Of a stretch of DNA of 64,000 nt, positions 1 to 64,000 are shown one piece after another. The notes beneath the pieces are model-generated. The model searched no databases. It had not been told where the DNA came from and saw only the letters and a program-made list of their open reading frames with translations. Location: positions 1 through 64,000 of IMG/VR virus record IMGVR_UViG_3300032309_000634; one strand, written 5' to 3'. The first letter of the stretch is position 1. Each line of letters begins with the position of its first letter. The DNA is from a virus. The position numbers and the translations under genes are program-made.

Positions 1-2880
1 AGTCTTGTCCAGAATTTCAACTCTTGACCACCCTTTCCCTCGTTTAATAGATTTAACCATGCCTAATAAAATATAAGAACCTTTTTCTTCAAAGTCAGTT
101 GTGTCTTGAATAAACGCATAGTAGTGAGAAGGAATCGTAATATTAAACTCTGGAAGATTTAAATATTCATATAGATTATCTTTAATCTCATCATCATTTC
201 TAGGATTATCCTCAAACGTTGCAGCACCAATAACTCTTAATGCTTGAAGTGCACGACTATTTACTCCGTTACCTTTTGTAAAGGTAAACTCTTCAAGTTC
301 TTTATAAGATTTAAATGGTCTAGCAGCAACATACTTCTCAGCAATATTAGTTGATATATACTTAATGCCAGTTAAACCAAATCTAATTCCCTTACCCTCA
401 ATTTTAAAATCAAAGTCAGAATCATTAATATGTGGAAGCTTAATAGAAATCCCCATACGCTTTGCTTCAATTAGATACTCTGTACGACCATCCTTATCCT
501 TCTCATTTTTAAGAAGGGCAAACATAAACTCAAGAGGATAGTAAAACTTTAACCACGCCGTCCAATACGAGAGCGTAGAATAAGCAACCGCATGGGATTT
601 GTTGAACGAATACCCCGCATGCGCTTCAAAGTCATGCCATAGATCAAGAGCCTGATTGGGACTAATATAGGCAGAAGCACCCTTAATGAATTTGTCTTGG
701 AATACATCAAACTCTTTAGCATCCTTCTTCTTTCCAATGATCTTTCTAACTTTATCTGCTTCCGACATGGACATACCTCCAAGGTGTACGCATGCCTGCA
801 TAACTTGCTCTTGGTATAAAACGCAACCATAAGTATCCTCCGTAAACTCTTTCATGATCTGATGAGTATATGATACCGCTTGTTTTCCATGTTTGCGATC
901 AATATAGTCTTTACCAATTGTGTTCATAGCTCCTGGACGAACCAAAGCATTTGAAGCAGCAAGTTCGTTAAAGTTTTTAACACCCATCTTTATAAGAAGG
1001 TTTGTATATGGGCTTGCTTCACACTGGAATACGCCCTTAGTATACCCATCAGAAAGCATTTGATAAATATTAGCATCTTCCATGTTTAGGGACAAAAGAT
1101 TAATATCTACATAATGATTCTCTTTAATCATTGCAACTGCATCTTGAATTACACTTAGAGTTTTTAGTCCGAGTGCATCGATTTTGATGAGACCAATCCG
1201 TTCAGCCTCCTCCATATCAACACCAACCACAGGTATGCGTTCATCGCTCCCAGGAGAAGATCTCGTTTCCATCGGAGCATACCTAAAAATTGGATCTTTG
1301 CTAGTGACCACACCAGCAGCGTGTATACCAGTACCACGAATACGACCACGAAGTTGTTCACCATATATCTCCACCTCTGGATACTTGTCTCTAAATTCTC
1401 TTGTTGTCTTTGATGTACAGAACTCATCCCAAGTATCAACATACTTTAAAACCTTGTTAACATCTGATAGTGGAATGTTTAAGACTCTTGCCACATCTCT
1501 AACTACTCCCTTACCTCTAAACTGTAAGAATGTAGCAATAGATGCAACGTGTCTATATTGTCTAACTAGATAATCTTTAACTTCATCACGACGAGTGTCT
1601 TGAATGTCTGTATCGATATCTGGAAAGTCATTACGATCTGGATTAATAAAACGGAAAAACAATAATCCATGCTTAATTGGATCTACATCTGTAATACCAA
1701 GAGCATAACAAACTAAAGAGCCAGCAGCAGATCCACGACCTGGACCAACCATGATGCCTTCTTTCTTAGCCCAAGCAATCATGCTTTGAACTACAAGGAA
1801 GTATGGTGCAAACTTTTTATTTTTAATGATCTCAAGTTCTTCGTCAAGTCTGTCAAGGTATTCTTTATTATCGGACAGCCCACGAGTGGCTAATCCCTCA
1901 AGAGAAATGTTCTTTAACTCTTTGTCTGGACTCTTGTATTGAACTGGTAGCAGATTCATTCCATCTTTAATGTCGTAATCTTCTACTGTGTCTGCAAGTA
2001 ACAGTGTGTTGGAATAGATGTCTGGTCTATCTATACCCTGCAATTCCATAGCAGACTTCATCTCTTCATATGAAAGAAGGTGAATGTCAAACTTATTAAA
2101 AGTAATTTGACGATCTTCTCCATACAGATAGTCAAGTCTTTTCATCATGTCTGGTTGCTTCTTAGACTTATCATATGTTGTATCTTTTTGAATCTTAGCA
2201 TGAGTATTCATTAGAAGCTTAAACTCTTGAACTTCTTTTTGAGATTCATCTACATGGTGGCAGTCTGGAGTTACAACTACTTTAATTTTAAATTCATCAG
2301 CAAGTTCAATTAACTGTTTGTTAATCTCTGCTTCATTGTGTGGCATTACTTCAATATAATAATCACTACCAAAGGTATCTTTAAACCATTTAATATGTTT
2401 CTTGGCTAGCGCAAACTCTTGCTCTTCAAGAGCTTTTACTATTACACTACTTGGGCAAGCAGAAGTTACAATGATTCCTTCTTTATACTTTTCAAGTATT
2501 TCAAAGTCAAACCTTGGCTTCTTAAAATAACCTTCAGTCCATGCAATTTCATTAATCTTGTTTAGGTTTTCTAAACCAATTTGGTTCTTGGCGAGAAGAA
2601 TAATGTGGTTATAAACTAAGTCCTGTTGACCTTCTCTTTCAGATTTATCTCTAGTATCAAATCTGTCAGAACACATATATCCTTCTACGCCAAGTATAGG
2701 CTTGATCCCGTTTGCTTTAGCAATACGGTATAGTTCACGGTGCCCCGATAAAGTTCCGTGATCGGTAATGGCAATTGATGTCATACCGAGATCTACTGCA
2801 CGCTTTACATACTCTTCTGGCGTAGCGATGCCATCAAACAGGGAGTAATGCGTGTGAACATGTAAGCCTACGTAACTCAT
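1..2880 (-). CDS. dnaE: DNA polymerase III alpha subunit (DnaE), 3' end outside the window
   Basis: Not in the ORF track, presumably because no stop falls in the window. Partial hand translation from ATG at 2880 gives MSYVGLHVHTHYSLFDG..AITDHG (PHP domain), GPGRGSAAGS, FPDIDTD (catalytic Asp), KIDALGL and YSFNKSHAVAY. Confidence 0.95.
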   Translation of the reverse strand, partial: MSYVGLHVHTHYSLFDGIATPEEYVKRAVDLGMTSIAITDHGTLSGHRELYRIAKANGIKPILGVEGYMCSDRFDTRDKSEREGQQDLVYNHIILLAKNQIGLENLNKINEIAWTEGYFKKPRFDFEILEKYKEGIIVTSACPSSVIVKALEEQEFALAKKHIKWFKDTFGSDYYIEVMPHNEAEINKQLIELADEFKIKVVVTPDCHHVDESQKEVQEFKLLMNTHAKIQKDTTYDKSKKQPDMMKRLDYLYGEDRQITFNKFDIHLLSYEEMKSAMELQGIDRPDIYSNTLLLADTVEDYDIKDGMNLLPVQYKSPDKELKNISLEGLATRGLSDNKEYLDRLDEELEIIKNKKFAPYFLVVQSMIAWAKKEGIMVGPGRGSAAGSLVCYALGITDVDPIKHGLLFFRFINPDRNDFPDIDTDIQDTRRDEVKDYLVRQYRHVASIATFLQFRGKGVVRDVARVLNIPLSDVNKVLKYVDTWDEFCTSKTTREFRDKYPEVEIYGEQLRGRIRGTGIHAAGVVTSKDPIFRYAPMETRSSPGSDERIPVVGVDMEEAERIGLIKIDALGLKTLSVIQDAVAMIKENHYVDINLLSLNMEDANIYQMLSDGYTKGVFQCEASPYTNLLIKMGVKNFNELAASNALVRPGAMNTIGKDYIDRKHGKQAVSYTHQIMKEFTEDTYGCVLYQEQVMQACVHLGGMSMSEADKVRKIIGKKKDAKEFDVFQDKFIKGASAYISPNQALDLWHDFEAHAGYSFNKSHAVAYSTLSYWTAWLKFYYPLEFMFALLKNEKDKDGRTEYLIEAKRMGISIKLPHINDSDFDFKIEGKGIRFGLTGIKYISTNIAEKYVAARPFKSYKELEEFTFTKGNGVNSRALQALRVIGAATFEDNPRNDDEIKDNLYEYLNLPEFNITIPSHYYAFIQDTTDFEEKGSYILLGMVKSIKRGKGWSRVEILDKT

Positions 2881-2882
2881 TC

Positions 2883-3539
2883 TTACCAGTCTGTATTGGT
2901 AGATGAAGTTGTAGATGGGCTATCAAAGCCCAAATAAAACGCTTCTTGCTCAGCATAAGGAATTTTCTTTAGTGCTGCTTCAAGAGGATAAGGTTTAACA
3001 TCTGCCCATACAAATGGTTCCTTATCTGGTGCCGAAGGAATAAGTGTGTAATTGGTTTCAGTTCCCTGACCATTACGCTTTAGTCTCCAGACTACATTTG
3101 AGATGCTTCCAGTTTCAAGAGCATACTCACGAATAGTGTTGAATGATGACTGCTTGCTAATTCCCATATTCCAAATTGCTACATATGGAGCTTCAATTCC
3201 GTCATCTACAAGTACGTTGCAATAAAAACGAAGACGTGCTCTCCAGCCAGCCTTTGGATCTTTACGATGCATTTCTTCAGCCCAGTCACGGCCTTCTGTG
3301 TCCATAGTGTCTACAGCTTTACGCTTATAGTCTTTTGGATTTGTGTGTTCCTTAACAACTAGTGCTAAGCCACGCTCTGCGTTATAGTTTGCAGAGTCTT
3401 CATCCAATTCTTCAATGAATCGAATCTTTACTGATTGTCCATCCGAAAGCTTTAACCATCTTACCTTTGGTGAGTTTTCGTCATACTTTGGCTTGTCGAG
3501 CAGGGCATTGATGTTTTTGAGTCCCTTTACTACGCTCAT
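2883..3539 (-). CDS. Probable single-stranded DNA-binding protein (gp32-like)
   Basis: 218 aa between primase and polymerase; WLKL.DG.SVKIRF N-terminus, R.G.G.ET.Y.L motif, flexible tail ending in DW. Confidence 0.65.
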   Translation of the reverse strand: MSVVKGLKNINALLDKPKYDENSPKVRWLKLSDGQSVKIRFIEELDEDSANYNAERGLALVVKEHTNPKDYKRKAVDTMDTEGRDWAEEMHRKDPKAGWRARLRFYCNVLVDDGIEAPYVAIWNMGISKQSSFNTIREYALETGSISNVVWRLKRNGQGTETNYTLIPSAPDKEPFVWADVKPYPLEAALKKIPYAEQEAFYLGFDSPSTTSSTNTDW

Positions 3540-3564
3540 CTTTTTCTCCTTCGTGTTGTTTATA

Positions 3565-4491
3565 TTAGTTTAGCATAGACAATATAGACTTGTCAAACTG
3601 AAACTCTAAGTTTTTAATTGACTGATCATCCATATCGCCTATGTCTTTATATTGTTTTTCTAAGGTAATAACACTAACCAAAGACCCAAGCTTTTCAATT
3701 AGCTTATCTTTCATTATGCTACCAGCCTCATCATTATCCGCTACTAGTACGACATTATTGAAGTACTTTTCTAATAATCTAATTTGTGAAATAGATACAT
3801 TAGCACCCAACGTTGCGACTGCTGGGAAACCTACTTGGTCTAGTCGAATAGCATCAAAAGATGATTCAACTACATATACTATACTAGAAGTTTTAACTCT
3901 GTGCAAGTTAAATAAAACTTTTCCTTTAGGCAATCCTGGAGTATTTTTAAACTCCTTACCCTCTATAGACCTTCCTACAAAACCAATATTCATTCCGTCA
4001 GGTGACTGTACTGGAATAGTAACCATTCTCTGTTTTTCTGAGTAACCTAAAGAAAACTTTTTCATTGAATCCATAGTTATCTTTCTACCATGTAGATAAG
4101 ACTTTGCTGTATCTGATAGTAATAACTGATCGTGCAATCTGGAAAGAATAGATTCATCATACTGAACAAACTCTGGAGCAGCAATTAGCTTTTTATTAAC
4201 TAACATCTCAATATTATGTTCTTGCTCTTTACTTTTTATGTATCTAACGGTCTCAAAGTATGTCCTATTTGAAATATGCATAACAAACTCTTCTAAGTTT
4301 TTAGTTGTTTGACAACCAAAACAAAAGAATAGCCCACTATCTTTGGCTACTTCTCCAGCAGGCGTTCTGCTGTTGTTATGATATGGGCAGAAGATTATAA
4401 AGTCATTACCAAATTCAGTTTCAATATTTACTCCTGAACCAATAAGAACTCGTCTAATTTGATCTTCTGTATAAATATTATTTGTCTTCAT
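3565..4491 (-). CDS. dnaG: DNA primase (CHC2 zinc finger + TOPRIM)
   Basis: CPYH..CFGC zinc-binding motif; VVESSFD and ADND TOPRIM motifs; probable start MKTNN at 4491. Confidence 0.9.
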   Translation of the reverse strand: MKTNNIYTEDQIRRVLIGSGVNIETEFGNDFIIFCPYHNNSRTPAGEVAKDSGLFFCFGCQTTKNLEEFVMHISNRTYFETVRYIKSKEQEHNIEMLVNKKLIAAPEFVQYDESILSRLHDQLLLSDTAKSYLHGRKITMDSMKKFSLGYSEKQRMVTIPVQSPDGMNIGFVGRSIEGKEFKNTPGLPKGKVLFNLHRVKTSSIVYVVESSFDAIRLDQVGFPAVATLGANVSISQIRLLEKYFNNVVLVADNDEAGSIMKDKLIEKLGSLVSVITLEKQYKDIGDMDDQSIKNLEFQFDKSILSMLN

Positions 4492-5698
4492 AGTCTTTAT
4501 ATCTGTAATATCCTTTATCAAAATCTACCTGTACTAAAAAGTCTCCCATAAAACCATTTCTATTTTTTCTAAATACGCATTCAATGATATCACTATTTAC
4601 AGGACGACCTAGTGCTAATAGCCAGTCAGCATCGTATGAGATCTGTCTAGACCATGCTGTTTGTCCTAGTGTTGGGGGAGTGCTAAGATCTTTTACATCG
4701 TCAGGTGTAGCAGATGAGATAGCAATGATTGGTACTTCTTCACTAATAGACATTAGCTTAAGTTCTCGTGAAAGGTTTTTCATCTTTACCGTTTCATTAT
4801 CAGCACGTTGGTTTGGACTCATCAACTGAAGATAATCAACAACAACGAAGTCTGGCTTATATTGATCAATCTTTCCACGAATAACTGATGGAGTAACTTC
4901 TCCACCTGAATCGTTTGAAATAATATGAAACTCTGGACGACCCTCTACTTTATTCGCATGCCACTTGCGAAGCATATCAATTTCAATTTCACCATTGCTT
5001 AGTTTGCGATGAGACCATAGGCCTTCACCCATAATAGCAAATACACGATTACGAACCTCTGTCTCACTCATTTCAAGTGAGATAATCATTGGTGACTTAC
5101 CTTGCTTCCAAGCCTGTACAGCAAAGTATAGAGCCATCCATGACTTTCCAATTCCTGGGTAAGCAAGAAACACACCAAGTTGTCCTGGCATAATGCCAGC
5201 AGGTAGGTAGTTATCAAATCCTGGCAAACCTGTCTTAATTCCAACTGCGCCTAGTTCGTTTTGCTTTGCAACTCTTTCATAGTATGCAACAGCATCTTCA
5301 AGATCAGTAGCATCAATATCACGAATAGCAGCAGTGTTCTTTTTGAGCTCTGATGTTTTTGTAATGAGATGCTCTAAGGCTTCAGCACCATTACCTACTT
5401 GAACTTCTCCTGCTGCGTTACGAAGAATGTCTTTAAGGCTATCATTTAAATATTCTGTTTGAAGTTCTGCTAAGTGATGCTTAGTTGCACCTACGCCAAC
5501 TACTGGTTCAAAATCACGAAACTTTTCTCTTACAAGTTCTGCAGGTGGAAGTGATTGGTTATTCTCAGAATATAAACGAATAAAGTTCCAGATATCATTG
5601 TGTGTTCTTAAAAGAGTTTCAACATTTGCTTGAAGTAGTACGTGAATTTGTTTATCTTGAAGTACTGCAGATATTACTTTTGCTTCTGTATTATTCAC
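4478..5698 (-). CDS. dnaB: Replicative DnaB-like helicase
   Basis: Walker A AYPGIGKS, SLEMS, Walker B VVVDYLQLM, KNRNG. Confidence 0.92.
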   Translation of the reverse strand: MNNTEAKVISAVLQDKQIHVLLQANVETLLRTHNDIWNFIRLYSENNQSLPPAELVREKFRDFEPVVGVGATKHHLAELQTEYLNDSLKDILRNAAGEVQVGNGAEALEHLITKTSELKKNTAAIRDIDATDLEDAVAYYERVAKQNELGAVGIKTGLPGFDNYLPAGIMPGQLGVFLAYPGIGKSWMALYFAVQAWKQGKSPMIISLEMSETEVRNRVFAIMGEGLWSHRKLSNGEIEIDMLRKWHANKVEGRPEFHIISNDSGGEVTPSVIRGKIDQYKPDFVVVDYLQLMSPNQRADNETVKMKNLSRELKLMSISEEVPIIAISSATPDDVKDLSTPPTLGQTAWSRQISYDADWLLALGRPVNSDIIECVFRKNRNGFMGDFLVQVDFDKGYYRYKDYEDK

Positions 5699-5999
5699 TT
5701 AACCACTCCTTAGCCATTCGTCTGCGTTCTGCTCTTTCTTTTTTATCTTGTTCAACTTCTGCTCTGCCATTTAAAATCTTTTCAGCATTATAAGCAAAGT
5801 AGTTCCAACTAGGCTCTTGTGCAATTGAAAAATAATAGTCTAATAGATCATAGCATTGCGATATTCCATATGACTCTACTAGGCCATCAGCAGCCCACTG
5901 TTCAACATTAAGGTTCATGTTAGACTTTTGCTCATATCGTTGAAGATATAATTTGTTAAATCTACTGAGCAAAGCCATTCGGTCTTTGCGATCAGCCAT
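5691..5999 (-). CDS. Hypothetical protein, overlapping dnaB (possible helicase accessory)
   Basis: 102-aa ORF overlapping neighbours at both ends. Confidence 0.6.
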   Translation of the reverse strand: MADRKDRMALLSRFNKLYLQRYEQKSNMNLNVEQWAADGLVESYGISQCYDLLDYYFSIAQEPSWNYFAYNAEKILNGRAEVEQDKKERAERRRMAKEWLSE

Positions 6000-6205
6000 T
6001 ATTCGTTAATTTCTTCTTTAGCTTCGTTAATCTTTTCAGTAAGCTTGTCTTCTACAAACTTATAGACACGCTCAAATGCTTCGTTAGTTGTTTCTTCTCC
6101 ACGCTTAGAATCTACAACACCAAGATCTAATCTTAGTGATTGAAAGTTTCCAAGGTTAAGCGTATATCCCAGTGTTACTGATACCTTTGTTGAATCGTTT
6201 TCCAT
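5999..6205 (-). CDS. Small hypothetical phage protein
   Basis: 68 aa, GYTLNLGNFQSLRLD then an acidic helix; TAATG coupling to the next gene. Confidence 0.65.
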   Translation of the reverse strand: MENDSTKVSVTLGYTLNLGNFQSLRLDLGVVDSKRGEETTNEAFERVYKFVEDKLTEKINEAKEEINE

Positions 6206-6225
6206 ACCCCACCCATTTCATAGTT

Positions 6226-6768
6226 TTAAATATTCTCTGACCAAACAGGAATAAACCTACCATCTTCTGTCTTCGTATATGTAAGTATACCGTCTCCCAT
6301 TCGCCGTGTCAACTCTTGGCTTGTAGGAGTCATATTATTTGTTATTAACTTGTCTTTTCTTGGTTGTCCAATATGTATACTTGCAAGTATAGCACGAATC
6401 TCTTTTACCTGTGATTCTGAGTAATAAGCTCGTCTTTGCCAAGCTCTTTCACCATTTAAGGTTGAACCCATTGGTGGAGGAATCACTCCACGTTTAATTA
6501 GATCTGGAATATACTTTCTATGCCTATTGACAAGTTTAGCAGTTTCTGCTATAGTGTATGCTCTTTCTCTATTTTTTCTAAAGTCAACTCTTAAACATGT
6601 TTCTATTCTATCTTTTGTAATATTATAAACAGAAACTAAACCAGTTGATCTTGAACTATGGTACAGCCTAACTAAATCTCCATTAAGAAACCAAACTTTT
6701 TGATTACCTTTAATTACAGATTGGCTATTGTACTCTTCGCCCTTAATTGTTCTTTTCTCAGTAGCCAT
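6226..6768 (-). CDS. DNA-binding protein with MerR/excisionase-like HTH
   Basis: YTIAETAKLVNRHRKYIPDLIKRGVIP..RAYYSESQV pattern; start moved to MATEK (6768) after SD AGGAAGG. Confidence 0.6.
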   Translation of the reverse strand: MATEKRTIKGEEYNSQSVIKGNQKVWFLNGDLVRLYHSSRSTGLVSVYNITKDRIETCLRVDFRKNRERAYTIAETAKLVNRHRKYIPDLIKRGVIPPPMGSTLNGERAWQRRAYYSESQVKEIRAILASIHIGQPRKDKLITNNMTPTSQELTRRMGDGILTYTKTEDGRFIPVWSENI

Positions 6769-6905
6769 TTGCCTTCCTGACTTGCACTTGGTGGATGAAA
6801 GAATACCCTTGTCCCGCAAGATATGCAATAAGTTTCTAGATGATCTATAGATGTATATTGTCTATCAATAAACATTTTGCCATTACATTTTTTACAATTT
6901 AGCAA
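6714..6905 (-). CDS. Small zinc-ribbon protein
   Basis: CKKC..CISC motif; overlaps the next gene by 55 nt. Confidence 0.6.
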   Translation of the reverse strand: MLNCKKCNGKMFIDRQYTSIDHLETYCISCGTRVFFHPPSASQEGKWLLRKEQLRAKSTIANL

Positions 6906-6914
6906 TATAGTAAC

Positions 6915-7358
6915 CTAGTTTGGTATTCCGATAATAATTAGATGCACGTCTAAAGATAAGTTTCCAGTAGCACCAAATCTAACAACGCCCTCAACTCTTG
7001 ACGTAGTTGGCTTTTTTAAAATTACTGAAACATTTTGTCCTGCTGGAGTATTTCCTGTATTAATTACTGTTGCTGAAACAATTGGGGAATACTTAAAATC
7101 ACTAGGAAAATCGTACGAAAATGTTTTTTCTGATGATGCAGAAACTGTACTATTGTCTGCAACTCCCACAATTCCACCAATAACTCTAGCCTCAGATGTT
7201 TTAATACTTTGTTTTCCAGCACTGACGGTATCAATGGTTGTATAGTTATAGCTTGCGGAAGAAACCTGTGTAGAAAGGTTATTTACTGTGTCAGCCAATT
7301 GATAGATGTATGTAACATCTAATGGTTGTCCTCGCTCAGGTAGTGGTAATTTAGCCAT
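6915..7358 (-). CDS. Probable minor tail/virion protein
   Basis: End of the tail-tip cluster; beta-rich C-terminus; SD AGGAGG and its own TGATATAAT element. Confidence 0.55.
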   Translation of the reverse strand: MAKLPLPERGQPLDVTYIYQLADTVNNLSTQVSSASYNYTTIDTVSAGKQSIKTSEARVIGGIVGVADNSTVSASSEKTFSYDFPSDFKYSPIVSATVINTGNTPAGQNVSVILKKPTTSRVEGVVRFGATGNLSLDVHLIIIGIPN

Positions 7359-7376
7359 TTTGTTCCTCCTATTATA

Positions 7377-7811
7377 TTATATCAGAGATTGTGCGCCAGA
7401 GTCATAAACCAAGAAATCATCCTTTATTTCTTTTTTTGATGACACTATCTGTATTTTTACCCGCACACTAGTTGTTCCTGTATTTAAAAATGAGTAGGAA
7501 TGAACTGCTGATGTACCATGATAAAAAAATGCATTGTTATCAAACTTAACAAAAACATCATATTCTGGATAAAAGTTTTCGTCTCCCCATACTGCTGTAA
7601 TTATTTTTGGGTTTGTTGAAGTTATTGAAACAGCCCCACTTGTCCCAAAAACATTAACACCATCAGAATTATAAATTGAAGACCAGTGTGAGCTTCTGTT
7701 TTTATCTTCAGATATAATTCTGTAACGAATATTATATCTTTGGCTATCATGATCAATTGGCGGTAAAGAAGACCTTTTTATTGTTACTTTTTTGATATTA
7801 GCATCAGCCAT
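7377..7811 (-). CDS. Probable minor tail protein
   Basis: Beta-rich 144 aa, coupled to the upstream gene. Confidence 0.5.
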   Translation of the reverse strand: MADANIKKVTIKRSSLPPIDHDSQRYNIRYRIISEDKNRSSHWSSIYNSDGVNVFGTSGAVSITSTNPKIITAVWGDENFYPEYDVFVKFDNNAFFYHGTSAVHSYSFLNTGTTSVRVKIQIVSSKKEIKDDFLVYDSGAQSLI

Positions 7812-8998
7812 TATGAAACACCAATCGAGAATCTAAACTCAATATAATTGTTTGTATTTGGTGATTTAATAATTGCCTCACCATCAGTGTTTTGAATAAT
7901 TGTATACCCAGTCAATCCATACAGTGGGTTTTTTGTTGCAATGTTTTCTAGTCTCATTGCATCTAATGCAACATAATAATCTGATGATGGATTTCCGTTA
8001 TCAATAACTGATACATAGATTTTAACAACGCTAACATCATTCCAGTTAAAGTTTGCACTTGTGTACAAGTCTTGTAGCTGCTTTGAAACAACGTAATATC
8101 TATTAGTTTCAAACTCATCATCTAGTGGTAAACTTAAAGAACTTCCATTGTTTAGTTCAGCTTCAAATCTAGCATACTCTCCATCTACAGTGTCAGATGA
8201 AGAAAAGTCAACTAATATTCTGACGGTATCTGGAACTGCGCTAGAACCTCCATTTTTACTTACTAAAGAAAATGCTAATCTAAGTTCATCTATTGGAGAA
8301 TTTTTTGTAAAATCAATATCTACACCAGTTAAATGTATATGTGATCCGCTAGTTATATTAAAATGACCTGCGCTTATATCTAGGTCTGAAGTATTGCCTT
8401 GAATTAAGATAGTGTTATTTAAAAATCTACATCTTTCATATCTATCTGCTCTAGATGTTTTATAAAATATACTGTTGTCAGAGTTAGCTTGAAATACAGG
8501 GGTTGCTGTTAGCACTCCATTTACCGCATCATATTCTTTTGTTGATGAGTTTATTAGATATGAACCTGTAATAATATTATCATTTTCAGTATCAAGTTGT
8601 ACTGGTATTGTTGGAATCAATGTTGTAGCAGATGAAGTATGGTATTGCCAGTTTTCTGTATTAGTAAAGGCAAAGATTGTTTTGCTATCATACGTTCCAG
8701 CAGATGGGTTTGATCCTGCTGAGTATAACCCTACTTCTGTAATCTCATATCTTTCTTCCGTTGGCAGTTCAGCCGTTAGAACAATTTTATTCATACCGTT
8801 TTCTTGTACATACCCTCTTGAAGATATTGGAACTCTAAACATTTCAAAATCTAAATTTTCTTTATCTGGATAGTCTTCAAGGCTTTCTGATGTTTTAAAT
8901 GGTTGCTTTCCGCAGCCAACAGCAATATAAGAAGCAAAAGCTGGTGCTTGGCCTAATAGATACTTGCCAATAATAGTTTTACCAGTATTAGTTATCAT
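7811..8998 (-). CDS. Minor tail/baseplate protein
   Basis: MITNTGK..IAVG.G..EITEVGLY N-terminus typical of tail-fibre attachment proteins. Confidence 0.6.
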   Translation of the reverse strand: MITNTGKTIIGKYLLGQAPAFASYIAVGCGKQPFKTSESLEDYPDKENLDFEMFRVPISSRGYVQENGMNKIVLTAELPTEERYEITEVGLYSAGSNPSAGTYDSKTIFAFTNTENWQYHTSSATTLIPTIPVQLDTENDNIITGSYLINSSTKEYDAVNGVLTATPVFQANSDNSIFYKTSRADRYERCRFLNNTILIQGNTSDLDISAGHFNITSGSHIHLTGVDIDFTKNSPIDELRLAFSLVSKNGGSSAVPDTVRILVDFSSSDTVDGEYARFEAELNNGSSLSLPLDDEFETNRYYVVSKQLQDLYTSANFNWNDVSVVKIYVSVIDNGNPSSDYYVALDAMRLENIATKNPLYGLTGYTIIQNTDGEAIIKSPNTNNYIEFRFSIGVS

Positions 8999-9519
8999 GA
9001 TGTAGCTTCTCCTAAATATGCTTCATATATTGTACCACTTAAGCTAATTTGTACCTCAACTTGATCATCACTGCTAAGATTAACTAACTCTATAATTAAG
9101 TCGCCAGCAGAATTAAAATAAACATTTGAACCACCTATGCCATTACCTACAACTGGTACCTTTTCAGTTAGGTTAATTGCAAAGTTGCTAAAAATTTTAT
9201 CTGATGAACCCTGTAAGCCAACTATATTTAATGGGTTATATTCTTGTTGGATTGTTGTTAAGTTTTTAATTACATTGTAGGATACGCTTTGACCATTGAT
9301 AGTATCATTTCTAGCAATGTTGATTAACTCATGCCCCCCGATATTTTCAAATATAATATCAGCCATTGCTTCAAGTGGCTCAGATCCATCGTCAAAAAGA
9401 ACCGTGTCTATTGGGGCAGTCTTAATAGAGTTTTGTTTAATAAAATTAATAGCTGCATTGGCTAAATCAGTTGGTGTTAATGGAGATGCCGATAGGTTAG
9501 AAAAATTAGTGTCAGCCAT
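8995..9519 (-). CDS. Minor tail protein
   Basis: Position after the large tail-tip gene; start MADTN at 9519 after GAGG. Confidence 0.55.
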   Translation of the reverse strand: MADTNFSNLSASPLTPTDLANAAINFIKQNSIKTAPIDTVLFDDGSEPLEAMADIIFENIGGHELINIARNDTINGQSVSYNVIKNLTTIQQEYNPLNIVGLQGSSDKIFSNFAINLTEKVPVVGNGIGGSNVYFNSAGDLIIELVNLSSDDQVEVQISLSGTIYEAYLGEATS

Positions 9520-9520
9520 T

Positions 9521-12500
9521 TTATACCTCACTCAAATAAATAGTCATAGAAGGGCCATCTTGACTTCTGCTGTAATTAATATTATATATAACAAACCTTG
9601 TAGAGTCTGCTGTCACTAAATCTAATCCATCAGAATCTTTATAGTCTAGAGTAACAATATCTCCTAATTGTAATGTTGGTATGCTAAAAATGTTAGCTCC
9701 AACTATTTTTTTAGGCTCCATCACTTTATTTATAATCCAGTTCATAAGGGATTCTGCGCTATCTTGTGTCTGAATATATTGGCTATCAATAGAAAATTCA
9801 TTTTTGCCATACGTCATTCTGCTTTGTCTAATTCTGTCATATTTTTCTTTTTCAATAAAAGGAGAAATTATTTGATTTGTATCAGTTAATTCTGGATCTG
9901 CCATATTGCTACGCTTTTTAAAAAATTCATCAACCGTTAGTTCATGTGTTGTGTCTTGGGTAAATGTTATTCCTTGAATTCTTAAAAAGCTTCCTGTGGT
10001 TTCATCTAGATTAATTGCTTTATCTGTAGAGTTAAACACTAAAAACTCTGCGCCATAGGAGTCTGCTTGGAAGCCAGAAACCATATATGATTTAATTCTA
10101 TTAAAGGTTGGAGAGATTTGAGCATAAAGAGCTGGGTAAGCTCGATCATATTTAATATCAAAATACGCACACTCTCTCATGATTGATCCAAACTCTTCAA
10201 AATACATATTATATTTTGGTGGCTGTTGAGAACTTATTCCACCAAGGTAAGTAGATTGAACTACACCACTCATAGCATACTTTCTAAATGATTCATTTGC
10301 ATCAATGTCTTTATCCCCAAAAGCTTTAGAGATTGTTTCTCCAACATTAAAAGATGTGTTTTGAGAATAGTTTTGAGATAGCGCATATACATTTTCAAAC
10401 ATACATCTAGAGGATCCACGAATAAATAAAGCCATATTGTTATAGATTGGTAGAGGGTCTGTGTCATCTACTATCTGGATTAGCTTATTATTAATATAAA
10501 GATAGAATCTTCTTACTTTACCAATGTCTTCGTATTCTACTGATAAATCGTATACCGTTGGATTTTCTTCTCCAGCAAGTCTATATTGTCCAGTAAAAGA
10601 TCCGTCATCAATTAATATTTTTCCTAAGCCTCCCCATAACTTTACAGGAATAGCTTTAGAACTTGACGCATCTTTTTTGATTTTATAAAAAACAATATTA
10701 TCTATAGCGATGTTTGTGTTTCCAGCATTGTCAAACTTAAGGTATGATTCAATGTTGTTTTCAGTAAGTGCTGTAATTTCAAAATAATATCCATTGTTTG
10801 TTTCTGGATTAAGAAGTACTGCTATTCCTCCTCCTGCACCACCAATATTAACATTCTGATCTGTTTTACTTCCAGTAATCTGATAGTATGGTGTACTTCC
10901 AACAGGTGTTTGAAACTTGGTAGAATTGTTTTCAACTTTTCCAACAATACGAACTCTAGTTCCAAAATGCTTATACGCATTGTCTAACTTTTTATAAACA
11001 TAAGATACAAAACTAATTGGATTTTCTGTGCTTTTAAAAGAAGGTCCATTCATTACAAGTGCTGAAGATTGAACTGTTCCAGACTGGGTTGACTGTAAAT
11101 TATTTACAGAAGTTTCAGTCAAATAAGCTGTTGACATAAAGTTTTTAATAATTCCATTTCGTGTTGTTTTTTTTGCTAGAACATCATTTACTCCAGCAGC
11201 ACCTACTACTGTTGTTGGTCTGGTAATATTATTTATTAATGTATTAGTAAATAGATAATTAGAATCCATATTGCAGCCTCTAACGTAATCATTGTTTGAC
11301 CAATACGGATCAGCGCCAGCTGTATGAGAAGTCCGTATAGTATTAAACTGACCACGACCATGATCAACTACTGGCCCATTCTTAAGCCTAACAATATTTC
11401 CAATTGTTTCATAATATGGTGTTGCATAAATTCTAACTAAGCCAGTAGGGTAGATCTTTCCGTTAAATGGAAGTGATGAAAAATATCTTTGATACTCTTC
11501 GTTATTACTAATCCAAACATTTCCAGTTCCTGTAATATTGTATTGAACAGCATCATACTTAATTATCTCTCCATTAGAGTAAAAGTATCCTTGATTTCTT
11601 GTTAACCAATAAATATTTTCTCCAAAATCAATTATGTTATTAACTAGAACTCCAGAAACAACTTGTGGTTCAGTTGAAGATAGATTAGAATTTAATGGCA
11701 TCGCACCTAGCACATAACTTCCTTGTTTTGATGCTAACTCATTAATAGTTTTTGTGTTTTCTGTTCCAGCAACTTCCCATAACAAAGATGGTTTATATAT
11801 CCAAGTTCTTTCATTATCAATTAAGCTTGCTTGCTTTAATTTACCCAAAGATCTTTGAATATATCTTTCTGTATAGTTAATTTTTCCATCATTATAAATC
11901 TTTTTATCTTGTGAAGCAATAGAAATTAGGTTTGGCTGTTTTCCTGAAGAAACATTTTCTATTTCTCCAGTATCTGTTTGATTGTTTGATCCAGAAATTA
12001 CAAAATCTGTTGCTCTTTGAGATGTTGTTGGCATTAAGTAATCTTTACTCATAACAATAAAATTATTATTTTCATCAAAAAACATTGAGCTTTGACTTGC
12101 TCTAGCTAACTCATTTAAAACTTCCGCAACATTTTGATCTGGGGCAATAAAGAAAAATGGAATAACCATTTCAGATTCCCCAACAGTTCTTTTAAAAGAA
12201 TAATTACTAAATCCAATATAGTCAAGAATTAAACTAACAGCATAACTTAAAGATGTTTCTGTAGTTAATAATCTTGGTGCAGGCATTGATTCTAAGAAAA
12301 AGAATAGGTCTCTTAGTGTTAACGAAAGCGTAGCACCATTGTCATTAGCTTGTGGAACTCCTTCTGAATACAAAGTTTTTATAGGAACAAAATAGTCAAA
12401 ACCATTAACATCTAAAACAACTTCGTAAAAATTAAATTTAATGTTTTTTCTAATATATTTAGAGATAATGCTTGATGTATTATTTTCATTAAAGGCTTGA

Positions 12501-13846
12501 TCATAATCAAATATGTCTAAGGTTCCAGTTGAAGCTAAAAGTTGTCCAACAGGCATTGATGTAATTCCAACATCTGATAAAATTTTTGTAATCTGAAAGT
12601 CGGTAACTTTGTCTGAAATGTCAACTACTAATCTTGGCGACATTTCAATTAAATCAAAGGTAGAGTCAAACTTATTCATTGACTCTACAACAATTCTTAT
12701 ACCACGAACATAATCAAATTCACGATAAACAATTGATTGATTAGCAGTACTTATAAAAAAATCTTGGTTTGTTAGATCTTTAATAAAATTAGTTTGAGAG
12801 TTAACTTCTTCTGAGCCAAGAAACCAACCATAATTTGGAACAAAAGTTTCATATTCTGATGTTGTTGAATTCCAAACATGAAATGTTCCAACATCTGATG
12901 GATTCTCTTGAACTAAATACGCATAACCATTATATGATTTTTGAGGAAGTAAGGTTGTTGATGAAATTTTTTCTGCGTACACAAAAATAGATTTATATTT
13001 ATCTGGAATGATTACTCCATAATGTAATTCTAAATATCCGTCTGGACCTATAATGCTAGATCCGTCTTGTCTTAAAGAATTTTCATTAAATAAATAAGCA
13101 TCTACCCAGTTATTATTTTTTAGATATTGAACTTTCCATCTTTTTGGTGTTGTTTGATTAATATTTCCGTGTAATGGATCTTCAATTGATCTAGATCCAT
13201 TGCTAAATGGTCCAAGATTTACTGTTCCTACATTTGTTTGCATCTTTACAATAAGCCTATTTGCTGGAACTGGATTTTTATATACAACAAAAGGAGCCGT
13301 ATCGTCAATATAATAGTTTCCATTTGTTATATTTTTTGCAATTCCATACTCACTATTGTTTTCTGTTCTATATGAAGTCCAATATTTAAATTGATCATGC
13401 CTTGAAGCCATATAGTATCTTGGTCGCTCAGCAAGTCTTGCTCCAGAATTAGCTAAAAACCTGTTATTAAAATATGATGCTTTATTTATTCCAGACCTAG
13501 GTCTAAATGGCTTAATGCAATCTTCTAAAGAATAGATCATCTTCATCTTATCTTTGGTAGATTTAAATGTTTGGGGGATTGGATTATCTATATCATCATT
13601 AAAACCACTATTAACTACTACGTTAGAATCAGTGGCTCCAGTATAGTACCCTCCAGAATCGAGCTGGTCAAAGTCTATAGGAAGTGTAAAAAACTTACTA
13701 GATGGGGTTGTGGGTCTATATCGGTAATTTCCCAGTTTAAAGACATTATCTGGCATATTCATGTTCCACTCAGCCAGAACCAAACTCTTTAGCCTAATGG
13801 TCGCTGATGCCTCTAGATGACCCTTCAGTGCCTCACTTACAAACAC
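9521..13846 (-). CDS. Large tail-tip / baseplate hub-like protein
   Basis: 1441 aa, second gene after the TMP; C-terminal PTLQLGDIVTL..FVIYNINYS hub-like ending. Confidence 0.7.
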   Translation of the reverse strand: MFVSEALKGHLEASATIRLKSLVLAEWNMNMPDNVFKLGNYRYRPTTPSSKFFTLPIDFDQLDSGGYYTGATDSNVVVNSGFNDDIDNPIPQTFKSTKDKMKMIYSLEDCIKPFRPRSGINKASYFNNRFLANSGARLAERPRYYMASRHDQFKYWTSYRTENNSEYGIAKNITNGNYYIDDTAPFVVYKNPVPANRLIVKMQTNVGTVNLGPFSNGSRSIEDPLHGNINQTTPKRWKVQYLKNNNWVDAYLFNENSLRQDGSSIIGPDGYLELHYGVIIPDKYKSIFVYAEKISSTTLLPQKSYNGYAYLVQENPSDVGTFHVWNSTTSEYETFVPNYGWFLGSEEVNSQTNFIKDLTNQDFFISTANQSIVYREFDYVRGIRIVVESMNKFDSTFDLIEMSPRLVVDISDKVTDFQITKILSDVGITSMPVGQLLASTGTLDIFDYDQAFNENNTSSIISKYIRKNIKFNFYEVVLDVNGFDYFVPIKTLYSEGVPQANDNGATLSLTLRDLFFFLESMPAPRLLTTETSLSYAVSLILDYIGFSNYSFKRTVGESEMVIPFFFIAPDQNVAEVLNELARASQSSMFFDENNNFIVMSKDYLMPTTSQRATDFVISGSNNQTDTGEIENVSSGKQPNLISIASQDKKIYNDGKINYTERYIQRSLGKLKQASLIDNERTWIYKPSLLWEVAGTENTKTINELASKQGSYVLGAMPLNSNLSSTEPQVVSGVLVNNIIDFGENIYWLTRNQGYFYSNGEIIKYDAVQYNITGTGNVWISNNEEYQRYFSSLPFNGKIYPTGLVRIYATPYYETIGNIVRLKNGPVVDHGRGQFNTIRTSHTAGADPYWSNNDYVRGCNMDSNYLFTNTLINNITRPTTVVGAAGVNDVLAKKTTRNGIIKNFMSTAYLTETSVNNLQSTQSGTVQSSALVMNGPSFKSTENPISFVSYVYKKLDNAYKHFGTRVRIVGKVENNSTKFQTPVGSTPYYQITGSKTDQNVNIGGAGGGIAVLLNPETNNGYYFEITALTENNIESYLKFDNAGNTNIAIDNIVFYKIKKDASSSKAIPVKLWGGLGKILIDDGSFTGQYRLAGEENPTVYDLSVEYEDIGKVRRFYLYINNKLIQIVDDTDPLPIYNNMALFIRGSSRCMFENVYALSQNYSQNTSFNVGETISKAFGDKDIDANESFRKYAMSGVVQSTYLGGISSQQPPKYNMYFEEFGSIMRECAYFDIKYDRAYPALYAQISPTFNRIKSYMVSGFQADSYGAEFLVFNSTDKAINLDETTGSFLRIQGITFTQDTTHELTVDEFFKKRSNMADPELTDTNQIISPFIEKEKYDRIRQSRMTYGKNEFSIDSQYIQTQDSAESLMNWIINKVMEPKKIVGANIFSIPTLQLGDIVTLDYKDSDGLDLVTADSTRFVIYNINYSRSQDGPSMTIYLSEV

Positions 13847-14491
13847 TTAAACCTCTTCCAGGGTTACGGATACATTCCAAAGATCCATGTTGGTACCGCC
13901 ACGCTTTTGAACAGAATATGAGAAATCAGATATATAGACTTCCATAATTTGGCTATACTGATTTAGATGATTAAACTGGTTTTGGTCTTCTGTAAAGTTT
14001 TTATATTTATCATATGATAGAAATATCCAAAAAGGTCCTTTATGGTTTTCATACCAGTCTAGAAGTTCTGCTCCACCTGCACCGCCATCTACTGTAAATT
14101 CTTGAGATGGGCTTTGACCTTTATAGGGGGATATTCCAGTTGTAATTCCAAAATCTGCAACATTGGGATATGCTCTTGATGGTAGATTATCCCATGATGT
14201 AGCAATTGTTATCTTATCTGCAATATGGTATGATCTCATTCTTCCATTAATTGTTCTTTCACGCTTTTCAATACGAATAGGCTTGAACTCAATAGGCTGT
14301 CTATTATGATCTGAGATTATTAAAAACTGGTCTATCTCTGAGGTTGCAGCATCTTCTGGTGCATTAGCCCCTACTTCATATCCAATTGGGACATAAAGAC
14401 CATTTGATAGTGTACCAGCATTGTTAGACCATAGCATTGCCTGTGGTCTTTGATACCTGCGTCTTCCAGATAGGTATGCTGCTGTTGCCAT
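13847..14491 (-). CDS. Distal tail (Dit-like) protein
   Basis: Immediately after the TMP; ends WNVSVTLEEV like tube-fold Dit proteins. Confidence 0.6.
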   Translation of the reverse strand: MATAAYLSGRRRYQRPQAMLWSNNAGTLSNGLYVPIGYEVGANAPEDAATSEIDQFLIISDHNRQPIEFKPIRIEKRERTINGRMRSYHIADKITIATSWDNLPSRAYPNVADFGITTGISPYKGQSPSQEFTVDGGAGGAELLDWYENHKGPFWIFLSYDKYKNFTEDQNQFNHLNQYSQIMEVYISDFSYSVQKRGGTNMDLWNVSVTLEEV

Positions 14492-17400
14492 TATCGTTGT
14501 CCTCTAACTCTTTGTCCATCAATATATTTAATCTTCTGCATTACTGTGCTAGCAATATCATCGGCATTTAAATTATTACCGTTGACATTTACACTTAAAC
14601 TATAATTATACACTGAAGAATCTGGAGACATACCACTATTTATCTTTGATAGATTCTTTACTCCATATGAATCTACTGCTGACTTTTTAATAACAAATTC
14701 TCCTGGGGTAAGCATAGCTGGGATAGTGTCAGTTCCCATAGCGTAACCACCTGAAGCAAATAATTGAGGAATTAGGCCACCAGAACTTGCTGTAATATAT
14801 CTATTCCATTTTGTTCCACCTGGCAAGTTAGGTAACCAAACTGGAACTCCATTAACTGCTAATCCTACTATATTGTTATTATTTAGCAAATTACCAGAAT
14901 ATGGCTGACCATCAACAGTAAAAAATTTTTGATTCGATGGGCCATAAGAACTAATTCCACCAGCCTTATCAACAAGTGCATCTTTACTATTTCCAACTTG
15001 ACCATGATTAGCGTAAAAGTCTTTGTAAGAATTTAGATAGTTAGCATCGTAGTTAGCATCTGCTCCCTTGGCAATGCTTTCCCTATCTCCTGTATATCCA
15101 CTATTAACGGCATCTGCTCTGGCTTCATATAATTGTTTATCGGTCATTGATGAATATTTTTTATATTCTGCTATTCCAGCTGCAATAGCTTCTTGTGCTG
15201 AAAGAAATTCTGTTGCTGCAGCATTAGCTGCATCAACTACTGTAGTAAGTGCTTCTGCAGTTTTGGTAGTTCCAGCAATTAAAGCATCTGAAGTTTTAAC
15301 TGAATAATCAGCATCTAAAGCGATAATACTGGCGTTATATGCTGCTAGATCAGCATCAAGCATAGCTTGATTTGCTGCTAAAGCTGCAGCCAAGGCTGCA
15401 TCAAATGCTGATTCTGCTGCTGCTATTGCGGCATCGGCTGCTGCAGTTGTTGCTGCGTCCGCTGCATCAAGTATTTTTTGAGCAGCGGCTTTTTCTGCTG
15501 CGGTCTTTGCGTCAGCTAGTGCTTTATCTGCTGCTTCTTTTTCTTCTGCTTTCTTTTTAGCAGCTGCAACAAGAGCATCAGCTTCTGCTTGAGCCTTATC
15601 AGATGCAGCTTGAGCATCTGCAATAATTTTATTTGCTGCTGCTGTAGCATCTGCAGTAATTTTATCGGCAGCAGCTTTTGCATCAGCTTCTGATTTAGCT
15701 ACATCTATTTTACTTCCAGAAGCAGTAACAATACTTTGTGCGGTGGTTGTAATTTTAGAGTCTTTTGCAGGGGTTGCAGCATAGGCCCCAATTTTTGTCA
15801 TGATACTTGTCCACTCAGCATTGATTGCTGTTGATGCTGCTAATAGCCCAGCAAAAGCGGTATCTAAATCTTTACGGGATAAATCATAAGCCTTTACCTT
15901 AGCTTCAATAGCAGTCCAAGCTTCTCTAGTTCTTCCAAGAACTTCAATTTCTTTTTCTAGTTTTTCAAGTCTTGCTTCAATGATTTCATTTTCATTATTT
16001 AAAGCAGCAATCATTCTTTCTTTATCTACAATATTATCTTTAGTAATTTTAGCAATTTCAGTTTCATAGGCTTGAACTTGCTCTAAAGCTATAGATCTTG
16101 CTTGTTCAAGAGTATAGATACTATTGGTTTTAGCTTTAATTTGATCCTGAATTGATAATTTTTTAGGATCAGTATCTAAACTATAAATCTTTTGAGAAAG
16201 TTCAAATTGTCTTTGTTTAATCTCTTCTTGTGTAAGAAGACCAAGTTCAATTTTATTTCCAGTTACTGGATCTATAGCAATTCTTGAAGCACTTAAAATT
16301 CCTTCTATATCATCTTTTCTTGATTTCTCTAAAGCTTTTTGTGAATTAGACTGAGCAAGTTCAACATTGCTTCTACGAACATCTTGCATTGCTTTAGCAG
16401 CAGCTGAGATGTCTCCACTTGAAAGTGCAGCAGCTAGTCCTATTCTATTTTCTTCTTGTTTTAAAATTGCATCATTAATATCTTTTATAGTTTCAAGAGC
16501 TTTTGCTTGTTTGTCATACTCTTTAGTTATTAGCTCTGATGCATTGTTGACAACATCTAAGTCATTTGATAGTGCGCTTAATTCATCCTGCAGTTCTTTA
16601 ATTGGTTCGTTAAACCTAACTTCAATTTCACGCTGTAAATCATTAATTTCTTTTTGATATTTATCAACCTTTTGGCTAATGTTAAGGGCAACCGATGCTT
16701 GAATATCATTAATCTTATATTGTAGTTGTTCAATCTGTGCTTCGTATGGTCTAAGTTGTGCTTGTAGTTCTTTGATTTTTGATTCATTAGCTGCAAGTTG
16801 TGCAACATCTTTGGTGCTTCTAGGATCTACACCAGTTCTAATTAGATCTTCCTGTACCGCAAACATTTGGTTAACCATGTCAAGACCAGAAGATGCAACC
16901 TGTCCAAATTCTCCCTTGTTAAAATTAATTTGAATGTCAATCAGTTTCTTAGATTCAATATCTTTTAGGTATTCGGAGATTGCTCCTGTTGAACCTTCAA
17001 TGGCTGCTATATCAATTTTGCCATTTTTAATGTTTTGCGTAAACTGCTTAAGCATTGCTGGGTTTCCAAGAACTGCATCAATTTGCTCTACAGAATATCC
17101 CATAGATTTCATTGCTTTGGCTACATCTGGAGTTTTCGCAAATACATCAAACTCTGCGTTCTTTGTAAGGGTGTCAGTTATAACCTGCATCTTTTCCATT
17201 GCGCTATTAGCTGCAGCAATGTCTTTAATAAACTTCTTCATTTCATCTGACCCTGCAGCACCAAGGGTTCCAGCAGCAATGGCTGAAGCAAGAGATTGAT
17301 CCTGAATTACTTTTAAGGCATCAGTAACTGACATTCCTGCATCTTTAAGAATCTTAAATGCTTCTTGTTGTTTTTTAATATTGTCTATGCTTTGTGCTGC

Positions 17401-20400
17401 CCCCATTTGAGCCATGCCTATATTTACTGAGTTAAAAGCTTCTGATAACCCCATTAACTCTTTAGACAGTCCAACAATATTGCCATCCTTCATTATGAAG
17501 GGAGTTTCTTTATCCTTTGTATTTGGATTTAAATCCATGCCCTGAAAAGCTTTAAACTCTTCTGCTGACATTCCAGATATTGCATCCATTAATACTGGAG
17601 AAAGATTGCCTTGTAACATTATTTGCTGTAAGCCGTTAAACTTTTCAAACATTCTACCAAGACCTTTTTCAGCATCTTTAGTATTTGCAAAAGCAGACAT
17701 TATAGACTTTAACGGATTAAGTGCGTCAAAAGCCTGATCTCTAAATAATTTTAGCTTCATTCCTAAATCATCAAGGAAGGATGTTGCACTCTTTAGTGTG
17801 TCTGCTGCTTCAGCAGCTGCTCTTTTCTTTGCATCATCTGCAGTTGCTGTGCCAAATATTTGTGGGAGAAAGCGATCAATTGCTTTTTTCTCTGCTGCTG
17901 CAATGTTCTTAGGATCTGCTTTAAATGCTTCTTTATCTAAAGCTTTCTGTCTTTCATAAGCTCTCCTACTCTCGGTGCTACCAAAAGCAACGTCTCCAGC
18001 ATATTGTGGATTCTTTTTTTCAAAAGCTGCTTCAAGTTCTCTGTCGATTATCTTATCAAAACTATCGCTTTGAGTTATTGACCCAACTGTAAACATTGCC
18101 TGGAACTGTAAGTTTTTTGGAAGTTTAGAGATTGCGTTCCAGTTGGTTATTGCTGAATCTAGGGTTAGATTTTTTCCTGCTCCACCTGCAGCTTCTTGCA
18201 TTTTAACAAGAGCTTCTAGAGTAATCTTTCCATCAGGAAATTGCTTTTTAAGTGCTGCAATCTCTTTTCCAACTGCTTTAAGTCTTGGAATGTCGGACTT
18301 GTTTGTTTCAAGGTCTATCTTAATTCCAATAAAGTCTGGAATCTTGCCAAGCTCTTCGACTGCAGACATAGTTGCATCTGCATCATCTTTGTTCATTGTT
18401 TTTATTCCAAGAAGTAGTTCTTTTTGATTTTCTTCTTCTGGAATTAGTGTAAGTATTGTAGAAAGTCTTTGTAGGCCTTCAGTTCCTTGAACTTTAACAA
18501 TAGCATTTAAATCTTTTGTAATGTCCCCACCAGTTTTAGTCATTGTAGAAACAAGGGTAGATGCTTCATTTGGAGTTAAAACATCTGAAGTTACTAATGC
18601 AGAGATCTCAAGGGTGACCTTATCATTTCCAATCTTGTCGAGCTGACTCTGTAGATTGTCCGCTTGTATTTTTAATGGAGCATTGTCTTTAAACTTTTCT
18701 TGCATTCCAACTTTATAAGCTTCCATATACTTATCACGTGCTTGCCCACGACCAGAACCAAGTGGGCTTAAAGTTTCCCCTAGTGATCTTTTTGCAACTT
18801 GATCATACCCAGAAGAAGCAGAACCAAGAATGTCTGCTTGATTTTCTCTTAGTGTTTTTAATCCAGAATCCTTTTTAGAAAGTAGATCGGCTATTTGAGA
18901 ATCTATCTCTGCACGTTCTTTTTCTGTTTTTAATGTTTTCTTTTTAATTTCTAAGTTTGCAATTGCTGAATCGTATTGTGAAGATAGTGCATCGATACTT
19001 CCCTGAGATGCACTTAAATTTTGTGCAACAAGACCTTGCATGATTCCCGCTGCTTTTCCTATTGCTGCTTTTTCTTTACCCTTTTGCCAACTACGAATAG
19101 CTGTTTCAATACCGCCAAAAATAACAGTTGATACTGCTGCTCCAACTAGTGCTGCTGGCACACCAAAACCTGTTGCGCCTACCGCTGCAGATCCAGCAGT
19201 ACCTGCAACTCTTGCTGCTTTTGCAACTTTTAGTGCTGTTCCAATTTTTCCTGATCCTCCTGCACGAGCAAGGGCTGCTTCTTGAGAAAGAAGTGAAGCG
19301 GCACCTACGCCACCTTGAACCATTCTTCCTGCTTGAATTCCAGCTCTTGCTGCAAGGAGTCCGCCACCGATTCCACCTACTGCTAGTTGCCCAAACTCTC
19401 CCTTATTAACCCCAACTTGTTGCTTAGTAACTCGGTTTAAATTGTCAAGAGCAGCCTGTTGTAGATTTTTTCCAGTATTTATTAAATCAACTTGAACTTG
19501 TAATGGATTATTAACAAGATTTTCTCCATTAGGTCCAAGTAACTGAATTAGCCTTCCTCTTACGTCTAGCTCTAGTCTTGCATCTTTTAAGTTTCTGGTT
19601 AGTGCGATTGCAATTGATTCAGCTTGGTCATTAGTTAATACGCCCTGGGATACTGCAGTTCCTAATTGATTTACTAAAGAGTCAACTGCTGATCCTGTAC
19701 CCAAGGTTTTTACTGTTGTTTCAAAACTAGACTTTAGGTTTTTACCAAAATCACTGGTTTCTAAAATGTTATTTCCAAATTCAATACTTACTGGAACTAG
19801 GTCAGTATTTCTTCCAGCTCTTTTTGCTTGCTCTACTTGTGTAACAGACATTGTGTTTGTGATCTTACCAAGAGCTTCAAGCTGATTGGTAGTCATAGTC
19901 ATTGCTTCTGCTTGTTTTTGTCCTTCAATTATATTCCGTTTAATTGTTGAAGATTGAATTTTAAATACCGCAGCAAGTGAAAGTGCTGCTGCGCCAGCAA
20001 TTTTTAAAGGTGAATTAAATATTGACATAAACATTGGAATCAAAGATGCCACAGAAATTGCAACCATATTTTTAGAAAGAAGTTGTCCTGCTGCTGAGTC
20101 AGGCTGGGATGCTGCAATACCTTGAGCAACCATAGGAAGCATCATTGCTGCCATGCCAATACCCATGGATTTTTGTGCAGTATTCATTCTATTTGCTTGA
20201 CGCATATTTATGCGTTCTTCAGGAGTCGCAGTTCTTGTTACTCCCTTATCATCTGTTACAGTGTTTGATACATTGCCAAACCCATTAAGCCAGCCACGGA
20301 AACCTCTGGTTTTATCTTTTCCAAAAGACTCTGTTGTTCCAGATACAGCCTTGTCAAGTTTTTCAACCTTTGGGGTAGTTTTTTCAAACTTACTTCCAAG

Positions 20401-23400
20401 CTTATCAATTCTGTCGCCAAGTTTTTTAATTTTTGGTTTGTCAAAGAATTTATCAATAGCACGTGAGACTCTATCTTCTCCTGGTGCAACGGTTGGTGCT
20501 GTTGGCATTGGACCCCAGCCATCTCCCTTATCTCTCCATGATCCTGGATTGCCACCCCAAGGGCTTGGAGTAATATTTGAGTTTTCAAACCCAGGTATCG
20601 TATCACTAATCATTGATTTAATTAATGGCATATACTTTTGAGATTGCTTTGCTGGGATTACTGCTTCTCCTGGTGACAACATTGCTGGAACAATATCTCC
20701 CGCACCTTTTGGTCCAGGGACTGAGAATATACCGTTTGCAAATCCAGCAACTCTTTCAACAGTTATACCTTTAGGGCTAATGTCAGTTATTACAAACTTA
20801 CCGCCAAACATTCTTTCTGATTCTGGAACACCTTTTTGACTATACATATTTTTAAATAATGAATGTACTGGAATTACATCTTGGTTTTTAAAAGATGTTT
20901 TAACTGTAAATGGAATAACGTCTTTTTTAGTTATTGCTTGATCTCTTGTATTTTTTGCAAAACCACTAGCAATGGATTCTTCAGAACTCCAAGCAGATGT
21001 TCTCATATTAAATGGTTTTCCAACAAACTTACTTAATGCATCTCTTTGTTCAGCACCTTTTAGAGTTGTTAAAATTTTATAAATTTCACCAGAAATTTCA
21101 GGTGGCAGGGTTCCTAATTTTTTCTGATAATAGGAATTTCCAGACAATCCTGTTCCTCTAAAGAAAGTTCCAGACTCTTTTGTACGTAAAGATTTAGTTA
21201 AAGAATTATATTTTTTAAGACTAGTTACAGGATAATAACCATCTTTCCACAGTTTTACTAAAGCTTTGCCTAATAATTGTTTTGGTACTCCTGCTTTTAG
21301 AGCATTATCAATTGCTAAATTTGCCTCTTTGTCCTCAGAGTAAGTTCTTAGTGTTTTTATTGTTTTGTCATATTCTTCTTTTTGTTTTGCGCTTAGATCT
21401 TTAATTAAAGTATTTGACGCAAGTCTTCCAGATGGATTAAATACAGTTTTTGCTTTAGGAGATGCAATGGGTTTAGCTGTTAGTGGTATTCTACCAGCCA
21501 TGTATCCTGGAACGTCACCAGAAATCATTGATTGAATTAATGGTCTATACTTTGCAGACTGTTTAGCAGGAATAACTGCTTCTCCAGGAGATAGCATTGC
21601 AGGAACAATATCTCCTGCTCCCTTTGGACCTGGAACAGAGAATAAACCTTTATTTGCATAAATTAAATTATCTTGTCTAGATGCAGTTCCAAATTTTTCG
21701 TAATAATTTTTTTCAATTCTATAAGGTAGTGCTTTTTCTAGATATTTATCAAAATTTGTAAATGTTTCTGAACTGTTTTTCTTTGCATTTACTTGTGCTA
21801 ACAATGCCATAGCTTGAGCACGTGATTGTGGATGTTCTGCATTTCCATAGTAAACGAGAGCCTGATTCATGGCCTGAGTATCTTCAAACAAATATTCAGG
21901 GAGGTCGTCTTCTGCGTTACGCATTCGTTTTGCTGCTGGAGTTATATGACTTAAAGCTCTAGATGAATAAAACTTTGATACATCTCCAGTTTCTTTAATA
22001 TAACGTTGTAATGGCATGCTTGTGCCGTCAGGTAAAGTAATCTTTTTTGCTGGTTGCGTTATTGTTGCTAATACATCTGCAGGAAGAACTTCTTTTAGGT
22101 AGGCTTCTTCTTCATCAATAAACTGTTGTTGTTCTTTATATATTTTCTTATCTTTATAAAGACTTCTTCTATTTTTGGCGCTAGGTGTTACATTACTGCT
22201 TCTTCCTCTACCGCCTGACCCGAGAACGGAGCCAACCTCTGATGCTGTTACAGTTTTCCCTGATATTTTTCTTATGCCTCTTTCACCAAACATCTTAGCT
22301 TTAAAAGCTTCTAGGATTTGCTCATCATTTAATCCTTTTGATTTCCAATACATTTCATTTTCAGCAATTTTGTCTTCTACTGCTTTTAAATTTTTTGGTG
22401 TAACGGTAAACTTAATTCCGCCTAAATCAAACTCCGTGTTATCTCCTTGGAATCTTCTATTAATTCTTGATAACAAAGATCTAGAAACACTTGATTCTCC
22501 AGCTGAAAAAATACTCCTGGCTGCCGCTTCTCTTGCGCCTGAAACTCTTATCGCAGTTGCTGATGGACCGAAAGTTGGCATACGTCCAGCCATGTATCCT
22601 GGAACTATTCCGCCCTTAGCAAAACCATTACTTTGTGCCCATTTAGCAAAACCCTCCATGAAGTCTCTATCAGATAAGGATGCACCATGTCCTTTTTGTC
22701 TTGCTCTTAATGCAATTTCATCTTCTATTTTCTTTATTGCTGCAGGAGTTAATGCTTTCTTTGGATTAGCAACTACTGATGAATGAATACCATGAATTTC
22801 TCTCCAGTTGGCATCCCTAGCATCCTCTAAGCGTTTAATCATGTTTTGATAAATACCCTGCTCTTCTTTATTTAACTTAAAGCTTGCTATTGTTGCTCTA
22901 AGTTTTGGAAGAGTGTCATCGATCTCTTGTATCATTCTTGTACGGTATTCTTCTGCAGTCATTCCCCTTGGAATATCAGCTGTTGCTTCAGCAAAGAATC
23001 TCTTTGTATTTGAGCCTTTTACTCCAAGCAAGTTTATACGTGCTTGCTCTTCAATAGATGGCATTTCTTTTGAATATGTTCTAAACCCAGAAGCGGTATC
23101 AAAGACTCCAGCATTTCCTTGATCCACCACATTCTTACCAGATACGTTTGCAATCTGCAGATCTTTATCTCCTCTTACAGTAGAAGCTAAAAGCTGCGAG
23201 AAGTAATCATCTTTAGTAAAGACACCATCTGGTTTTGCAAACTCAGGGTTGTAAGGGGCTTCAGATACAATAATTTTTCTCTTCTTTTGTGGATCAGTTG
23301 GATCAATCATTGTACGAATTGTATGCTCTGGTGCTTTTAGTGGGAAGGCTTTGTTTGTAATAGTAGACATTCTTTCTTCTGCTAAAGCAGCAGTCTCATC

Positions 23401-25809
23401 AACATATGGCTTAACAAATACCTTAGTTCCATCTGGCTTTTGATACAATCCGCCAATTCCTTTAACAGGAAATGAGTGCCCTGTGGTTGCTTCAAGCTGA
23501 ACGCCAAAATCTGTTGGATCCATGTCAGCAAATCGACTTGCTTCAGTTCCTTTTCCAATTGACTCCATTGACAGTCTTGCTTTGCGTTGATCTGTAACAG
23601 CTTTAATAGTTTTTGGCATGCCCAGGAATAGTGGCAGCCTTCCAGCCATATGGCCTGGTAAAGTTCCGTCAATCATCTGTCCAATAAATGGTGCGTACTT
23701 CTTTGCCATATCAGCAGGGATAACGGCTTCTCCAGGAGTTAGAAGTGCTGGGGTAGTATCTTGATTCCCCGTTCCAGGAACACTTGTTACGCCTTTAGCA
23801 AAACGCCTTGGAGGGGTGACTCTAGCAACGCTTGGCATAAACATTCCTGGGTTTGTGCTAGCAAAACTAGACATTGCAACTTTAGCTTCTCTATACGTAT
23901 TTGTTAAGGCAACAAGACTTGCTGACTCAAGGACGTATGCTGCAGATAATGCTTTGTGAGATGTTGCAAGGCTGTTAGATATTGCAATATTTTCTAACTC
24001 TTCATTAGTTAAATATTGTGTTCCAAGAGCTGCATCTTTAGATCCATAGGCTAAGCTTTGGAAACCTTTGCGAATAAGGTTAAACATTTTCATTAAGTTA
24101 GCTAAACCATTAGCAACAAGACCAACAGTCATAAGAAGGACTGGACCAATACCAGCAACAGCTGCTATAATAATTGCTACTGCTTTTTTAATTCCTTCAG
24201 GTGCGTTGTTAAATTTATCAAATAATTTAACAAAAAACTCAATTACTGGTGTTAAAACTTTTGCAAACAATTCACCTACTGGAGCAATAGAAGCTTTGAG
24301 TTTTTCAATAGCTGCTTGCATCTTATACATTGGTGAAGATTCTTGCGTTTTTAGTTCTCGCTGAGACAATAAAGCTAATTCTTCTGCTGAGGCAGAAGCC
24401 ATTTTTAAGACTCTACTTGCTTGACTTCCTTCTTTTGTTACGTTATTTAAAAGAGCAGAGATTCTTGCAAACTGGTATTTACCAAAAACTTTTTCAATTG
24501 TTTGTGCTTTTTGCAAATCTGTCAAAGGCTGAAGAGCTTCAGCAAATGATAATACTGTATTTCTTAGGTTACCTTGATTGTCTTGAACAATGCCCTTAAG
24601 GTTAATACCAAGTTTTGCTGCTGATTCAGATGCAGCTTTAGATGGATTAATAAGAGATGCTAGGCCAGACTTAAGTGCGTTAGCACCTTGCTCTGCGCTA
24701 ATTCCACCTTCTTTCATTGCTGTCAAGAAGAAAGCTAAATCTTCTACATTGCCACCAAGTTGTTTAATAATTGGGGCAACTTTTGGAAGTGCGTTAGATA
24801 AATCTTCAAGACTTAAAACGGTTTGGTTTTCAACAGAGTTAAGGAAATCCATTGTTTTTCCAAGTTCCTCAGATCCAATAGAAAAAGCATTTTGCAGTGC
24901 AATAGTTGTTTCTAATGCTTTATCTTGTGCCACGCCACCTAGGACTGCAAGCTTATTTGCCTGCTTTACAACTTCCTCTAATTGCTTTCCAGAATTACCA
25001 GCTGCAGCAGCATCGGCAGCCATCTTAATTGTTTCAGAAACTTTAAGCCCATACTTTGTATATTCTTTTGCAAGATCTCTTATATTTTTAAGAGCTTTAT
25101 CACTTTCGCCTTCAGTAGTAAATATGTCACCATAAACTTTTCTAAATCTTATTGCCTGAGTTTCAATTTCTTTAAATGATTTAATTGCTGATCCTGCAAA
25201 CATAGCCAAGGGAATTGTAAAACCAACCATAAGCTGACGACCAGCCCATTGTGTATTTTTACCAAAGTTAAGAAGTTTTGTAGATCCATCATCAAGTAGT
25301 TTATTAAATATTTGTTGGCGTTGAATCGCCATAGACATATTAGTTAATTGATCATTATAGTTAAGATTTTTAGGAGTAACTCGCATTGAGTTTAATGCGC
25401 CAGAAGCATCTTTACCTAATTGAACATACTGGCTTTGAAGTGCCTTTACTCTTTTTTCAACTAAACTACTAATTGTTGAAAACTCTTTAGCATAATTTTT
25501 GCCAAATGTTTTTGTTGAAGCCATGCCATATCGGTAATACTCACGAAGTGATAATTTGCCAGACTCTAAACTACGAGAAAACTGCTCTGTAGCAGTTGAC
25601 ATCTTGCCCATAGAGGCATTAAACATGCCTGTAGCATTAATGTTATGTAAAAGTGATTTTGAAAAATCGGCTTGGGCTAGTGATGCAGCCTTTGTACCGA
25701 CAATCATGGAACGGTTAAACGCAGATATCTGCTTGTCTAGCCCACGTAGTGCGGACATAGCTTGCGTTGTGTCAATATTAATTAAAATATTGCTGTTTAT
25801 ATCTGCCAT
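14491..25809 (-). CDS. Tape measure protein with internal enzyme-like cassettes
   Basis: 3772 aa after the tail chaperones; TP901-type TMP region (about aa 200-460), hydrophobic segments, long coiled coils, C-terminal GTDTIPAMLTPGEFVI motif; globular inserts at about aa 670-1740. Confidence 0.93.
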   Translation of the reverse strand: MADINSNILINIDTTQAMSALRGLDKQISAFNRSMIVGTKAASLAQADFSKSLLHNINATGMFNASMGKMSTATEQFSRSLESGKLSLREYYRYGMASTKTFGKNYAKEFSTISSLVEKRVKALQSQYVQLGKDASGALNSMRVTPKNLNYNDQLTNMSMAIQRQQIFNKLLDDGSTKLLNFGKNTQWAGRQLMVGFTIPLAMFAGSAIKSFKEIETQAIRFRKVYGDIFTTEGESDKALKNIRDLAKEYTKYGLKVSETIKMAADAAAAGNSGKQLEEVVKQANKLAVLGGVAQDKALETTIALQNAFSIGSEELGKTMDFLNSVENQTVLSLEDLSNALPKVAPIIKQLGGNVEDLAFFLTAMKEGGISAEQGANALKSGLASLINPSKAASESAAKLGINLKGIVQDNQGNLRNTVLSFAEALQPLTDLQKAQTIEKVFGKYQFARISALLNNVTKEGSQASRVLKMASASAEELALLSQRELKTQESSPMYKMQAAIEKLKASIAPVGELFAKVLTPVIEFFVKLFDKFNNAPEGIKKAVAIIIAAVAGIGPVLLMTVGLVANGLANLMKMFNLIRKGFQSLAYGSKDAALGTQYLTNEELENIAISNSLATSHKALSAAYVLESASLVALTNTYREAKVAMSSFASTNPGMFMPSVARVTPPRRFAKGVTSVPGTGNQDTTPALLTPGEAVIPADMAKKYAPFIGQMIDGTLPGHMAGRLPLFLGMPKTIKAVTDQRKARLSMESIGKGTEASRFADMDPTDFGVQLEATTGHSFPVKGIGGLYQKPDGTKVFVKPYVDETAALAEERMSTITNKAFPLKAPEHTIRTMIDPTDPQKKRKIIVSEAPYNPEFAKPDGVFTKDDYFSQLLASTVRGDKDLQIANVSGKNVVDQGNAGVFDTASGFRTYSKEMPSIEEQARINLLGVKGSNTKRFFAEATADIPRGMTAEEYRTRMIQEIDDTLPKLRATIASFKLNKEEQGIYQNMIKRLEDARDANWREIHGIHSSVVANPKKALTPAAIKKIEDEIALRARQKGHGASLSDRDFMEGFAKWAQSNGFAKGGIVPGYMAGRMPTFGPSATAIRVSGAREAAARSIFSAGESSVSRSLLSRINRRFQGDNTEFDLGGIKFTVTPKNLKAVEDKIAENEMYWKSKGLNDEQILEAFKAKMFGERGIRKISGKTVTASEVGSVLGSGGRGRSSNVTPSAKNRRSLYKDKKIYKEQQQFIDEEEAYLKEVLPADVLATITQPAKKITLPDGTSMPLQRYIKETGDVSKFYSSRALSHITPAAKRMRNAEDDLPEYLFEDTQAMNQALVYYGNAEHPQSRAQAMALLAQVNAKKNSSETFTNFDKYLEKALPYRIEKNYYEKFGTASRQDNLIYANKGLFSVPGPKGAGDIVPAMLSPGEAVIPAKQSAKYRPLIQSMISGDVPGYMAGRIPLTAKPIASPKAKTVFNPSGRLASNTLIKDLSAKQKEEYDKTIKTLRTYSEDKEANLAIDNALKAGVPKQLLGKALVKLWKDGYYPVTSLKKYNSLTKSLRTKESGTFFRGTGLSGNSYYQKKLGTLPPEISGEIYKILTTLKGAEQRDALSKFVGKPFNMRTSAWSSEESIASGFAKNTRDQAITKKDVIPFTVKTSFKNQDVIPVHSLFKNMYSQKGVPESERMFGGKFVITDISPKGITVERVAGFANGIFSVPGPKGAGDIVPAMLSPGEAVIPAKQSQKYMPLIKSMISDTIPGFENSNITPSPWGGNPGSWRDKGDGWGPMPTAPTVAPGEDRVSRAIDKFFDKPKIKKLGDRIDKLGSKFEKTTPKVEKLDKAVSGTTESFGKDKTRGFRGWLNGFGNVSNTVTDDKGVTRTATPEERINMRQANRMNTAQKSMGIGMAAMMLPMVAQGIAASQPDSAAGQLLSKNMVAISVASLIPMFMSIFNSPLKIAGAAALSLAAVFKIQSSTIKRNIIEGQKQAEAMTMTTNQLEALGKITNTMSVTQVEQAKRAGRNTDLVPVSIEFGNNILETSDFGKNLKSSFETTVKTLGTGSAVDSLVNQLGTAVSQGVLTNDQAESIAIALTRNLKDARLELDVRGRLIQLLGPNGENLVNNPLQVQVDLINTGKNLQQAALDNLNRVTKQQVGVNKGEFGQLAVGGIGGGLLAARAGIQAGRMVQGGVGAASLLSQEAALARAGGSGKIGTALKVAKAARVAGTAGSAAVGATGFGVPAALVGAAVSTVIFGGIETAIRSWQKGKEKAAIGKAAGIMQGLVAQNLSASQGSIDALSSQYDSAIANLEIKKKTLKTEKERAEIDSQIADLLSKKDSGLKTLRENQADILGSASSGYDQVAKRSLGETLSPLGSGRGQARDKYMEAYKVGMQEKFKDNAPLKIQADNLQSQLDKIGNDKVTLEISALVTSDVLTPNEASTLVSTMTKTGGDITKDLNAIVKVQGTEGLQRLSTILTLIPEEENQKELLLGIKTMNKDDADATMSAVEELGKIPDFIGIKIDLETNKSDIPRLKAVGKEIAALKKQFPDGKITLEALVKMQEAAGGAGKNLTLDSAITNWNAISKLPKNLQFQAMFTVGSITQSDSFDKIIDRELEAAFEKKNPQYAGDVAFGSTESRRAYERQKALDKEAFKADPKNIAAAEKKAIDRFLPQIFGTATADDAKKRAAAEAADTLKSATSFLDDLGMKLKLFRDQAFDALNPLKSIMSAFANTKDAEKGLGRMFEKFNGLQQIMLQGNLSPVLMDAISGMSAEEFKAFQGMDLNPNTKDKETPFIMKDGNIVGLSKELMGLSEAFNSVNIGMAQMGAAQSIDNIKKQQEAFKILKDAGMSVTDALKVIQDQSLASAIAAGTLGAAGSDEMKKFIKDIAAANSAMEKMQVITDTLTKNAEFDVFAKTPDVAKAMKSMGYSVEQIDAVLGNPAMLKQFTQNIKNGKIDIAAIEGSTGAISEYLKDIESKKLIDIQINFNKGEFGQVASSGLDMVNQMFAVQEDLIRTGVDPRSTKDVAQLAANESKIKELQAQLRPYEAQIEQLQYKINDIQASVALNISQKVDKYQKEINDLQREIEVRFNEPIKELQDELSALSNDLDVVNNASELITKEYDKQAKALETIKDINDAILKQEENRIGLAAALSSGDISAAAKAMQDVRRSNVELAQSNSQKALEKSRKDDIEGILSASRIAIDPVTGNKIELGLLTQEEIKQRQFELSQKIYSLDTDPKKLSIQDQIKAKTNSIYTLEQARSIALEQVQAYETEIAKITKDNIVDKERMIAALNNENEIIEARLEKLEKEIEVLGRTREAWTAIEAKVKAYDLSRKDLDTAFAGLLAASTAINAEWTSIMTKIGAYAATPAKDSKITTTAQSIVTASGSKIDVAKSEADAKAAADKITADATAAANKIIADAQAASDKAQAEADALVAAAKKKAEEKEAADKALADAKTAAEKAAAQKILDAADAATTAAADAAIAAAESAFDAALAAALAANQAMLDADLAAYNASIIALDADYSVKTSDALIAGTTKTAEALTTVVDAANAAATEFLSAQEAIAAGIAEYKKYSSMTDKQLYEARADAVNSGYTGDRESIAKGADANYDANYLNSYKDFYANHGQVGNSKDALVDKAGGISSYGPSNQKFFTVDGQPYSGNLLNNNNIVGLAVNGVPVWLPNLPGGTKWNRYITASSGGLIPQLFASGGYAMGTDTIPAMLTPGEFVIKKSAVDSYGVKNLSKINSGMSPDSSVYNYSLSVNVNGNNLNADDIASTVMQKIKYIDGQRVRGQR
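20585..23803 (-). repeat. Repeated ~55-aa linker within the TMP: full copies about 23631-23803, 21484-21660 and 20585-20745; short copy 22577-22627; related C-terminal copy about 14660-14790
   Basis: FSVPGPKGAGDIVPAMLSPGEAVIPAKQS is identical in two copies; VPGTGNQDTTPALLTPGEAVIPA in another; PG(H/Y)MAGR(L/M/I)P occurs three times. Confidence 0.9.
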
Positions 25810-25839
25810 CTAACCGCCATGACTCCCTATTTTATTGTT

Positions 25840-26166
25840 TTATTCTTGTGAAGCAAGTGCAAGTAATGCTGAATCATTTAGATTGATTCCTGATGCTGCT
25901 TCAATGATCTTGTACACTGTTGGCAGATCAACTAGATCTTCCAAATCAGCAACAGAGTAGTCTGCTTCTGGCTTGTATTGTTTCATTGCAATGTGTGCAC
26001 AATGGATTAAGATATCCATTGATTTTTCGTTATCTGTTGCAACCGCTGTTAGTCCTTCAAAAGATTTCATAAATGGTCTAAGTAAAGAGATCTTAAGTGG
26101 TTGTGCATCAATTTTTGTTCCGTCAATAAAGACGACTTCATTTTTTTCTTTTGGCGTTGTTGCCAT
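25840..26166 (-). CDS. Tail assembly chaperone, short (G-like) paralogue
   Basis: Immediately before the TMP; start MATTP at 26166 after AGGAGG; homologous to the N-terminal half of 26213-26905. Confidence 0.75.
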   Translation of the reverse strand: MATTPKEKNEVVFIDGTKIDAQPLKISLLRPFMKSFEGLTAVATDNEKSMDILIHCAHIAMKQYKPEADYSVADLEDLVDLPTVYKIIEAASGINLNDSALLALASQE

Positions 26167-26192
26167 ATATAACCTCCTGTGGTTGTATGTCA

Positions 26193-26201
26193 ATTATAGC
26201 A
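26193..26201 (-). promoter_or_regulatory. Extended -10 promoter TGCTATAAT for the short chaperone and TMP
   Basis: Intergenic TGnTATAAT upstream of SD AGGAGG. Confidence 0.6.
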
Positions 26202-26212
26202 TAAAACGCTGT

Positions 26213-26905
26213 TTAGGTTAAGTTTTCGTAATCTAATCCCATCCCAATTCCAAAACCAGCTTTTTGGGCGTTCACTCCTTGAAGTGATAAAACATCATTT
26301 GAATCTGAGGTCTGTCCACCACTAAATACCCTAGCTTTCATATCTTCCCACTCTTTTTGTCCTCTATCTTTTCCGCTTTCTGCGTCAAGATCAACACCTT
26401 GCATAGCAGCAAGAAATTTCTTTTCTGAATAATCTAAATCTCTTACAGCTTCTAAAGTAATCATTAATTCTGACATAGAGAGAGATCTTTCTAGTTCGTC
26501 ATAGTCTTTCCATATGCCCAGCAAAAATACTTCAGACTCTAGTTTTGCTAAATCTAACGTCTCCCAGGTTTCCCCACTTTTTTGTGCTTGATCTTTTACG
26601 GGCTCTTCTAATTTTCTATTTATCTTAATACCAGCAGATATATCTAGTATTTTGTATATAGTTGGCATATCAACATTGTCTTCTACATCTTCTACTGTTT
26701 TAGATATTTCAGGATAATATTGTTTCATGCAAATTCTTACACATTCCACAAGAGTGACTATAGCCTCATCATCATTTTTAGATTTTTTAATATCATCAAA
26801 TGCCACCATAAATTCTCTAAGATACTTAATCTTAAGTGGAGATATTTCTAGCTCTGTTCCATTAAACAAATAAACATTGTCTGTTGTGTATACTTTAGTT
26901 GCCAT
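26213..26905 (-). CDS. Tail assembly chaperone, long (GT-like) form
   Basis: After the tail tube gene; G-like N-terminal half plus a C-terminal helical domain. Confidence 0.75.
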   Translation of the reverse strand: MATKVYTTDNVYLFNGTELEISPLKIKYLREFMVAFDDIKKSKNDDEAIVTLVECVRICMKQYYPEISKTVEDVEDNVDMPTIYKILDISAGIKINRKLEEPVKDQAQKSGETWETLDLAKLESEVFLLGIWKDYDELERSLSMSELMITLEAVRDLDYSEKKFLAAMQGVDLDAESGKDRGQKEWEDMKARVFSGGQTSDSNDVLSLQGVNAQKAGFGIGMGLDYENLT

Positions 26906-26924
26906 TGAACTTCTATTCTACCAT

Positions 26925-26958
26925 AAAACAGAAAAGCCCACCTCCGAAGAGATGGGCT
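26925..26958 (-). terminator. Rho-independent terminator after the major tail protein
   Basis: Hairpin AGCCCA-CCTCCGAAGAGA-TGGGCT followed by a U-rich tract on the minus strand. Confidence 0.8.
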
Positions 26959-26976
26959 ATGCTGCTTGCTTAAGAA

Positions 26977-27615
26977 TTAAGACAATGTATCTCCGAAGGT
27001 ACGATCAACGATCTTACCATATGAGCCAGATGTATCCTCTGGAAGTAGACGGAATGAAACTTCAAACATTGAAGCTTCGTCACGCTTTGCAGAAACTGTT
27101 ACGTTTTCGATTGACAAGGCACGGTATGCTGTGTAAACACGCTCTACATCTGCAGATGTGGCACAATCACCTGTTCCTGGTCCGACAGCAACAATTCCAC
27201 GCTCTACTGGACATTCGCCAAGTTCACCTGCGGAAAGGTTTAATACCCGTCCTGAGTGAGTTGCTTTATTTCCAGTTAGCTGATCGTCGTTAAAAGCAAG
27301 TGCTAGTAACAAGTTTTCAAGTGTAGCTTCAGCAAAGGCTGTTGCAAGGTTAACTTGCATTCCTTGCTTGTAAAGCTTAGCAACGTCAAGAATCTGGTCA
27401 ACTTGAACTTCACCGAAGTCAGGTTGGAACTGCATTTCAAGACCGTTCATTGTATAACCAACATTAGTATAAGCTGCATCATTTGAGAGAGTCTCTCTAA
27501 ATGATACTTCAGTGCTAAATGATTCTAGTGTTGATGGGGTCAAAGTTGTATCTGCAACGAATAGGGCTGCTGCTCCAACGATGATGTTAGTTGAACTTCC
27601 ACGACTATATGACAT
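26977..27615 (-). CDS. Major tail (tube) protein
   Basis: NIIVGAA..VGYTMNGLE..AEATLENL..FEVSFRLL tube-protein pattern; own promoter and terminator. Confidence 0.85.
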   Translation of the reverse strand: MSYSRGSSTNIIVGAAALFVADTTLTPSTLESFSTEVSFRETLSNDAAYTNVGYTMNGLEMQFQPDFGEVQVDQILDVAKLYKQGMQVNLATAFAEATLENLLLALAFNDDQLTGNKATHSGRVLNLSAGELGECPVERGIVAVGPGTGDCATSADVERVYTAYRALSIENVTVSAKRDEASMFEVSFRLLPEDTSGSYGKIVDRTFGDTLS

Positions 27616-27695
27616 GGGTACCTCTTTCTTATTCTAGATGAATAGATATTAAATTGTTTGGCGTTTGTTTCCTCAAGATAATTATAACAGCATTT

Positions 27696-28229
27696 TTAAG
27701 TGTAAAACGCACCAGTGGTGTGGTAGTCATACTCAATAACTATCTTGTTTACTGCTGAAAGTCTTGCTGACGATAGTTCTAGCAAGTCTCTTGTTTCATC
27801 AATCTGAAAAGCCTTAAATCTATGAAAAAATACATTTTTGTTATCATTTGGCAGATTATCTTTTATCCACTTATTAACATCTTGTGCTGAGGCATCTTCA
27901 CGGTCAAGGGCTTCTGAGATTACCCTAACCACATCATTTGCGGTAGTTAAGCTGCTTGAGTGAATAGTATAAATAAGCTGTTCTCTTTTATGTCTGTAAA
28001 ATGATTTTGGTCTATACCTAGCTAATCTATCGTAAACGATTAGCACTGGGGCAACCTGTCCAGGAGCCCCTACATAGTTTCCGTATAGCTCTTCTATGTT
28101 TGTAGGGGTTACAGGAACTATTGGGTCAAATTGTTCTGCCCCTGTTAAAATGCCAAACTCTTCCAGCTGTGCCTGTATATACTTATTAATATATTGAGGT
28201 GGAAATCCTGTTTGAGATATTGTAGCCAT
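27696..28229 (-). CDS. Probable tail terminator
   Basis: Position before the tube gene; leaderless start MATIS 6 nt after GGGTATAAT. Confidence 0.6.
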   Translation of the reverse strand: MATISQTGFPPQYINKYIQAQLEEFGILTGAEQFDPIVPVTPTNIEELYGNYVGAPGQVAPVLIVYDRLARYRPKSFYRHKREQLIYTIHSSSLTTANDVVRVISEALDREDASAQDVNKWIKDNLPNDNKNVFFHRFKAFQIDETRDLLELSSARLSAVNKIVIEYDYHTTGAFYT

Positions 28230-28236
28230 GTCTTTA

Positions 28237-28911
28237 TTATACCCCAACCCTTGCGTTAGCAATCCACTTAAATCCAGTGTCTATACCTTTTGCTCTTCCT
28301 GTTCTAGATCCAGCAGCAAAGTTTGCTTTATATAGTGTTGGCTTATTTATATAATCATATAGCCCAGATGCACGAATAAATGATTGCCTAAAATATCCTA
28401 ACATGAATTCATCAACAGCCTTTTCAAATGATCCCACTACTTCTGTTCCGCCTGGATCGTTAACTATTACTTCGTTTTTTGTAAATACTGTTTCTCCATT
28501 TGCTTCAAACACAAGAACATCAGATCTAACTGGAACAATTTTTACTGGAATCCCTTGTTCCATTATTGTTGCTTTATCATAAAAAGGAACTTTTGAATTT
28601 GTAGCAATAGAAGATGATTGCTTAAAATTTGATTTAAGGCTAAGCCCTAGATTACTTATGGTGTAGTCTAAGTCATATAGTCTTGCTTTTGGGCTACCCG
28701 TTTGCATCCATTCATAAATGTGGTGCAATGCTCTTGGATTAGATCTAGCACTTGCATCAATGTAATCATATAGTACTGTCAATACTCCGTGCCCTAAATT
28801 ATTTAAGAATACAGATTTGCCTTTTTGAACTCCTTCTAAAAATCCAAAAGAGTAGTTAACGATATTATTCATTTGTTTTTCAAAAGATTTTGTATTTGTA
28901 TAAACTTTCAT
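28237..28911 (-). CDS. Neck / tail completion protein
   Basis: Synteny in the head-tail module. Confidence 0.55.
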   Translation of the reverse strand: MKVYTNTKSFEKQMNNIVNYSFGFLEGVQKGKSVFLNNLGHGVLTVLYDYIDASARSNPRALHHIYEWMQTGSPKARLYDLDYTISNLGLSLKSNFKQSSSIATNSKVPFYDKATIMEQGIPVKIVPVRSDVLVFEANGETVFTKNEVIVNDPGGTEVVGSFEKAVDEFMLGYFRQSFIRASGLYDYINKPTLYKANFAAGSRTGRAKGIDTGFKWIANARVGV

Positions 28912-29360
28912 TAGTCACCAACGCTTTGGTTTTCGGTCCTGCGCCATAGCATCTTAAAGAATTCAACATCTCCAAATGGCCCAGTTAGCGGATCAAAAGT
29001 TCCTAGTTCGTAAATAGTTCCACGACCTGCTCTTGGTCCAGCGCTTTCGGTATAAATAAGATTATCATGAATATCTCTAATATTAGTAATCAATATATTG
29101 GTTGCAGCATTTAAAGTATTTGTAGATGATGCTCTTATGTCAGACTTGCTGCGAGCAATTAGCTTATTCTCATATTGAAGAAATACCTCTGGTCTGATAT
29201 CTTCAGTACCGTTTCCTCCAACTGGAGTTGCGTTACATACAATTGTTCTATCAAATACCCACTCTTTGTTTGCTTGACCATAGTCATTTTGAGTTATGAT
29301 TGGATAATAAATATCAGCTCTCATAGGGTACATGAAGTCATTTTCTTCACATACTAACAT
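28911..29360 (-). CDS. Probable head-tail stopper
   Basis: 149 aa, NDYG..KEW..I.C pattern, synteny. Confidence 0.6.
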   Translation of the reverse strand: MLVCEENDFMYPMRADIYYPIITQNDYGQANKEWVFDRTIVCNATPVGGNGTEDIRPEVFLQYENKLIARSKSDIRASSTNTLNAATNILITNIRDIHDNLIYTESAGPRAGRGTIYELGTFDPLTGPFGDVEFFKMLWRRTENQSVGD

Positions 29361-30337
29361 TATAAAATCCCAGGACGAGTTATTGAGGTTTTGTATTTAT
29401 CTAAAATCTTATCAACTAAGAGGTTTCCAGTACCATCAATTAGTCGCTTATCGTATTCAATCTGGAACTGATCTGTCTCATATCTTTTGACAAACCTCTT
29501 ATAATAGTCTAGCTTTCCACACTTAATATCTTCAATAAGAATCTTTGTTGCATCTTGGATATCGTATGGTACTACTTTGTACCCTGTTTCTAGTTGAAAT
29601 ATATAATCTGTACCCTCGGCAAAACCAACTCCAGCAGAAATGGTTTGAACTAAACCACTATCTTCTGTATCAAAAACATTATATGAGTCTGATGGTGCTA
29701 ATGGAATTCTTGCAGGCTTTCTTTCTGCACGGTTTAATTCACCTTCATCTAAGACTGGATCTTTTGTGATAGATGTTCTATCTTTAGTAATTACGTAGTT
29801 AAATGATCCAAGAGCTGCTGGTGACTGAGATGAGTCATATACCAAGACTGTATTTTCATATGCCTTTAAAAGTTTTTCTGTTTTTTTCCAAAGTGGCATA
29901 TAGTCAGTACCTTGACCAACAACCTCTAAGTATGTTCTATTGTAATAGAATCCACCAGTTACTGAATCAATAATTAGTCTAGCTAAATTTTCATATTCTT
30001 TATACTGAGCAATTTCTGTAGCTGTGGTTCCAAGTGTTTCTGGGTCAACGTATGGTCTTTGAATTTCAAGATTATCTTCTACAACAACATCTCCATAAAC
30101 AAGGTCTGGGCCAGAGTCGGTTAGATCTTCATAAATTGTAAGGGCATATGATTTATCATATCTTGTAAAATCTCCAGTAAGAGAGTAGGTAACTAAAGAC
30201 CCAGCAGTTGATGTTACAGACTCTTCAAGTTCGGTCTGCTCAGACATATCTCTAATGACTAGAATATAGTCTGCAAGGCTATCTGGAACAGTATAGGTTA
30301 CAGATAGTGGATATGGAGCTTTACGTAATAGTTGCAT
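29360..30337 (-). CDS. Head-tail adaptor
   Basis: GYKVVPYDIQDAT..TGNLLVDKILDKY adaptor-like C-terminus. Confidence 0.7.
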   Translation of the reverse strand: MQLLRKAPYPLSVTYTVPDSLADYILVIRDMSEQTELEESVTSTAGSLVTYSLTGDFTRYDKSYALTIYEDLTDSGPDLVYGDVVVEDNLEIQRPYVDPETLGTTATEIAQYKEYENLARLIIDSVTGGFYYNRTYLEVVGQGTDYMPLWKKTEKLLKAYENTVLVYDSSQSPAALGSFNYVITKDRTSITKDPVLDEGELNRAERKPARIPLAPSDSYNVFDTEDSGLVQTISAGVGFAEGTDYIFQLETGYKVVPYDIQDATKILIEDIKCGKLDYYKRFVKRYETDQFQIEYDKRLIDGTGNLLVDKILDKYKTSITRPGIL

Positions 30338-30666
30338 TATTTACCATAGTAACTTGCTACCTCTTCAGGAGATGCAACACGCACAGCCTTATGGGTAGAC
30401 ATAATTTTTGCTTGATCTTTAGACACAATGTTGTATCCAATTTTAAGGTTTCCAATTTCAGACCAATGTATATTTCTTTTTGAATATAGGGCTACTTTGT
30501 CATATTCTTCTTTAATGTTTTCTGTTATAACACTAGATGGAGTAAATGCTTCAATTGTTGAGAGTATATCAACTTTCTTTTTTGCGTCCCCCAAAGGAAT
30601 ACCGTTAGTTTTAGCATACGACTTTAATTCAAAAACTGTTTTATTTAACAAATTATCAATGTTCAA
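30337..30666 (-). CDS. Small protein with Rho-N/HeH-like N-terminal domain
   Basis: LLNKTVFELKSYAKTNGI..KKKVDIL; TTG start 7 nt after AGGAGG. Confidence 0.55.
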   Translation of the reverse strand: MNIDNLLNKTVFELKSYAKTNGIPLGDAKKKVDILSTIEAFTPSSVITENIKEEYDKVALYSKRNIHWSEIGNLKIGYNIVSKDQAKIMSTHKAVRVASPEEVASYYGK

Positions 30667-30700
30667 AGCATTCCCTCCTGACTAAATTATACCAGAATAT

Positions 30701-30735
30701 GAAGAAGGGGGAGCAGATGTGACTCTACTCCCCCT
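30701..30735 (-). terminator. Terminator after the major capsid gene
   Basis: AGGGGGAG..CTCCCCCT inverted repeat just past the capsid stop. Confidence 0.75.
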
Positions 30736-30751
30736 CTAGGTTGACTACAGA

Positions 30752-31888
30752 TTATGAATCTGAAATGTCATGGTATGCAACTGCATCTAGTTCTTCCCAT
30801 TGAATACCAAAGCGGACGAATACTGTGTATTCAATTGTGTCCTTCTTTGGCTTGTATTCACGGTTAACAGTGATGTCACGTTGGAATCCCCATACACGGT
30901 TCTGTGGGAATGTCAAGTCGACATATCCTGCAGGGTAGTAAGGAACTTCCATAACATCAATGCCTAGAACACGAGTGGTGCGAGCACCACCGAATGTCTG
31001 TGCATTGCCATCAAGGTATGCTTGACGGTTTGCTGGTGTACCAGCTGCGATTGGTGAAAATGCTTCTGCGATTGCATCAGCAAGTGTACCGTTGTTCTTA
31101 ACGATGCTTTGGAAAACATCTGTACCAGCATAGAACTTTAGACCAGCCTTTAGTGCACGATACTTACGTGGCAAAGCCAAGATGATATCTTGCATAGCAG
31201 CGGTTGTCCACTGGTTATCGTTGATAACTGTGACTGCTTCGTGAGAGTCTTCAGTTACTACACGATTAACGAATCCGTTCATGATTGAAAGGAAGTCGCC
31301 AGTTGCACCGTCGCCGTTGATTGCTAGATCTTCAATATCATTAGCGAAAGCGTTTGTCATAAGACGAACTAGGTGATCTTCAAGAGCACCGCCTTCAATA
31401 TTGTCTTCTAGTGATTCTGTAGAAACTTCCCAGTCAAGACGAATCTTTTTGGTTGTTAGTTCTACCTTTGAGAATGTTGCGCCAGCGTTTGTGTAGTTTG
31501 GGCTACCTTGAGCAGCAGCACGGATTACACGCTCTCCAACGTTAACCTTCTCGATTTCCATTGTGTTAGCACGCATTGTAACTTTACGACCATCTTTGGC
31601 GAGAACTGTTCCATCCCACACGTAGTCGATGAAGCGACGAGCCTGCTCTGGTGCTAGAATACCACCTGATGTACCAGTTGGGTTTACAGCGTTAGGTCCA
31701 GTTGTAACACCGAAGTTAGCTGTTGCTGTCTGACCGAGTGATGTTGCTGGACTTACGTTACCATCAGCATTACGGGCAGTTGCACCACCGATATTTCCAG
31801 ATACTGTTGCGCCTTGTGAGTTAATCTCAGCTCCAGCTCCACCAGATCCTGGGTAGTTCTTTTCTATATTTGTATCTTGTTCCGACAT
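30752..31888 (-). CDS. Major capsid protein (HK97 fold)
   Basis: GGILAPEQARRFID..VELTTKKIRLDWEVSTESLEDNIEG..AINGDG; start MSEQD after AGGAGGTG. Confidence 0.9.
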   Translation of the reverse strand: MSEQDTNIEKNYPGSGGAGAEINSQGATVSGNIGGATARNADGNVSPATSLGQTATANFGVTTGPNAVNPTGTSGGILAPEQARRFIDYVWDGTVLAKDGRKVTMRANTMEIEKVNVGERVIRAAAQGSPNYTNAGATFSKVELTTKKIRLDWEVSTESLEDNIEGGALEDHLVRLMTNAFANDIEDLAINGDGATGDFLSIMNGFVNRVVTEDSHEAVTVINDNQWTTAAMQDIILALPRKYRALKAGLKFYAGTDVFQSIVKNNGTLADAIAEAFSPIAAGTPANRQAYLDGNAQTFGGARTTRVLGIDVMEVPYYPAGYVDLTFPQNRVWGFQRDITVNREYKPKKDTIEYTVFVRFGIQWEELDAVAYHDISDS

Positions 31889-31916
31889 ATTGTTCACCTC
31901 CTAGTGATTTTATATC

Positions 31917-32474
31917 TTAGTTGAATAGGTCGGTTGATGTGAGGAAACGACCGCCCCATAGGGATTTTTGAACCTTAAGTGGTTCGAACTGTACGATCTC
32001 GCCTAGATCGCCAGACTTGCGGAAAGCTGTGTCTGCTACTACGTCATCCACTCGCTTGCCAAACTCATCAAATGTTCCCTTAACTTCCTTAACCTCACTA
32101 GTTACGGATTCAAGAGACTTGCTTAGTGTCATAATCTGCTCATGTAAAGATTTTACAGTTGAAGCGAGATCGCCAAAGGCATTAGTTAGAGAATCCTTAA
32201 TGTCTGAAACTGCTTTAGCAATTTCTTCGTTAGATGCTGTTGCATTTGCTTCAAGGCTGTCTGCCTTATCTGCAGTATTCTCTACAGTCTCAGCTGCATT
32301 AGCAACTGGAGACTCTGCACCACCATCAGTTAATTCTACAGCAATAGCTTTTTCAGCTACTGGTGCTTCTTCAACTACTACAGATGTTTTTTCAACAACT
32401 GTTGGCTGTGCCTCTGGAGTAACCTCAACTTCTTCAACTGCAGATTGGACTGCTTTTTCTGTTGCTTCTGTCAT
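31917..32474 (-). CDS. Nested in-frame scaffold protein (internal start)
   Basis: AAGGAGGT-7 nt-ATG (MTEATEK) at the protease/scaffold boundary. Confidence 0.65.
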   Translation of the reverse strand: MTEATEKAVQSAVEEVEVTPEAQPTVVEKTSVVVEEAPVAEKAIAVELTDGGAESPVANAAETVENTADKADSLEANATASNEEIAKAVSDIKDSLTNAFGDLASTVKSLHEQIMTLSKSLESVTSEVKEVKGTFDEFGKRVDDVVADTAFRKSGDLGEIVQFEPLKVQKSLWGGRFLTSTDLFN

Positions 32475-33227
32475 TGGATTTACCTCCTTAGTAATCTTAA
32501 TTGTACTAATGCCTTTAGCACTATCAACTAAGAACTTTATCATATTTGCTTTTTCTAAATCATCTTTTTCAACAAAACCAATGTTCTTCATTTCTTGTCC
32601 AGTTGCAGGACTTACCTGTGTCTCTTCTTCAGAAACAATAACTAATCCAGACTCTTTGTCATAGAATACATTTTCTAAAACAGTGTTATCTGCTTTAATC
32701 ATATCGACACCATCAACCTTCTCAACTGACATAATGCTAGCAAATTGGTTTGCTGGACTATCAACAAGAGATAGCTCAATGAGGTCATAGTCCTTGATAA
32801 TTCTAATTTGCTTTTCCATTGTATCATCATATGCGTCATCCCACTTGTTCATTCGTCCCCCGATTGAAAAACCAGTGTATGTACCATCAAGAACTTTTTC
32901 CCAAGCATCTTGGGCACCCTTAGAAATATAAGTAGAAACGTATATTCCCTTATAAAACTTCTTTGATTCTGGATCAAAATATTTTTCTTCTTTAAATGAG
33001 ATCATCTTACCAACAGCAGATGGTTGGTGCATTTCTCTAATGTTTCCACGAAACTTTGCAAAAGCACTCATGCTAGCTTCGGTAGTTACAATGTCCATTT
33101 GCTTGTCAATATTGTCTAGAGACGCAAAACCAGAAACTAGTCTTCGCTCTTGATCTACCTTGCCAAAAGGCATTGATAGACGAACGTTGTCGCCGTCTGT
33201 AACCCAGGAAGCTTTATTTATAATCAT
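31917..33227 (-). CDS. Prohead protease fused to a scaffold domain
   Basis: GFAS..D..D, REMH, GFSIGG, ELSLVDSPAN (HK97-type protease); acidic and coiled-coil C-terminal half. Confidence 0.88.
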   Translation of the reverse strand: MIINKASWVTDGDNVRLSMPFGKVDQERRLVSGFASLDNIDKQMDIVTTEASMSAFAKFRGNIREMHQPSAVGKMISFKEEKYFDPESKKFYKGIYVSTYISKGAQDAWEKVLDGTYTGFSIGGRMNKWDDAYDDTMEKQIRIIKDYDLIELSLVDSPANQFASIMSVEKVDGVDMIKADNTVLENVFYDKESGLVIVSEEETQVSPATGQEMKNIGFVEKDDLEKANMIKFLVDSAKGISTIKITKEVNPMTEATEKAVQSAVEEVEVTPEAQPTVVEKTSVVVEEAPVAEKAIAVELTDGGAESPVANAAETVENTADKADSLEANATASNEEIAKAVSDIKDSLTNAFGDLASTVKSLHEQIMTLSKSLESVTSEVKEVKGTFDEFGKRVDDVVADTAFRKSGDLGEIVQFEPLKVQKSLWGGRFLTSTDLFN

Positions 33228-33266
33228 AGCTTATCTATTATACCAAACATTTATGAGTTTTCTCAG

Positions 33267-34874
33267 TTATTGAGATGATCTTCCTTCACCTTTAGGATTT
33301 CTTCCAGCGATAGTTGCTGGGCCATCTGACTGGTTGTTAACTCTTTCTGTATCCCGTTGGCGATTTGAATTTGCATTTGATTGAGCATCATTTGCTTGCC
33401 CTGGAGACATTACAAAAGGAGTATCTCCATCTTTAGTTTGTGGAAGATCAAGAGCTTCTCTAGCCTCATTTGGCATCATAATCTGAGTCTTAACAAGACG
33501 TTCAAGAATTTGAGATTGAGCAATTTCATCTGTAAGAGTTAGCTCATTAAACCTTAACTCTAGAATATCTGTTTTTTCTTTAATAATTTTATTGATAATT
33601 TTTTCAAGATGATGCTGTGCTGGTCGTGAAACCTGCTCTTTAAATGTACGATCTTGAGATAGGGCTGCTGCAATACCAGAATCAGAACCACCAAGTTTAG
33701 AGATTGGAACCTGATGAGCAATCAGGATATCATCACGATTTTGCTTTCTGTATTCTTTAAATGATCCGTCTTGAATACCATTTTCAATTGGCTCCATTTT
33801 GAACTCAACCTTGTTTTGATCTGTATCTCCAGGAAGTGGTATGTACAGGGTTCTGTGGGATTGAGATTTTAGTCCAGTCTGTAAGAATCTAAACATGTTG
33901 TCTTCTGCATCTGCACTTAGCTTGGCACCCTTTAGAGTAATAATATATCTTGGTACCGCTTTATTTTCAAAGTAGTCAATGTTGTATTGTGATGCTAACT
34001 TGTCACCAATCAAAGATGGAAAAGCAGCAACAATGTCTGGTACACCATAAAACGTATTTAGTGGTGAGTATTGCTTAATATGAATAATCTCATTTGGTCT
34101 AGTATCTACAGTAACTGGGTTCTGGTTCTTAGCCCCAAAGTTTCTAAAGTAAACTACTTGCTGACCAATAATTTGAAGAAAGCCATCGTTTAGTCTGCGA
34201 ACACGAACAGTAGTTGCTGGAATATGACCTAGATATCCGATGTCGCCTTCAACAGTTCTTCCTATTTCAATGAAACCATTTCCTGTTGCCTCTAAGTCTA
34301 TATAAACCTTTTCCATAGTCTTTGTAAATGAGTCATCATCATTTAAATTCTCTAGCCAATCACGAAGTTCAATCTTCATGCGCTCAATCCTCTTTCGAGC
34401 ACGAGCAGATGCTTGCTCATCACTTGAAGTTTCAAGGCGTAAAGATGTTCTGTCTGAAATGTCAAATCGATATCCAAGACCTACAACGTTTTCTACCTTA
34501 GCATCAATAGCAGCATGGTTAGCAAAAGATGTATCATAAAAGTTTGCTAGCTCATACATGTTATATGGTGGAGTAATAATATCAAACAAGCCATATCCAT
34601 TTCGGTATACTGTTCCAGGATTAATGCCCTTTGTCCCAGTACCGCCCACTCCAGATGACTGAGCATTTGCTGAGTCTAGATATGCTGGAGTCATTTCAGC
34701 AGCCTTATTTAAAAGTCTAACAGTTCTTCTCTTAAAGTTTTGGTTTAGTCCGCCAAGGTCTTTTAGATCATCCCAATTTTTATTAAATGGGTCTTGTGCA
34801 TGAAATATATTTTCTTCTTGTTCTTGTGTATTTAGTTTTGCACTAACGTAATCAGAATTATCCCTCATCGCCAT
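33267..34874 (-). CDS. Portal protein
   Basis: ATGNGFIEI, EIIHIK..FYGVP, YFENKAVP, HQVPISKLG, PNEAREALDL. Confidence 0.9.
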   Translation of the reverse strand: MAMRDNSDYVSAKLNTQEQEENIFHAQDPFNKNWDDLKDLGGLNQNFKRRTVRLLNKAAEMTPAYLDSANAQSSGVGGTGTKGINPGTVYRNGYGLFDIITPPYNMYELANFYDTSFANHAAIDAKVENVVGLGYRFDISDRTSLRLETSSDEQASARARKRIERMKIELRDWLENLNDDDSFTKTMEKVYIDLEATGNGFIEIGRTVEGDIGYLGHIPATTVRVRRLNDGFLQIIGQQVVYFRNFGAKNQNPVTVDTRPNEIIHIKQYSPLNTFYGVPDIVAAFPSLIGDKLASQYNIDYFENKAVPRYIITLKGAKLSADAEDNMFRFLQTGLKSQSHRTLYIPLPGDTDQNKVEFKMEPIENGIQDGSFKEYRKQNRDDILIAHQVPISKLGGSDSGIAAALSQDRTFKEQVSRPAQHHLEKIINKIIKEKTDILELRFNELTLTDEIAQSQILERLVKTQIMMPNEAREALDLPQTKDGDTPFVMSPGQANDAQSNANSNRQRDTERVNNQSDGPATIAGRNPKGEGRSSQ

Positions 34875-35244
34875 ACAACCTTAAAGTTTTTTGTGCTGCA
34901 TCAATAGCACCCAGATCATTAAGAGAAGGAATTAGTCCTTGCCTCATTCTATCTTTTTGCTCTGAATATTCTTCTTCTGTTACCCTTGTCAATCCAGGAA
35001 CAAAGACTGCGGTACCTTGACCGTCATCTCCACAGGCGATTGCTTCTCTTTTTAGCTCTGCAATCTTACTTATGTCACCTTTTTGTGCAGGTATGTTTAA
35101 AACTGAGCCTGATCCGTCTGTAAACCACTTGCCTGTTGACTTCTTATATACATAAAGTCCCCAGTCATATTGCTTATCAATGACTTTTCTGCGTACGTTG
35201 TTAACAATAGGTTTACCAGTTTTTGGGTTTATTAATGAATCCAT
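34858..35244 (-). CDS. Hypothetical protein upstream of portal
   Basis: 128 aa, TGGTATACT 7 nt before ATG. Confidence 0.6.
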   Translation of the reverse strand: MDSLINPKTGKPIVNNVRRKVIDKQYDWGLYVYKKSTGKWFTDGSGSVLNIPAQKGDISKIAELKREAIACGDDGQGTAVFVPGLTRVTEEEYSEQKDRMRQGLIPSLNDLGAIDAAQKTLRLYGDEG

Positions 35245-35262
35245 AACCTCAAGTATACCATA

Positions 35263-38200
35263 TTAGACTGGCAAGAGGGTGATTGTCTGCCACTCAGTAT
35301 CTTTATACACCTTAACTTTATTAGCATCAAACGTCATGCCTTCATTATCATCAATGATAATCTTATTAGTTCCAAGATAGTTTTTGTAGACATCTGTGGG
35401 GTTAACTCCGTATAGTTCTGAGCTTGAAACAACTAGCGTTTCTTGCCAATCATAGTTTTCACTCCAGTATGACCATGTGTTGACTACCCCTTCACTGGTC
35501 TTAACCTTTAGCCAAGGTCTAGTTACAATACTCTGGATTTGTTGTAAATTGTTTGCTTGATAGAAAGATATGTTATTAAATAGTATTGGACCATTTAGAT
35601 TAATTGCGCCAATAAATAGATCAAAGTTTAATGCAGATGAGAACTGCAGTCCTAATGATCCCCACTCTTTTATTGTAATAATTGGATTTTGAACTGATAC
35701 TCCGTTCCAGAAATACGTCAGTTTTTTATACTCTGTTCCAGTTACGCTGCTCATTGCATATATCTTAGCTCGTGATCCAGACGGACTGTCTGCTACCATA
35801 TAGAACTTGATGGTATCTTCCTTATACTCAATTTCAAAAATTTCAATTGGTGAAGCAGAGAAAGAATCTTGGTTAGCAAACATCCAAGCCTGCATTGAGC
35901 TTACACGATATTCATCCGATAGTTCTTTATTAATTGGCATAGCAATGCCACGATTTGTTTCAAAGTTAAAATCTCCACGAACTTCTATTCCAGAATTTTT
36001 TGTTAAATATAAATATGGAGTGCTTGACTTGTAAATGCTAAAAGGATTCTTTGATTTATAGTCAAAATAAATTCCAGACTTTTTATATGGAACTAGGTCA
36101 ACTCCGAATCTAGTACCCACAGAGTTGAAGGCATTATCGCTAAATGCTTGGGAAGCTAACTCTAACTCTTTAATCTTAATTGGTCTATTAATAATTCCAC
36201 GTACATTAAAGTCAATAGAATATACAACTGCTAGGTCGTTAAAGTCGATAGACTTACTAGGATAAATAATTGTATTATCTACAACCTCAAACTTGCTAGC
36301 AGCCCAGTTTGGGTAGTTGTCAATATCAATAATTGATCCTTCTTTGGCTGGCACGTTTATAGTAAAACTATCATCGAGAGCATTTGCTCCATCTGCTACA
36401 TATTGAAAAGTAATATAACTTTTAACAAATGATTCTGATGTGTCATACTCGTAATACTTTAATGCTTTTTGAGCTAAGTCTTCATAGTTATCCCAACCAG
36501 TAATAAGGCTGTTATCTAGTTGATAGTATGTTTGTTGAATAGGTGCCGAATAGCTTTCCTTTAATTGCTCATAGGTCCAAGAAGAAGTAGTTTCTTTTTC
36601 TAAAAGTTTTGATGGCGATGGATATCCAATATTAAACTGTAAAAAATCTAAATCATAAAAAGAAGCACCTTGTGCATTATCGACATATTTAGCAAAATAC
36701 GACAGAGGTAGGTAATCTTGCCAGTATCCAGACACTCCAATATCAAGGAAGAATTCATCATATGCTTCTATTGGTAATAAAGTGTAGCTTGCTAAATGGT
36801 TTATAAGAGCAATAGCATTTGTTTCTTCTGCTACACCACTAACAGATAAATCATCAAAATTAACAACTCCATACTCATTAAAGTATTGTGCTATTGATTT
36901 ATGGTTAAGCTCTGTTGTAAACCCTAATGAGTAAATTTTACCAGAGAAAGAATTAGAAGTTTGTTCATCTCCAGCAACGTAAATCTTTAGACCATTTACA
37001 TTACCAAAGAATGCTGAAACATTTCCTCCAAAAACATTAGATAAATCATCAATGTTAATTCCAACTGCAAATAATTGATCTGGCTCAATTGCTTCTGTTG
37101 TGTATACTATTTCTTCTAGTCCATTATAGTTTAATACGTACTCGACTATACTTCCACTAAGTCTTGCAATAAAGAAATCATCAGTTAATGTGTTATATAT
37201 TTTAATTAATGTTTGTAATGTTCCTTCTGCAACTGGAGCGCCACCTTCATAAGATTCTATCCAGGTTGTTGTATTGTAGTACTCTGCATCAAAAGATTCT
37301 GTTGGAGTTGTATTGTAATACCCTCCATCAATTAATAATATGCTGCTGCTAAAAACTCCATATATAGATTTAATCTTGTCATTTAAAATATTAAACTTTG
37401 GAAAGTTTAGATATGTTCCTAACGCATTCCATGATGAGTTTGGTCTAAATGTTAAAAACTTGTATGGCAGTGCTCCAGACTCTTGGTCTGTCTGTATTGC
37501 TTTACAGTCAGTATATAGGTCATCTAGACTTTTAGTATCTAAAAATATGTTGGGCAAACTATAAGATGGTGTAGTTAACTCTAGAGAAGTTGTTTCTAAG
37601 TTATCAAAATTTCCTTGTTGCCATTGTGCAAAACTTGGATAGTTGTAGTTTGCGGTATAGTTTGAAAATGAATAATCTATAAAAGCAGAAGTTCCACCGT
37701 ATGATGAATTGATAGATTGTGCTGAAGATACGGCTTGACCATAAACCCATCTACGTTTTGCAACAGTTACAGAAACCTGATAAGAGTATATAGCAAGACA
37801 GTCTACCTCAATTAAGCTTACATTATCATATGCATAAAATCCAAGCCAGTCTTGACTTCTTAGTTCTTCATCTAATAGGTCTGGTAGTGATAGCGATGTA
37901 GTATCAATGGCAATTTCTATTACTTGTTCTCCATTTAACAGTACCGTCACGGAATTTTTAATTAATCTAATATGTATGAGCATTGGTCTAAACCATTCAC
38001 CAACAAAGTGAGACTTAGATTGACCGCCAATAACTAAAGTTAAAAATCCTGAATCTACATATAGTCCGTCTGTAGAAGCAATTGGTCCAAATATTCTTTT
38101 TGGATCTGGAGAGTCTGCAATTATTCTTGCCCAAAACTCTACGGTGTACTCTTTATGCTGCCCAGATTTGTTTAAAAATCCTTGACCTGGAAATATTAAT

Positions 38201-39015
38201 GAAGGTTTGTTTGATGTGTTTGGAATAATTTTAGTTAACCCAGAAGCACCAAATACTAATGGAATACTTGTATTTTTTGCAAGAAGAGCATTATTCTTTA
38301 CCAAATAGTATGCGGTATTACTAGACACTCCATAGGCTGCAGCTGGGATTACGGTATCTGTTGTATCAATTGCAATTGTTGCTGGAAAAGATGCTGGTGT
38401 AACCCCTAAAGATTCTTTATGAAATTCTTCAGACCATTGTCCTGTAGTTATTCCATTAAAATAAACTCTATAGTCAGCAGATGTTGCTCCGCCTGAAGAC
38501 TTTAATATTTTTATAATTATTTTAAAGTTTGTATTTTCTTCAGGGATCTCAAAAGTTTCTGACATAAAAGACCATGACTGGTAGGCTGGATCTGCAAAAG
38601 TTTTAAGCTTTTGAACTACCTCTAAAGTAGTTGTATCTGTATATTCATAACCAATAGCAATAGAGTTAATATATAAGCTATCAATATAAAAATAAGATCC
38701 AATAGAAAATGTTCCTAATGTTGTATTAAAGGTTTGGAAATTTTCAATATCTGGACTTAATATAATTGATTCCCCAGATGCCCCTGCTGGAACACTGCAA
38801 GACACTATGCTTGTGGGACTATCAGGAAATGGTTGTCCTGTAATTGCTGAGCCAGAACTAAAGGTACAGTTTGTAGAAGTCCAAGAAGGGGATGTTATGC
38901 TTCTTTCTGCATCACTAATTAAACTTACATAATCTGCCTGATCGTCTAGTGACCAAAGTACCAGAGGGTGCTCTGAGTAAATTTTTTCTGCATATAAATT
39001 AGATGGGTTAGACAT
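35263..39015 (-). CDS. Large virion structural protein with lectin/LamG-like beta-sandwich domains
   Basis: 1250 aa, beta-rich; PLVLWSLDD and EYTVEFW LamG-like patterns. Confidence 0.55.
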   Translation of the reverse strand: MSNPSNLYAEKIYSEHPLVLWSLDDQADYVSLISDAERSITSPSWTSTNCTFSSGSAITGQPFPDSPTSIVSCSVPAGASGESIILSPDIENFQTFNTTLGTFSIGSYFYIDSLYINSIAIGYEYTDTTTLEVVQKLKTFADPAYQSWSFMSETFEIPEENTNFKIIIKILKSSGGATSADYRVYFNGITTGQWSEEFHKESLGVTPASFPATIAIDTTDTVIPAAAYGVSSNTAYYLVKNNALLAKNTSIPLVFGASGLTKIIPNTSNKPSLIFPGQGFLNKSGQHKEYTVEFWARIIADSPDPKRIFGPIASTDGLYVDSGFLTLVIGGQSKSHFVGEWFRPMLIHIRLIKNSVTVLLNGEQVIEIAIDTTSLSLPDLLDEELRSQDWLGFYAYDNVSLIEVDCLAIYSYQVSVTVAKRRWVYGQAVSSAQSINSSYGGTSAFIDYSFSNYTANYNYPSFAQWQQGNFDNLETTSLELTTPSYSLPNIFLDTKSLDDLYTDCKAIQTDQESGALPYKFLTFRPNSSWNALGTYLNFPKFNILNDKIKSIYGVFSSSILLIDGGYYNTTPTESFDAEYYNTTTWIESYEGGAPVAEGTLQTLIKIYNTLTDDFFIARLSGSIVEYVLNYNGLEEIVYTTEAIEPDQLFAVGINIDDLSNVFGGNVSAFFGNVNGLKIYVAGDEQTSNSFSGKIYSLGFTTELNHKSIAQYFNEYGVVNFDDLSVSGVAEETNAIALINHLASYTLLPIEAYDEFFLDIGVSGYWQDYLPLSYFAKYVDNAQGASFYDLDFLQFNIGYPSPSKLLEKETTSSWTYEQLKESYSAPIQQTYYQLDNSLITGWDNYEDLAQKALKYYEYDTSESFVKSYITFQYVADGANALDDSFTINVPAKEGSIIDIDNYPNWAASKFEVVDNTIIYPSKSIDFNDLAVVYSIDFNVRGIINRPIKIKELELASQAFSDNAFNSVGTRFGVDLVPYKKSGIYFDYKSKNPFSIYKSSTPYLYLTKNSGIEVRGDFNFETNRGIAMPINKELSDEYRVSSMQAWMFANQDSFSASPIEIFEIEYKEDTIKFYMVADSPSGSRAKIYAMSSVTGTEYKKLTYFWNGVSVQNPIITIKEWGSLGLQFSSALNFDLFIGAINLNGPILFNNISFYQANNLQQIQSIVTRPWLKVKTSEGVVNTWSYWSENYDWQETLVVSSSELYGVNPTDVYKNYLGTNKIIIDDNEGMTFDANKVKVYKDTEWQTITLLPV

Positions 39016-39049
39016 ATATCTCCTACCCCTTATTATAGCAGGCTAAGGG

Positions 39050-41080
39050 TTAGTAAAGTTTAATCTCACAAGCATCAGTAGAGCAATAAGACTCTCCTTC
39101 TGCCTCAAGATTTTCAACTCCATCATAGATAGCAGACCAATCAATCTTGGCAATTGTGCCCACATAAGAGTTATATTCTTCTTTTGTTATCTCTGTATAT
39201 GGTTGTTGTGGATAAGTTTTATTCCCCATTGGAAGGAAAGAAACTGCCTTTAGCTGTCCTTCGTACATATTAAGGGCAGGTGCGACAAACTTCTTTTCTG
39301 TTTCTTTATCAAAAGAAAGAGTAACGGAAACGCCATTATCTGACCAGTACTTCTGAGCAGTAGCTGCTAAACCAATCTTTTCAAATAAACTTACTTCCTT
39401 TTCTGATCTCTTGTGACCAGATGCTACTGGGAAATAGACTACAGATGTATTGGCTGATACTACATCGTCTTCAATTTTATATCCCGCTGCCTTAAACAAA
39501 TGAAGCATTGGATCTGTATTTCCAAAACGAATAGATCTTAGGTAGAACTCTCCACCTGGGCCCCAGTGAACTCCTGGAGTTGCTCCAGATAATAACGATA
39601 CAGATCCTGATGGTTTAACTGTTGTTACACGAACAGACTCTCTAACGCATAGCCATTCTGAGTATTTGTGATCATAATGACGGATCTTTTGATACCCTTC
39701 ATCCATCCATTCACGAGTTGTTGGTAATCCATAGGTATCTGCAAAAGATGCAATTCCAGTTAAAGATGTTCCAATACGTCTATTTCTTTGCATGATACCG
39801 TTTGTTTGCTGCCAATGTGTTGGCATTAGTGTAACAGTCTTACCATAAAGATAAGCAAATTTCAATGTCTTGAGGAAGTCCTCCTTGGATTCATGACGAT
39901 TTAAATGCACTTCTACAAGTGTACAAAGTTCGTATGACTCCAATGGCTGCTCCGCACAAGGATTGAATCCCATGATACGGGAATCTTTATAGTCTGGTGC
40001 ATCTGCTAAACGACCATACTCTCTTGCAACATCTAACCAAATAAATCCTGGTTCACCATTATCTGCAATTAAATCAACATAGTCTTCATATTTAGTACCA
40101 ACAGTAGCAGAAATAGAATTATTAGACATCCATGCCCAGCCTGGTTTTTCTGGATCAAATGAATTTCTTTCAGGAAATACTTCTGGATTCTTTAAATTGA
40201 TAAAACCATTGTCTTCTGGTGTTCCTAAAGCTAAAGTAGCAGAACGTCTAACATTTCCAGAAACAACACATGTTCCAATAAGATTAACAATGTCAACAAT
40301 TGCACGACTGTCTAGTACTTCTCCTGCTCTAGAGCCAATGACATTTCGTATGCGTATGTGTAGTTGAATTAATGGTTCTGGACCGCTAGCGACCCCACCA
40401 AAGCCCTTAATGGCTGATCCTAGAGGACGGATAAGGTCATAGTTAAATTCTTGAATAGATTGATTTTGGCGTAGAAATGAATTAATTAAAAGACGAACAG
40501 ATTCAACCCATCCTTCACGAGTATCTGGAATTTCATAGGTAGAAACTGGCTCTGTAGGGGCATAGATAGGCATTTGCTTATCTTGTCCCAAGGTATCAAA
40601 ACCTACTCCAATTCCTAACATTAAAGCATCCATTACCCAAGCAAAAAGGGCACCTGGATCATTACGATCAATGTCACGGGTAGAAACCATTGCACAATTT
40701 TGCAGTGAGGCTGAGTTTCTTTTCTCCATAGTCATTGGAGTTCCGAAAGCCCAAAGACCTCTGCCTGGAGGTGTCCACTTTAATTCAAACATTCTTTGGA
40801 AAGCTTCTTGTGCTGACTTTTGTGATTTATTATCGTTCCAAGGAAGTCTATTATCTTTGGCATGATTTTTTTGAACTGAATACATACCCTCAATTACACG
40901 ACGACAAACTTCATGCCAACGTTCTTTTGTTCCATCTTCTTTGACACGAGAATATGTACGAATAAAAGTAATTTCTCCTAAAGAGTTGCTACCCGCATCT
41001 GAAAATCCAAACGGTGCTGGAGTATTACTATATTTATTTACAAAATCCTCTGATAAGCGAAACGAAAAAACATCTGACAT
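39050..41080 (-). CDS. nrdJ: Class II (B12-dependent) ribonucleotide reductase, RTPR type
   Basis: PPGRGLW, NPCAEQPL..LCTL, TVKPSG, C-terminal CxxxxC. Confidence 0.93.
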   Translation of the reverse strand: MSDVFSFRLSEDFVNKYSNTPAPFGFSDAGSNSLGEITFIRTYSRVKEDGTKERWHEVCRRVIEGMYSVQKNHAKDNRLPWNDNKSQKSAQEAFQRMFELKWTPPGRGLWAFGTPMTMEKRNSASLQNCAMVSTRDIDRNDPGALFAWVMDALMLGIGVGFDTLGQDKQMPIYAPTEPVSTYEIPDTREGWVESVRLLINSFLRQNQSIQEFNYDLIRPLGSAIKGFGGVASGPEPLIQLHIRIRNVIGSRAGEVLDSRAIVDIVNLIGTCVVSGNVRRSATLALGTPEDNGFINLKNPEVFPERNSFDPEKPGWAWMSNNSISATVGTKYEDYVDLIADNGEPGFIWLDVAREYGRLADAPDYKDSRIMGFNPCAEQPLESYELCTLVEVHLNRHESKEDFLKTLKFAYLYGKTVTLMPTHWQQTNGIMQRNRRIGTSLTGIASFADTYGLPTTREWMDEGYQKIRHYDHKYSEWLCVRESVRVTTVKPSGSVSLLSGATPGVHWGPGGEFYLRSIRFGNTDPMLHLFKAAGYKIEDDVVSANTSVVYFPVASGHKRSEKEVSLFEKIGLAATAQKYWSDNGVSVTLSFDKETEKKFVAPALNMYEGQLKAVSFLPMGNKTYPQQPYTEITKEEYNSYVGTIAKIDWSAIYDGVENLEAEGESYCSTDACEIKLY

Positions 41081-41242
41081 TTAAGTATGCCACCTTTCTA
41101 ATATTGGTTGAGTACTTCTTAGAATCGGAAGTAGTCCTAAGTATAGCATAGAATTAAAAAGAATTCCACGCTCAGTTTTAATCTATCAAGTTATTGTTTA
41201 TGGTTAGTACTTTTATATAACGAAAGTGTTATAAATAAAAAA

Positions 41243-41911
41243 TTAATTATATTTACTACTGTTGATATGGCAAATTTCAATTTCATTTATATTAACATGA
41301 CTTGGTAATGATCCTACCCAATAAATAGCTTCTGCTAAATCTTCTGCGGTTAATGCATGATCCCGTTTTTGTTCTTGGGTATCAATAGTTGCTGGACAGA
41401 TTTCTGTAATCTTAATTCCAAATTGAGGAAACTCAAGTCTCATTGTATCAATTAAACCACGCTCACCTCTTTTAGCATTTGTATAATTTCCTCCACCACG
41501 ATATGGTACCTTGCCACCAAAAGAAGTAATAAAGATAATAGTTGGAGATTCTGACCTTTCCATACATGGAACAAAAAGTTGAGATAAGTACATAGGGCCA
41601 GTAACATTTATGTCATAGGCTTTTCTAAAATTTTCTGGAGTCTCATTAATAATATGAGTTGGACCTGATCCTCCTCCAGCATTATTAACCAGAAGATCTA
41701 AAGTAATATCTTTGTATTTTTCAAAGAATACCTCTATTGCTTTAGAATCTGTTATGTCTAGGTTGTATACCTCAACATTGTCAGATATTAGTTTAGATAC
41801 TTTTGAAAGATTTCTTGAAACAGCAATAACTTTGTATCCATTTTCAGACAGGCGTTTAACTGTTGCTAACCCTACACCCTTGCTTGCTCCAGTTACAATA
41901 GCTGTTTTAAT
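41243..41911 (-). CDS. Short-chain dehydrogenase/reductase, YdfG-like (start uncertain)
   Basis: TGASKGVG, NNAG, YTNAK catalytic motif, LTAEDLAEAIYWV.SLP.HVNINEIEI; the expected start position reads ATT. Confidence 0.85.
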   Translation of the reverse strand: MKTAIVTGASKGVGLATVKRLSENGYKVIAVSRNLSKVSKLISDNVEVYNLDITDSKAIEVFFEKYKDITLDLLVNNAGGGSGPTHIINETPENFRKAYDINVTGPMYLSQLFVPCMERSESPTIIFITSFGGKVPYRGGGNYTNAKRGERGLIDTMRLEFPQFGIKITEICPATIDTQEQKRDHALTAEDLAEAIYWVGSLPSHVNINEIEICHINSSKYN

Positions 41912-41912
41912 A

Positions 41913-42542
41913 TTAATGAATCCAATGTTGTGGAACCATAATCTTAGAACCACTCTTAACTAAGTGTGCTGTGTGGTGATATGGTGGTGATGGTGGGAAT
42001 ACAATAATGCTGCCTGCTTTTGGTTTTACAGCAAATGTATAATTACCATTTTTTTCTGCTTCCGCAAAATCTGGTTCTGGGCTAGACGCTTGTAGTACTC
42101 CGTCTGGGGATGCAATAGTAAAAGATATTTCTCCGCCTTCGTAATCATCATTTAAGTACATAACGAAAGAAACCTTAAGTCTGTCGTCTCCTTCTTGCTG
42201 ATCAAAGTGTGCCCCCATGTAAGTTCCAGCCTGATACTTTTTAATTGGATACATTGGGAATAGCTTAGGCTCATCTGTGATACCCTGTGCAGCAGCATAG
42301 TCTCTTGCTACATCATCAAATGCTTTTTGTAGGGTAGTATAGATATAGGTATTTTTTTCATCAGTTGTTTCTGTTAATGATATGCTTTTGTCTGTTCCAT
42401 AGACATACTCTTGTCCACTACACGCCATCCATTCGCCCCAAGGATCTTGATTGTCATTCTCAATTGCTTCAACAAGTCTTTTTGGGTCTTCAATTACATT
42501 TGTGTAATAGTAAACTTTTTCTTCAAGTATTTCTCTATCCAT
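41913..42542 (-). CDS. 2OG-Fe(II) oxygenase (prolyl 4-hydroxylase-like)
   Basis: HFD, YLNDDYEGGE, distal H, K. Confidence 0.88.
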   Translation of the reverse strand: MDREILEEKVYYYTNVIEDPKRLVEAIENDNQDPWGEWMACSGQEYVYGTDKSISLTETTDEKNTYIYTTLQKAFDDVARDYAAAQGITDEPKLFPMYPIKKYQAGTYMGAHFDQQEGDDRLKVSFVMYLNDDYEGGEISFTIASPDGVLQASSPEPDFAEAEKNGNYTFAVKPKAGSIIVFPPSPPYHHTAHLVKSGSKIMVPQHWIH

Positions 42543-42552
42543 TTAGTGCCTC

Positions 42553-43212
42553 CTAGTACCTATTCTTTTTATAGTGATCTTTTTCTTTAATGAATCCAAC
42601 AAGAACATATCTTATTGGCCCATCTCCTACATGCTTGACCCCATGTTCATATTTTTCATCGCCTGGAAAAAATAGCATAGTTCCTGGTTTAGGCCTTAAC
42701 TGGATATCAAGGTTTGGGAAAAATAACTCACCATCTACATAGTCATCATTAATATACACAATTGTAGCATATTTTATAGATGGGTCTGTTTTTTGATCCG
42801 TGTGAGATTTTAACTCTACCCCTGCCTGCATTCTTTGAATTGTTGCAAAACCACTTAAAATTAACTCTGGATCAGATTTTACTACCATTGAGTTTAAACC
42901 ATCATATAATGGTCTGTATATCTCATGGTGTAATATATTAAAGTTTTTATCTTTCCAATTTTGAGTAACTTCAAACTTACCTTCAGCAACCAGATTATCT
43001 ACATCATCTCTACCAAATTTTTGCATACAGAAGTTTTTTAAGTTTGCGTGATACTCTACTTCCCAATCTTCTTGAGATGTACTATTTATAATATCCCAAA
43101 AAATATTTATTTGATCTTGTGATAAAAAATTTTCAACAGAAAATAGTTCATCAGTGATATCTTTGACTACATAACCACTATCGGTCAACTGCTTTTTTAA
43201 GGAATCAATCAT
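42553..43212 (-). CDS. 2OG-Fe(II) oxygenase (P4H-like)
   Basis: HTD, YINDDYVDGE, HGV..R. Confidence 0.88.
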   Translation of the reverse strand: MIDSLKKQLTDSGYVVKDITDELFSVENFLSQDQINIFWDIINSTSQEDWEVEYHANLKNFCMQKFGRDDVDNLVAEGKFEVTQNWKDKNFNILHHEIYRPLYDGLNSMVVKSDPELILSGFATIQRMQAGVELKSHTDQKTDPSIKYATIVYINDDYVDGELFFPNLDIQLRPKPGTMLFFPGDEKYEHGVKHVGDGPIRYVLVGFIKEKDHYKKNRY

Positions 43213-43960
43213 TTGTAATATCTTCTACCTTGTATTTATTTCCATTAGCATCTATCTTCCAGCCTTGCTTTAGAAGATCTTGCCATTCGGCTCTTTCAAT
43301 TTCTTGTTGTGCTCTGGTTGCTTTCATTTCTTCAGCCCAAGCATCTCTTAGTTCCTGTGGATAATCAGACTCTTCTCTGTCGTCCCAGAAAGATCCAATG
43401 GTGTATCTTACTCCACTTTCTATTAAAGATACTTCGTGCATGTTGTTAAATCCCCCGTCAAATACGGCAAGCATTCCCACTTCTGGTTTAATCTCTATGT
43501 TTTGATCTGGGAACTTAAGTAGTCCCCCTTCAAAATCATCATTAAGATATAGGAAGCCTGCATAACGACTTCTTGTAAATGCGCCTGAATTCCCTTCAGC
43601 ATCTGTGTTGTCCGAGTGTATTCTTGCATATGCTCCTGGCTCCCATTTTTGTGTATGGTATCCAATCTTAGAAATTATTTTTGGATCAAGGTCATGGACT
43701 GAAGCAATAGCCTCTGGCATTGTTTTTTCAATGTCTGAAAAAATGGTTGGAGATAGTTCAGCATCAAGTAATTCTTTATCATTGTCCTGTGGTAATACTG
43801 AAGAGTATGACTCGTAAAAAGAAATAGGCATCCAAGAGATTGCACCGTTGGCTGCTTGAGCATCTAAAGCCTGAATCATTTTTTTGCAATCTTCTTTGCT
43901 TATAAAATCTTTATAAACTACTATGTCTTTTGTTAGTCTAACTTTATTGTTTAAATTCAT
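43205..43960 (-). CDS. 2OG-Fe(II) oxygenase (P4H-like)
   Basis: HSD, YLNDDFEGG, HEV..RY; start MNLNN coupled by TAATG. Confidence 0.88.
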   Translation of the reverse strand: MNLNNKVRLTKDIVVYKDFISKEDCKKMIQALDAQAANGAISWMPISFYESYSSVLPQDNDKELLDAELSPTIFSDIEKTMPEAIASVHDLDPKIISKIGYHTQKWEPGAYARIHSDNTDAEGNSGAFTRSRYAGFLYLNDDFEGGLLKFPDQNIEIKPEVGMLAVFDGGFNNMHEVSLIESGVRYTIGSFWDDREESDYPQELRDAWAEEMKATRAQQEIERAEWQDLLKQGWKIDANGNKYKVEDITND

Positions 43961-44640
43961 TATGGTTGCCTTTCTCCTGTATGTTTTGTAATCTCCCAAA
44001 AAAATGGGCAAGTAAATCTTAAACCACTTTTAATCTCAGTTACCCCATGAATATAATTTTTATCTCCTGGGAAAAAATAAGCAGCACCCTTTTTAGGTTT
44101 AAACTGAACACCCTGTATTGGGAAATATAATTCTCCACCCTCATAGTCGTCATTTAAATAAAACAAACTAGAAAGATCATAGTTAGGAAAATCATTTGGA
44201 GTTCCAGCATCGGGACCTTCATGAAGTTCTTTATCTGCATGAGGTTTTTGAAGTTGGCCAGGAAGCCATTTAACAATGGTTGTTCCAGTTGGAATAACTT
44301 CTACCTTATAAAATTCTTCAACAATAGGTTTTAATCTTTGAAATAATCCAGCAATAACTGGTGCAATAGTTGGATCATTTTTATCTAAAGATGGACTTGT
44401 TGCAACTCGGTCTTTCCAATAATCAGAATCATATACGACTGTGCCATTTTCATTTACATGGCTTTCAGTTACATCCCAAATTGTTAAAGATTTAGCAGCT
44501 TTTTCAAGAAACTCTATTTCTTCTGGAGTCATAAAGTTTTCTAGCTCAACAATCATGTCTTTGCTATCTCCAAACCACCCAGATGGAGTTATAGACGGTG
44601 TTCTTTTAACTACTGTATATGAGTCTTTGTTTTGTTCCAT
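43960..44640 (-). CDS. 2OG-Fe(II) oxygenase (P4H-like)
   Basis: HAD, YLNDDYEGGE, HGV..RF; leaderless, TGATATAAT-6 nt-ATG. Confidence 0.88.
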   Translation of the reverse strand: MEQNKDSYTVVKRTPSITPSGWFGDSKDMIVELENFMTPEEIEFLEKAAKSLTIWDVTESHVNENGTVVYDSDYWKDRVATSPSLDKNDPTIAPVIAGLFQRLKPIVEEFYKVEVIPTGTTIVKWLPGQLQKPHADKELHEGPDAGTPNDFPNYDLSSLFYLNDDYEGGELYFPIQGVQFKPKKGAAYFFPGDKNYIHGVTEIKSGLRFTCPFFWEITKHTGERQP

Positions 44641-44642
44641 AT

Positions 44643-45359
44643 TTATATTATATCACCCTTCGTATTATCTGTTACGCTTAGTTTTAATGTTTTTACCTCA
44701 TGAGACCCTTGGGTTTCTTCTTTTTCATTTACCGCATCTCTATACCAGTCTGTCCATTTCCCGACTTTGTTTATTTCTTGTGCAGCAGACCCGTAAGAAA
44801 GATTTGCATCTAGTCTTTTTCTATCATCATCTTGGTATTTAACAATTTCAATATTTGTGCCGTTTAAATTTGACAAAGATATAGGAATAATTGTAGCAAC
44901 TGGAGTTCCAGCTTTGATAACTACTCTCTTGTTTGCTACTTTTGCTTTAATAGCTAAAGGCAGAGGATTGTCATAAAAAGAGGTGCTCATTAATGATGAC
45001 ATTGTTTCAAACTCATCACTAAAATAATTTACTGGATTAATAGTAAAAATACTTACATCTTTGTCTGTTCTAAAAACTAAACCCGTATTTAAGCTTATAG
45101 AGGATTGACCTCTTCCAGAATATGCTCCTGATGGGCTAAATATTTCAATATGATCTGGGGTTTGATCATTAACTCCGTCCCAAATAAACTCAATATCCTC
45201 TACACAAGAAAGGCTCCAGCCAATTACGTTTGACTGGGTTACTGGAAAACATCTATAGGCATGGCCTTCTGATGTTACATCCATCCAATCTCTTTTAATT
45301 GACATAGGCTGAATATCAAACAAAGCCCCTTGTGTTTTTTCAACTGAGATATTAAACAT
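44643..45359 (-). CDS. DUF6065-like protein
   Basis: RDWMD..HAYRCFP..N..GW pattern; family name recalled, not searched. Confidence 0.6.
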   Translation of the reverse strand: MFNISVEKTQGALFDIQPMSIKRDWMDVTSEGHAYRCFPVTQSNVIGWSLSCVEDIEFIWDGVNDQTPDHIEIFSPSGAYSGRGQSSISLNTGLVFRTDKDVSIFTINPVNYFSDEFETMSSLMSTSFYDNPLPLAIKAKVANKRVVIKAGTPVATIIPISLSNLNGTNIEIVKYQDDDRKRLDANLSYGSAAQEINKVGKWTDWYRDAVNEKEETQGSHEVKTLKLSVTDNTKGDII

Positions 45360-46015
45360 TAGTCTGCGTCTGCGCTATACATCTCTGGAGTGTGAAACTT
45401 TTTGCTGTAATCAAGCATTGTAACAATAGAGTATTTAGTTCCAGAGGTTACTGGCATTGCTTGATGAGGATACATAAAGTTTGATGGGAAAATAAAAAGA
45501 TCTCCAGCCTCTGGCTTAACCTTTAAATTTTGTAGTCTAAAGAAAAGTTCTCCGCCCTCATAATCGTCATTAACATATGAAACCAAAGAAACCGTACAGT
45601 TGTAAGAAAAACCATGATCATGATGTTCCATAAAGTGTTGGCCTGGACCATACTTAATAAAATTAAATGCTTCCCAATATTTTAAATTATGAATATTGTA
45701 CATTCTGCAATAATCTTCTACTGCTGGTAATTTTACATCATAAAGGTCTTGCCAAAGTGATTGAAGGTTTAGACTGACTTGACTTTTATCATTTTCAATA
45801 TCTGTTTTCTTAAACTTAAAATCATTACAATCTCGATAGTCTGGCATTAGTTGCTTGTAACCTACATACGCAGGTTGCCAGCTATAGCCAGTGGTATCTC
45901 CTTCTGGTTTAAGATTATCCTCAAGTCTCTTTATTACATCAATTTCTTTTTTAATTACGCCCTTGTAAACATATATTCCATTGCCAAGGTCTACTTTCTC
46001 TGTCCATGTTTGCAT
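45359..46015 (-). CDS. 2OG-Fe(II) oxygenase (P4H-like)
   Basis: HHD, YVNDDYEGGE, HQAMPVTSGTKY. Confidence 0.88.
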   Translation of the reverse strand: MQTWTEKVDLGNGIYVYKGVIKKEIDVIKRLEDNLKPEGDTTGYSWQPAYVGYKQLMPDYRDCNDFKFKKTDIENDKSQVSLNLQSLWQDLYDVKLPAVEDYCRMYNIHNLKYWEAFNFIKYGPGQHFMEHHDHGFSYNCTVSLVSYVNDDYEGGELFFRLQNLKVKPEAGDLFIFPSNFMYPHQAMPVTSGTKYSIVTMLDYSKKFHTPEMYSADAD

Positions 46016-46024
46016 TTTATTCTC

Positions 46025-46795
46025 CTATTTGTATTCTCGTCTTGACCAAACTTTATTTTTATATACCCCGCCATCAGGCTGTCTATAAAACTTCATGTTG
46101 TTAAACATTTTATCATAAATCTCAGATTGTCCTAATATCTCTACTTCACTTTTCCAGTTTTCTCTTTTAAATGGTAAGACTTGTAGGTATGGAGTGCCTG
46201 CTGGAATTGTTCCTTCCCAACCTTCTGCAATAAAAAATGGAAAGCTTCCAAGCAAATGAACCTTGTCTGAGTCAACAATTCCTGTTGTATTTAAAAATGG
46301 TAAATCAAACCTATTCATTGGTGTCATAAATAGCGCACTATAACCTTCTGGAAGCTCAAGTCCCCAATCTGAACTCCAAGCAAAATGATGTTGATAGAAT
46401 CCTTTTGGGTGCTCAAACTGTGGCATTGGAGGTCTTTGTGTACAAAAATCTTGATATCTTTTATCTTCAATTTTTACACCAATAATCCCTTGTGCGTTTT
46501 TAGAAAATACTAAATCACAAGGAGTTTTAAAAACATATCCAGTTGAAAATGCATCCATGATTGCAGGACATGCTTTCCATGTAGGAATTTTTCCATAATC
46601 ATCTACAGTACCCTCTTTTGGAAAAGGGCACGTTTCTTTTGGTGCGTTATAGTATTCATTATTAATTGGATTTTTTGCAAATCTGTCTGCATCTTTATAC
46701 CATTGAGGAATAACATTTTGTGTTGCTGATGGAACAGAAACACTATTTTTATTTAGCCATGGTCTAAAAGATCTAAAGATTGCTAGATTGTTCAT
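46025..46795 (-). CDS. DUF6065-like / dUTPase-fold-like protein
   Basis: P.WYK..KACPAIMDAFSTGY..GIVDSD..IPAGTP..QV.PFKRE.W. Confidence 0.55.
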   Translation of the reverse strand: MNNLAIFRSFRPWLNKNSVSVPSATQNVIPQWYKDADRFAKNPINNEYYNAPKETCPFPKEGTVDDYGKIPTWKACPAIMDAFSTGYVFKTPCDLVFSKNAQGIIGVKIEDKRYQDFCTQRPPMPQFEHPKGFYQHHFAWSSDWGLELPEGYSALFMTPMNRFDLPFLNTTGIVDSDKVHLLGSFPFFIAEGWEGTIPAGTPYLQVLPFKRENWKSEVEILGQSEIYDKMFNNMKFYRQPDGGVYKNKVWSRREYK

Positions 46796-47505
46796 TAATG
46801 ACTCAGTTCGTTAATATCTGTCATAATAACAACACAATACTTTGTTCCTGATTTCATAGGTAACGATGCATGTTCGTAAATATAGTTTGAGGGGAAGATA
46901 GCTATATCTCCAACTTTTGGAGTATGAACAAAATTATCTAATCTTGGAAACTTAATCTCTCCGCCTTCATAATCATCATTAATATAGATAACAGCAGAGA
47001 CTGTACAGTTATAAGCAGGGCCATGATCAGCATGAATATTAAAATGAGTTCCTTCTCCTTCATACTTTACAAAGTTAAACGCTTCGTAATATACAACATT
47101 AATTCCCCAATAGTGGGCATAGTCATCCACACACATCTTTAGCTTTTGATAGATCTCTTCATGAAGATCAATTAAGTCTTCATTAGACTCATCTCTTGGT
47201 CCAAGATTCTCTTGCTTATATTTAAAGTCTACACAATCTCTTGCTTTTTTAATTGGAGCATCAGAATTTGTAACTTTAGCCTCTGACCATTTATATTTTT
47301 TATCTCCTGAAAGATTGTGCTCAAGTGTATTTATGTATCTTTCTGAATCATCTTTAGAAAAAACATTATGATAAATGTTTAGTCCTAATCCTGGATTACT
47401 AATAGAAATATTGCTTTGAGGCATTAATCTTTCAACTCTAGCCGAAATTGTTTCAGACCTGTCTTTTGTAAACCAATGATTGTCATTTTCATTGTAAATA
47501 TCCAT
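46795..47505 (-). CDS. 2OG-Fe(II) oxygenase (P4H-like), close paralogue of 45359-46015
   Basis: HAD, YNCTVS, YINDDYEGGE, HASLPMKSGTKY. Confidence 0.88.
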   Translation of the reverse strand: MDIYNENDNHWFTKDRSETISARVERLMPQSNISISNPGLGLNIYHNVFSKDDSERYINTLEHNLSGDKKYKWSEAKVTNSDAPIKKARDCVDFKYKQENLGPRDESNEDLIDLHEEIYQKLKMCVDDYAHYWGINVVYYEAFNFVKYEGEGTHFNIHADHGPAYNCTVSAVIYINDDYEGGEIKFPRLDNFVHTPKVGDIAIFPSNYIYEHASLPMKSGTKYCVVIMTDINELSH

Positions 47506-47595
47506 ACTTGTCCCCTTTTAAACCTTGATAATTTATTATAGCATATTCCTTTATATTTAACAAAAAATGCCTAAGTGCTAGCACTTTTATTTTTA

Positions 47596-48150
47596 TTAAA
47601 TCCAACAAATTAATTGATATTTATTGCCATTTTTAACTTCATGCTCTGTATACTCATATTCTGCTGGGTGAATAATAAGCTGCCCAGATTTTGGTTTAAT
47701 TTTTATGCCTAAATTTAAAAACTCTATTTCTCCACCATCATAGTTATCATTAATAGAATATTTAAAAGAAACTTTTTTGGTATTTTCATTTCCATAATTA
47801 TCTTTCATCTGGACCTGTTTGGCCCCATCTTCAGACTTAGTAAAATAAAAACTATAAAATAACGGTTTAGGAATATTATTTTTTTTAAAATATTTTATTG
47901 CTGATTCTGTAAACACTTCGGATGATATTTTAGATAAATCATGTAATAATAAATTTAATCCACTTTCTTTATTTACTTTAGATTCATCTTCAAAATTTAA
48001 AAAACCAATATGTTTATGCTTTAAGCTCAAGGGAGATGTTTCTGTCCATTTAAAGTCAGTGTTAAACTCACACATATCTTCTATACCGTCTATTGTTTCA
48101 TTTAAATCAATGTTTACATCATATAAATATATACCATGAGAAATTTCCAT
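47596..48150 (-). CDS. Degenerate 2OG-Fe(II) oxygenase lacking the iron-binding histidines
   Basis: NDNYDGGEIEF..KPKSG..V.NG.KY retained; HxD reads MKD and the distal His reads Y. Confidence 0.7.
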   Translation of the reverse strand: MEISHGIYLYDVNIDLNETIDGIEDMCEFNTDFKWTETSPLSLKHKHIGFLNFEDESKVNKESGLNLLLHDLSKISSEVFTESAIKYFKKNNIPKPLFYSFYFTKSEDGAKQVQMKDNYGNENTKKVSFKYSINDNYDGGEIEFLNLGIKIKPKSGQLIIHPAEYEYTEHEVKNGNKYQLICWI

Positions 48151-48350
48151 TACCATTTACCAATTGGGCAAGTTGCCTCTTCTAGCTTAGTTTTAAGATT
48201 CATGAAACAACCACATTTTTTGCACTGTTTACTTAGTTTAATAAAGTGCTCGCAACCTTTACAAATAGAAAATCTATCTATAGCAACCTCATCTAAAGAT
48301 CTAGGTTTATTTGGATTTAATAAATCCCAAGGTTTTACTGAATTGCTCAT
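48150..48350 (-). CDS. Small Cys-rich protein, copy 1 (CxxC..CKKCGCFM..CPIGKW)
   Basis: 66 aa, leaderless TGCTACAAT-6 nt-ATG; paralogue of 49435 and 63073. Confidence 0.8.
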   Translation of the reverse strand: MSNSVKPWDLLNPNKPRSLDEVAIDRFSICKGCEHFIKLSKQCKKCGCFMNLKTKLEEATCPIGKW

Positions 48351-48395
48351 TTAATAATTGTAGCATACAACTTGCTTATATACTAGTTATTATTT

Positions 48396-49373
48396 TTATG
48401 ATGTACACCTACAACATTTGTGTGCAAACAATGCTCCGCCACAGTTAGAGTTTAATGCTCCAGCGCCAGAAGCGTACCCAGAAGCAACACAGTTATCCTG
48501 ACAACTTTCCGCAGAGGGAACATGCTTATAGATAATAGTTTGGAAGTATGGGAAGAATGGAGGGAAGAAAGGTGGGAAGAACGGGAAGAAAGGTGGGAAG
48601 AATGGGAAGAAAGGTGGGAAGAACGGGAAGAAAGGAGGGAAGAATGGAGGGAAGAAAGGTGGGAAGAACGGAAAGAATGGTGGGAAGAAAGGAGGAAAGA
48701 AAGGAAAGAAAGGAAAAAACGGTGGGAAGAAAGGAGGGAAGAATGGAAAGAATGGTGGGAAGAAAGGAGGAAAAAACGGGGCTAAAGTAGTAATAGAACC
48801 AGAAGCTGCTGATAGCGCACTTGTACCATTAGCATTAGTTGCCGTTACCTTATAGGTTTGAGCAGTACCAGCAGTATCAGCAATTACGATAGGAGAAGTT
48901 GATCCAGTACCTGAAGTGCCGTCATCGCCTGTTACTGTAAAACTTGAAATTGTTTTTCCACCAGTAGCGGGGGCTGAAAAAGCAATTGAATTTTGATTAA
49001 CCCCAGCAGTTGGTGTTGGGGCTGACATTTGAGCAGGAACTGTGGTGGCTGTAATTGAGGCTGAGGCAGAGGATGCTGCAGACGTTCCTGATGCATTTGT
49101 AGCAGTAACTGTAAATGTATATGCTGTGTTAGATTGTAAACCTGCAACCGTAATGGGAGAAGATGACCCAGTTCCTGTATATCCTCCAGGAGAAGATGTT
49201 GCAGTAAATGATGTAGCTGCTGGAGATAATGCGGGTAAGGAAAATGTAACTGTTGCTGCGCCATCATTAAAGGCTCTTCCAGTTCCAACATCAGTTGCTG
49301 TAACACTAGTTGGGGCCATTGGCTCTAAAAAGTCATTTGAGGAAGCAGAACGCTTTCCAGTTTTTTTAGCCAT
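48396..49373 (-). CDS. Two Fn3-like domains + Pro/Phe repeat + 6-Cys tail (protein A)
   Basis: YTFTVTATNA Fn3 motifs; 79-aa (P)PFF tract; leaderless TGATATAAT-6 nt-ATG. Confidence 0.8.
   Translation of the reverse strand: MAKKTGKRSASSNDFLEPMAPTSVTATDVGTGRAFNDGAATVTFSLPALSPAATSFTATSSPGGYTGTGSSSPITVAGLQSNTAYTFTVTATNASGTSAASSASASITATTVPAQMSAPTPTAGVNQNSIAFSAPATGGKTISSFTVTGDDGTSGTGSTSPIVIADTAGTAQTYKVTATNANGTSALSAASGSITTLAPFFPPFFPPFFPFFPPFFPPFFPFFPFFPPFFPPFFPFFPPFFPPFFPPFFPFFPPFFPFFPPFFPFFPPFFPPFFPYFQTIIYKHVPSAESCQDNCVASGYASGAGALNSNCGGALFAHKCCRCTS
48543..48779 (-). repeat. Coding (P)PFF repeat of protein A
   Basis: 21 PFF/PPFF units plus PYF; plus strand almost all purine. Confidence 0.95.
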
Positions 49374-49434
49374 TTAGTTATTATATCATGGATTTATAGC
49401 ATAAATAAACATTTTTTAATAAATAAATCTAAGG

Positions 49435-49668
49435 CTACCATTTACCTATTGGGCATTTAGCAATTTCTAATTTAGTTTTAAATTTCATAAAACAACCACA
49501 TTTTTTACATTGAGATGTTAGTTTAATTAGTTCTGGGCAAGATTTACAAATATTAAACCTTTTTGAAGCATCTTCTTCAGATAGATGTCTTGTATTTGGA
49601 TTAAGCATATCTAGTGGAGTTGCACCATTTTTTTCTTTATATTTTTCCCATGCACTTTTTTCTGACAA
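49435..49668 (-). CDS. Small Cys-rich protein, copy 2
   Basis: CKSC..CKKCGCFM..CPIGKW; TTG start after AAGGGG. Confidence 0.8.
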   Translation of the reverse strand: MSEKSAWEKYKEKNGATPLDMLNPNTRHLSEEDASKRFNICKSCPELIKLTSQCKKCGCFMKFKTKLEIAKCPIGKW

Positions 49669-49704
49669 GGTAAACCCCTTTATTGTAGTTATATAATAAA
49701 AAAA

Positions 49705-50151
49705 TTAAAGTTTTGGATTAGGTACATAATTTGGATTTTTAGGATTATAAGGACCATATTCTGGTAATTGTAAAAGTTCGGCAACTGTTCTACCTTTAAG
49801 ATTAAACTTTTCGCCATCAAATGTGGCATTTGGAGCCATAACATAATATCCATAAGGATATTCATTTAAATCAAGAACTGTTGGGTTACTTAATAAAATT
49901 GAACCAAAATATTCATTGGTCTGATAAACTTCAATTTCATCATTTTCTTTAATAATTTGAAGGGTAGATCCATCATGCTCTGGATAATCAGAAGATATAT
50001 CTGTAATACCTTTATTTTTTGTAAATAAATCAATACCATAAAGTGTTGCATTAAAATTATAAAGACACTCACCATCAATAACAAATACTAATGGTGCTCC
50101 TGCTAACTTGTCTCTACTAAAAACATGTTGAATATCAATATCTTTAATCAT
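49705..50151 (-). CDS. Hypothetical protein
   Basis: 148 aa, SD AAGGA, TGATATACT upstream. Confidence 0.65.
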   Translation of the reverse strand: MIKDIDIQHVFSRDKLAGAPLVFVIDGECLYNFNATLYGIDLFTKNKGITDISSDYPEHDGSTLQIIKENDEIEVYQTNEYFGSILLSNPTVLDLNEYPYGYYVMAPNATFDGEKFNLKGRTVAELLQLPEYGPYNPKNPNYVPNPKL

Positions 50152-50185
50152 TAGTTATCCTTTTCTTTAGATAAGTATATCATGC

Positions 50186-51151
50186 TTAGTAACAGGCTCT
50201 ACCACTGTTTCCGTATACATAACACTGGTCGGGATAGCCACACATGTCATCGTAGAACTGCGAGTAGCTGCATCCATTTTGCGAAACGAAGGACGGGAAG
50301 AAAGGTGGGAAGAACGGGAAGAAAGGTGGGAAGAATGGGAAGAAAGGTGGGAAGAACGGGAAGAAAGGAGGGAAGAATGGAGGGAAGAAAGGTGGGAAGA
50401 ACGGGAAAAAAGGTGGGAAGAACGGTGGAAAGAACGGAAAGAAAGGAAAGAACGGTGGGAAGAACGGTGGAAAGAAAGGAAAGAATGGTGGAAAAAATGG
50501 CGGGAAGAATGGGGCCAATGTAGTAATAGAACCAGATGCTGCAGAAGCAATGCTTGTACCATTGGCGTTAGTTGCAGTAACTGTATAGGTCTGTGACGTT
50601 CCAGCAGTATCTGCAATTACAATAGGAGAAGTGGCACCAGAGCCAGAAGTTCCATCACTACCTGTTACTGTAAAGCTTGAAATTGCTTTTCCACCTGTTG
50701 CTGGTGCTGAGAAGGCAATAGAGTTTGAGTTTACACCTGCGGTAGGTGTTGGAGCAGACATTTGAGCGGGAACTGTTGTTCCAGTTACTGAAGAAGATGT
50801 TGTTCCTGTTGCAGTACCAGCAGCATTTGATGCTCTAACTGTAAATGTATATGCTGTATTTGAAGCAAGTCCCTGAAATGTATAAGATGGGGTTGAACTT
50901 CCTGTTGTTACAGTATAAGTTGAAGGAGTTGTTGTAATTGTATAAGATGTTGCTGCTGGAGACAAAGCTGGAAGGGTCCATGCAAGGCTTGCAGCGGCTC
51001 CTGTGCCTGCTGCTGAAGCTGCTGAAGTAGTATTTGCGGTTGCTAAATAGGGACGGGATGTACCAACATCTGAGGCTGTTAAGCTTGTTACATTTAATGG
51101 CTCTAAGAAATCATTAGAAGCTGATGAACGCTTACCTGTTTTTTTAGCCAT
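50186..51151 (-). CDS. Two Fn3-like domains + Pro/Phe repeat + 4-Cys tail (protein B)
   Basis: Paralogue of A (MAKKTGKRS.S.NDFLEP); 75-aa (P)PFF tract. Confidence 0.8.
   Translation of the reverse strand: MAKKTGKRSSASNDFLEPLNVTSLTASDVGTSRPYLATANTTSAASAAGTGAAASLAWTLPALSPAATSYTITTTPSTYTVTTGSSTPSYTFQGLASNTAYTFTVRASNAAGTATGTTSSSVTGTTVPAQMSAPTPTAGVNSNSIAFSAPATGGKAISSFTVTGSDGTSGSGATSPIVIADTAGTSQTYTVTATNANGTSIASAASGSITTLAPFFPPFFPPFFPFFPPFFPPFFPFFPFFPPFFPPFFPFFPPFFPPFFPPFFPFFPPFFPFFPPFFPFFPPFFPSFVSQNGCSYSQFYDDMCGYPDQCYVYGNSGRACY
50288..50512 (-). repeat. Coding (P)PFF repeat of protein B
   Basis: 20 units plus PSF, same unit order as in A. Confidence 0.95.
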
Positions 51152-51164
51152 TTAGGTTCCCTTA

Positions 51165-53237
51165 CTAAGCTGTTAGATCGCCGTAAACAACCCAAGTGTT
51201 TGTTGCTCTCTTGAAAAGAGTTGCAGTTGACCATTGTGTTCTTAATTTTAATCCTGGTGTTGAGTTTACTGTTACTCCAGCATCTCCTGCAATTGTTACC
51301 TGACCTGTTGAGGTTTGAAGGATATCAATTGAGGTTCCAACTGGGAAGGCTACTGCTGAGTTTAGTGGAATTGTAAGAGTCATTGCTGAAGCAGAACCCA
51401 TTTCAATTAAATCATCTCTTTCAGTTAGTGCTGAAAGTGTGTATGATGCTGTCTTTTGAATAATAGGTGTACGTGATGGAACTCCTTCAAGAGTTTGTGT
51501 TCCGTCTGTAAATATAAAACCACCAGCTGTTGAGCTAATAACTGCGGTTCCATTTACCTTTAAATCTTTTCCTGAAGCAAGGTTAATATGCTCTGAAGAA
51601 GTCCAAGAATCTGTTGCATCTACCCAGTTAAAGGTTTTATCAGTTGCGCCCTTAAGTGTAATTCCGCCACCGTCTGCAGTGGTATCAGTAGGGCTTCCTG
51701 TGTCTCCAAGAACAATATTTTTGTCTTCAATAACAAGGTTAGTTGAGTTAAGGTTTGTTGTAGTTCCGTTAACTGTTAAGTTCCCAGAAAGAGTAAGGTC
51801 TGCTGCGTTTACTGTTCCTGTAAAAGTAGGTGATGCAAGAGGTGACTTTAGGTCAAGTGCTGTTTGCTGAGCAGTTGATACTGGCTTGTTGGCATCTGAA
51901 GTATTGTCAACATTTCCAAGTCCAACATCTGATTTTGTGATTCCAGTAGGTGTATTAATTACTGGAGAGGTTAAAGTTTTGTTAGTTAGAGTTTCAGTCT
52001 TAGAAGCAGTTGACTTAGCATCTAACTGTGTTTGAATGCTTGAAGTAACACCATCTAAGTATCCAATTTCAACATCTGATACGTTAGCAACAGTTGCTTG
52101 CTTGCCGTTTAGTTGAGTTTGAATTGCTGAAGTAACTCCATTAAGATATCCAATTTCTGTGTCTGAAACATCGGCAACGATTGCTTGCTTGTTGTTTAAT
52201 TGTGTTTGAATAGCTGAAGTAACTCCATCTACATAGTTAAGTTCAGTTACAGATAAAGTTGCACCGTCAAGAATATTTAATTCTGCAGCGGTAGAAGTAA
52301 TTCCAGCTAATGTATTAATTTCAGCTGAAGTTGCAGTAACTCCAGCAAGCTTATTTAACTCTGCTGTGGTAGCTGTAACACCATCAAGGATGTTTAATTC
52401 TGTTGCAGATGAAGTCAAAGCTGCAAGAACATTTATTTGTGCTGCTGTTGCTGTTACTCCATCAAGAATGTTTAGCTCTGCTGTAGACGAAGTAATTCCA
52501 TCAAGTACGTTTAGTTCTGTGGCAGTTGCTGATAAAATAACATCTTCGTTAATTTTTGGGGAAGTTAAAGTTTTATTAACTAATGTTTCTGTTCCATTAA
52601 TTGAAGCAACATTGTCATCAGATACTGCTGTATTTAATTGAGCAAGAGTAGTTGTTAACGTATTTGAAGATAGATTAATTGTCTTGTTAGTTAATGTTTG
52701 AGCTGTACCGTCTAGGATAACGGTTCCGTTAGAATCTGGAAATGTAATAATTCTATCTGCTGTTGGATCTACAACCTGAAGACTGGTTTCAAATCCATTT
52801 GCTGTAGTACCTTCAAATTTAATTTCAGTTTGAACTTCAAGAACTGTACTATTAATAATAGTGGTTGTTCCTGATACTGTTAAGTCTCCTGATACTGTTA
52901 CATTTCCGCTGCTGTCGGAAAGAACTACTGTTCCTGACGCATTTGGAAGTGTAATAGTACGATCACTTGTAGGATTAGTTACTTCAAGTGTAGTTTCATG
53001 TGCATCTGCAGTTGAGCCTTCAAATGTAATGCTTGTTCCAAATGATGGATTTGCTGTTGAATTAGCATCAATAAAGTAATCAAGGTTTATCCAGTGATTT
53101 GTACCATCACCAATTTTAAATTTGTTTGTATCGGTTTCGTATCCGATTTCTCCTGCATTTAGAATAGGACCGTTGCCACTGTTAGTAGAGATCCACTGTG
53201 CTGCTGTACCCCTACGCTGTTGCATTCTTGTTGCCAT
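51165..53237 (-). CDS. Fibre protein: Mtd-N-like N-terminus, 13-aa ELNxLDG repeats, C-terminal W..GDL domain
   Basis: MATRMQQRRGTAAQW..GEIGYETDT.KFKIGDG; about 8 tandem 13-mers; ends TNTWVVYGDLTA. Confidence 0.8.
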   Translation of the reverse strand: MATRMQQRRGTAAQWISTNSGNGPILNAGEIGYETDTNKFKIGDGTNHWINLDYFIDANSTANPSFGTSITFEGSTADAHETTLEVTNPTSDRTITLPNASGTVVLSDSSGNVTVSGDLTVSGTTTIINSTVLEVQTEIKFEGTTANGFETSLQVVDPTADRIITFPDSNGTVILDGTAQTLTNKTINLSSNTLTTTLAQLNTAVSDDNVASINGTETLVNKTLTSPKINEDVILSATATELNVLDGITSSTAELNILDGVTATAAQINVLAALTSSATELNILDGVTATTAELNKLAGVTATSAEINTLAGITSTAAELNILDGATLSVTELNYVDGVTSAIQTQLNNKQAIVADVSDTEIGYLNGVTSAIQTQLNGKQATVANVSDVEIGYLDGVTSSIQTQLDAKSTASKTETLTNKTLTSPVINTPTGITKSDVGLGNVDNTSDANKPVSTAQQTALDLKSPLASPTFTGTVNAADLTLSGNLTVNGTTTNLNSTNLVIEDKNIVLGDTGSPTDTTADGGGITLKGATDKTFNWVDATDSWTSSEHINLASGKDLKVNGTAVISSTAGGFIFTDGTQTLEGVPSRTPIIQKTASYTLSALTERDDLIEMGSASAMTLTIPLNSAVAFPVGTSIDILQTSTGQVTIAGDAGVTVNSTPGLKLRTQWSTATLFKRATNTWVVYGDLTA

Positions 53238-53277
53238 ATTTATGTCCTCCCAGACCTTGTTCTATTATATCAGATAA

Positions 53278-53739
53278 TTAACTAAAATTATCTAATGGAC
53301 TTCCGCCGTCGTAACTGTTGTTCCAATAATCTGAATCATAAAATCCAGCAATTTCTGTTGATGTAAAGATTGAATCATAAAACCCTGCATCTTGGAATAC
53401 TGAAACAATTAATCCAGTTCCATCAATTGCAGTATCGTGAATGTGCTGTCTAAGATCGGCAGTATCAGAGAACGTAGCAATCATAATCCAATCAGCAGCA
53501 TCTGTAGAGTATACTGATACATGGCGTGATACTGTATCAAACCATAACTGCCCATTTACTGGATTTGCTGGGGCTGTTGATGCTGGGGCAGCAACTGCTC
53601 CTTTGCTATCTACATAAAGTTTTGTTGTTGCATGTGTATCAAGAGTAGGAGTGGCAACTGTTACAGTTCCCCCGAAAGTTCCGCCTTGGGTTACATCTAA
53701 CCCGTGCTTTACCTTAAAGTCTCTATTGGTAGTTGCCAC
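53278..53739 (-). CDS. Fibre adaptor-like protein
   Basis: N-terminus RDFKVKHGL like 53759; P.NGQLWFD; C-terminal aromatic DGG motif. Confidence 0.6.
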   Translation of the reverse strand: MATTNRDFKVKHGLDVTQGGTFGGTVTVATPTLDTHATTKLYVDSKGAVAAPASTAPANPVNGQLWFDTVSRHVSVYSTDAADWIMIATFSDTADLRQHIHDTAIDGTGLIVSVFQDAGFYDSIFTSTEIAGFYDSDYWNNSYDGGSPLDNFS

Positions 53740-53758
53740 TTCTAGCCTCTTTTCCTAA

Positions 53759-55603
53759 TTACGCTTCGATGTATGTCTTGCTTACCTTAACAGCTGTATC
53801 AGCAGCTGCTGCGGTAACCTGAAGAAGAACATTGCCAGATGAATAAACAGCATTTGTTGTTCCTAGTTCGCCATTGCTTTGTACATTGGCGTACTCTGTT
53901 ACATAAACATTGTTTGATCCATCTACTGCTACAAGCATTTCAATTACTTCAATGTCAGAACCCTTTTTCATTTGTACGACATATTTAGCAGCTGTGTATG
54001 TTGTTGCTGAGAATGTATCAATAGTTGTAGCTGAAGTTCCAGCAGTTGCTGTTGCAGATCCAACAAGTGCATCTGGTAGAGCAATGCTTGTTGCTGCTGC
54101 TGCGCCAAGAGTTGGTGTAACAAAAGTTGGGCTAGTAGTAAATGCTACTGTTCCAGATCCTGCTTCATCAGTTAATGCTGCTGCAAGGTTTGCAGAAGAT
54201 GGTGTAGCAAGGAATGTGGCTACGCCAGTTCCAAGACCAGAAACATCATTTGCAATTCGTACTGTAAGTGTATTGCTTGCACCATCAATTGTCTTATTTG
54301 TAAGAGTTTGTGTTGCAGCTGTTACTAGTGTGCCGTTTAGGTAATAGTCCTTACCAGAAGCAAGGTTAAGGTGTTCAGATGAGGTCCATGCATCAGTTGC
54401 ATCTACCCATGAGAAAGTCTTGTCTGTGGCACCCTTAAGAGTAAGACCACCACCGTCAGCACCTGCATCTGTTGGAGATGCTACTGAGCCAAGTGTAAGG
54501 TTCTTATCATCAATTGTGATTTCTGTTGAGTTAATTGTAGTTGTTGTACCATTAACTGTTAGGTCCCCTGAAAGAACCAAAGATGTACCAGTTGCTGCAC
54601 CAATGTTTGGTGTTACAAGTGTTGGGGTATTAGCAAAAACAAGTGCTCCAGTACCAGTTTCATCTGAAATTACTCCAGCGAGTTCTGATGATGAAGTTGC
54701 AGCAAATGCGCTTAACTTGTTGTTTGTAAGAGCAACAGTACCTGTAGCATCTGGGAAAGTTACTGTACGGTCAGCAGTTGGATCTGTAACTGTAAGTGTT
54801 GTCTCAAACGCATCAGCGGTTGCACCTTCAAGAACAATTGATCCATCTGAAAGTGTAAGTCCTGAAACTGTTGGGCTTGTAAGAGTCTTATTTGTAAGAG
54901 TCTGAGTATCAGTTGTTCCAACTACAGCACCAGTTACTCCGTGTACTCCAGTAGAAGCACCTGTGTGAGTTGTAAGGTCTGAAGAAGCAGCCTTATTATT
55001 TAACTGAGTCTGAATTGCTGATGTAACGCCATCTACATAATTAAGTTCTGTAGTTGAAAGTGTTGCACCGTCAAGGATGTTAAGTTCTGTAGAACTTGCT
55101 GACATAACAACATCTTCGTTAATCTTTGGTGATGTTAATGTCTTGTTGGTAAGTGTCTGTGTATTAGTTGTTCCAACTACCGCACCAGTGGCTCCATGAG
55201 CTTCTGTAAGATTTGCGTGTGTTGTAACATCTGAAGTAAGTGCTACTGTACCAGTTGCATCTGGGAATGTGATTGTACGGTCTGCTGTTGGGTCTACAAC
55301 TGTAATTGTAGTTTCAAAAGCATCTGCTGTTGCACCCTCAAATGTAATTTGTGTATCAAAAACACCAACTGCTGCTGGTGCTGCCCACTCAACGCCATAT
55401 GTTGCGCCTGAATTTGCTGTAAGGACTTGACCATTTGTGCCAACGCCTAAACGAGCTACTGCATCATCTGCACTACCAACAATCAAATCACCCTTAGCAT
55501 CAACGACACCTGCTGTGATAATATTTTTTCCATTAACGGTCGCAGTTGATCCCTCAACTACCAGTCCCGCCTTTACTCTAAAGTCTTTTGTTACTGTTGC
55601 CAT
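53759..55603 (-). CDS. Fibre protein
   Basis: KDFRVKAGL N-terminus; QTLTNKTL and ADRTITFPD repeats shared with 51165; C-terminal domain homologous to 55617. Confidence 0.75.
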   Translation of the reverse strand: MATVTKDFRVKAGLVVEGSTATVNGKNIITAGVVDAKGDLIVGSADDAVARLGVGTNGQVLTANSGATYGVEWAAPAAVGVFDTQITFEGATADAFETTITVVDPTADRTITFPDATGTVALTSDVTTHANLTEAHGATGAVVGTTNTQTLTNKTLTSPKINEDVVMSASSTELNILDGATLSTTELNYVDGVTSAIQTQLNNKAASSDLTTHTGASTGVHGVTGAVVGTTDTQTLTNKTLTSPTVSGLTLSDGSIVLEGATADAFETTLTVTDPTADRTVTFPDATGTVALTNNKLSAFAATSSSELAGVISDETGTGALVFANTPTLVTPNIGAATGTSLVLSGDLTVNGTTTTINSTEITIDDKNLTLGSVASPTDAGADGGGLTLKGATDKTFSWVDATDAWTSSEHLNLASGKDYYLNGTLVTAATQTLTNKTIDGASNTLTVRIANDVSGLGTGVATFLATPSSANLAAALTDEAGSGTVAFTTSPTFVTPTLGAAAATSIALPDALVGSATATAGTSATTIDTFSATTYTAAKYVVQMKKGSDIEVIEMLVAVDGSNNVYVTEYANVQSNGELGTTNAVYSSGNVLLQVTAAAADTAVKVSKTYIEA

Positions 55604-55616
55604 TTTATCTCCTTAA

Positions 55617-56063
55617 TTAGGCCTTTAACCCAATACGCAAGTAGCGTAAGGTTATCGGGGTTTGTCCACCCACAGGTACTACAGAAAGTGAAACTGTATC
55701 GCCTGCTCTAGATACGGAGATGGTGCCAATATTCCCATCATTATCTACTGTCCCATACTCGCTGACATTTACATTTGTAGCATCAGGGACTATGGTTAAT
55801 TCTGTGGCCCAATATTTATTTGCACCGCCAGAAGTCTTTTTAATTGAGATCATGTATTTTACTGATCTCCACTCGCTTGCTAAAAAGTTATCAAAAATTG
55901 TAGTATTTTCAATACCATTAATTGTAGACTCATTGTTGCCATCTGAACCAAGGTCAGTAGAACGAGCAGAAGCACTGTCAATCAAGTCTTCGTAATTTGT
56001 TTGACTTGGACGATCTCCAGTTTGGAATAAAGCTTTTACACTTGCGATTGATATTTTAGCCAT
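55617..56063 (-). CDS. Virion protein sharing a domain with the 53759 C-terminus
   Basis: F.TGDRP N-terminus; RSVKY..SEYG domain; leaderless TGATATAAT-6 nt-ATG. Confidence 0.6.
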   Translation of the reverse strand: MAKISIASVKALFQTGDRPSQTNYEDLIDSASARSTDLGSDGNNESTINGIENTTIFDNFLASEWRSVKYMISIKKTSGGANKYWATELTIVPDATNVNVSEYGTVDNDGNIGTISVSRAGDTVSLSVVPVGGQTPITLRYLRIGLKA

Positions 56064-56086
56064 ACGCTGATTATATCACATTTATT

Positions 56087-56314
56087 TTAGATAATATAGT
56101 TAGAAAAACCAATAATTTGAACACCAATTCCAGGTGGAGCTAATGGGTTTACCCCATCTATTCCAATGTTTACAATTCGTATTTTAAAAGGTAAAGTTTC
56201 TTTTACTTGAACTTTTTTAGCATAATTTGTATTAACTGCTTTTGAAGCTTTAGGTTTTATGTCAAATATAACTTTTGAATAATGGTTTACATCTAAAACT
56301 TTTACTTTAGCCAT
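56087..56314 (-). CDS. Small basic hypothetical protein
   Basis: 75 aa, ends PPGIGVQIIGFSNYII. Confidence 0.55.
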   Translation of the reverse strand: MAKVKVLDVNHYSKVIFDIKPKASKAVNTNYAKKVQVKETLPFKIRIVNIGIDGVNPLAPPGIGVQIIGFSNYII

Positions 56315-56317
56315 TTG

Positions 56318-56740
56318 TTATGACTCTTGATCTGTAACTTCGCCAATCATAACCATTTCTCCTTGGCATACCGTCCAAACTCTGGTAGCATCTGATAGTT
56401 GAACATCAAATACATCTGCAGTTAATAATTGTTTAGATTGTGCTGGTGTCAAAGATAATGTAAATTCTCCAGGCCCGTCAAGATCTGATGGAGTTGGTGT
56501 TAGTGTAAATAAAAGATCGTCTCCAACATTATCAGAGTATCTTCTAAACTGAGATCTAATTGTCCATAAGTCAACATCAATAGGATCGCCTAAATCATCT
56601 TGTACATAAATTCTAAATGCTGCACTATCTCCAGTTACGATAGTCCAATTAATCAATGGTGGTCTATTTCCTAGGTTATAAGTTGTTGGGGCTTTAACTG
56701 ATGTTAATGCACTCTCATCTTTATTTCTATAGCTTACCAT
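56318..56740 (-). CDS. BppU-N-like adaptor domain protein
   Basis: GDS..F..D..G.F.L.LT..FDVQL; paralogue of 60113 and 61318; start MVSY coupled by TAATG. Confidence 0.55.
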   Translation of the reverse strand: MVSYRNKDESALTSVKAPTTYNLGNRPPLINWTIVTGDSAAFRIYVQDDLGDPIDVDLWTIRSQFRRYSDNVGDDLLFTLTPTPSDLDGPGEFTLSLTPAQSKQLLTADVFDVQLSDATRVWTVCQGEMVMIGEVTDQES

Positions 56741-57252
56741 TATGCTAACCCTGCTTTCAATGCTGCCCAAGATCCATTACCTGTTGGTTTACCAACAATT
56801 ATAACACCAGTAGTTGCGTGTGATTTTGCTACAACTCCTACTGCTGTTCCTCCAGTTGCTGGTTGGGTTGCTGTTAATCCCCCAGAAGTTCCAGTGTAAA
56901 GAATATTTCCAGCGGTATAAGAAGAAGTATTAACATTACTAAAAATACCAGAAATAACAACTACACCGTCAGTTGCTGTAGCAAAAGCATCTTTAGCCAA
57001 ACCTAACATAGGATAGTTCATAGTGTTAGTTAATTTAGTTACTTGTGGCTTAGTTCCAGATCCACTTATATATACTGGATCTCCTTTTGCTATTGATACC
57101 CCTGAACTATTTGTAACTTCAATTGTTATGTTTGATTCTGCTGCAAAAAGGACAGACTCCATACGCTCAGCCAACGATTGAATATCTCCCACAATATCAA
57201 CTGGGTCGCTTGCAAGGGGATAAGGAAAATCATAAATTAAAGTCTCAGCCAT
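56740..57252 (-). CDS. Virion protein with capsid-cement/decoration-like domain
   Basis: IAKGDPVYI..GLA..GVVV.SG pattern. Confidence 0.5.
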   Translation of the reverse strand: MAETLIYDFPYPLASDPVDIVGDIQSLAERMESVLFAAESNITIEVTNSSGVSIAKGDPVYISGSGTKPQVTKLTNTMNYPMLGLAKDAFATATDGVVVISGIFSNVNTSSYTAGNILYTGTSGGLTATQPATGGTAVGVVAKSHATTGVIIVGKPTGNGSWAALKAGLA

Positions 57253-57282
57253 AATCTTATTATTATACCACTTCCTAAGAAA

Positions 57283-57372
57283 GTTATTTAAAAGTTATCA
57301 AAATGTTACCTAAAGTTTGCTTTTGAGGTCATTTTTATGTTATACTTAATACATGCTACCAACAGGTAGCAT
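57283..57372 (+). promoter_or_regulatory. Lytic transglycosylase promoter: three GTTAY boxes at 11-bp period, -35 TTGCTT, extended -10 TGTTATACT, 5'UTR hairpin
   Basis: GTTAT 57283, GTTAT 57294, GTTAC 57305; TTGCTT 57317; TATACT 57341; ATGCTACC-AACA-GGTAGCAT 57353-57372. Confidence 0.65.
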
Positions 57373-57395
57373 TTGTTCTCTAGGAGGTTATTATT

Positions 57396-57941
57396 ATGAG
57401 AAGAGACAAGCAAGCTTGGATTGGAATCCTAGCATTAGTTGGTGTTATTGCACCTTTTAGTAACTCTGCTAATGCGTCAAGTACCGAAAACAATTTACTA
57501 ATAAATAAATTTGTAGAAGCTCCTGCCTCCGACAAGGAGGCATTTGTTGTTTCTAAGAAAAAAATGTTAGCTAAATTTGAAAACAGAACACACTTAACAG
57601 ATAAAGAACTAAAGCACCTTTTATCCCTTGTAGGATTTAAGGGTAATGATTTAGTAGTGGCTTGGGCTATTGCTAAAAAAGAATCTAATGGTCGTCCATT
57701 GGCATACAATGGTAACCATAAGACTGGAGACTCCTCTTATGGGATGTTTCAAATTAACATGATCGATAATCTAGGTCCTGATCGTAGAGATAAGTTTGAT
57801 CTAGATACAAACGCTGAGTTATTCAATCCCGTAAAAAATGCGGAGATTGCATACTATATGTCCAACGGGGGAAATGACTGGTCTTCTTGGAAAGGTATTA
57901 CGCCAAAGACTAGGGCTTGGATGCAAAAATTCCCTAAATAA
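57396..57941 (+). CDS. Secreted lysozyme-like lytic transglycosylase
   Basis: Signal peptide ending ANA-S; AIAKKES catalytic Glu, GMFQIN, W.SW. Confidence 0.85.
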   Translation: MRRDKQAWIGILALVGVIAPFSNSANASSTENNLLINKFVEAPASDKEAFVVSKKKMLAKFENRTHLTDKELKHLLSLVGFKGNDLVVAWAIAKKESNGRPLAYNGNHKTGDSSYGMFQINMIDNLGPDRRDKFDLDTNAELFNPVKNAEIAYYMSNGGNDWSSWKGITPKTRAWMQKFPK

Positions 57942-57953
57942 ACTTTAGGTAAT

Positions 57954-57990
57954 AAAGAACCTCTACTATAAAAAGTAGGGGTTTTTTATT
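57954..57990. terminator. Probable bidirectional terminator
   Basis: AACCTCTACT/AGTAGGGGTT stem with A and T flanks between convergent genes. Confidence 0.75.
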
Positions 57991-58014
57991 TTATGCAACT
58001 TAAATAATTAATTG

Positions 58015-58698
58015 TTAAGGAGCAGCAGGAGTTGTAAAGGTTATTGAAGCAGATGCGCTAAGTCCAGTCTGGCTTGAGCCACCATAAACAGTTACCGTAA
58101 CGGTATATTGTGTTAACTGAGTTCCACCAGTCATTGTTCTTGATGTAGCTGTATTTCCACCTGATCCATTAAGATTTGAGCTAGGTGAAGTTGCAATCAT
58201 GTATGAAGCCTGATTAGTAGAACTCCAACTTAAGAATCCTCCATTATATGCTGGAACAATTGAAAGATTAGTAATTGTTGGCTGTGGTGGTGATGGGAAG
58301 AACGGGAAGAAAGGTGGGAAGAACGGTGGGAAGAACGGTGGGAAGAACGGGAAGAACGGTGGGAAGAACGGTGGGAAGAACGGTGGCGCTACTGGAGTAA
58401 ATGAATTACTAGCAGCAGAACTTAGAGAATCTTGAACGGTATTATTTAGTTTAACAACTGCGGTATAAGAAGTACCATTAGCTAAACCAGAAATAGTAAT
58501 TGGAGATGTAGGACTAGTTCCAGTAATTGAACTTGGAGTTGTAGTTGCTATATAAGTTAAAGATGTGTTAGGTTTTCCAGTATTAGATGGAGCAGTAAAG
58601 GCTACAGATACACTAGCATTACCAGCAGTTGCAGCTCCAATAGTTGGAGTTCCTGGCTGGCGATTATCTGAAGAACTCGTTACTCCTGGAATTGGCAT
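58015..58698 (-). CDS. Fn3 - Pro/Phe repeat - Fn3-like protein (protein C)
   Basis: Start MPIPG coupled by TAATG; GLANGTSYT Fn3 motif; 31-aa (P)PFF tract. Confidence 0.78.
   Translation of the reverse strand: MPIPGVTSSSDNRQPGTPTIGAATAGNASVSVAFTAPSNTGKPNTSLTYIATTTPSSITGTSPTSPITISGLANGTSYTAVVKLNNTVQDSLSSAASNSFTPVAPPFFPPFFPPFFPFFPPFFPPFFPPFFPFFPSPPQPTITNLSIVPAYNGGFLSWSSTNQASYMIATSPSSNLNGSGGNTATSRTMTGGTQLTQYTVTVTVYGGSSQTGLSASASITFTTPAAP
58294..58386 (-). repeat. Coding (P)PFF repeat of protein C
   Basis: (PPFF)3-PFF twice; GGTGGGAAGAAC units on the plus strand. Confidence 0.95.
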
Positions 58699-59471
58699 TA
58701 TGCAATCAAGTCTCCTGCAAGTACCCAAGTATCTGTATTTAGCTTTATTAATGTTGCCATTGATCCAGCTGCACGTATTTTTGCTCCTGGGGTTGCATAT
58801 GAAGTAATTCCAGCAGTGAAAGCAACTGTAACTCCTGTTGTAAGTGCAATTAAATGTATCTGAGTTCCAATAGGATATGCAACTGTTGCATTAAGTGGAA
58901 CGGTAAATGCATAAGCACCATTCATTTGAACTAGCGTATTAGCATCAGATAAAACAAATGTATACCCTGCAGTCTTTGCTGTTGTGTTTACATTGAATGG
59001 TTGAAAATTTAAAAGGCTTGTTCCATTACCAACTTGAATTTGTTTATTTGTAGTATCCCAGGCAATTCTTGCATCTGTTGTAGAAGATGACGTAGTTATA
59101 GCAGTTGCTGCAGCTGGAGCATCCCAAGATAGTCCAGAAGCGGTTGCGCTGTTTGCAGTTAAGATTGTTCCGTTAGCTCCAACAGTTACAACAGATAAAG
59201 TGTCGTTTGCTGATGCTGAAAGCAAATCACCTTTTGCGTTAAAACTTGATGCTTGAAGTCCTCCTGCTGTATCAATAGCATCAATCTGATCTTGTAAATC
59301 ATTGATTGTATACGCAATAGATGGATTAATTAAATTGGCTTTATTTGCATTTGATACGTTATATTCATCAGATCCATAGTGATATGTTCTAAGTGCAGCC
59401 TGAATGTCAGCTGGGCTTGCAAGACCTGGAACTGCTGTTTGTACTAAACTACCTATGCTTTCGTATGCCAT
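58698..59471 (-). CDS. Short fibre protein with C-terminal W..GDL domain
   Basis: AKGDLL..VG.NG.ILTANS segment shared with 53759; ends TDTWVLAGDLIA. Confidence 0.7.
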   Translation of the reverse strand: MAYESIGSLVQTAVPGLASPADIQAALRTYHYGSDEYNVSNANKANLINPSIAYTINDLQDQIDAIDTAGGLQASSFNAKGDLLSASANDTLSVVTVGANGTILTANSATASGLSWDAPAAATAITTSSSTTDARIAWDTTNKQIQVGNGTSLLNFQPFNVNTTAKTAGYTFVLSDANTLVQMNGAYAFTVPLNATVAYPIGTQIHLIALTTGVTVAFTAGITSYATPGAKIRAAGSMATLIKLNTDTWVLAGDLIA

Positions 59472-59507
59472 GAATCACCTCTCTAAGAATTATATCACAA
59501 AGTGTGA

Positions 59508-60113
59508 TTAAGACTCATCTATTCCTGCAACTATTGATATAAATAGATGGGTCGTTACAATTCCATCTAAAGGAACCCATTCTGCTGGTCCTGAATCGTC
59601 ATCATACTCTACTGCTTTAAAATTGATTACAAGGTTTGTTCCAGATCCAACAAGTGCTGGTATGGACATAGATGAGCCTAATGGGTTTGAGTGTGCAATA
59701 CTGTATTGAATATTAAAGTTTTCTGCTGTCAATGGAGTACCAGCTGTAGTTACAATATTAGATATTGGAATACTGATCTGTGCTGCACCAGCAGTATAAT
59801 TTGTTAAATGTGTTTCAGAATATAAGACGGGATTCATATCAAGAACCTGAATCCACTCATTGCCACCAGGTTTTGCTACATATTGATAAAGATATCCATA
59901 GTCTGCTCCTGGAGCAATGTTGATATACATATCATTTAAAATTAAAGTGTTTCCAAATAAAATACCATCATTTGTTGCTAAGTCAGGATCTCCTACGCCT
60001 ACAATAAATCTATTGCCACGAGTTCCAGCTGGACCAATATCAACCAATACCTCAACAATATTGGGTGGTCCTACAACCGCTATACTATCAGTTGACACTA
60101 ATACTTCAGGCAT
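59508..60113 (-). CDS. Virion-associated hypothetical protein
   Basis: GPAGTRG then DMYIN..LYQY..W fibre-linker pattern. Confidence 0.55.
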   Translation of the reverse strand: MPEVLVSTDSIAVVGPPNIVEVLVDIGPAGTRGNRFIVGVGDPDLATNDGILFGNTLILNDMYINIAPGADYGYLYQYVAKPGGNEWIQVLDMNPVLYSETHLTNYTAGAAQISIPISNIVTTAGTPLTAENFNIQYSIAHSNPLGSSMSIPALVGSGTNLVINFKAVEYDDDSGPAEWVPLDGIVTTHLFISIVAGIDES

Positions 60114-60469
60114 TAACCAGCACCTGTAATATCATTTGTTGATGTAATTGTTCCTGTTAAAAGTGTAAATATAACATCTGGGTTTGGGGTTACGTCAGTT
60201 ATTTGAACATCATATACATATGTACCAGCTGCTAAATCTCTTCCTATTGATGGAGTAATTGTACAAGTTATAATATTTGTTACATCATTTACCACTGCAT
60301 TTGCGGTACGAGTAAGAGTAGGGCTAGGGCCTCTCGTATTTGCTATAGTAAAAATTGCACTATAACCAGTTAAATCAAATGCTTCCCCATTGGAGTTTTT
60401 TGGTTGAATAACAAATTCTGCTGTATCGCCACGATAGTAATTAAAATTATAAGTTCCTGGAAATGCCAT
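60113..60469 (-). CDS. BppU-N-like adaptor domain protein
   Basis: YRGDT..FDLTGY..GTYVYDVQI. Confidence 0.6.
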   Translation of the reverse strand: MAFPGTYNFNYYRGDTAEFVIQPKNSNGEAFDLTGYSAIFTIANTRGPSPTLTRTANAVVNDVTNIITCTITPSIGRDLAAGTYVYDVQITDVTPNPDVIFTLLTGTITSTNDITGAG

Positions 60470-60493
60470 GATTCCTCCTAATACATTATACCA

Positions 60494-61231
60494 TTAAGAC
60501 ACTGATATATACATGCCCTTTAAAATAATTGTACTTTCGCTATCTGTTCTTGCCTGAATTATTCCACCCTCAGATTTAATCTTTGATATGTCTATGTACA
60601 GGGTTTGATTGAATGACATTTCGTATGGATATTTATATTTTAACATTCCTATATATCCTGTTGGTGATTCAACTCTTGGAATATATGTTCTTAGCCAAGC
60701 TTCTGTGCTATTTGAGTCCGTGCTTAAAATAATGTCATATCTAATGTCGACTTTTGCCCCTACTTTTAGTTGTTTAAAATTAATTCTTCCAGTGTTCTGA
60801 TTCCACAATGAAACTCCTCCTATTGGAAGAAATGACAATATATTATTCTCTGGATCTTCGTCTATTGATAAGGTTACCCAACCATCATCTCCTCTATTTG
60901 GACCAAGATGTATTTGTCTTTTATTTTTATTTTCATAATAAGCCCACCCAGGATATTGACCAGATTGGCTTTCATATGATTGACCGTCACTTTTCCCAGG
61001 TTCTCCTTTAGGCCCTTGTGGTCCTGCTGGGCCAGACTTTCCGTCTTTGCCTGGTAATCCACGCTCTCCTCTTGGCCCTTCTGGGCCTTGTGGTCCTTGT
61101 GGCCCTACATCACCCTTTTCTCCAGTCATTCCTGGTACGGCAATGTATTCTGTATTTCCTTGTAATGATTGTTGAGTTAACTGAACTGTCTCAGCATATT
61201 TCTTTTTTGGAAAGTCCATGCTTTTTGACAT
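60494..61231 (-). CDS. Collagen-like protein
   Basis: 16 consecutive Gly-X-Y triplets followed by a beta-rich domain. Confidence 0.8.
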   Translation of the reverse strand: MSKSMDFPKKKYAETVQLTQQSLQGNTEYIAVPGMTGEKGDVGPQGPQGPEGPRGERGLPGKDGKSGPAGPQGPKGEPGKSDGQSYESQSGQYPGWAYYENKNKRQIHLGPNRGDDGWVTLSIDEDPENNILSFLPIGGVSLWNQNTGRINFKQLKVGAKVDIRYDIILSTDSNSTEAWLRTYIPRVESPTGYIGMLKYKYPYEMSFNQTLYIDISKIKSEGGIIQARTDSESTIILKGMYISVS

Positions 61232-61234
61232 AAA

Positions 61235-61318
61235 TTATTTTACCTTAAATGTTTTTTTACCAATTTTAATAACAGGTGGCAAATTAGTTTGTGGAGTAGA
61301 TACTTTTACAACAGGCAT
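61235..61318 (-). CDS. Unannotated 27-aa ORF MPVVKVSTPQTNLPPVIKIGKKTFKVK
   Basis: TAATG-coupled to the upstream stop; fills the gap to 3 nt before the next ATG. Confidence 0.6.
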   Translation of the reverse strand: MPVVKVSTPQTNLPPVIKIGKKTFKVK

Positions 61319-61719
61319 TAAAGGCTCGTTCCGCTAACATCACCAAGGACGCAAATAGTTCCAATAACTGGAGTCCAAGTTGTATCTTCACCCTCTCCAG
61401 AGCCAGCTGGAATTACAACTTGCAAATCAAAAGAAAGTTCTGCTACTACAGACCTGTAGGCTGTGCCCCAATTTGCGGTAGTCCCAGAGGATGCTTGAAT
61501 TTCACCATAACCTAGTCCAGAAACAACAGGAAGATCATCTAATACTTGACCACTTGGATCATAGGCTGTAGCAATATAGGTCCAGTCTGTAGTATCGTAT
61601 TTTGTTACTTCATCGTCCTCAAAAAATTCAATTTTAAGGTTTGCGCTGTCTCCACGAACTACTGTCCATTTAATATTTGCTGGAGTAGCTCCATACTTAT
61701 CAATTGTAGGGGTGCACAT
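61318..61719 (-). CDS. BppU-N-like adaptor domain protein
   Basis: IKWTVVRGDSA..FDLQV..W..GDV; TGGTATAAT upstream. Confidence 0.55.
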   Translation of the reverse strand: MCTPTIDKYGATPANIKWTVVRGDSANLKIEFFEDDEVTKYDTTDWTYIATAYDPSGQVLDDLPVVSGLGYGEIQASSGTTANWGTAYRSVVAELSFDLQVVIPAGSGEGEDTTWTPVIGTICVLGDVSGTSL

Positions 61720-61741
61720 AATAATTGATTATACCATAAAA

Positions 61742-61788
61742 CTAACACCTAAGCTCAGTGGGTGGGGTGGGTAGAACCTAGGTGTTAG
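61742..61788. other. Inverted repeat with G-rich spacer in a divergent intergenic region
   Basis: CTAACACCTA..TAGGTGTTAG enclosing GGGTGGGGTGGG. Confidence 0.6.
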
Positions 61789-62024
61789 CACTCTAAATTA
61801 TATCTTATTTTATTAAAAATCCAGGAATATAGAGAGTTTAATAACAAAAAGTTATAATAAAGGTGTGTTAATAAATTGTTATAAAAAGTTATAATTCAAA
61901 ACGGGGTATCAACACAAAACCCAGTAATGTCTATGCTATACTTAAAATATATAAAGAAAAGAATATACTATAGTTAAGGTTTTTAAGTATATTAACTATA
62001 TTATATATAGGATATAATAATTAA

Positions 62025-62639
62025 ATGATACATAAAACAGTATACCAAACACATAACTATAAATTTGAGGATCTTCCTGCTACATTAAAGAAAGCCTCTG
62101 AAACATGGATAAAATTAAATCCAAGTTGGAATTATGTTTTTATGGATCACTACCAAAGAGAAGATTTTGTTAAGCAAGAGGATTTAGAGCTATATGAAAT
62201 TTATAAAGAAGTAAAACCACAAATACAGGCAGACATTTGGCGCTATATAATAACCTATAAAAATGGAGGAGTCTATGCTGATATAGATTCTGTGTGTAGT
62301 ATGCCGTTAGATCAAATACTTATGGGTTATAATGACCAAGATATGGTAGTTTTTAAAGATACTAAACATGTACCACCATATTTTTATAACTCTAACTATT
62401 ATGCAAAAAAAGAAAATAAATTATTAAAAGATGTAATGAATACTTTTAAAAATAGTGAGTATAAGTATGAGTACTGGACATCTATGACAACTTGGAATAA
62501 AGTTATAAATAATAATTTAGACAAGGTTTTAATTGATTTTTCTTGCTTTATACACTCAAAAGATTTTTATGAAAAATTTGAAGATTTTTATATTAATTAC
62601 TATGGTGAAAAAATGCCATATAGTAAATTTAATTTGTAG
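62025..62639 (+). CDS. GT32 (Och1-like, DXD) glycosyltransferase
   Basis: IHK.VYQT..W.KLNP.W.Y..ADIWRY..GGVYADID; leaderless TATAAT-6 nt-ATG. Confidence 0.88.
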   Translation: MIHKTVYQTHNYKFEDLPATLKKASETWIKLNPSWNYVFMDHYQREDFVKQEDLELYEIYKEVKPQIQADIWRYIITYKNGGVYADIDSVCSMPLDQILMGYNDQDMVVFKDTKHVPPYFYNSNYYAKKENKLLKDVMNTFKNSEYKYEYWTSMTTWNKVINNNLDKVLIDFSCFIHSKDFYEKFEDFYINYYGEKMPYSKFNL

Positions 62640-62641
62640 GA

Positions 62642-62914
62642 CTATTTAGCTTTAGCTATATAATCTAAAAGAATATCATACATGTGGTCTAGCTTTTCCT
62701 TCATAACCTTATGATCTTCTTTCATCTGCTTACGACTAATATCTGCTTCGTACATACGAATTTCTAAGCGATTAATTTGATCTTTTACGCTTGAGCCACC
62801 ATTGGTTTTAAGTTCGCTCAGATAATGTTTTACAAGCCATTTAATTCCAAAGGCTATAGATGAGACAATTGTAAGAATTGCTACAATTAACGAAGCCCAG
62901 TCTTGTACAGTCAT
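62642..62914 (-). CDS. Holin-like membrane protein
   Basis: One N-terminal TM helix, NGGSS.KD motif, coiled coil. Confidence 0.5.
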   Translation of the reverse strand: MTVQDWASLIVAILTIVSSIAFGIKWLVKHYLSELKTNGGSSVKDQINRLEIRMYEADISRKQMKEDHKVMKEKLDHMYDILLDYIAKAK

Positions 62915-63072
62915 AAGAGTTATTATATCATTATATAAGATTTTAATTTCGACGGGATATACAATTCGCCGAAAATAGAGATAACAAACCCTCCCCTAGA
63001 CAACATATGGATCAAAGATCCAAACATGTCTTAAATCGGCTCCTAACCTCTGCTATAGGCTATAATAAGTAT

Positions 63073-63267
63073 ATGGATGATGTAACACCTTTTGACTTAA
63101 TTAATGGTTCGCCCAGAGTTGAAAAAGATATAAAAGATATTCGCCTGGATATTTGTAAAAGCTGTGATTGGTTTAGGCCTAAAACCCAGACATGTAAGAA
63201 GTGTGGATGTTTTATGGCTGCTAAGTCTATGTTGTTAAATGCTAAATGTCCAATTGATAAATGGTAA
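63073..63267 (+). CDS. Small Cys-rich protein, copy 3
   Basis: CKSC..CKKCGCFM..CPIDKW; start moved to the ATG 6 nt after GGCTATAAT, matching paralogue length. Confidence 0.8.
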   Translation: MDDVTPFDLINGSPRVEKDIKDIRLDICKSCDWFRPKTQTCKKCGCFMAAKSMLLNAKCPIDKW

Positions 63268-63334
63268 GAGGCCAGGAAGAATTTGTATTCCCCGAAAATT
63301 TTAATTATAACAAACCGTTATATATATAAAAACC

Positions 63335-63469
63335 TTATTTGTTATGGTCTGATTCGGATTTACAGCTACATCCATTACAACAAAAATCTGAAAATATTTT
63401 CATAGCCAGAGATTCGTATTGTGGTTCTGGTTTATCCCAGGAATATTCAAGGTTTTCTAAGATTGCCAT
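63335..63469 (-). CDS. 44-aa micro-ORF with CCNGCSC motif
   Basis: MAILENLEYSWDKPEPQYESLAMKIFSDFCCNGCSCKSESDHNK; 4 nt after the upstream stop. Confidence 0.6.
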   Translation of the reverse strand: MAILENLEYSWDKPEPQYESLAMKIFSDFCCNGCSCKSESDHNK

Positions 63470-63473
63470 TTAA

Positions 63474-63569
63474 TTACTTCTTAGCAAGGTTTTCTGCGTC
63501 TATTAAATCATTAGCTGCATCAAGTTCATCATTTGCAATGTCTAAAGGAGTGTAGTGGTCTTTGTTCAT
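63474..63569 (-). CDS. 31-aa acidic micro-ORF
   Basis: MNKDHYTPLDIANDELDAANDLIDAENLAKK; 4-nt gaps on both sides. Confidence 0.55.
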   Translation of the reverse strand: MNKDHYTPLDIANDELDAANDLIDAENLAKK

Positions 63570-63573
63570 ATAT

Positions 63574-63657
63574 TTACTCAGCAGGTTTTGATTGATGTGG
63601 GGTTGTGCATGTGCATGCTGCACAGCAGTTATCCCCAGTATACTCAATATCGGTCAT
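63574..63657 (-). CDS. 27-aa micro-ORF with CCAACTC motif
   Basis: MTDIEYTGDNCCAACTCTTPHQSKPAE; ATGA overlap and GAGGGG SD. Confidence 0.6.
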   Translation of the reverse strand: MTDIEYTGDNCCAACTCTTPHQSKPAE

Positions 63658-63752
63658 GATTCTGTCCCCTCGTTAATAGCAGCTTCTTCAGCAGCTATTC
63701 TTTCTTCTTCCGCAATCATTGCGTACTGTTCAGCAGTTGTATAAATAAACAT
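63654..63752 (-). CDS. 32-aa acidic micro-ORF
   Basis: MFIYTTAEQYAMIAEEERIAAEEAAINEGTES; leaderless TGCTACAAT-6 nt-ATG. Confidence 0.6.
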   Translation of the reverse strand: MFIYTTAEQYAMIAEEERIAAEEAAINEGTES

Positions 63753-63844
63753 ATGTACATTGTAGCACAATTCTGAATAAAATTTTAAAAAACCAAATTG
63801 GCTAAAATCTGAATATTTTGTATTTGTGTATGATACACATTTAA

Positions 63845-63889
63845 AAAAACGTAAACACTAAATAATAGTGAGCACGTTTTCTTTTTTTT
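63845..63889. terminator. Hairpin, possible terminator
   Basis: AAAACGT-CACTA/TAGTG-ACGTTTT interrupted stem with A and T tracts. Confidence 0.5.
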
Positions 63890-63890
63890 G

Positions 63891-64000
63891 TTAGATTTTC
63901 TTAGCCTTACCATGAATCCAACCGCTGTGAATTCCAGCAAGAGGTGCGTCAATATTCACGACATTTCCAATTGGTAAAACTTCTGCGTATTTATCAATAA
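63891..64000 (-). CDS. 3' end of a hypothetical gene entering from outside the window
   Basis: Open frame ..IDKYAEVLPIGNVVNIDAPLAGIHSGWIHGKAKKI-stop. Confidence 0.45.
   Translation of the reverse strand, partial: IDKYAEVLPIGNVVNIDAPLAGIHSGWIHGKAKKI

Follow-up and report, generated by a model that had tools for sequence, protein, structure and literature searches.

Gene Content of the Locus

The DNA analyzed here (the window, 64,000 nucleotides from IMG/VR record IMGVR_UViG_3300032309_000634) comes from an uncultured, long-tailed lake phage whose host is probably a member of the Actinobacteria, and it holds two tail-fiber gene sets, each ending with a modular stalk protein (table 1). Three proteins with tracts of Pro and Phe, PFF1, PFF2, and PFF3, are encoded in the window, most of them with a swappable tip. 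The PFF2 and PFF3 genes are each preceded by the gene of a fiber protein with a common C-terminal domain (44% identity between the last 113 aa of the protein upstream of PFF2 and the end of its counterpart upstream of PFF3), and the order of the two further fiber genes of the PFF2 set is kept in related loci. As a sequence-only reading of this DNA had proposed, positions 41243–51151 form a co-directional island, in which all genes share the minus strand and are spaced 0–162 nt apart, and a collagen-like gene and a GT32 glycosyltransferase gene lie further on, the former encoding a G-X-Y run in which X-Pro-Gly and X-Lys-Gly sites occur. Ten genes stand directly behind the first fiber set: six 2OG-Fe(II) oxygenases (Ox1–Ox6), two phrog_7084/DUF6065 proteins (D6065a and D6065b), one degenerate oxygenase (Ox7), and a short-chain dehydrogenase/reductase (SDR).

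Table 1. Features of the window discussed in the text (cut-offs: PF13640, 27 bits; DUF6171/PF19668, 27 bits; Fn3, 25 bits).
Feature	Position	Strand	Evidence
SDR, closes the array	41243–41953	-	PF00106, 138 bits; TGxxxGxG and YxxxK motifs in translation
Ox1, 2OG-Fe(II) oxygenase	41913–42542	-	PF13640, 42.6 bits
Ox2, 2OG-Fe(II) oxygenase	42553–43212	-	PF13640, 40.7 bits
Ox3, 2OG-Fe(II) oxygenase	43205–44011	-	PF13640, 34.1 bits
Ox4, 2OG-Fe(II) oxygenase	43960–44640	-	PF13640, 34.6 bits
D6065a, DUF6065 protein	44643–45359	-	PF19541, 89 bits; phrog_7084, E 3e-8
Ox5, 2OG-Fe(II) oxygenase	45359–46015	-	PF13640, 55.7 bits
D6065b, phrog_7084 protein	46025–46795	-	phrog_7084, E 4e-32
Ox6, 2OG-Fe(II) oxygenase	46795–47505	-	PF13640, 42.0 bits; catalytic set kept
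Ox7, degenerate oxygenase-like gene	47596–48156	-	PF13640, 23.6 bits, under cut-off
DUF6171 small Cys-rich protein 1	48150–48350	-	PF19668, 28.5 bits; phrog_13558, E 5e-17
PFF1 stalk-tip protein	48396–49373	-	Conserved N-terminus; Fn3, 25.3 bits; P/F tract; 6-Cys tail
DUF6171 small Cys-rich protein 2	49435–49668	-	PF19668, 28.6 bits; phrog_13558, E 2e-17
148-aa protein between stalk and DUF6171 genes	49705–50151	-	
PFF2 stalk-tip protein	50186–51151	-	N-terminus and Fn3 region as PFF1; Fn3, 39.3 bits; P/F tract; 4-Cys tail
Tail-fiber protein, directly upstream of PFF2	51165–53237	-	PF18454 Mtd_N, 45 bits; tail-fiber and minor-tail PHROGs
Two more fiber genes, PFF2 set	53278–55603 (53278–53739, 53759–55603)	-	53759–55603: phrog_38058 tail fiber, E 3e-33
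PFF3, third P/F-tract protein	58015–58728	-	Fn3-like region; 31-aa tract at 58294–58386; second domain
Fiber protein upstream of PFF3	58698–59471	-	C-terminal domain common with 51165–53237, E 4e-22
Collagen-like fiber protein, head of second fiber set	60494–61231	-	PF01391, 36.2 bits; tail-fiber PHROGs
Glycosyltransferase with DxD motif	62025–62639	+	PF04488, 54 bits
Third DUF6171 gene	63007–63267	+	PF19668, 37.1 bits

Modular Stalk Proteins with Pro/Phe Tracts

Both Fn3 proteins that the earlier reading had credited with nearly pure Pro/Phe tracts of 75–79 aa were found, although the tracts measure 73–77 residues and consist only of Pro and Phe. That of PFF1 comprises an Ala plus 77 residues (35 Pro and 42 Phe; positions 48549–48782) and that of PFF2 an Ala plus 73 residues (33 Pro and 40 Phe; positions 50294–50515), residues 1–74 being identical between the two. 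At the DNA level, the tracts differ at 19 sites, 18 of them in codons 2–37 and one in codon 74, with codons 38–73 identical; all 19 are third-position changes that leave the protein sequence untouched, which implies that the reading frame is real and that the order of Pro and Phe is under selection at the protein level. PFF3, which the earlier reading did not list, has an Fn3 score of 22.3 bits, under the cut-off.

Relatives of the N-terminal 198 aa of PFF1 define a family of at least 1871 protein clusters, whose common architecture combines a conserved N-terminus and Fn3 domains with an aromatic stalk (15–456 residues) and a swappable tip. A tblastn search of the deposited phage collection with PFF1 gave no match. 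PFF1 and PFF2 (~320 aa) are placed at the end of fiber gene sets and display fiber-type modularity, and the sequences thus identify the tract proteins as modular fiber-end proteins. Their Cys-rich tails vary strongly between phages, and many family members are devoid of any tail.

The two CxxC proteins previously noticed in the island both proved to be Cys-rich DUF6171 proteins. Their assignment to a modification system did not hold up, since DUF6171 genes go with Cys-rich tips (14/29 vs. 0/77) and with neither the tract nor the array; these proteins belong with the tips, outside the stalk/array chemistry. A third DUF6171 gene, absent from the earlier reading, lies toward the end of the window. 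The 148-aa protein, likewise newly noted, matches no Pfam or PHROG family, and its best-match orthologs occupy the same position in seven ORFs among related tract loci.

An Array of Hydroxylase-Type Enzymes

The earlier count of seven P4H-like oxygenases is reduced to six intact enzymes, because the H-x-D of the others is M-K-D in Ox7, which thereby lacks the first iron-binding His; Ox7 also has no best-match ortholog in the 118 tract loci and a single one in a closer set (L209). In the six remaining classes, the H-x-D...H motif and the K/R residue are kept in nearly all of the 15–76 sequences compared per class, at 24–97% identity to the window protein. In detail, H112, D114, and K200 of Ox1 are kept in 41/41 sequences and H193 in 39/41; H137, D139, H190, and R201 of Ox2 in 41/41; the catalytic set of Ox3 in 15/15; H134 and D136 of Ox4 in 63/63, with H198 and R208 in 62/63; and H131, D133, and H184 of Ox5 in 76/76, as is a basic residue (K or R).

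When compared with solved structures, the Ox5 profile matched the prolyl 4-hydroxylase of Bacillus anthracis (3itq/5hv0, E 3e-4) and the Ox6 profile matched human LH3 (6fxk, E 6e-4) and 3itq (E 7e-4). Together with mimivirus L230, these enzymes have their iron- and 2-oxoglutarate-binding residues in common with Ox5 and Ox6, in matches of marginal significance (E 3e-4 to 1e-2) limited to the catalytic core; apart from one short match of 34 residues to AdeR, protein Pro/Lys hydroxylases were the only hits. As far as sequence tells, the PF13640 assignments and these profile matches bear out the idea that the array is made up of hydroxylases of the type that acts on Pro/Lys in proteins.

The two DUF6065-like proteins described earlier turned out to be one genuine DUF6065 member, D6065a, and one distant relative, D6065b, for which no Pfam family was found (hhalign against the D6065a profile: probability 21%, E 1e-3), phrog_7084 being common to both. 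D6065a, whose relatives are encoded on at least 554 viral contigs, is seen only with Pro/Phe-type arrays and matches no solved structure even with E values of up to 1 allowed. D6065b is the most persistent neighbor of stalk genes of both types and is present in loci with a Pro-poor (FTPFG)n stalk (FG-type), and the Ox4 class also belongs to the reduced arrays found in FG-stalk phages. The SDR, confirmed here, has orthologs at the array end in many related loci.

Stalk Type and Array Size across Related Phages

The P/F-tract DNA pattern was found in at least 118 viral stretches. Among the 46 tract-selected records searched (at least 25 kb), 41 hold PF13640 and 39 hold 6–13 matches, as do all four records that are at least 90% complete. 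The recurrent order is fiber, stalk, Ox6, D6065b, Ox5, D6065a, Ox4, Ox3, Ox2, Ox1, SDR, with Ox6 usually the first enzyme gene behind the stalk gene. In contrast, for a set of 66 stretches with an FG-type stalk, the 38 records covered hold 0–5 PF13640 matches each (4, 5, 5, 2, and 3 in the five near-complete ones). Across the 56 loci with enough downstream DNA, 6–9 oxygenase genes lie directly downstream in 30 of 32 P/F-type loci, against 0–2 in 22 of 23 FG-type loci; the exception, FG-type locus L188 with four such genes, counts against the stalk as substrate. A further point against it is that all 10 closed FG-type loci are without any array, the stalk-protein family as such thus having no need of the enzymes.

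Selecting on the enzyme side gave the same picture: D6065a picked out 77 new loci, and a P/F tract lies upstream in all 53 informative ones; a relative at only 38% identity has one as well. The single closed P/F locus without a downstream array has its array directly behind that genome's other P/F-tract gene. The co-occurrence expected from the sequence-only reading is therefore found across phages, and an array independent of tract genes was seen in none of the informative loci examined. The pairing is far stronger than the adjacency in one genome from which that reading started, and a tract-modifying role for the array is predicted from it.

On the tree of the N-terminal domain, P/F-type phages are intermixed with FG-type ones, and stalk type differs within four independent, well-supported pairs. 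Array size changes in the same direction as the stalk in two or three of these pairs, in the opposite direction in none, and not at all in one or two, in a sign test that is underpowered (P = 0.25–0.5). All the loci come from one phage lineage in which gene order is conserved and stalk and array are linked, so that most of the counts could stem from one or a few ancestral events, and recombination within the repeats of the tract DNA might suffice to keep the array beside the tract.

Candidate Substrates of the Array

On this basis, the likeliest reading is that the Pro/Phe stalks are the candidate target of the collagen-hydroxylase-type enzymes encoded behind them. We propose, with middling confidence, that the array is a conserved tailoring battery whose oxygenases are predicted to hydroxylate the stalks of the fiber-end proteins, a reading that rests on the genes, the intact catalytic residues, the fiber context, and the strict pairing of P/F stalks with large arrays, and in favor of which the silent tract differences count as selection on the tract. 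A partial precedent is Chlorella virus PBCV-1, which, according to a review (PMC3634087), encodes a P4H-type 2OG oxygenase that hydroxylates the virus's own Pro-rich repeats. However, PBCV-1 has a single enzyme, as against the six distinct classes of the lake phage with their accompanying SDR and DUF6065-type proteins, its repeats are Pro-Ala-Pro-Lys rather than pure Pro/Phe, its host is a eukaryotic alga, unlike that of the lake phage, and its enzyme is absent from the solved-structure matches of Ox5 and Ox6 at E up to 0.1.

It counts against stalk tailoring that the matches to solved hydroxylases are marginal, that six different oxygenases, two DUF6065-type proteins, and an SDR exceed the needs of simple proline hydroxylation, and that enzyme sets of this kind are also typical of small-molecule pathways. 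The array might instead be an auxiliary or secondary-metabolism module acting on a small molecule, a host protein, or nucleic acid, and lying beside the stalk through inherited order and linkage, which we regard as somewhat improbable. According to Iyer, Abhiman, de Souza and Aravind (2010, PMC2938197), the many tandem, mutually distant 2OG/Fe dioxygenases of Synechococcus phage Syn9 are likewise gathered in one phage, and such cyanophage arrays, described there without a Pro/Phe gene, are read as machinery of small-molecule (secondary-metabolite) biosynthesis; among deposited phage genes, those nearest to Ox5 come from cyanomyoviruses (212 records). The SDR and the two enzyme-sized proteins D6065a and D6065b would also suit a pathway, significance is not reached in the tree-aware test, and stalk type and array size could both track the host. 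Yet the Syn9 array, in the same source, has a JmjC-type member and tryptophan halogenases (PMC2938197), two families that a Pfam search did not find in the lake-phage island, nor was any scaffold-making enzyme, other halogenase, or transporter found there. Moreover, the lake-phage array, unlike that of Syn9, is tied to a specific type of neighboring protein, behind whose gene it stays throughout the informative enzyme-selected loci and also after rearrangement, and on the interleaved tree its size shifts along with stalk type at several points and never the opposite way.

A second alternative, which we consider quite unlikely, is that the oxygenases act on Pro/Lys of the G-X-Y run of the collagen-like fiber, to which the glycosyltransferase then adds sugar, the Pro/Phe proteins being bystanders. 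Hydroxylation followed by sugar addition is the collagen route of giant viruses and animals, the window holds both a suitable fiber gene and a DxD glycosyltransferase gene, and the best solved matches include the collagen Lys hydroxylases L230 and LH3, the substrates of these two and of the B. anthracis enzyme being collagen-like G-X-Y peptides. In some relatives (e.g. L018, L019, L054, and L074), a collagen-like gene even lies directly upstream of the stalk gene. In the window, however, it is 13 kb from the array, and collagen-like genes are also present in eight FG-type loci, six records of which have 0, 1 (18 bits, under cut-off), 1, 2, 2, and 5 PF13640 matches, so that collagen-like fibers need no array of 6–9 genes, even if one or two of the array enzymes could serve them.

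Finally, the RiPP-like product once suggested for this island is highly improbable; in such a scheme, Fn3 would be the leader and the tract or Cys-rich tail the core of a released oxidized peptide. The variability of the tails, the small dedicated DUF6171 partner, and a hit of Ox3 against a model of cyclophane-peptide oxygenases, very weak at 17 bits where the cut-off is 150, speak for it, but that hit was the only hint of a RiPP-class enzyme family in Pfam and NCBIfam searches of the island, which also returned no family of proteases, cyclases, recognition elements, or exporters, and the fiber-end position, conserved N-terminus, Fn3 domains, tract lengths, and frequent lack of a tail suit a spacer rather than a core peptide.

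Returning to the tailoring of the stalk, the six oxygenases would hydroxylate its residues in the host cytoplasm, before or during fiber assembly, the likeliest modified site being peptidyl-proline in F-P-F and F-P-P-F contexts. In plants, extensins and other hydroxyproline-rich glycoproteins follow a comparable logic, in that an encoded Pro-rich repeat becomes a stiff rod through PF13640-type prolyl hydroxylases. Secretion, a Ser-Pro-rich sequence, and heavy glycosylation characterize the extensins, which resemble the stalks in having aromatic residues within the repeat, and the lake phage also has a glycosyltransferase gene nearby. Hydroxyproline confers polarity and stiffness in collagen and extensins, and stalk hydroxylation may in the same way give the phage fiber a stiffer and more polar rod at its end, made from a polymer that is otherwise very hydrophobic and prone to aggregate.

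The Island and Its Phage

The sequence-only reading had described an island in which Pro/Phe-tract proteins adjoin a prolyl-hydroxylase-like array, and this description holds as a whole, with the corrections that are given below. The source record counts 83,790 bases, is classed as linear and about 77% complete, and contributes its first 64 kb to the window, where nearly all genes lie on the minus strand and a portal, a protease, and a major head protein can be recognized. The portal shows 46% identity to portals of ~130-kb Streptomyces phages and the class II ribonucleotide reductase (RNR) ~60% identity to those of Mycobacterium phage Gaia and of a lake Actinomycetia phage; on these likenesses, and on the two related contigs included in an Acidimicrobiaceae MAG, we infer a probable host among freshwater Actinobacteria. 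Other relatives are binned in MAGs of unrelated phyla: loci of the same phage lineage (L269–L274) fall into Flavobacteriales, Luteolibacter, Beijerinckiaceae, Acidimicrobiaceae, and Chitinophagaceae MAGs, placements that must mostly be binning errors and thus make poor host evidence. No shared gene order with the Actinomycetia phage DSL-LC01 was found in the region around the RNR gene, no near-identical island DNA among deposited phages, and no tRNA in a scan of the window, and a promoter and terminator scan of positions 38500–57500 gave counts at or below shuffled expectation, hence no operon evidence either way.

Features of the island and of the neighboring fibre sets
Feature	Coordinates	Strand	Assignment
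Island	41243-51151	-	Stalk genes and oxygenase array
SDR	41243-41953	-	SDR
Ox1-Ox6	41913-47505	-	PF13640 oxygenases, 34.1-55.7 bits (cut-off 27)
D6065a	44643-45359	-	DUF6065 (PF19541), 89 bits (cut-off 26.6)
D6065b	46025-46795	-	phrog_7084
Ox7	47596-48156	-	Degenerate; PF13640 at 23.6 bits, below cut-off
PFF1	48396-49373	-	Pro/Phe stalk protein; Fn3 (PF00041) at 25.3 (cut-off 25)
PFF1 tract	48549-48782	-	Pro/Phe only
148-aa protein	49705-50151	-	No family match
PFF2	50186-51151	-	Pro/Phe stalk protein; Fn3 at 39.3
PFF2 tract	50294-50515	-	Pro/Phe only
Fibre protein upstream of PFF2	51165-53237		
Plus-strand gene between fibre sets	57396-57941	+	No PHROG match at E 1e-3
PFF3	58015-58728		Pro/Phe-tract protein; Fn3 at 22.3, below cut-off
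PFF3 tract	58294-58386		
Second fibre set	58698-61231		Headed by a collagen-like protein
Fibre protein upstream of PFF3	58698-59471		
Third DUF6171 gene	63007-63267	+	DUF6171 (PF19668), 37.1 bits (cut-off 27)

Pro/Phe Stalk Proteins as Probable Fibre-End Modules

The two Fn3 proteins with tracts made of Pro and Phe, PFF1 and PFF2, were borne out. Their tracts agree as protein over 74 residues, and the 19 sites at which the DNA of the two copies is different are third codon positions throughout, which shows selection on the exact order of Pro and Phe; 18 of these third-position differences fall within codons 2–37, and codons 38–73 are identical in DNA, probably as a result of gene conversion over the second half of the repeat. 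That the tract could be a wrong-frame artefact is rejected, both because the copies differ at third positions alone and because Fn3 region, tract, and Cys tail are all read in a single open frame.

Upstream of PFF2 lie genes with matches to tail-fibre and minor-tail families, and PFF3 forms the end of the second fibre set. A C-terminal domain (44% identity, E 4e-22) is common to the two fibre proteins encoded just before PFF2 and PFF3, so that both fibre sets close with a fibre protein carrying it, followed by a Pro/Phe protein. PFF3 itself is devoid of the conserved N-terminal peptide and holds a second domain after its tract. The gene between the two fibre sets, one of the few on the plus strand in this region, encodes a protein whose N-terminus is hydrophobic and which carries a lytic-transglycosylase-like motif.

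A back-translated tract pattern recovered at least 118 tract-bearing viral stretches, and among the 123 open frames examined the usual build comprises a conserved N-terminal peptide, ~200 residues with Fn3, a tract of 15–456 residues, and a highly variable tail. A search with the N-terminal 198 residues alone gave at least 1871 clusters of relatives; among the 120 listed, no name is informative. In 22 members that were examined, either Pro/Phe(/Tyr) repeats or aromatic repeats poor in Pro, for example (FTPFG)n, occupy the place of the stalk, followed by no tail, a small Cys-rich piece, or a ~170-residue domain. The Pro-poor repeats, (FTPFG)n or (FSPFGVFG)n, occur in loci L125–L190 and in proteins P0028, P0046, P0052, P0069, and P0078, with a composition that presumably resembles that of nucleoporin FG repeats. 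We read the stalk proteins as fibre-end modules made of a plug, Fn3, a spacer of adjustable length, and an exchangeable tip. A tblastn search of PFF1 against deposited phages gave no match, part of PFF1 possibly being hidden by the low-complexity filter.

Exchangeable Tips

The two CxxC proteins reported in the island are present and belong to DUF6171, at scores that are marginal for two of the window's three members (28.5 and 28.6 bits for these two). The comparison covers 106 stalk genes (loci L007–L190), all with 1.5 kb or more of sequence behind them: of the 29 with a Cys-rich tip (at least 4 Cys in the last 60 residues), 14 have a DUF6171 gene as their follower, versus none of the 77 with fewer Cys (Fisher's exact p 7e-10, a value that ignores kinship); PFF1 and PFF2 are both Cys-rich-tipped and each is then followed by a DUF6171 gene. 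Since DUF6171 genes follow Cys-rich tips alone, this suggests that DUF6171 is a dedicated tip partner, and a part for it in the oxidation chemistry is rejected on the same ground. The third DUF6171 gene of the window adjoins a glycosyltransferase, away from any stalk gene. As a separate observation, the 148-aa protein has best-match orthologues among 7 related ORFs, located between stalk and DUF6171 genes.

The ~170-residue tail domain begins with Cys right after the stalk, ends in His-Asn, and matches Hint_2/Intein_splicing at 17.9–26.4 bits, below the cut-offs; partly from its motifs, we presume it to be Hint-like. Such a self-cleaving candidate domain would cut at the stalk end. Tails of this Cys...His-Asn form are common among relatives (loci L024, L066, L077, and L116; proteins P0025, P0028, and P0120).

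The Oxygenases and Their Neighbors

Of seven P4H-like oxygenases originally proposed, six stand: they pass the PF13640 cut-off and their proteins possess the His-x-Asp...His iron triad together with the Lys/Arg for 2-oxoglutarate. The seventh, Ox7, does not, as it scores below the cut-off and lacks the first His of the triad (M-K-D occupies the iron-motif position). In each of the six classes, the catalytic residues are kept in nearly all of 15–76 sequences, from which the six oxygenases are predicted to be working enzymes. Profiles of the Ox5 and Ox6 classes, the ones searched against solved structures, matched protein Pro/Lys hydroxylases alone, marginally (3itq/5hv0 at E 3e-4, 6fxk at 6e-4, 6ax6 at 1e-2), plus a 34-residue match to AdeR, and NCBIfam returned for the array oxygenases sub-threshold matches alone, to a generic Fe(II) dioxygenase model.

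The claim of two DUF6065-like proteins is upheld for D6065a; D6065b has no Pfam match and is linked to it through phrog_7084, common to both, and through a weak hhalign alignment (probability 21%). We found no solved or named relative of either: profile searches of the PDB gave no match at E ≤ 1 for both, D6065a retrieved from the ESM Atlas DUF6065 clusters alone, mostly viral and with no structure model, its tblastn against deposited phages gave no match, and a literature search on DUF6065 found no paper. Tailed viruses of haloarchaea (~49) and cyanophage S-RIM4 encode distant homologues of D6065b (23–28% identity over most of the length), every one annotated as hypothetical.

Pairing of Stalk Type and Oxygenase Array

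The predicted co-occurrence of tract genes and oxygenase array across phages was recovered from both directions. When records were selected by the tract, 41 of the 46 of at least 25 kb hold PF13640, 39 with 6–13 matches and 2 with one, as do all four records that are at least 90% complete, with 6–13 matches; the five without are 23–33% complete, and three of them carry the tract in another protein build. When loci were instead selected by D6065a, whose relatives occupy at least 554 contigs, the closest 80 were kept, 77 of them new and 24 of these too short upstream to judge, and the tract lies upstream in all 53 judged; an estuarine relative with a D6065a only 38% identical has both stalk and array. 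The conserved order runs from fibre genes through the stalk gene and, sometimes, the 148-aa gene and DUF6171, to Ox6, D6065b, Ox5, D6065a, Ox4, Ox3, Ox2, Ox1, SDR, and RNR.

Loci whose stalk is of the Pro-poor (FTPFG)n kind (FG-type; the pattern marks 66 stretches) have a downstream module with 0–2 D6065b-type genes, none or two oxygenases (of the Ox4 and Ox5 classes), and an SDR, and their whole records hold 0–5 PF13640 matches (4, 5, 5, 2, and 3 in five near-complete ones). Twenty-seven loci are closed, their sequence reaching from the stalk gene as far as the RNR or whichever large gene comes next; of these, 16 of 17 with Pro/Phe stalks (P/F-type) hold 6–9 oxygenase genes versus none in all 10 of FG-type. 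Over the 56 loci that are closed or have at least 7 kb downstream, 6–9 oxygenase genes are found in 30 of 32 P/F-type loci and 0–2 in 22 of 23 FG-type loci, and the one intermediate stalk comes with six. As for the two P/F-type exceptions, one is an upstream second copy, and in the other the array sits directly behind the genome's other tract gene, of the PFF3 type.

Kinship among these phages and the adjacency of stalk and array make the evidence look stronger in the raw counts than it is. In a tree built from the N-terminal domain, at least 4–6 changes of stalk type are seen; of four independent pairs with good support, 2–3 show the array changing in the same direction, none in the opposite one, and 1–2 show no change of the array (sign test p 0.25–0.5), a trend that is clean but underpowered. 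Replacement of a "stalk plus array" cassette, or recombination within the repeat DNA, also would give this pattern. That the pairing was kept through rearrangement and through deep divergence, a single case each, speaks for selection. The module is real and conserved.

What the Array May Act On

The best available reading is that the stalk is the substrate of the oxygenases, a proposal to which we would give about an even chance. One rival reading holds that the oxygenases act on the collagen-like fibre protein, in a hydroxylase and glycosyltransferase system of the mimivirus L230 type. Collagen-like proteins are a textbook hydroxylase substrate, and all three gene kinds are within the window, with the glycosyltransferase near the collagen-like gene; however, the latter lies 13 kb from the array, and collagen-like genes also occur in FG-type phages that have 0–2 oxygenases. 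The array could alternatively have a small-molecule or host-directed role, the former being how the array of phage Syn9 is read in the pertinent part of its description (PMC2938197). The likeness to Syn9 consists in tandem dioxygenases, but that array, as this part presents it, includes a JmjC-type member and tryptophan halogenases, two families not found in the island, and such a role leaves unexplained why the array stands behind a tract gene wherever it is located. The RiPP-like product once suggested is not supported, as Pfam and NCBIfam revealed no maturase, recognition element, protease, or exporter in the island, and the only hint scored 17 bits to NF041706 (cut-off 150).

Returning to the stalk as substrate, a more specific and rather unlikely version of it would be an extensin-like fibre material, in which a (PFF/PPFF)n polymer of 15–456 residues with exchangeable tips is turned into a stiff hydroxylated rod by a hydroxylase battery. 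Specialized hydroxylases would each work on their own residue context or position, assisted by the DUF6065-type proteins and the SDR; one kind of tip would be a Cys-knot with its own DUF6171 partner, and another, in relatives, a Hint domain whose self-cleavage could chemically activate the end of the stalk for attachment.

Relation to Known Systems and Implications

PBCV-1 provides a known case of a virus whose P4H acts on Pro-rich repeats of its own proteins (PMC3634087), and tandem arrays of 2OG/Fe oxygenases in phages have been on record from 2010 or earlier, with no target assigned to them (PMC2938197). Our searches found no published description of the stalk proteins, including by full-text search for PFFPPFF, and no paper on oxygenases of freshwater actinophages in metagenomes; nor did they find in print the family of Pro/Phe and FG stalks, the pairing of this family with six oxygenase classes, or the pairing of DUF6171 with tips.

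In an unusual fibre design, a conserved plug and Fn3 domains are combined with an aromatic spacer of low complexity and with tips that can be exchanged, and a natural Pro/Phe polymer with matching hydroxylases would be of interest to materials science as well as to phage biology. For phage oxygenase arrays, this large and well-sampled lineage offers a candidate substrate that is encoded next door. If the extensin-like version is true, the orphan oxygenase arrays of phages would thereby gain their first assigned substrate, and the stalk would represent a new kind of virion part that is built post-translationally.
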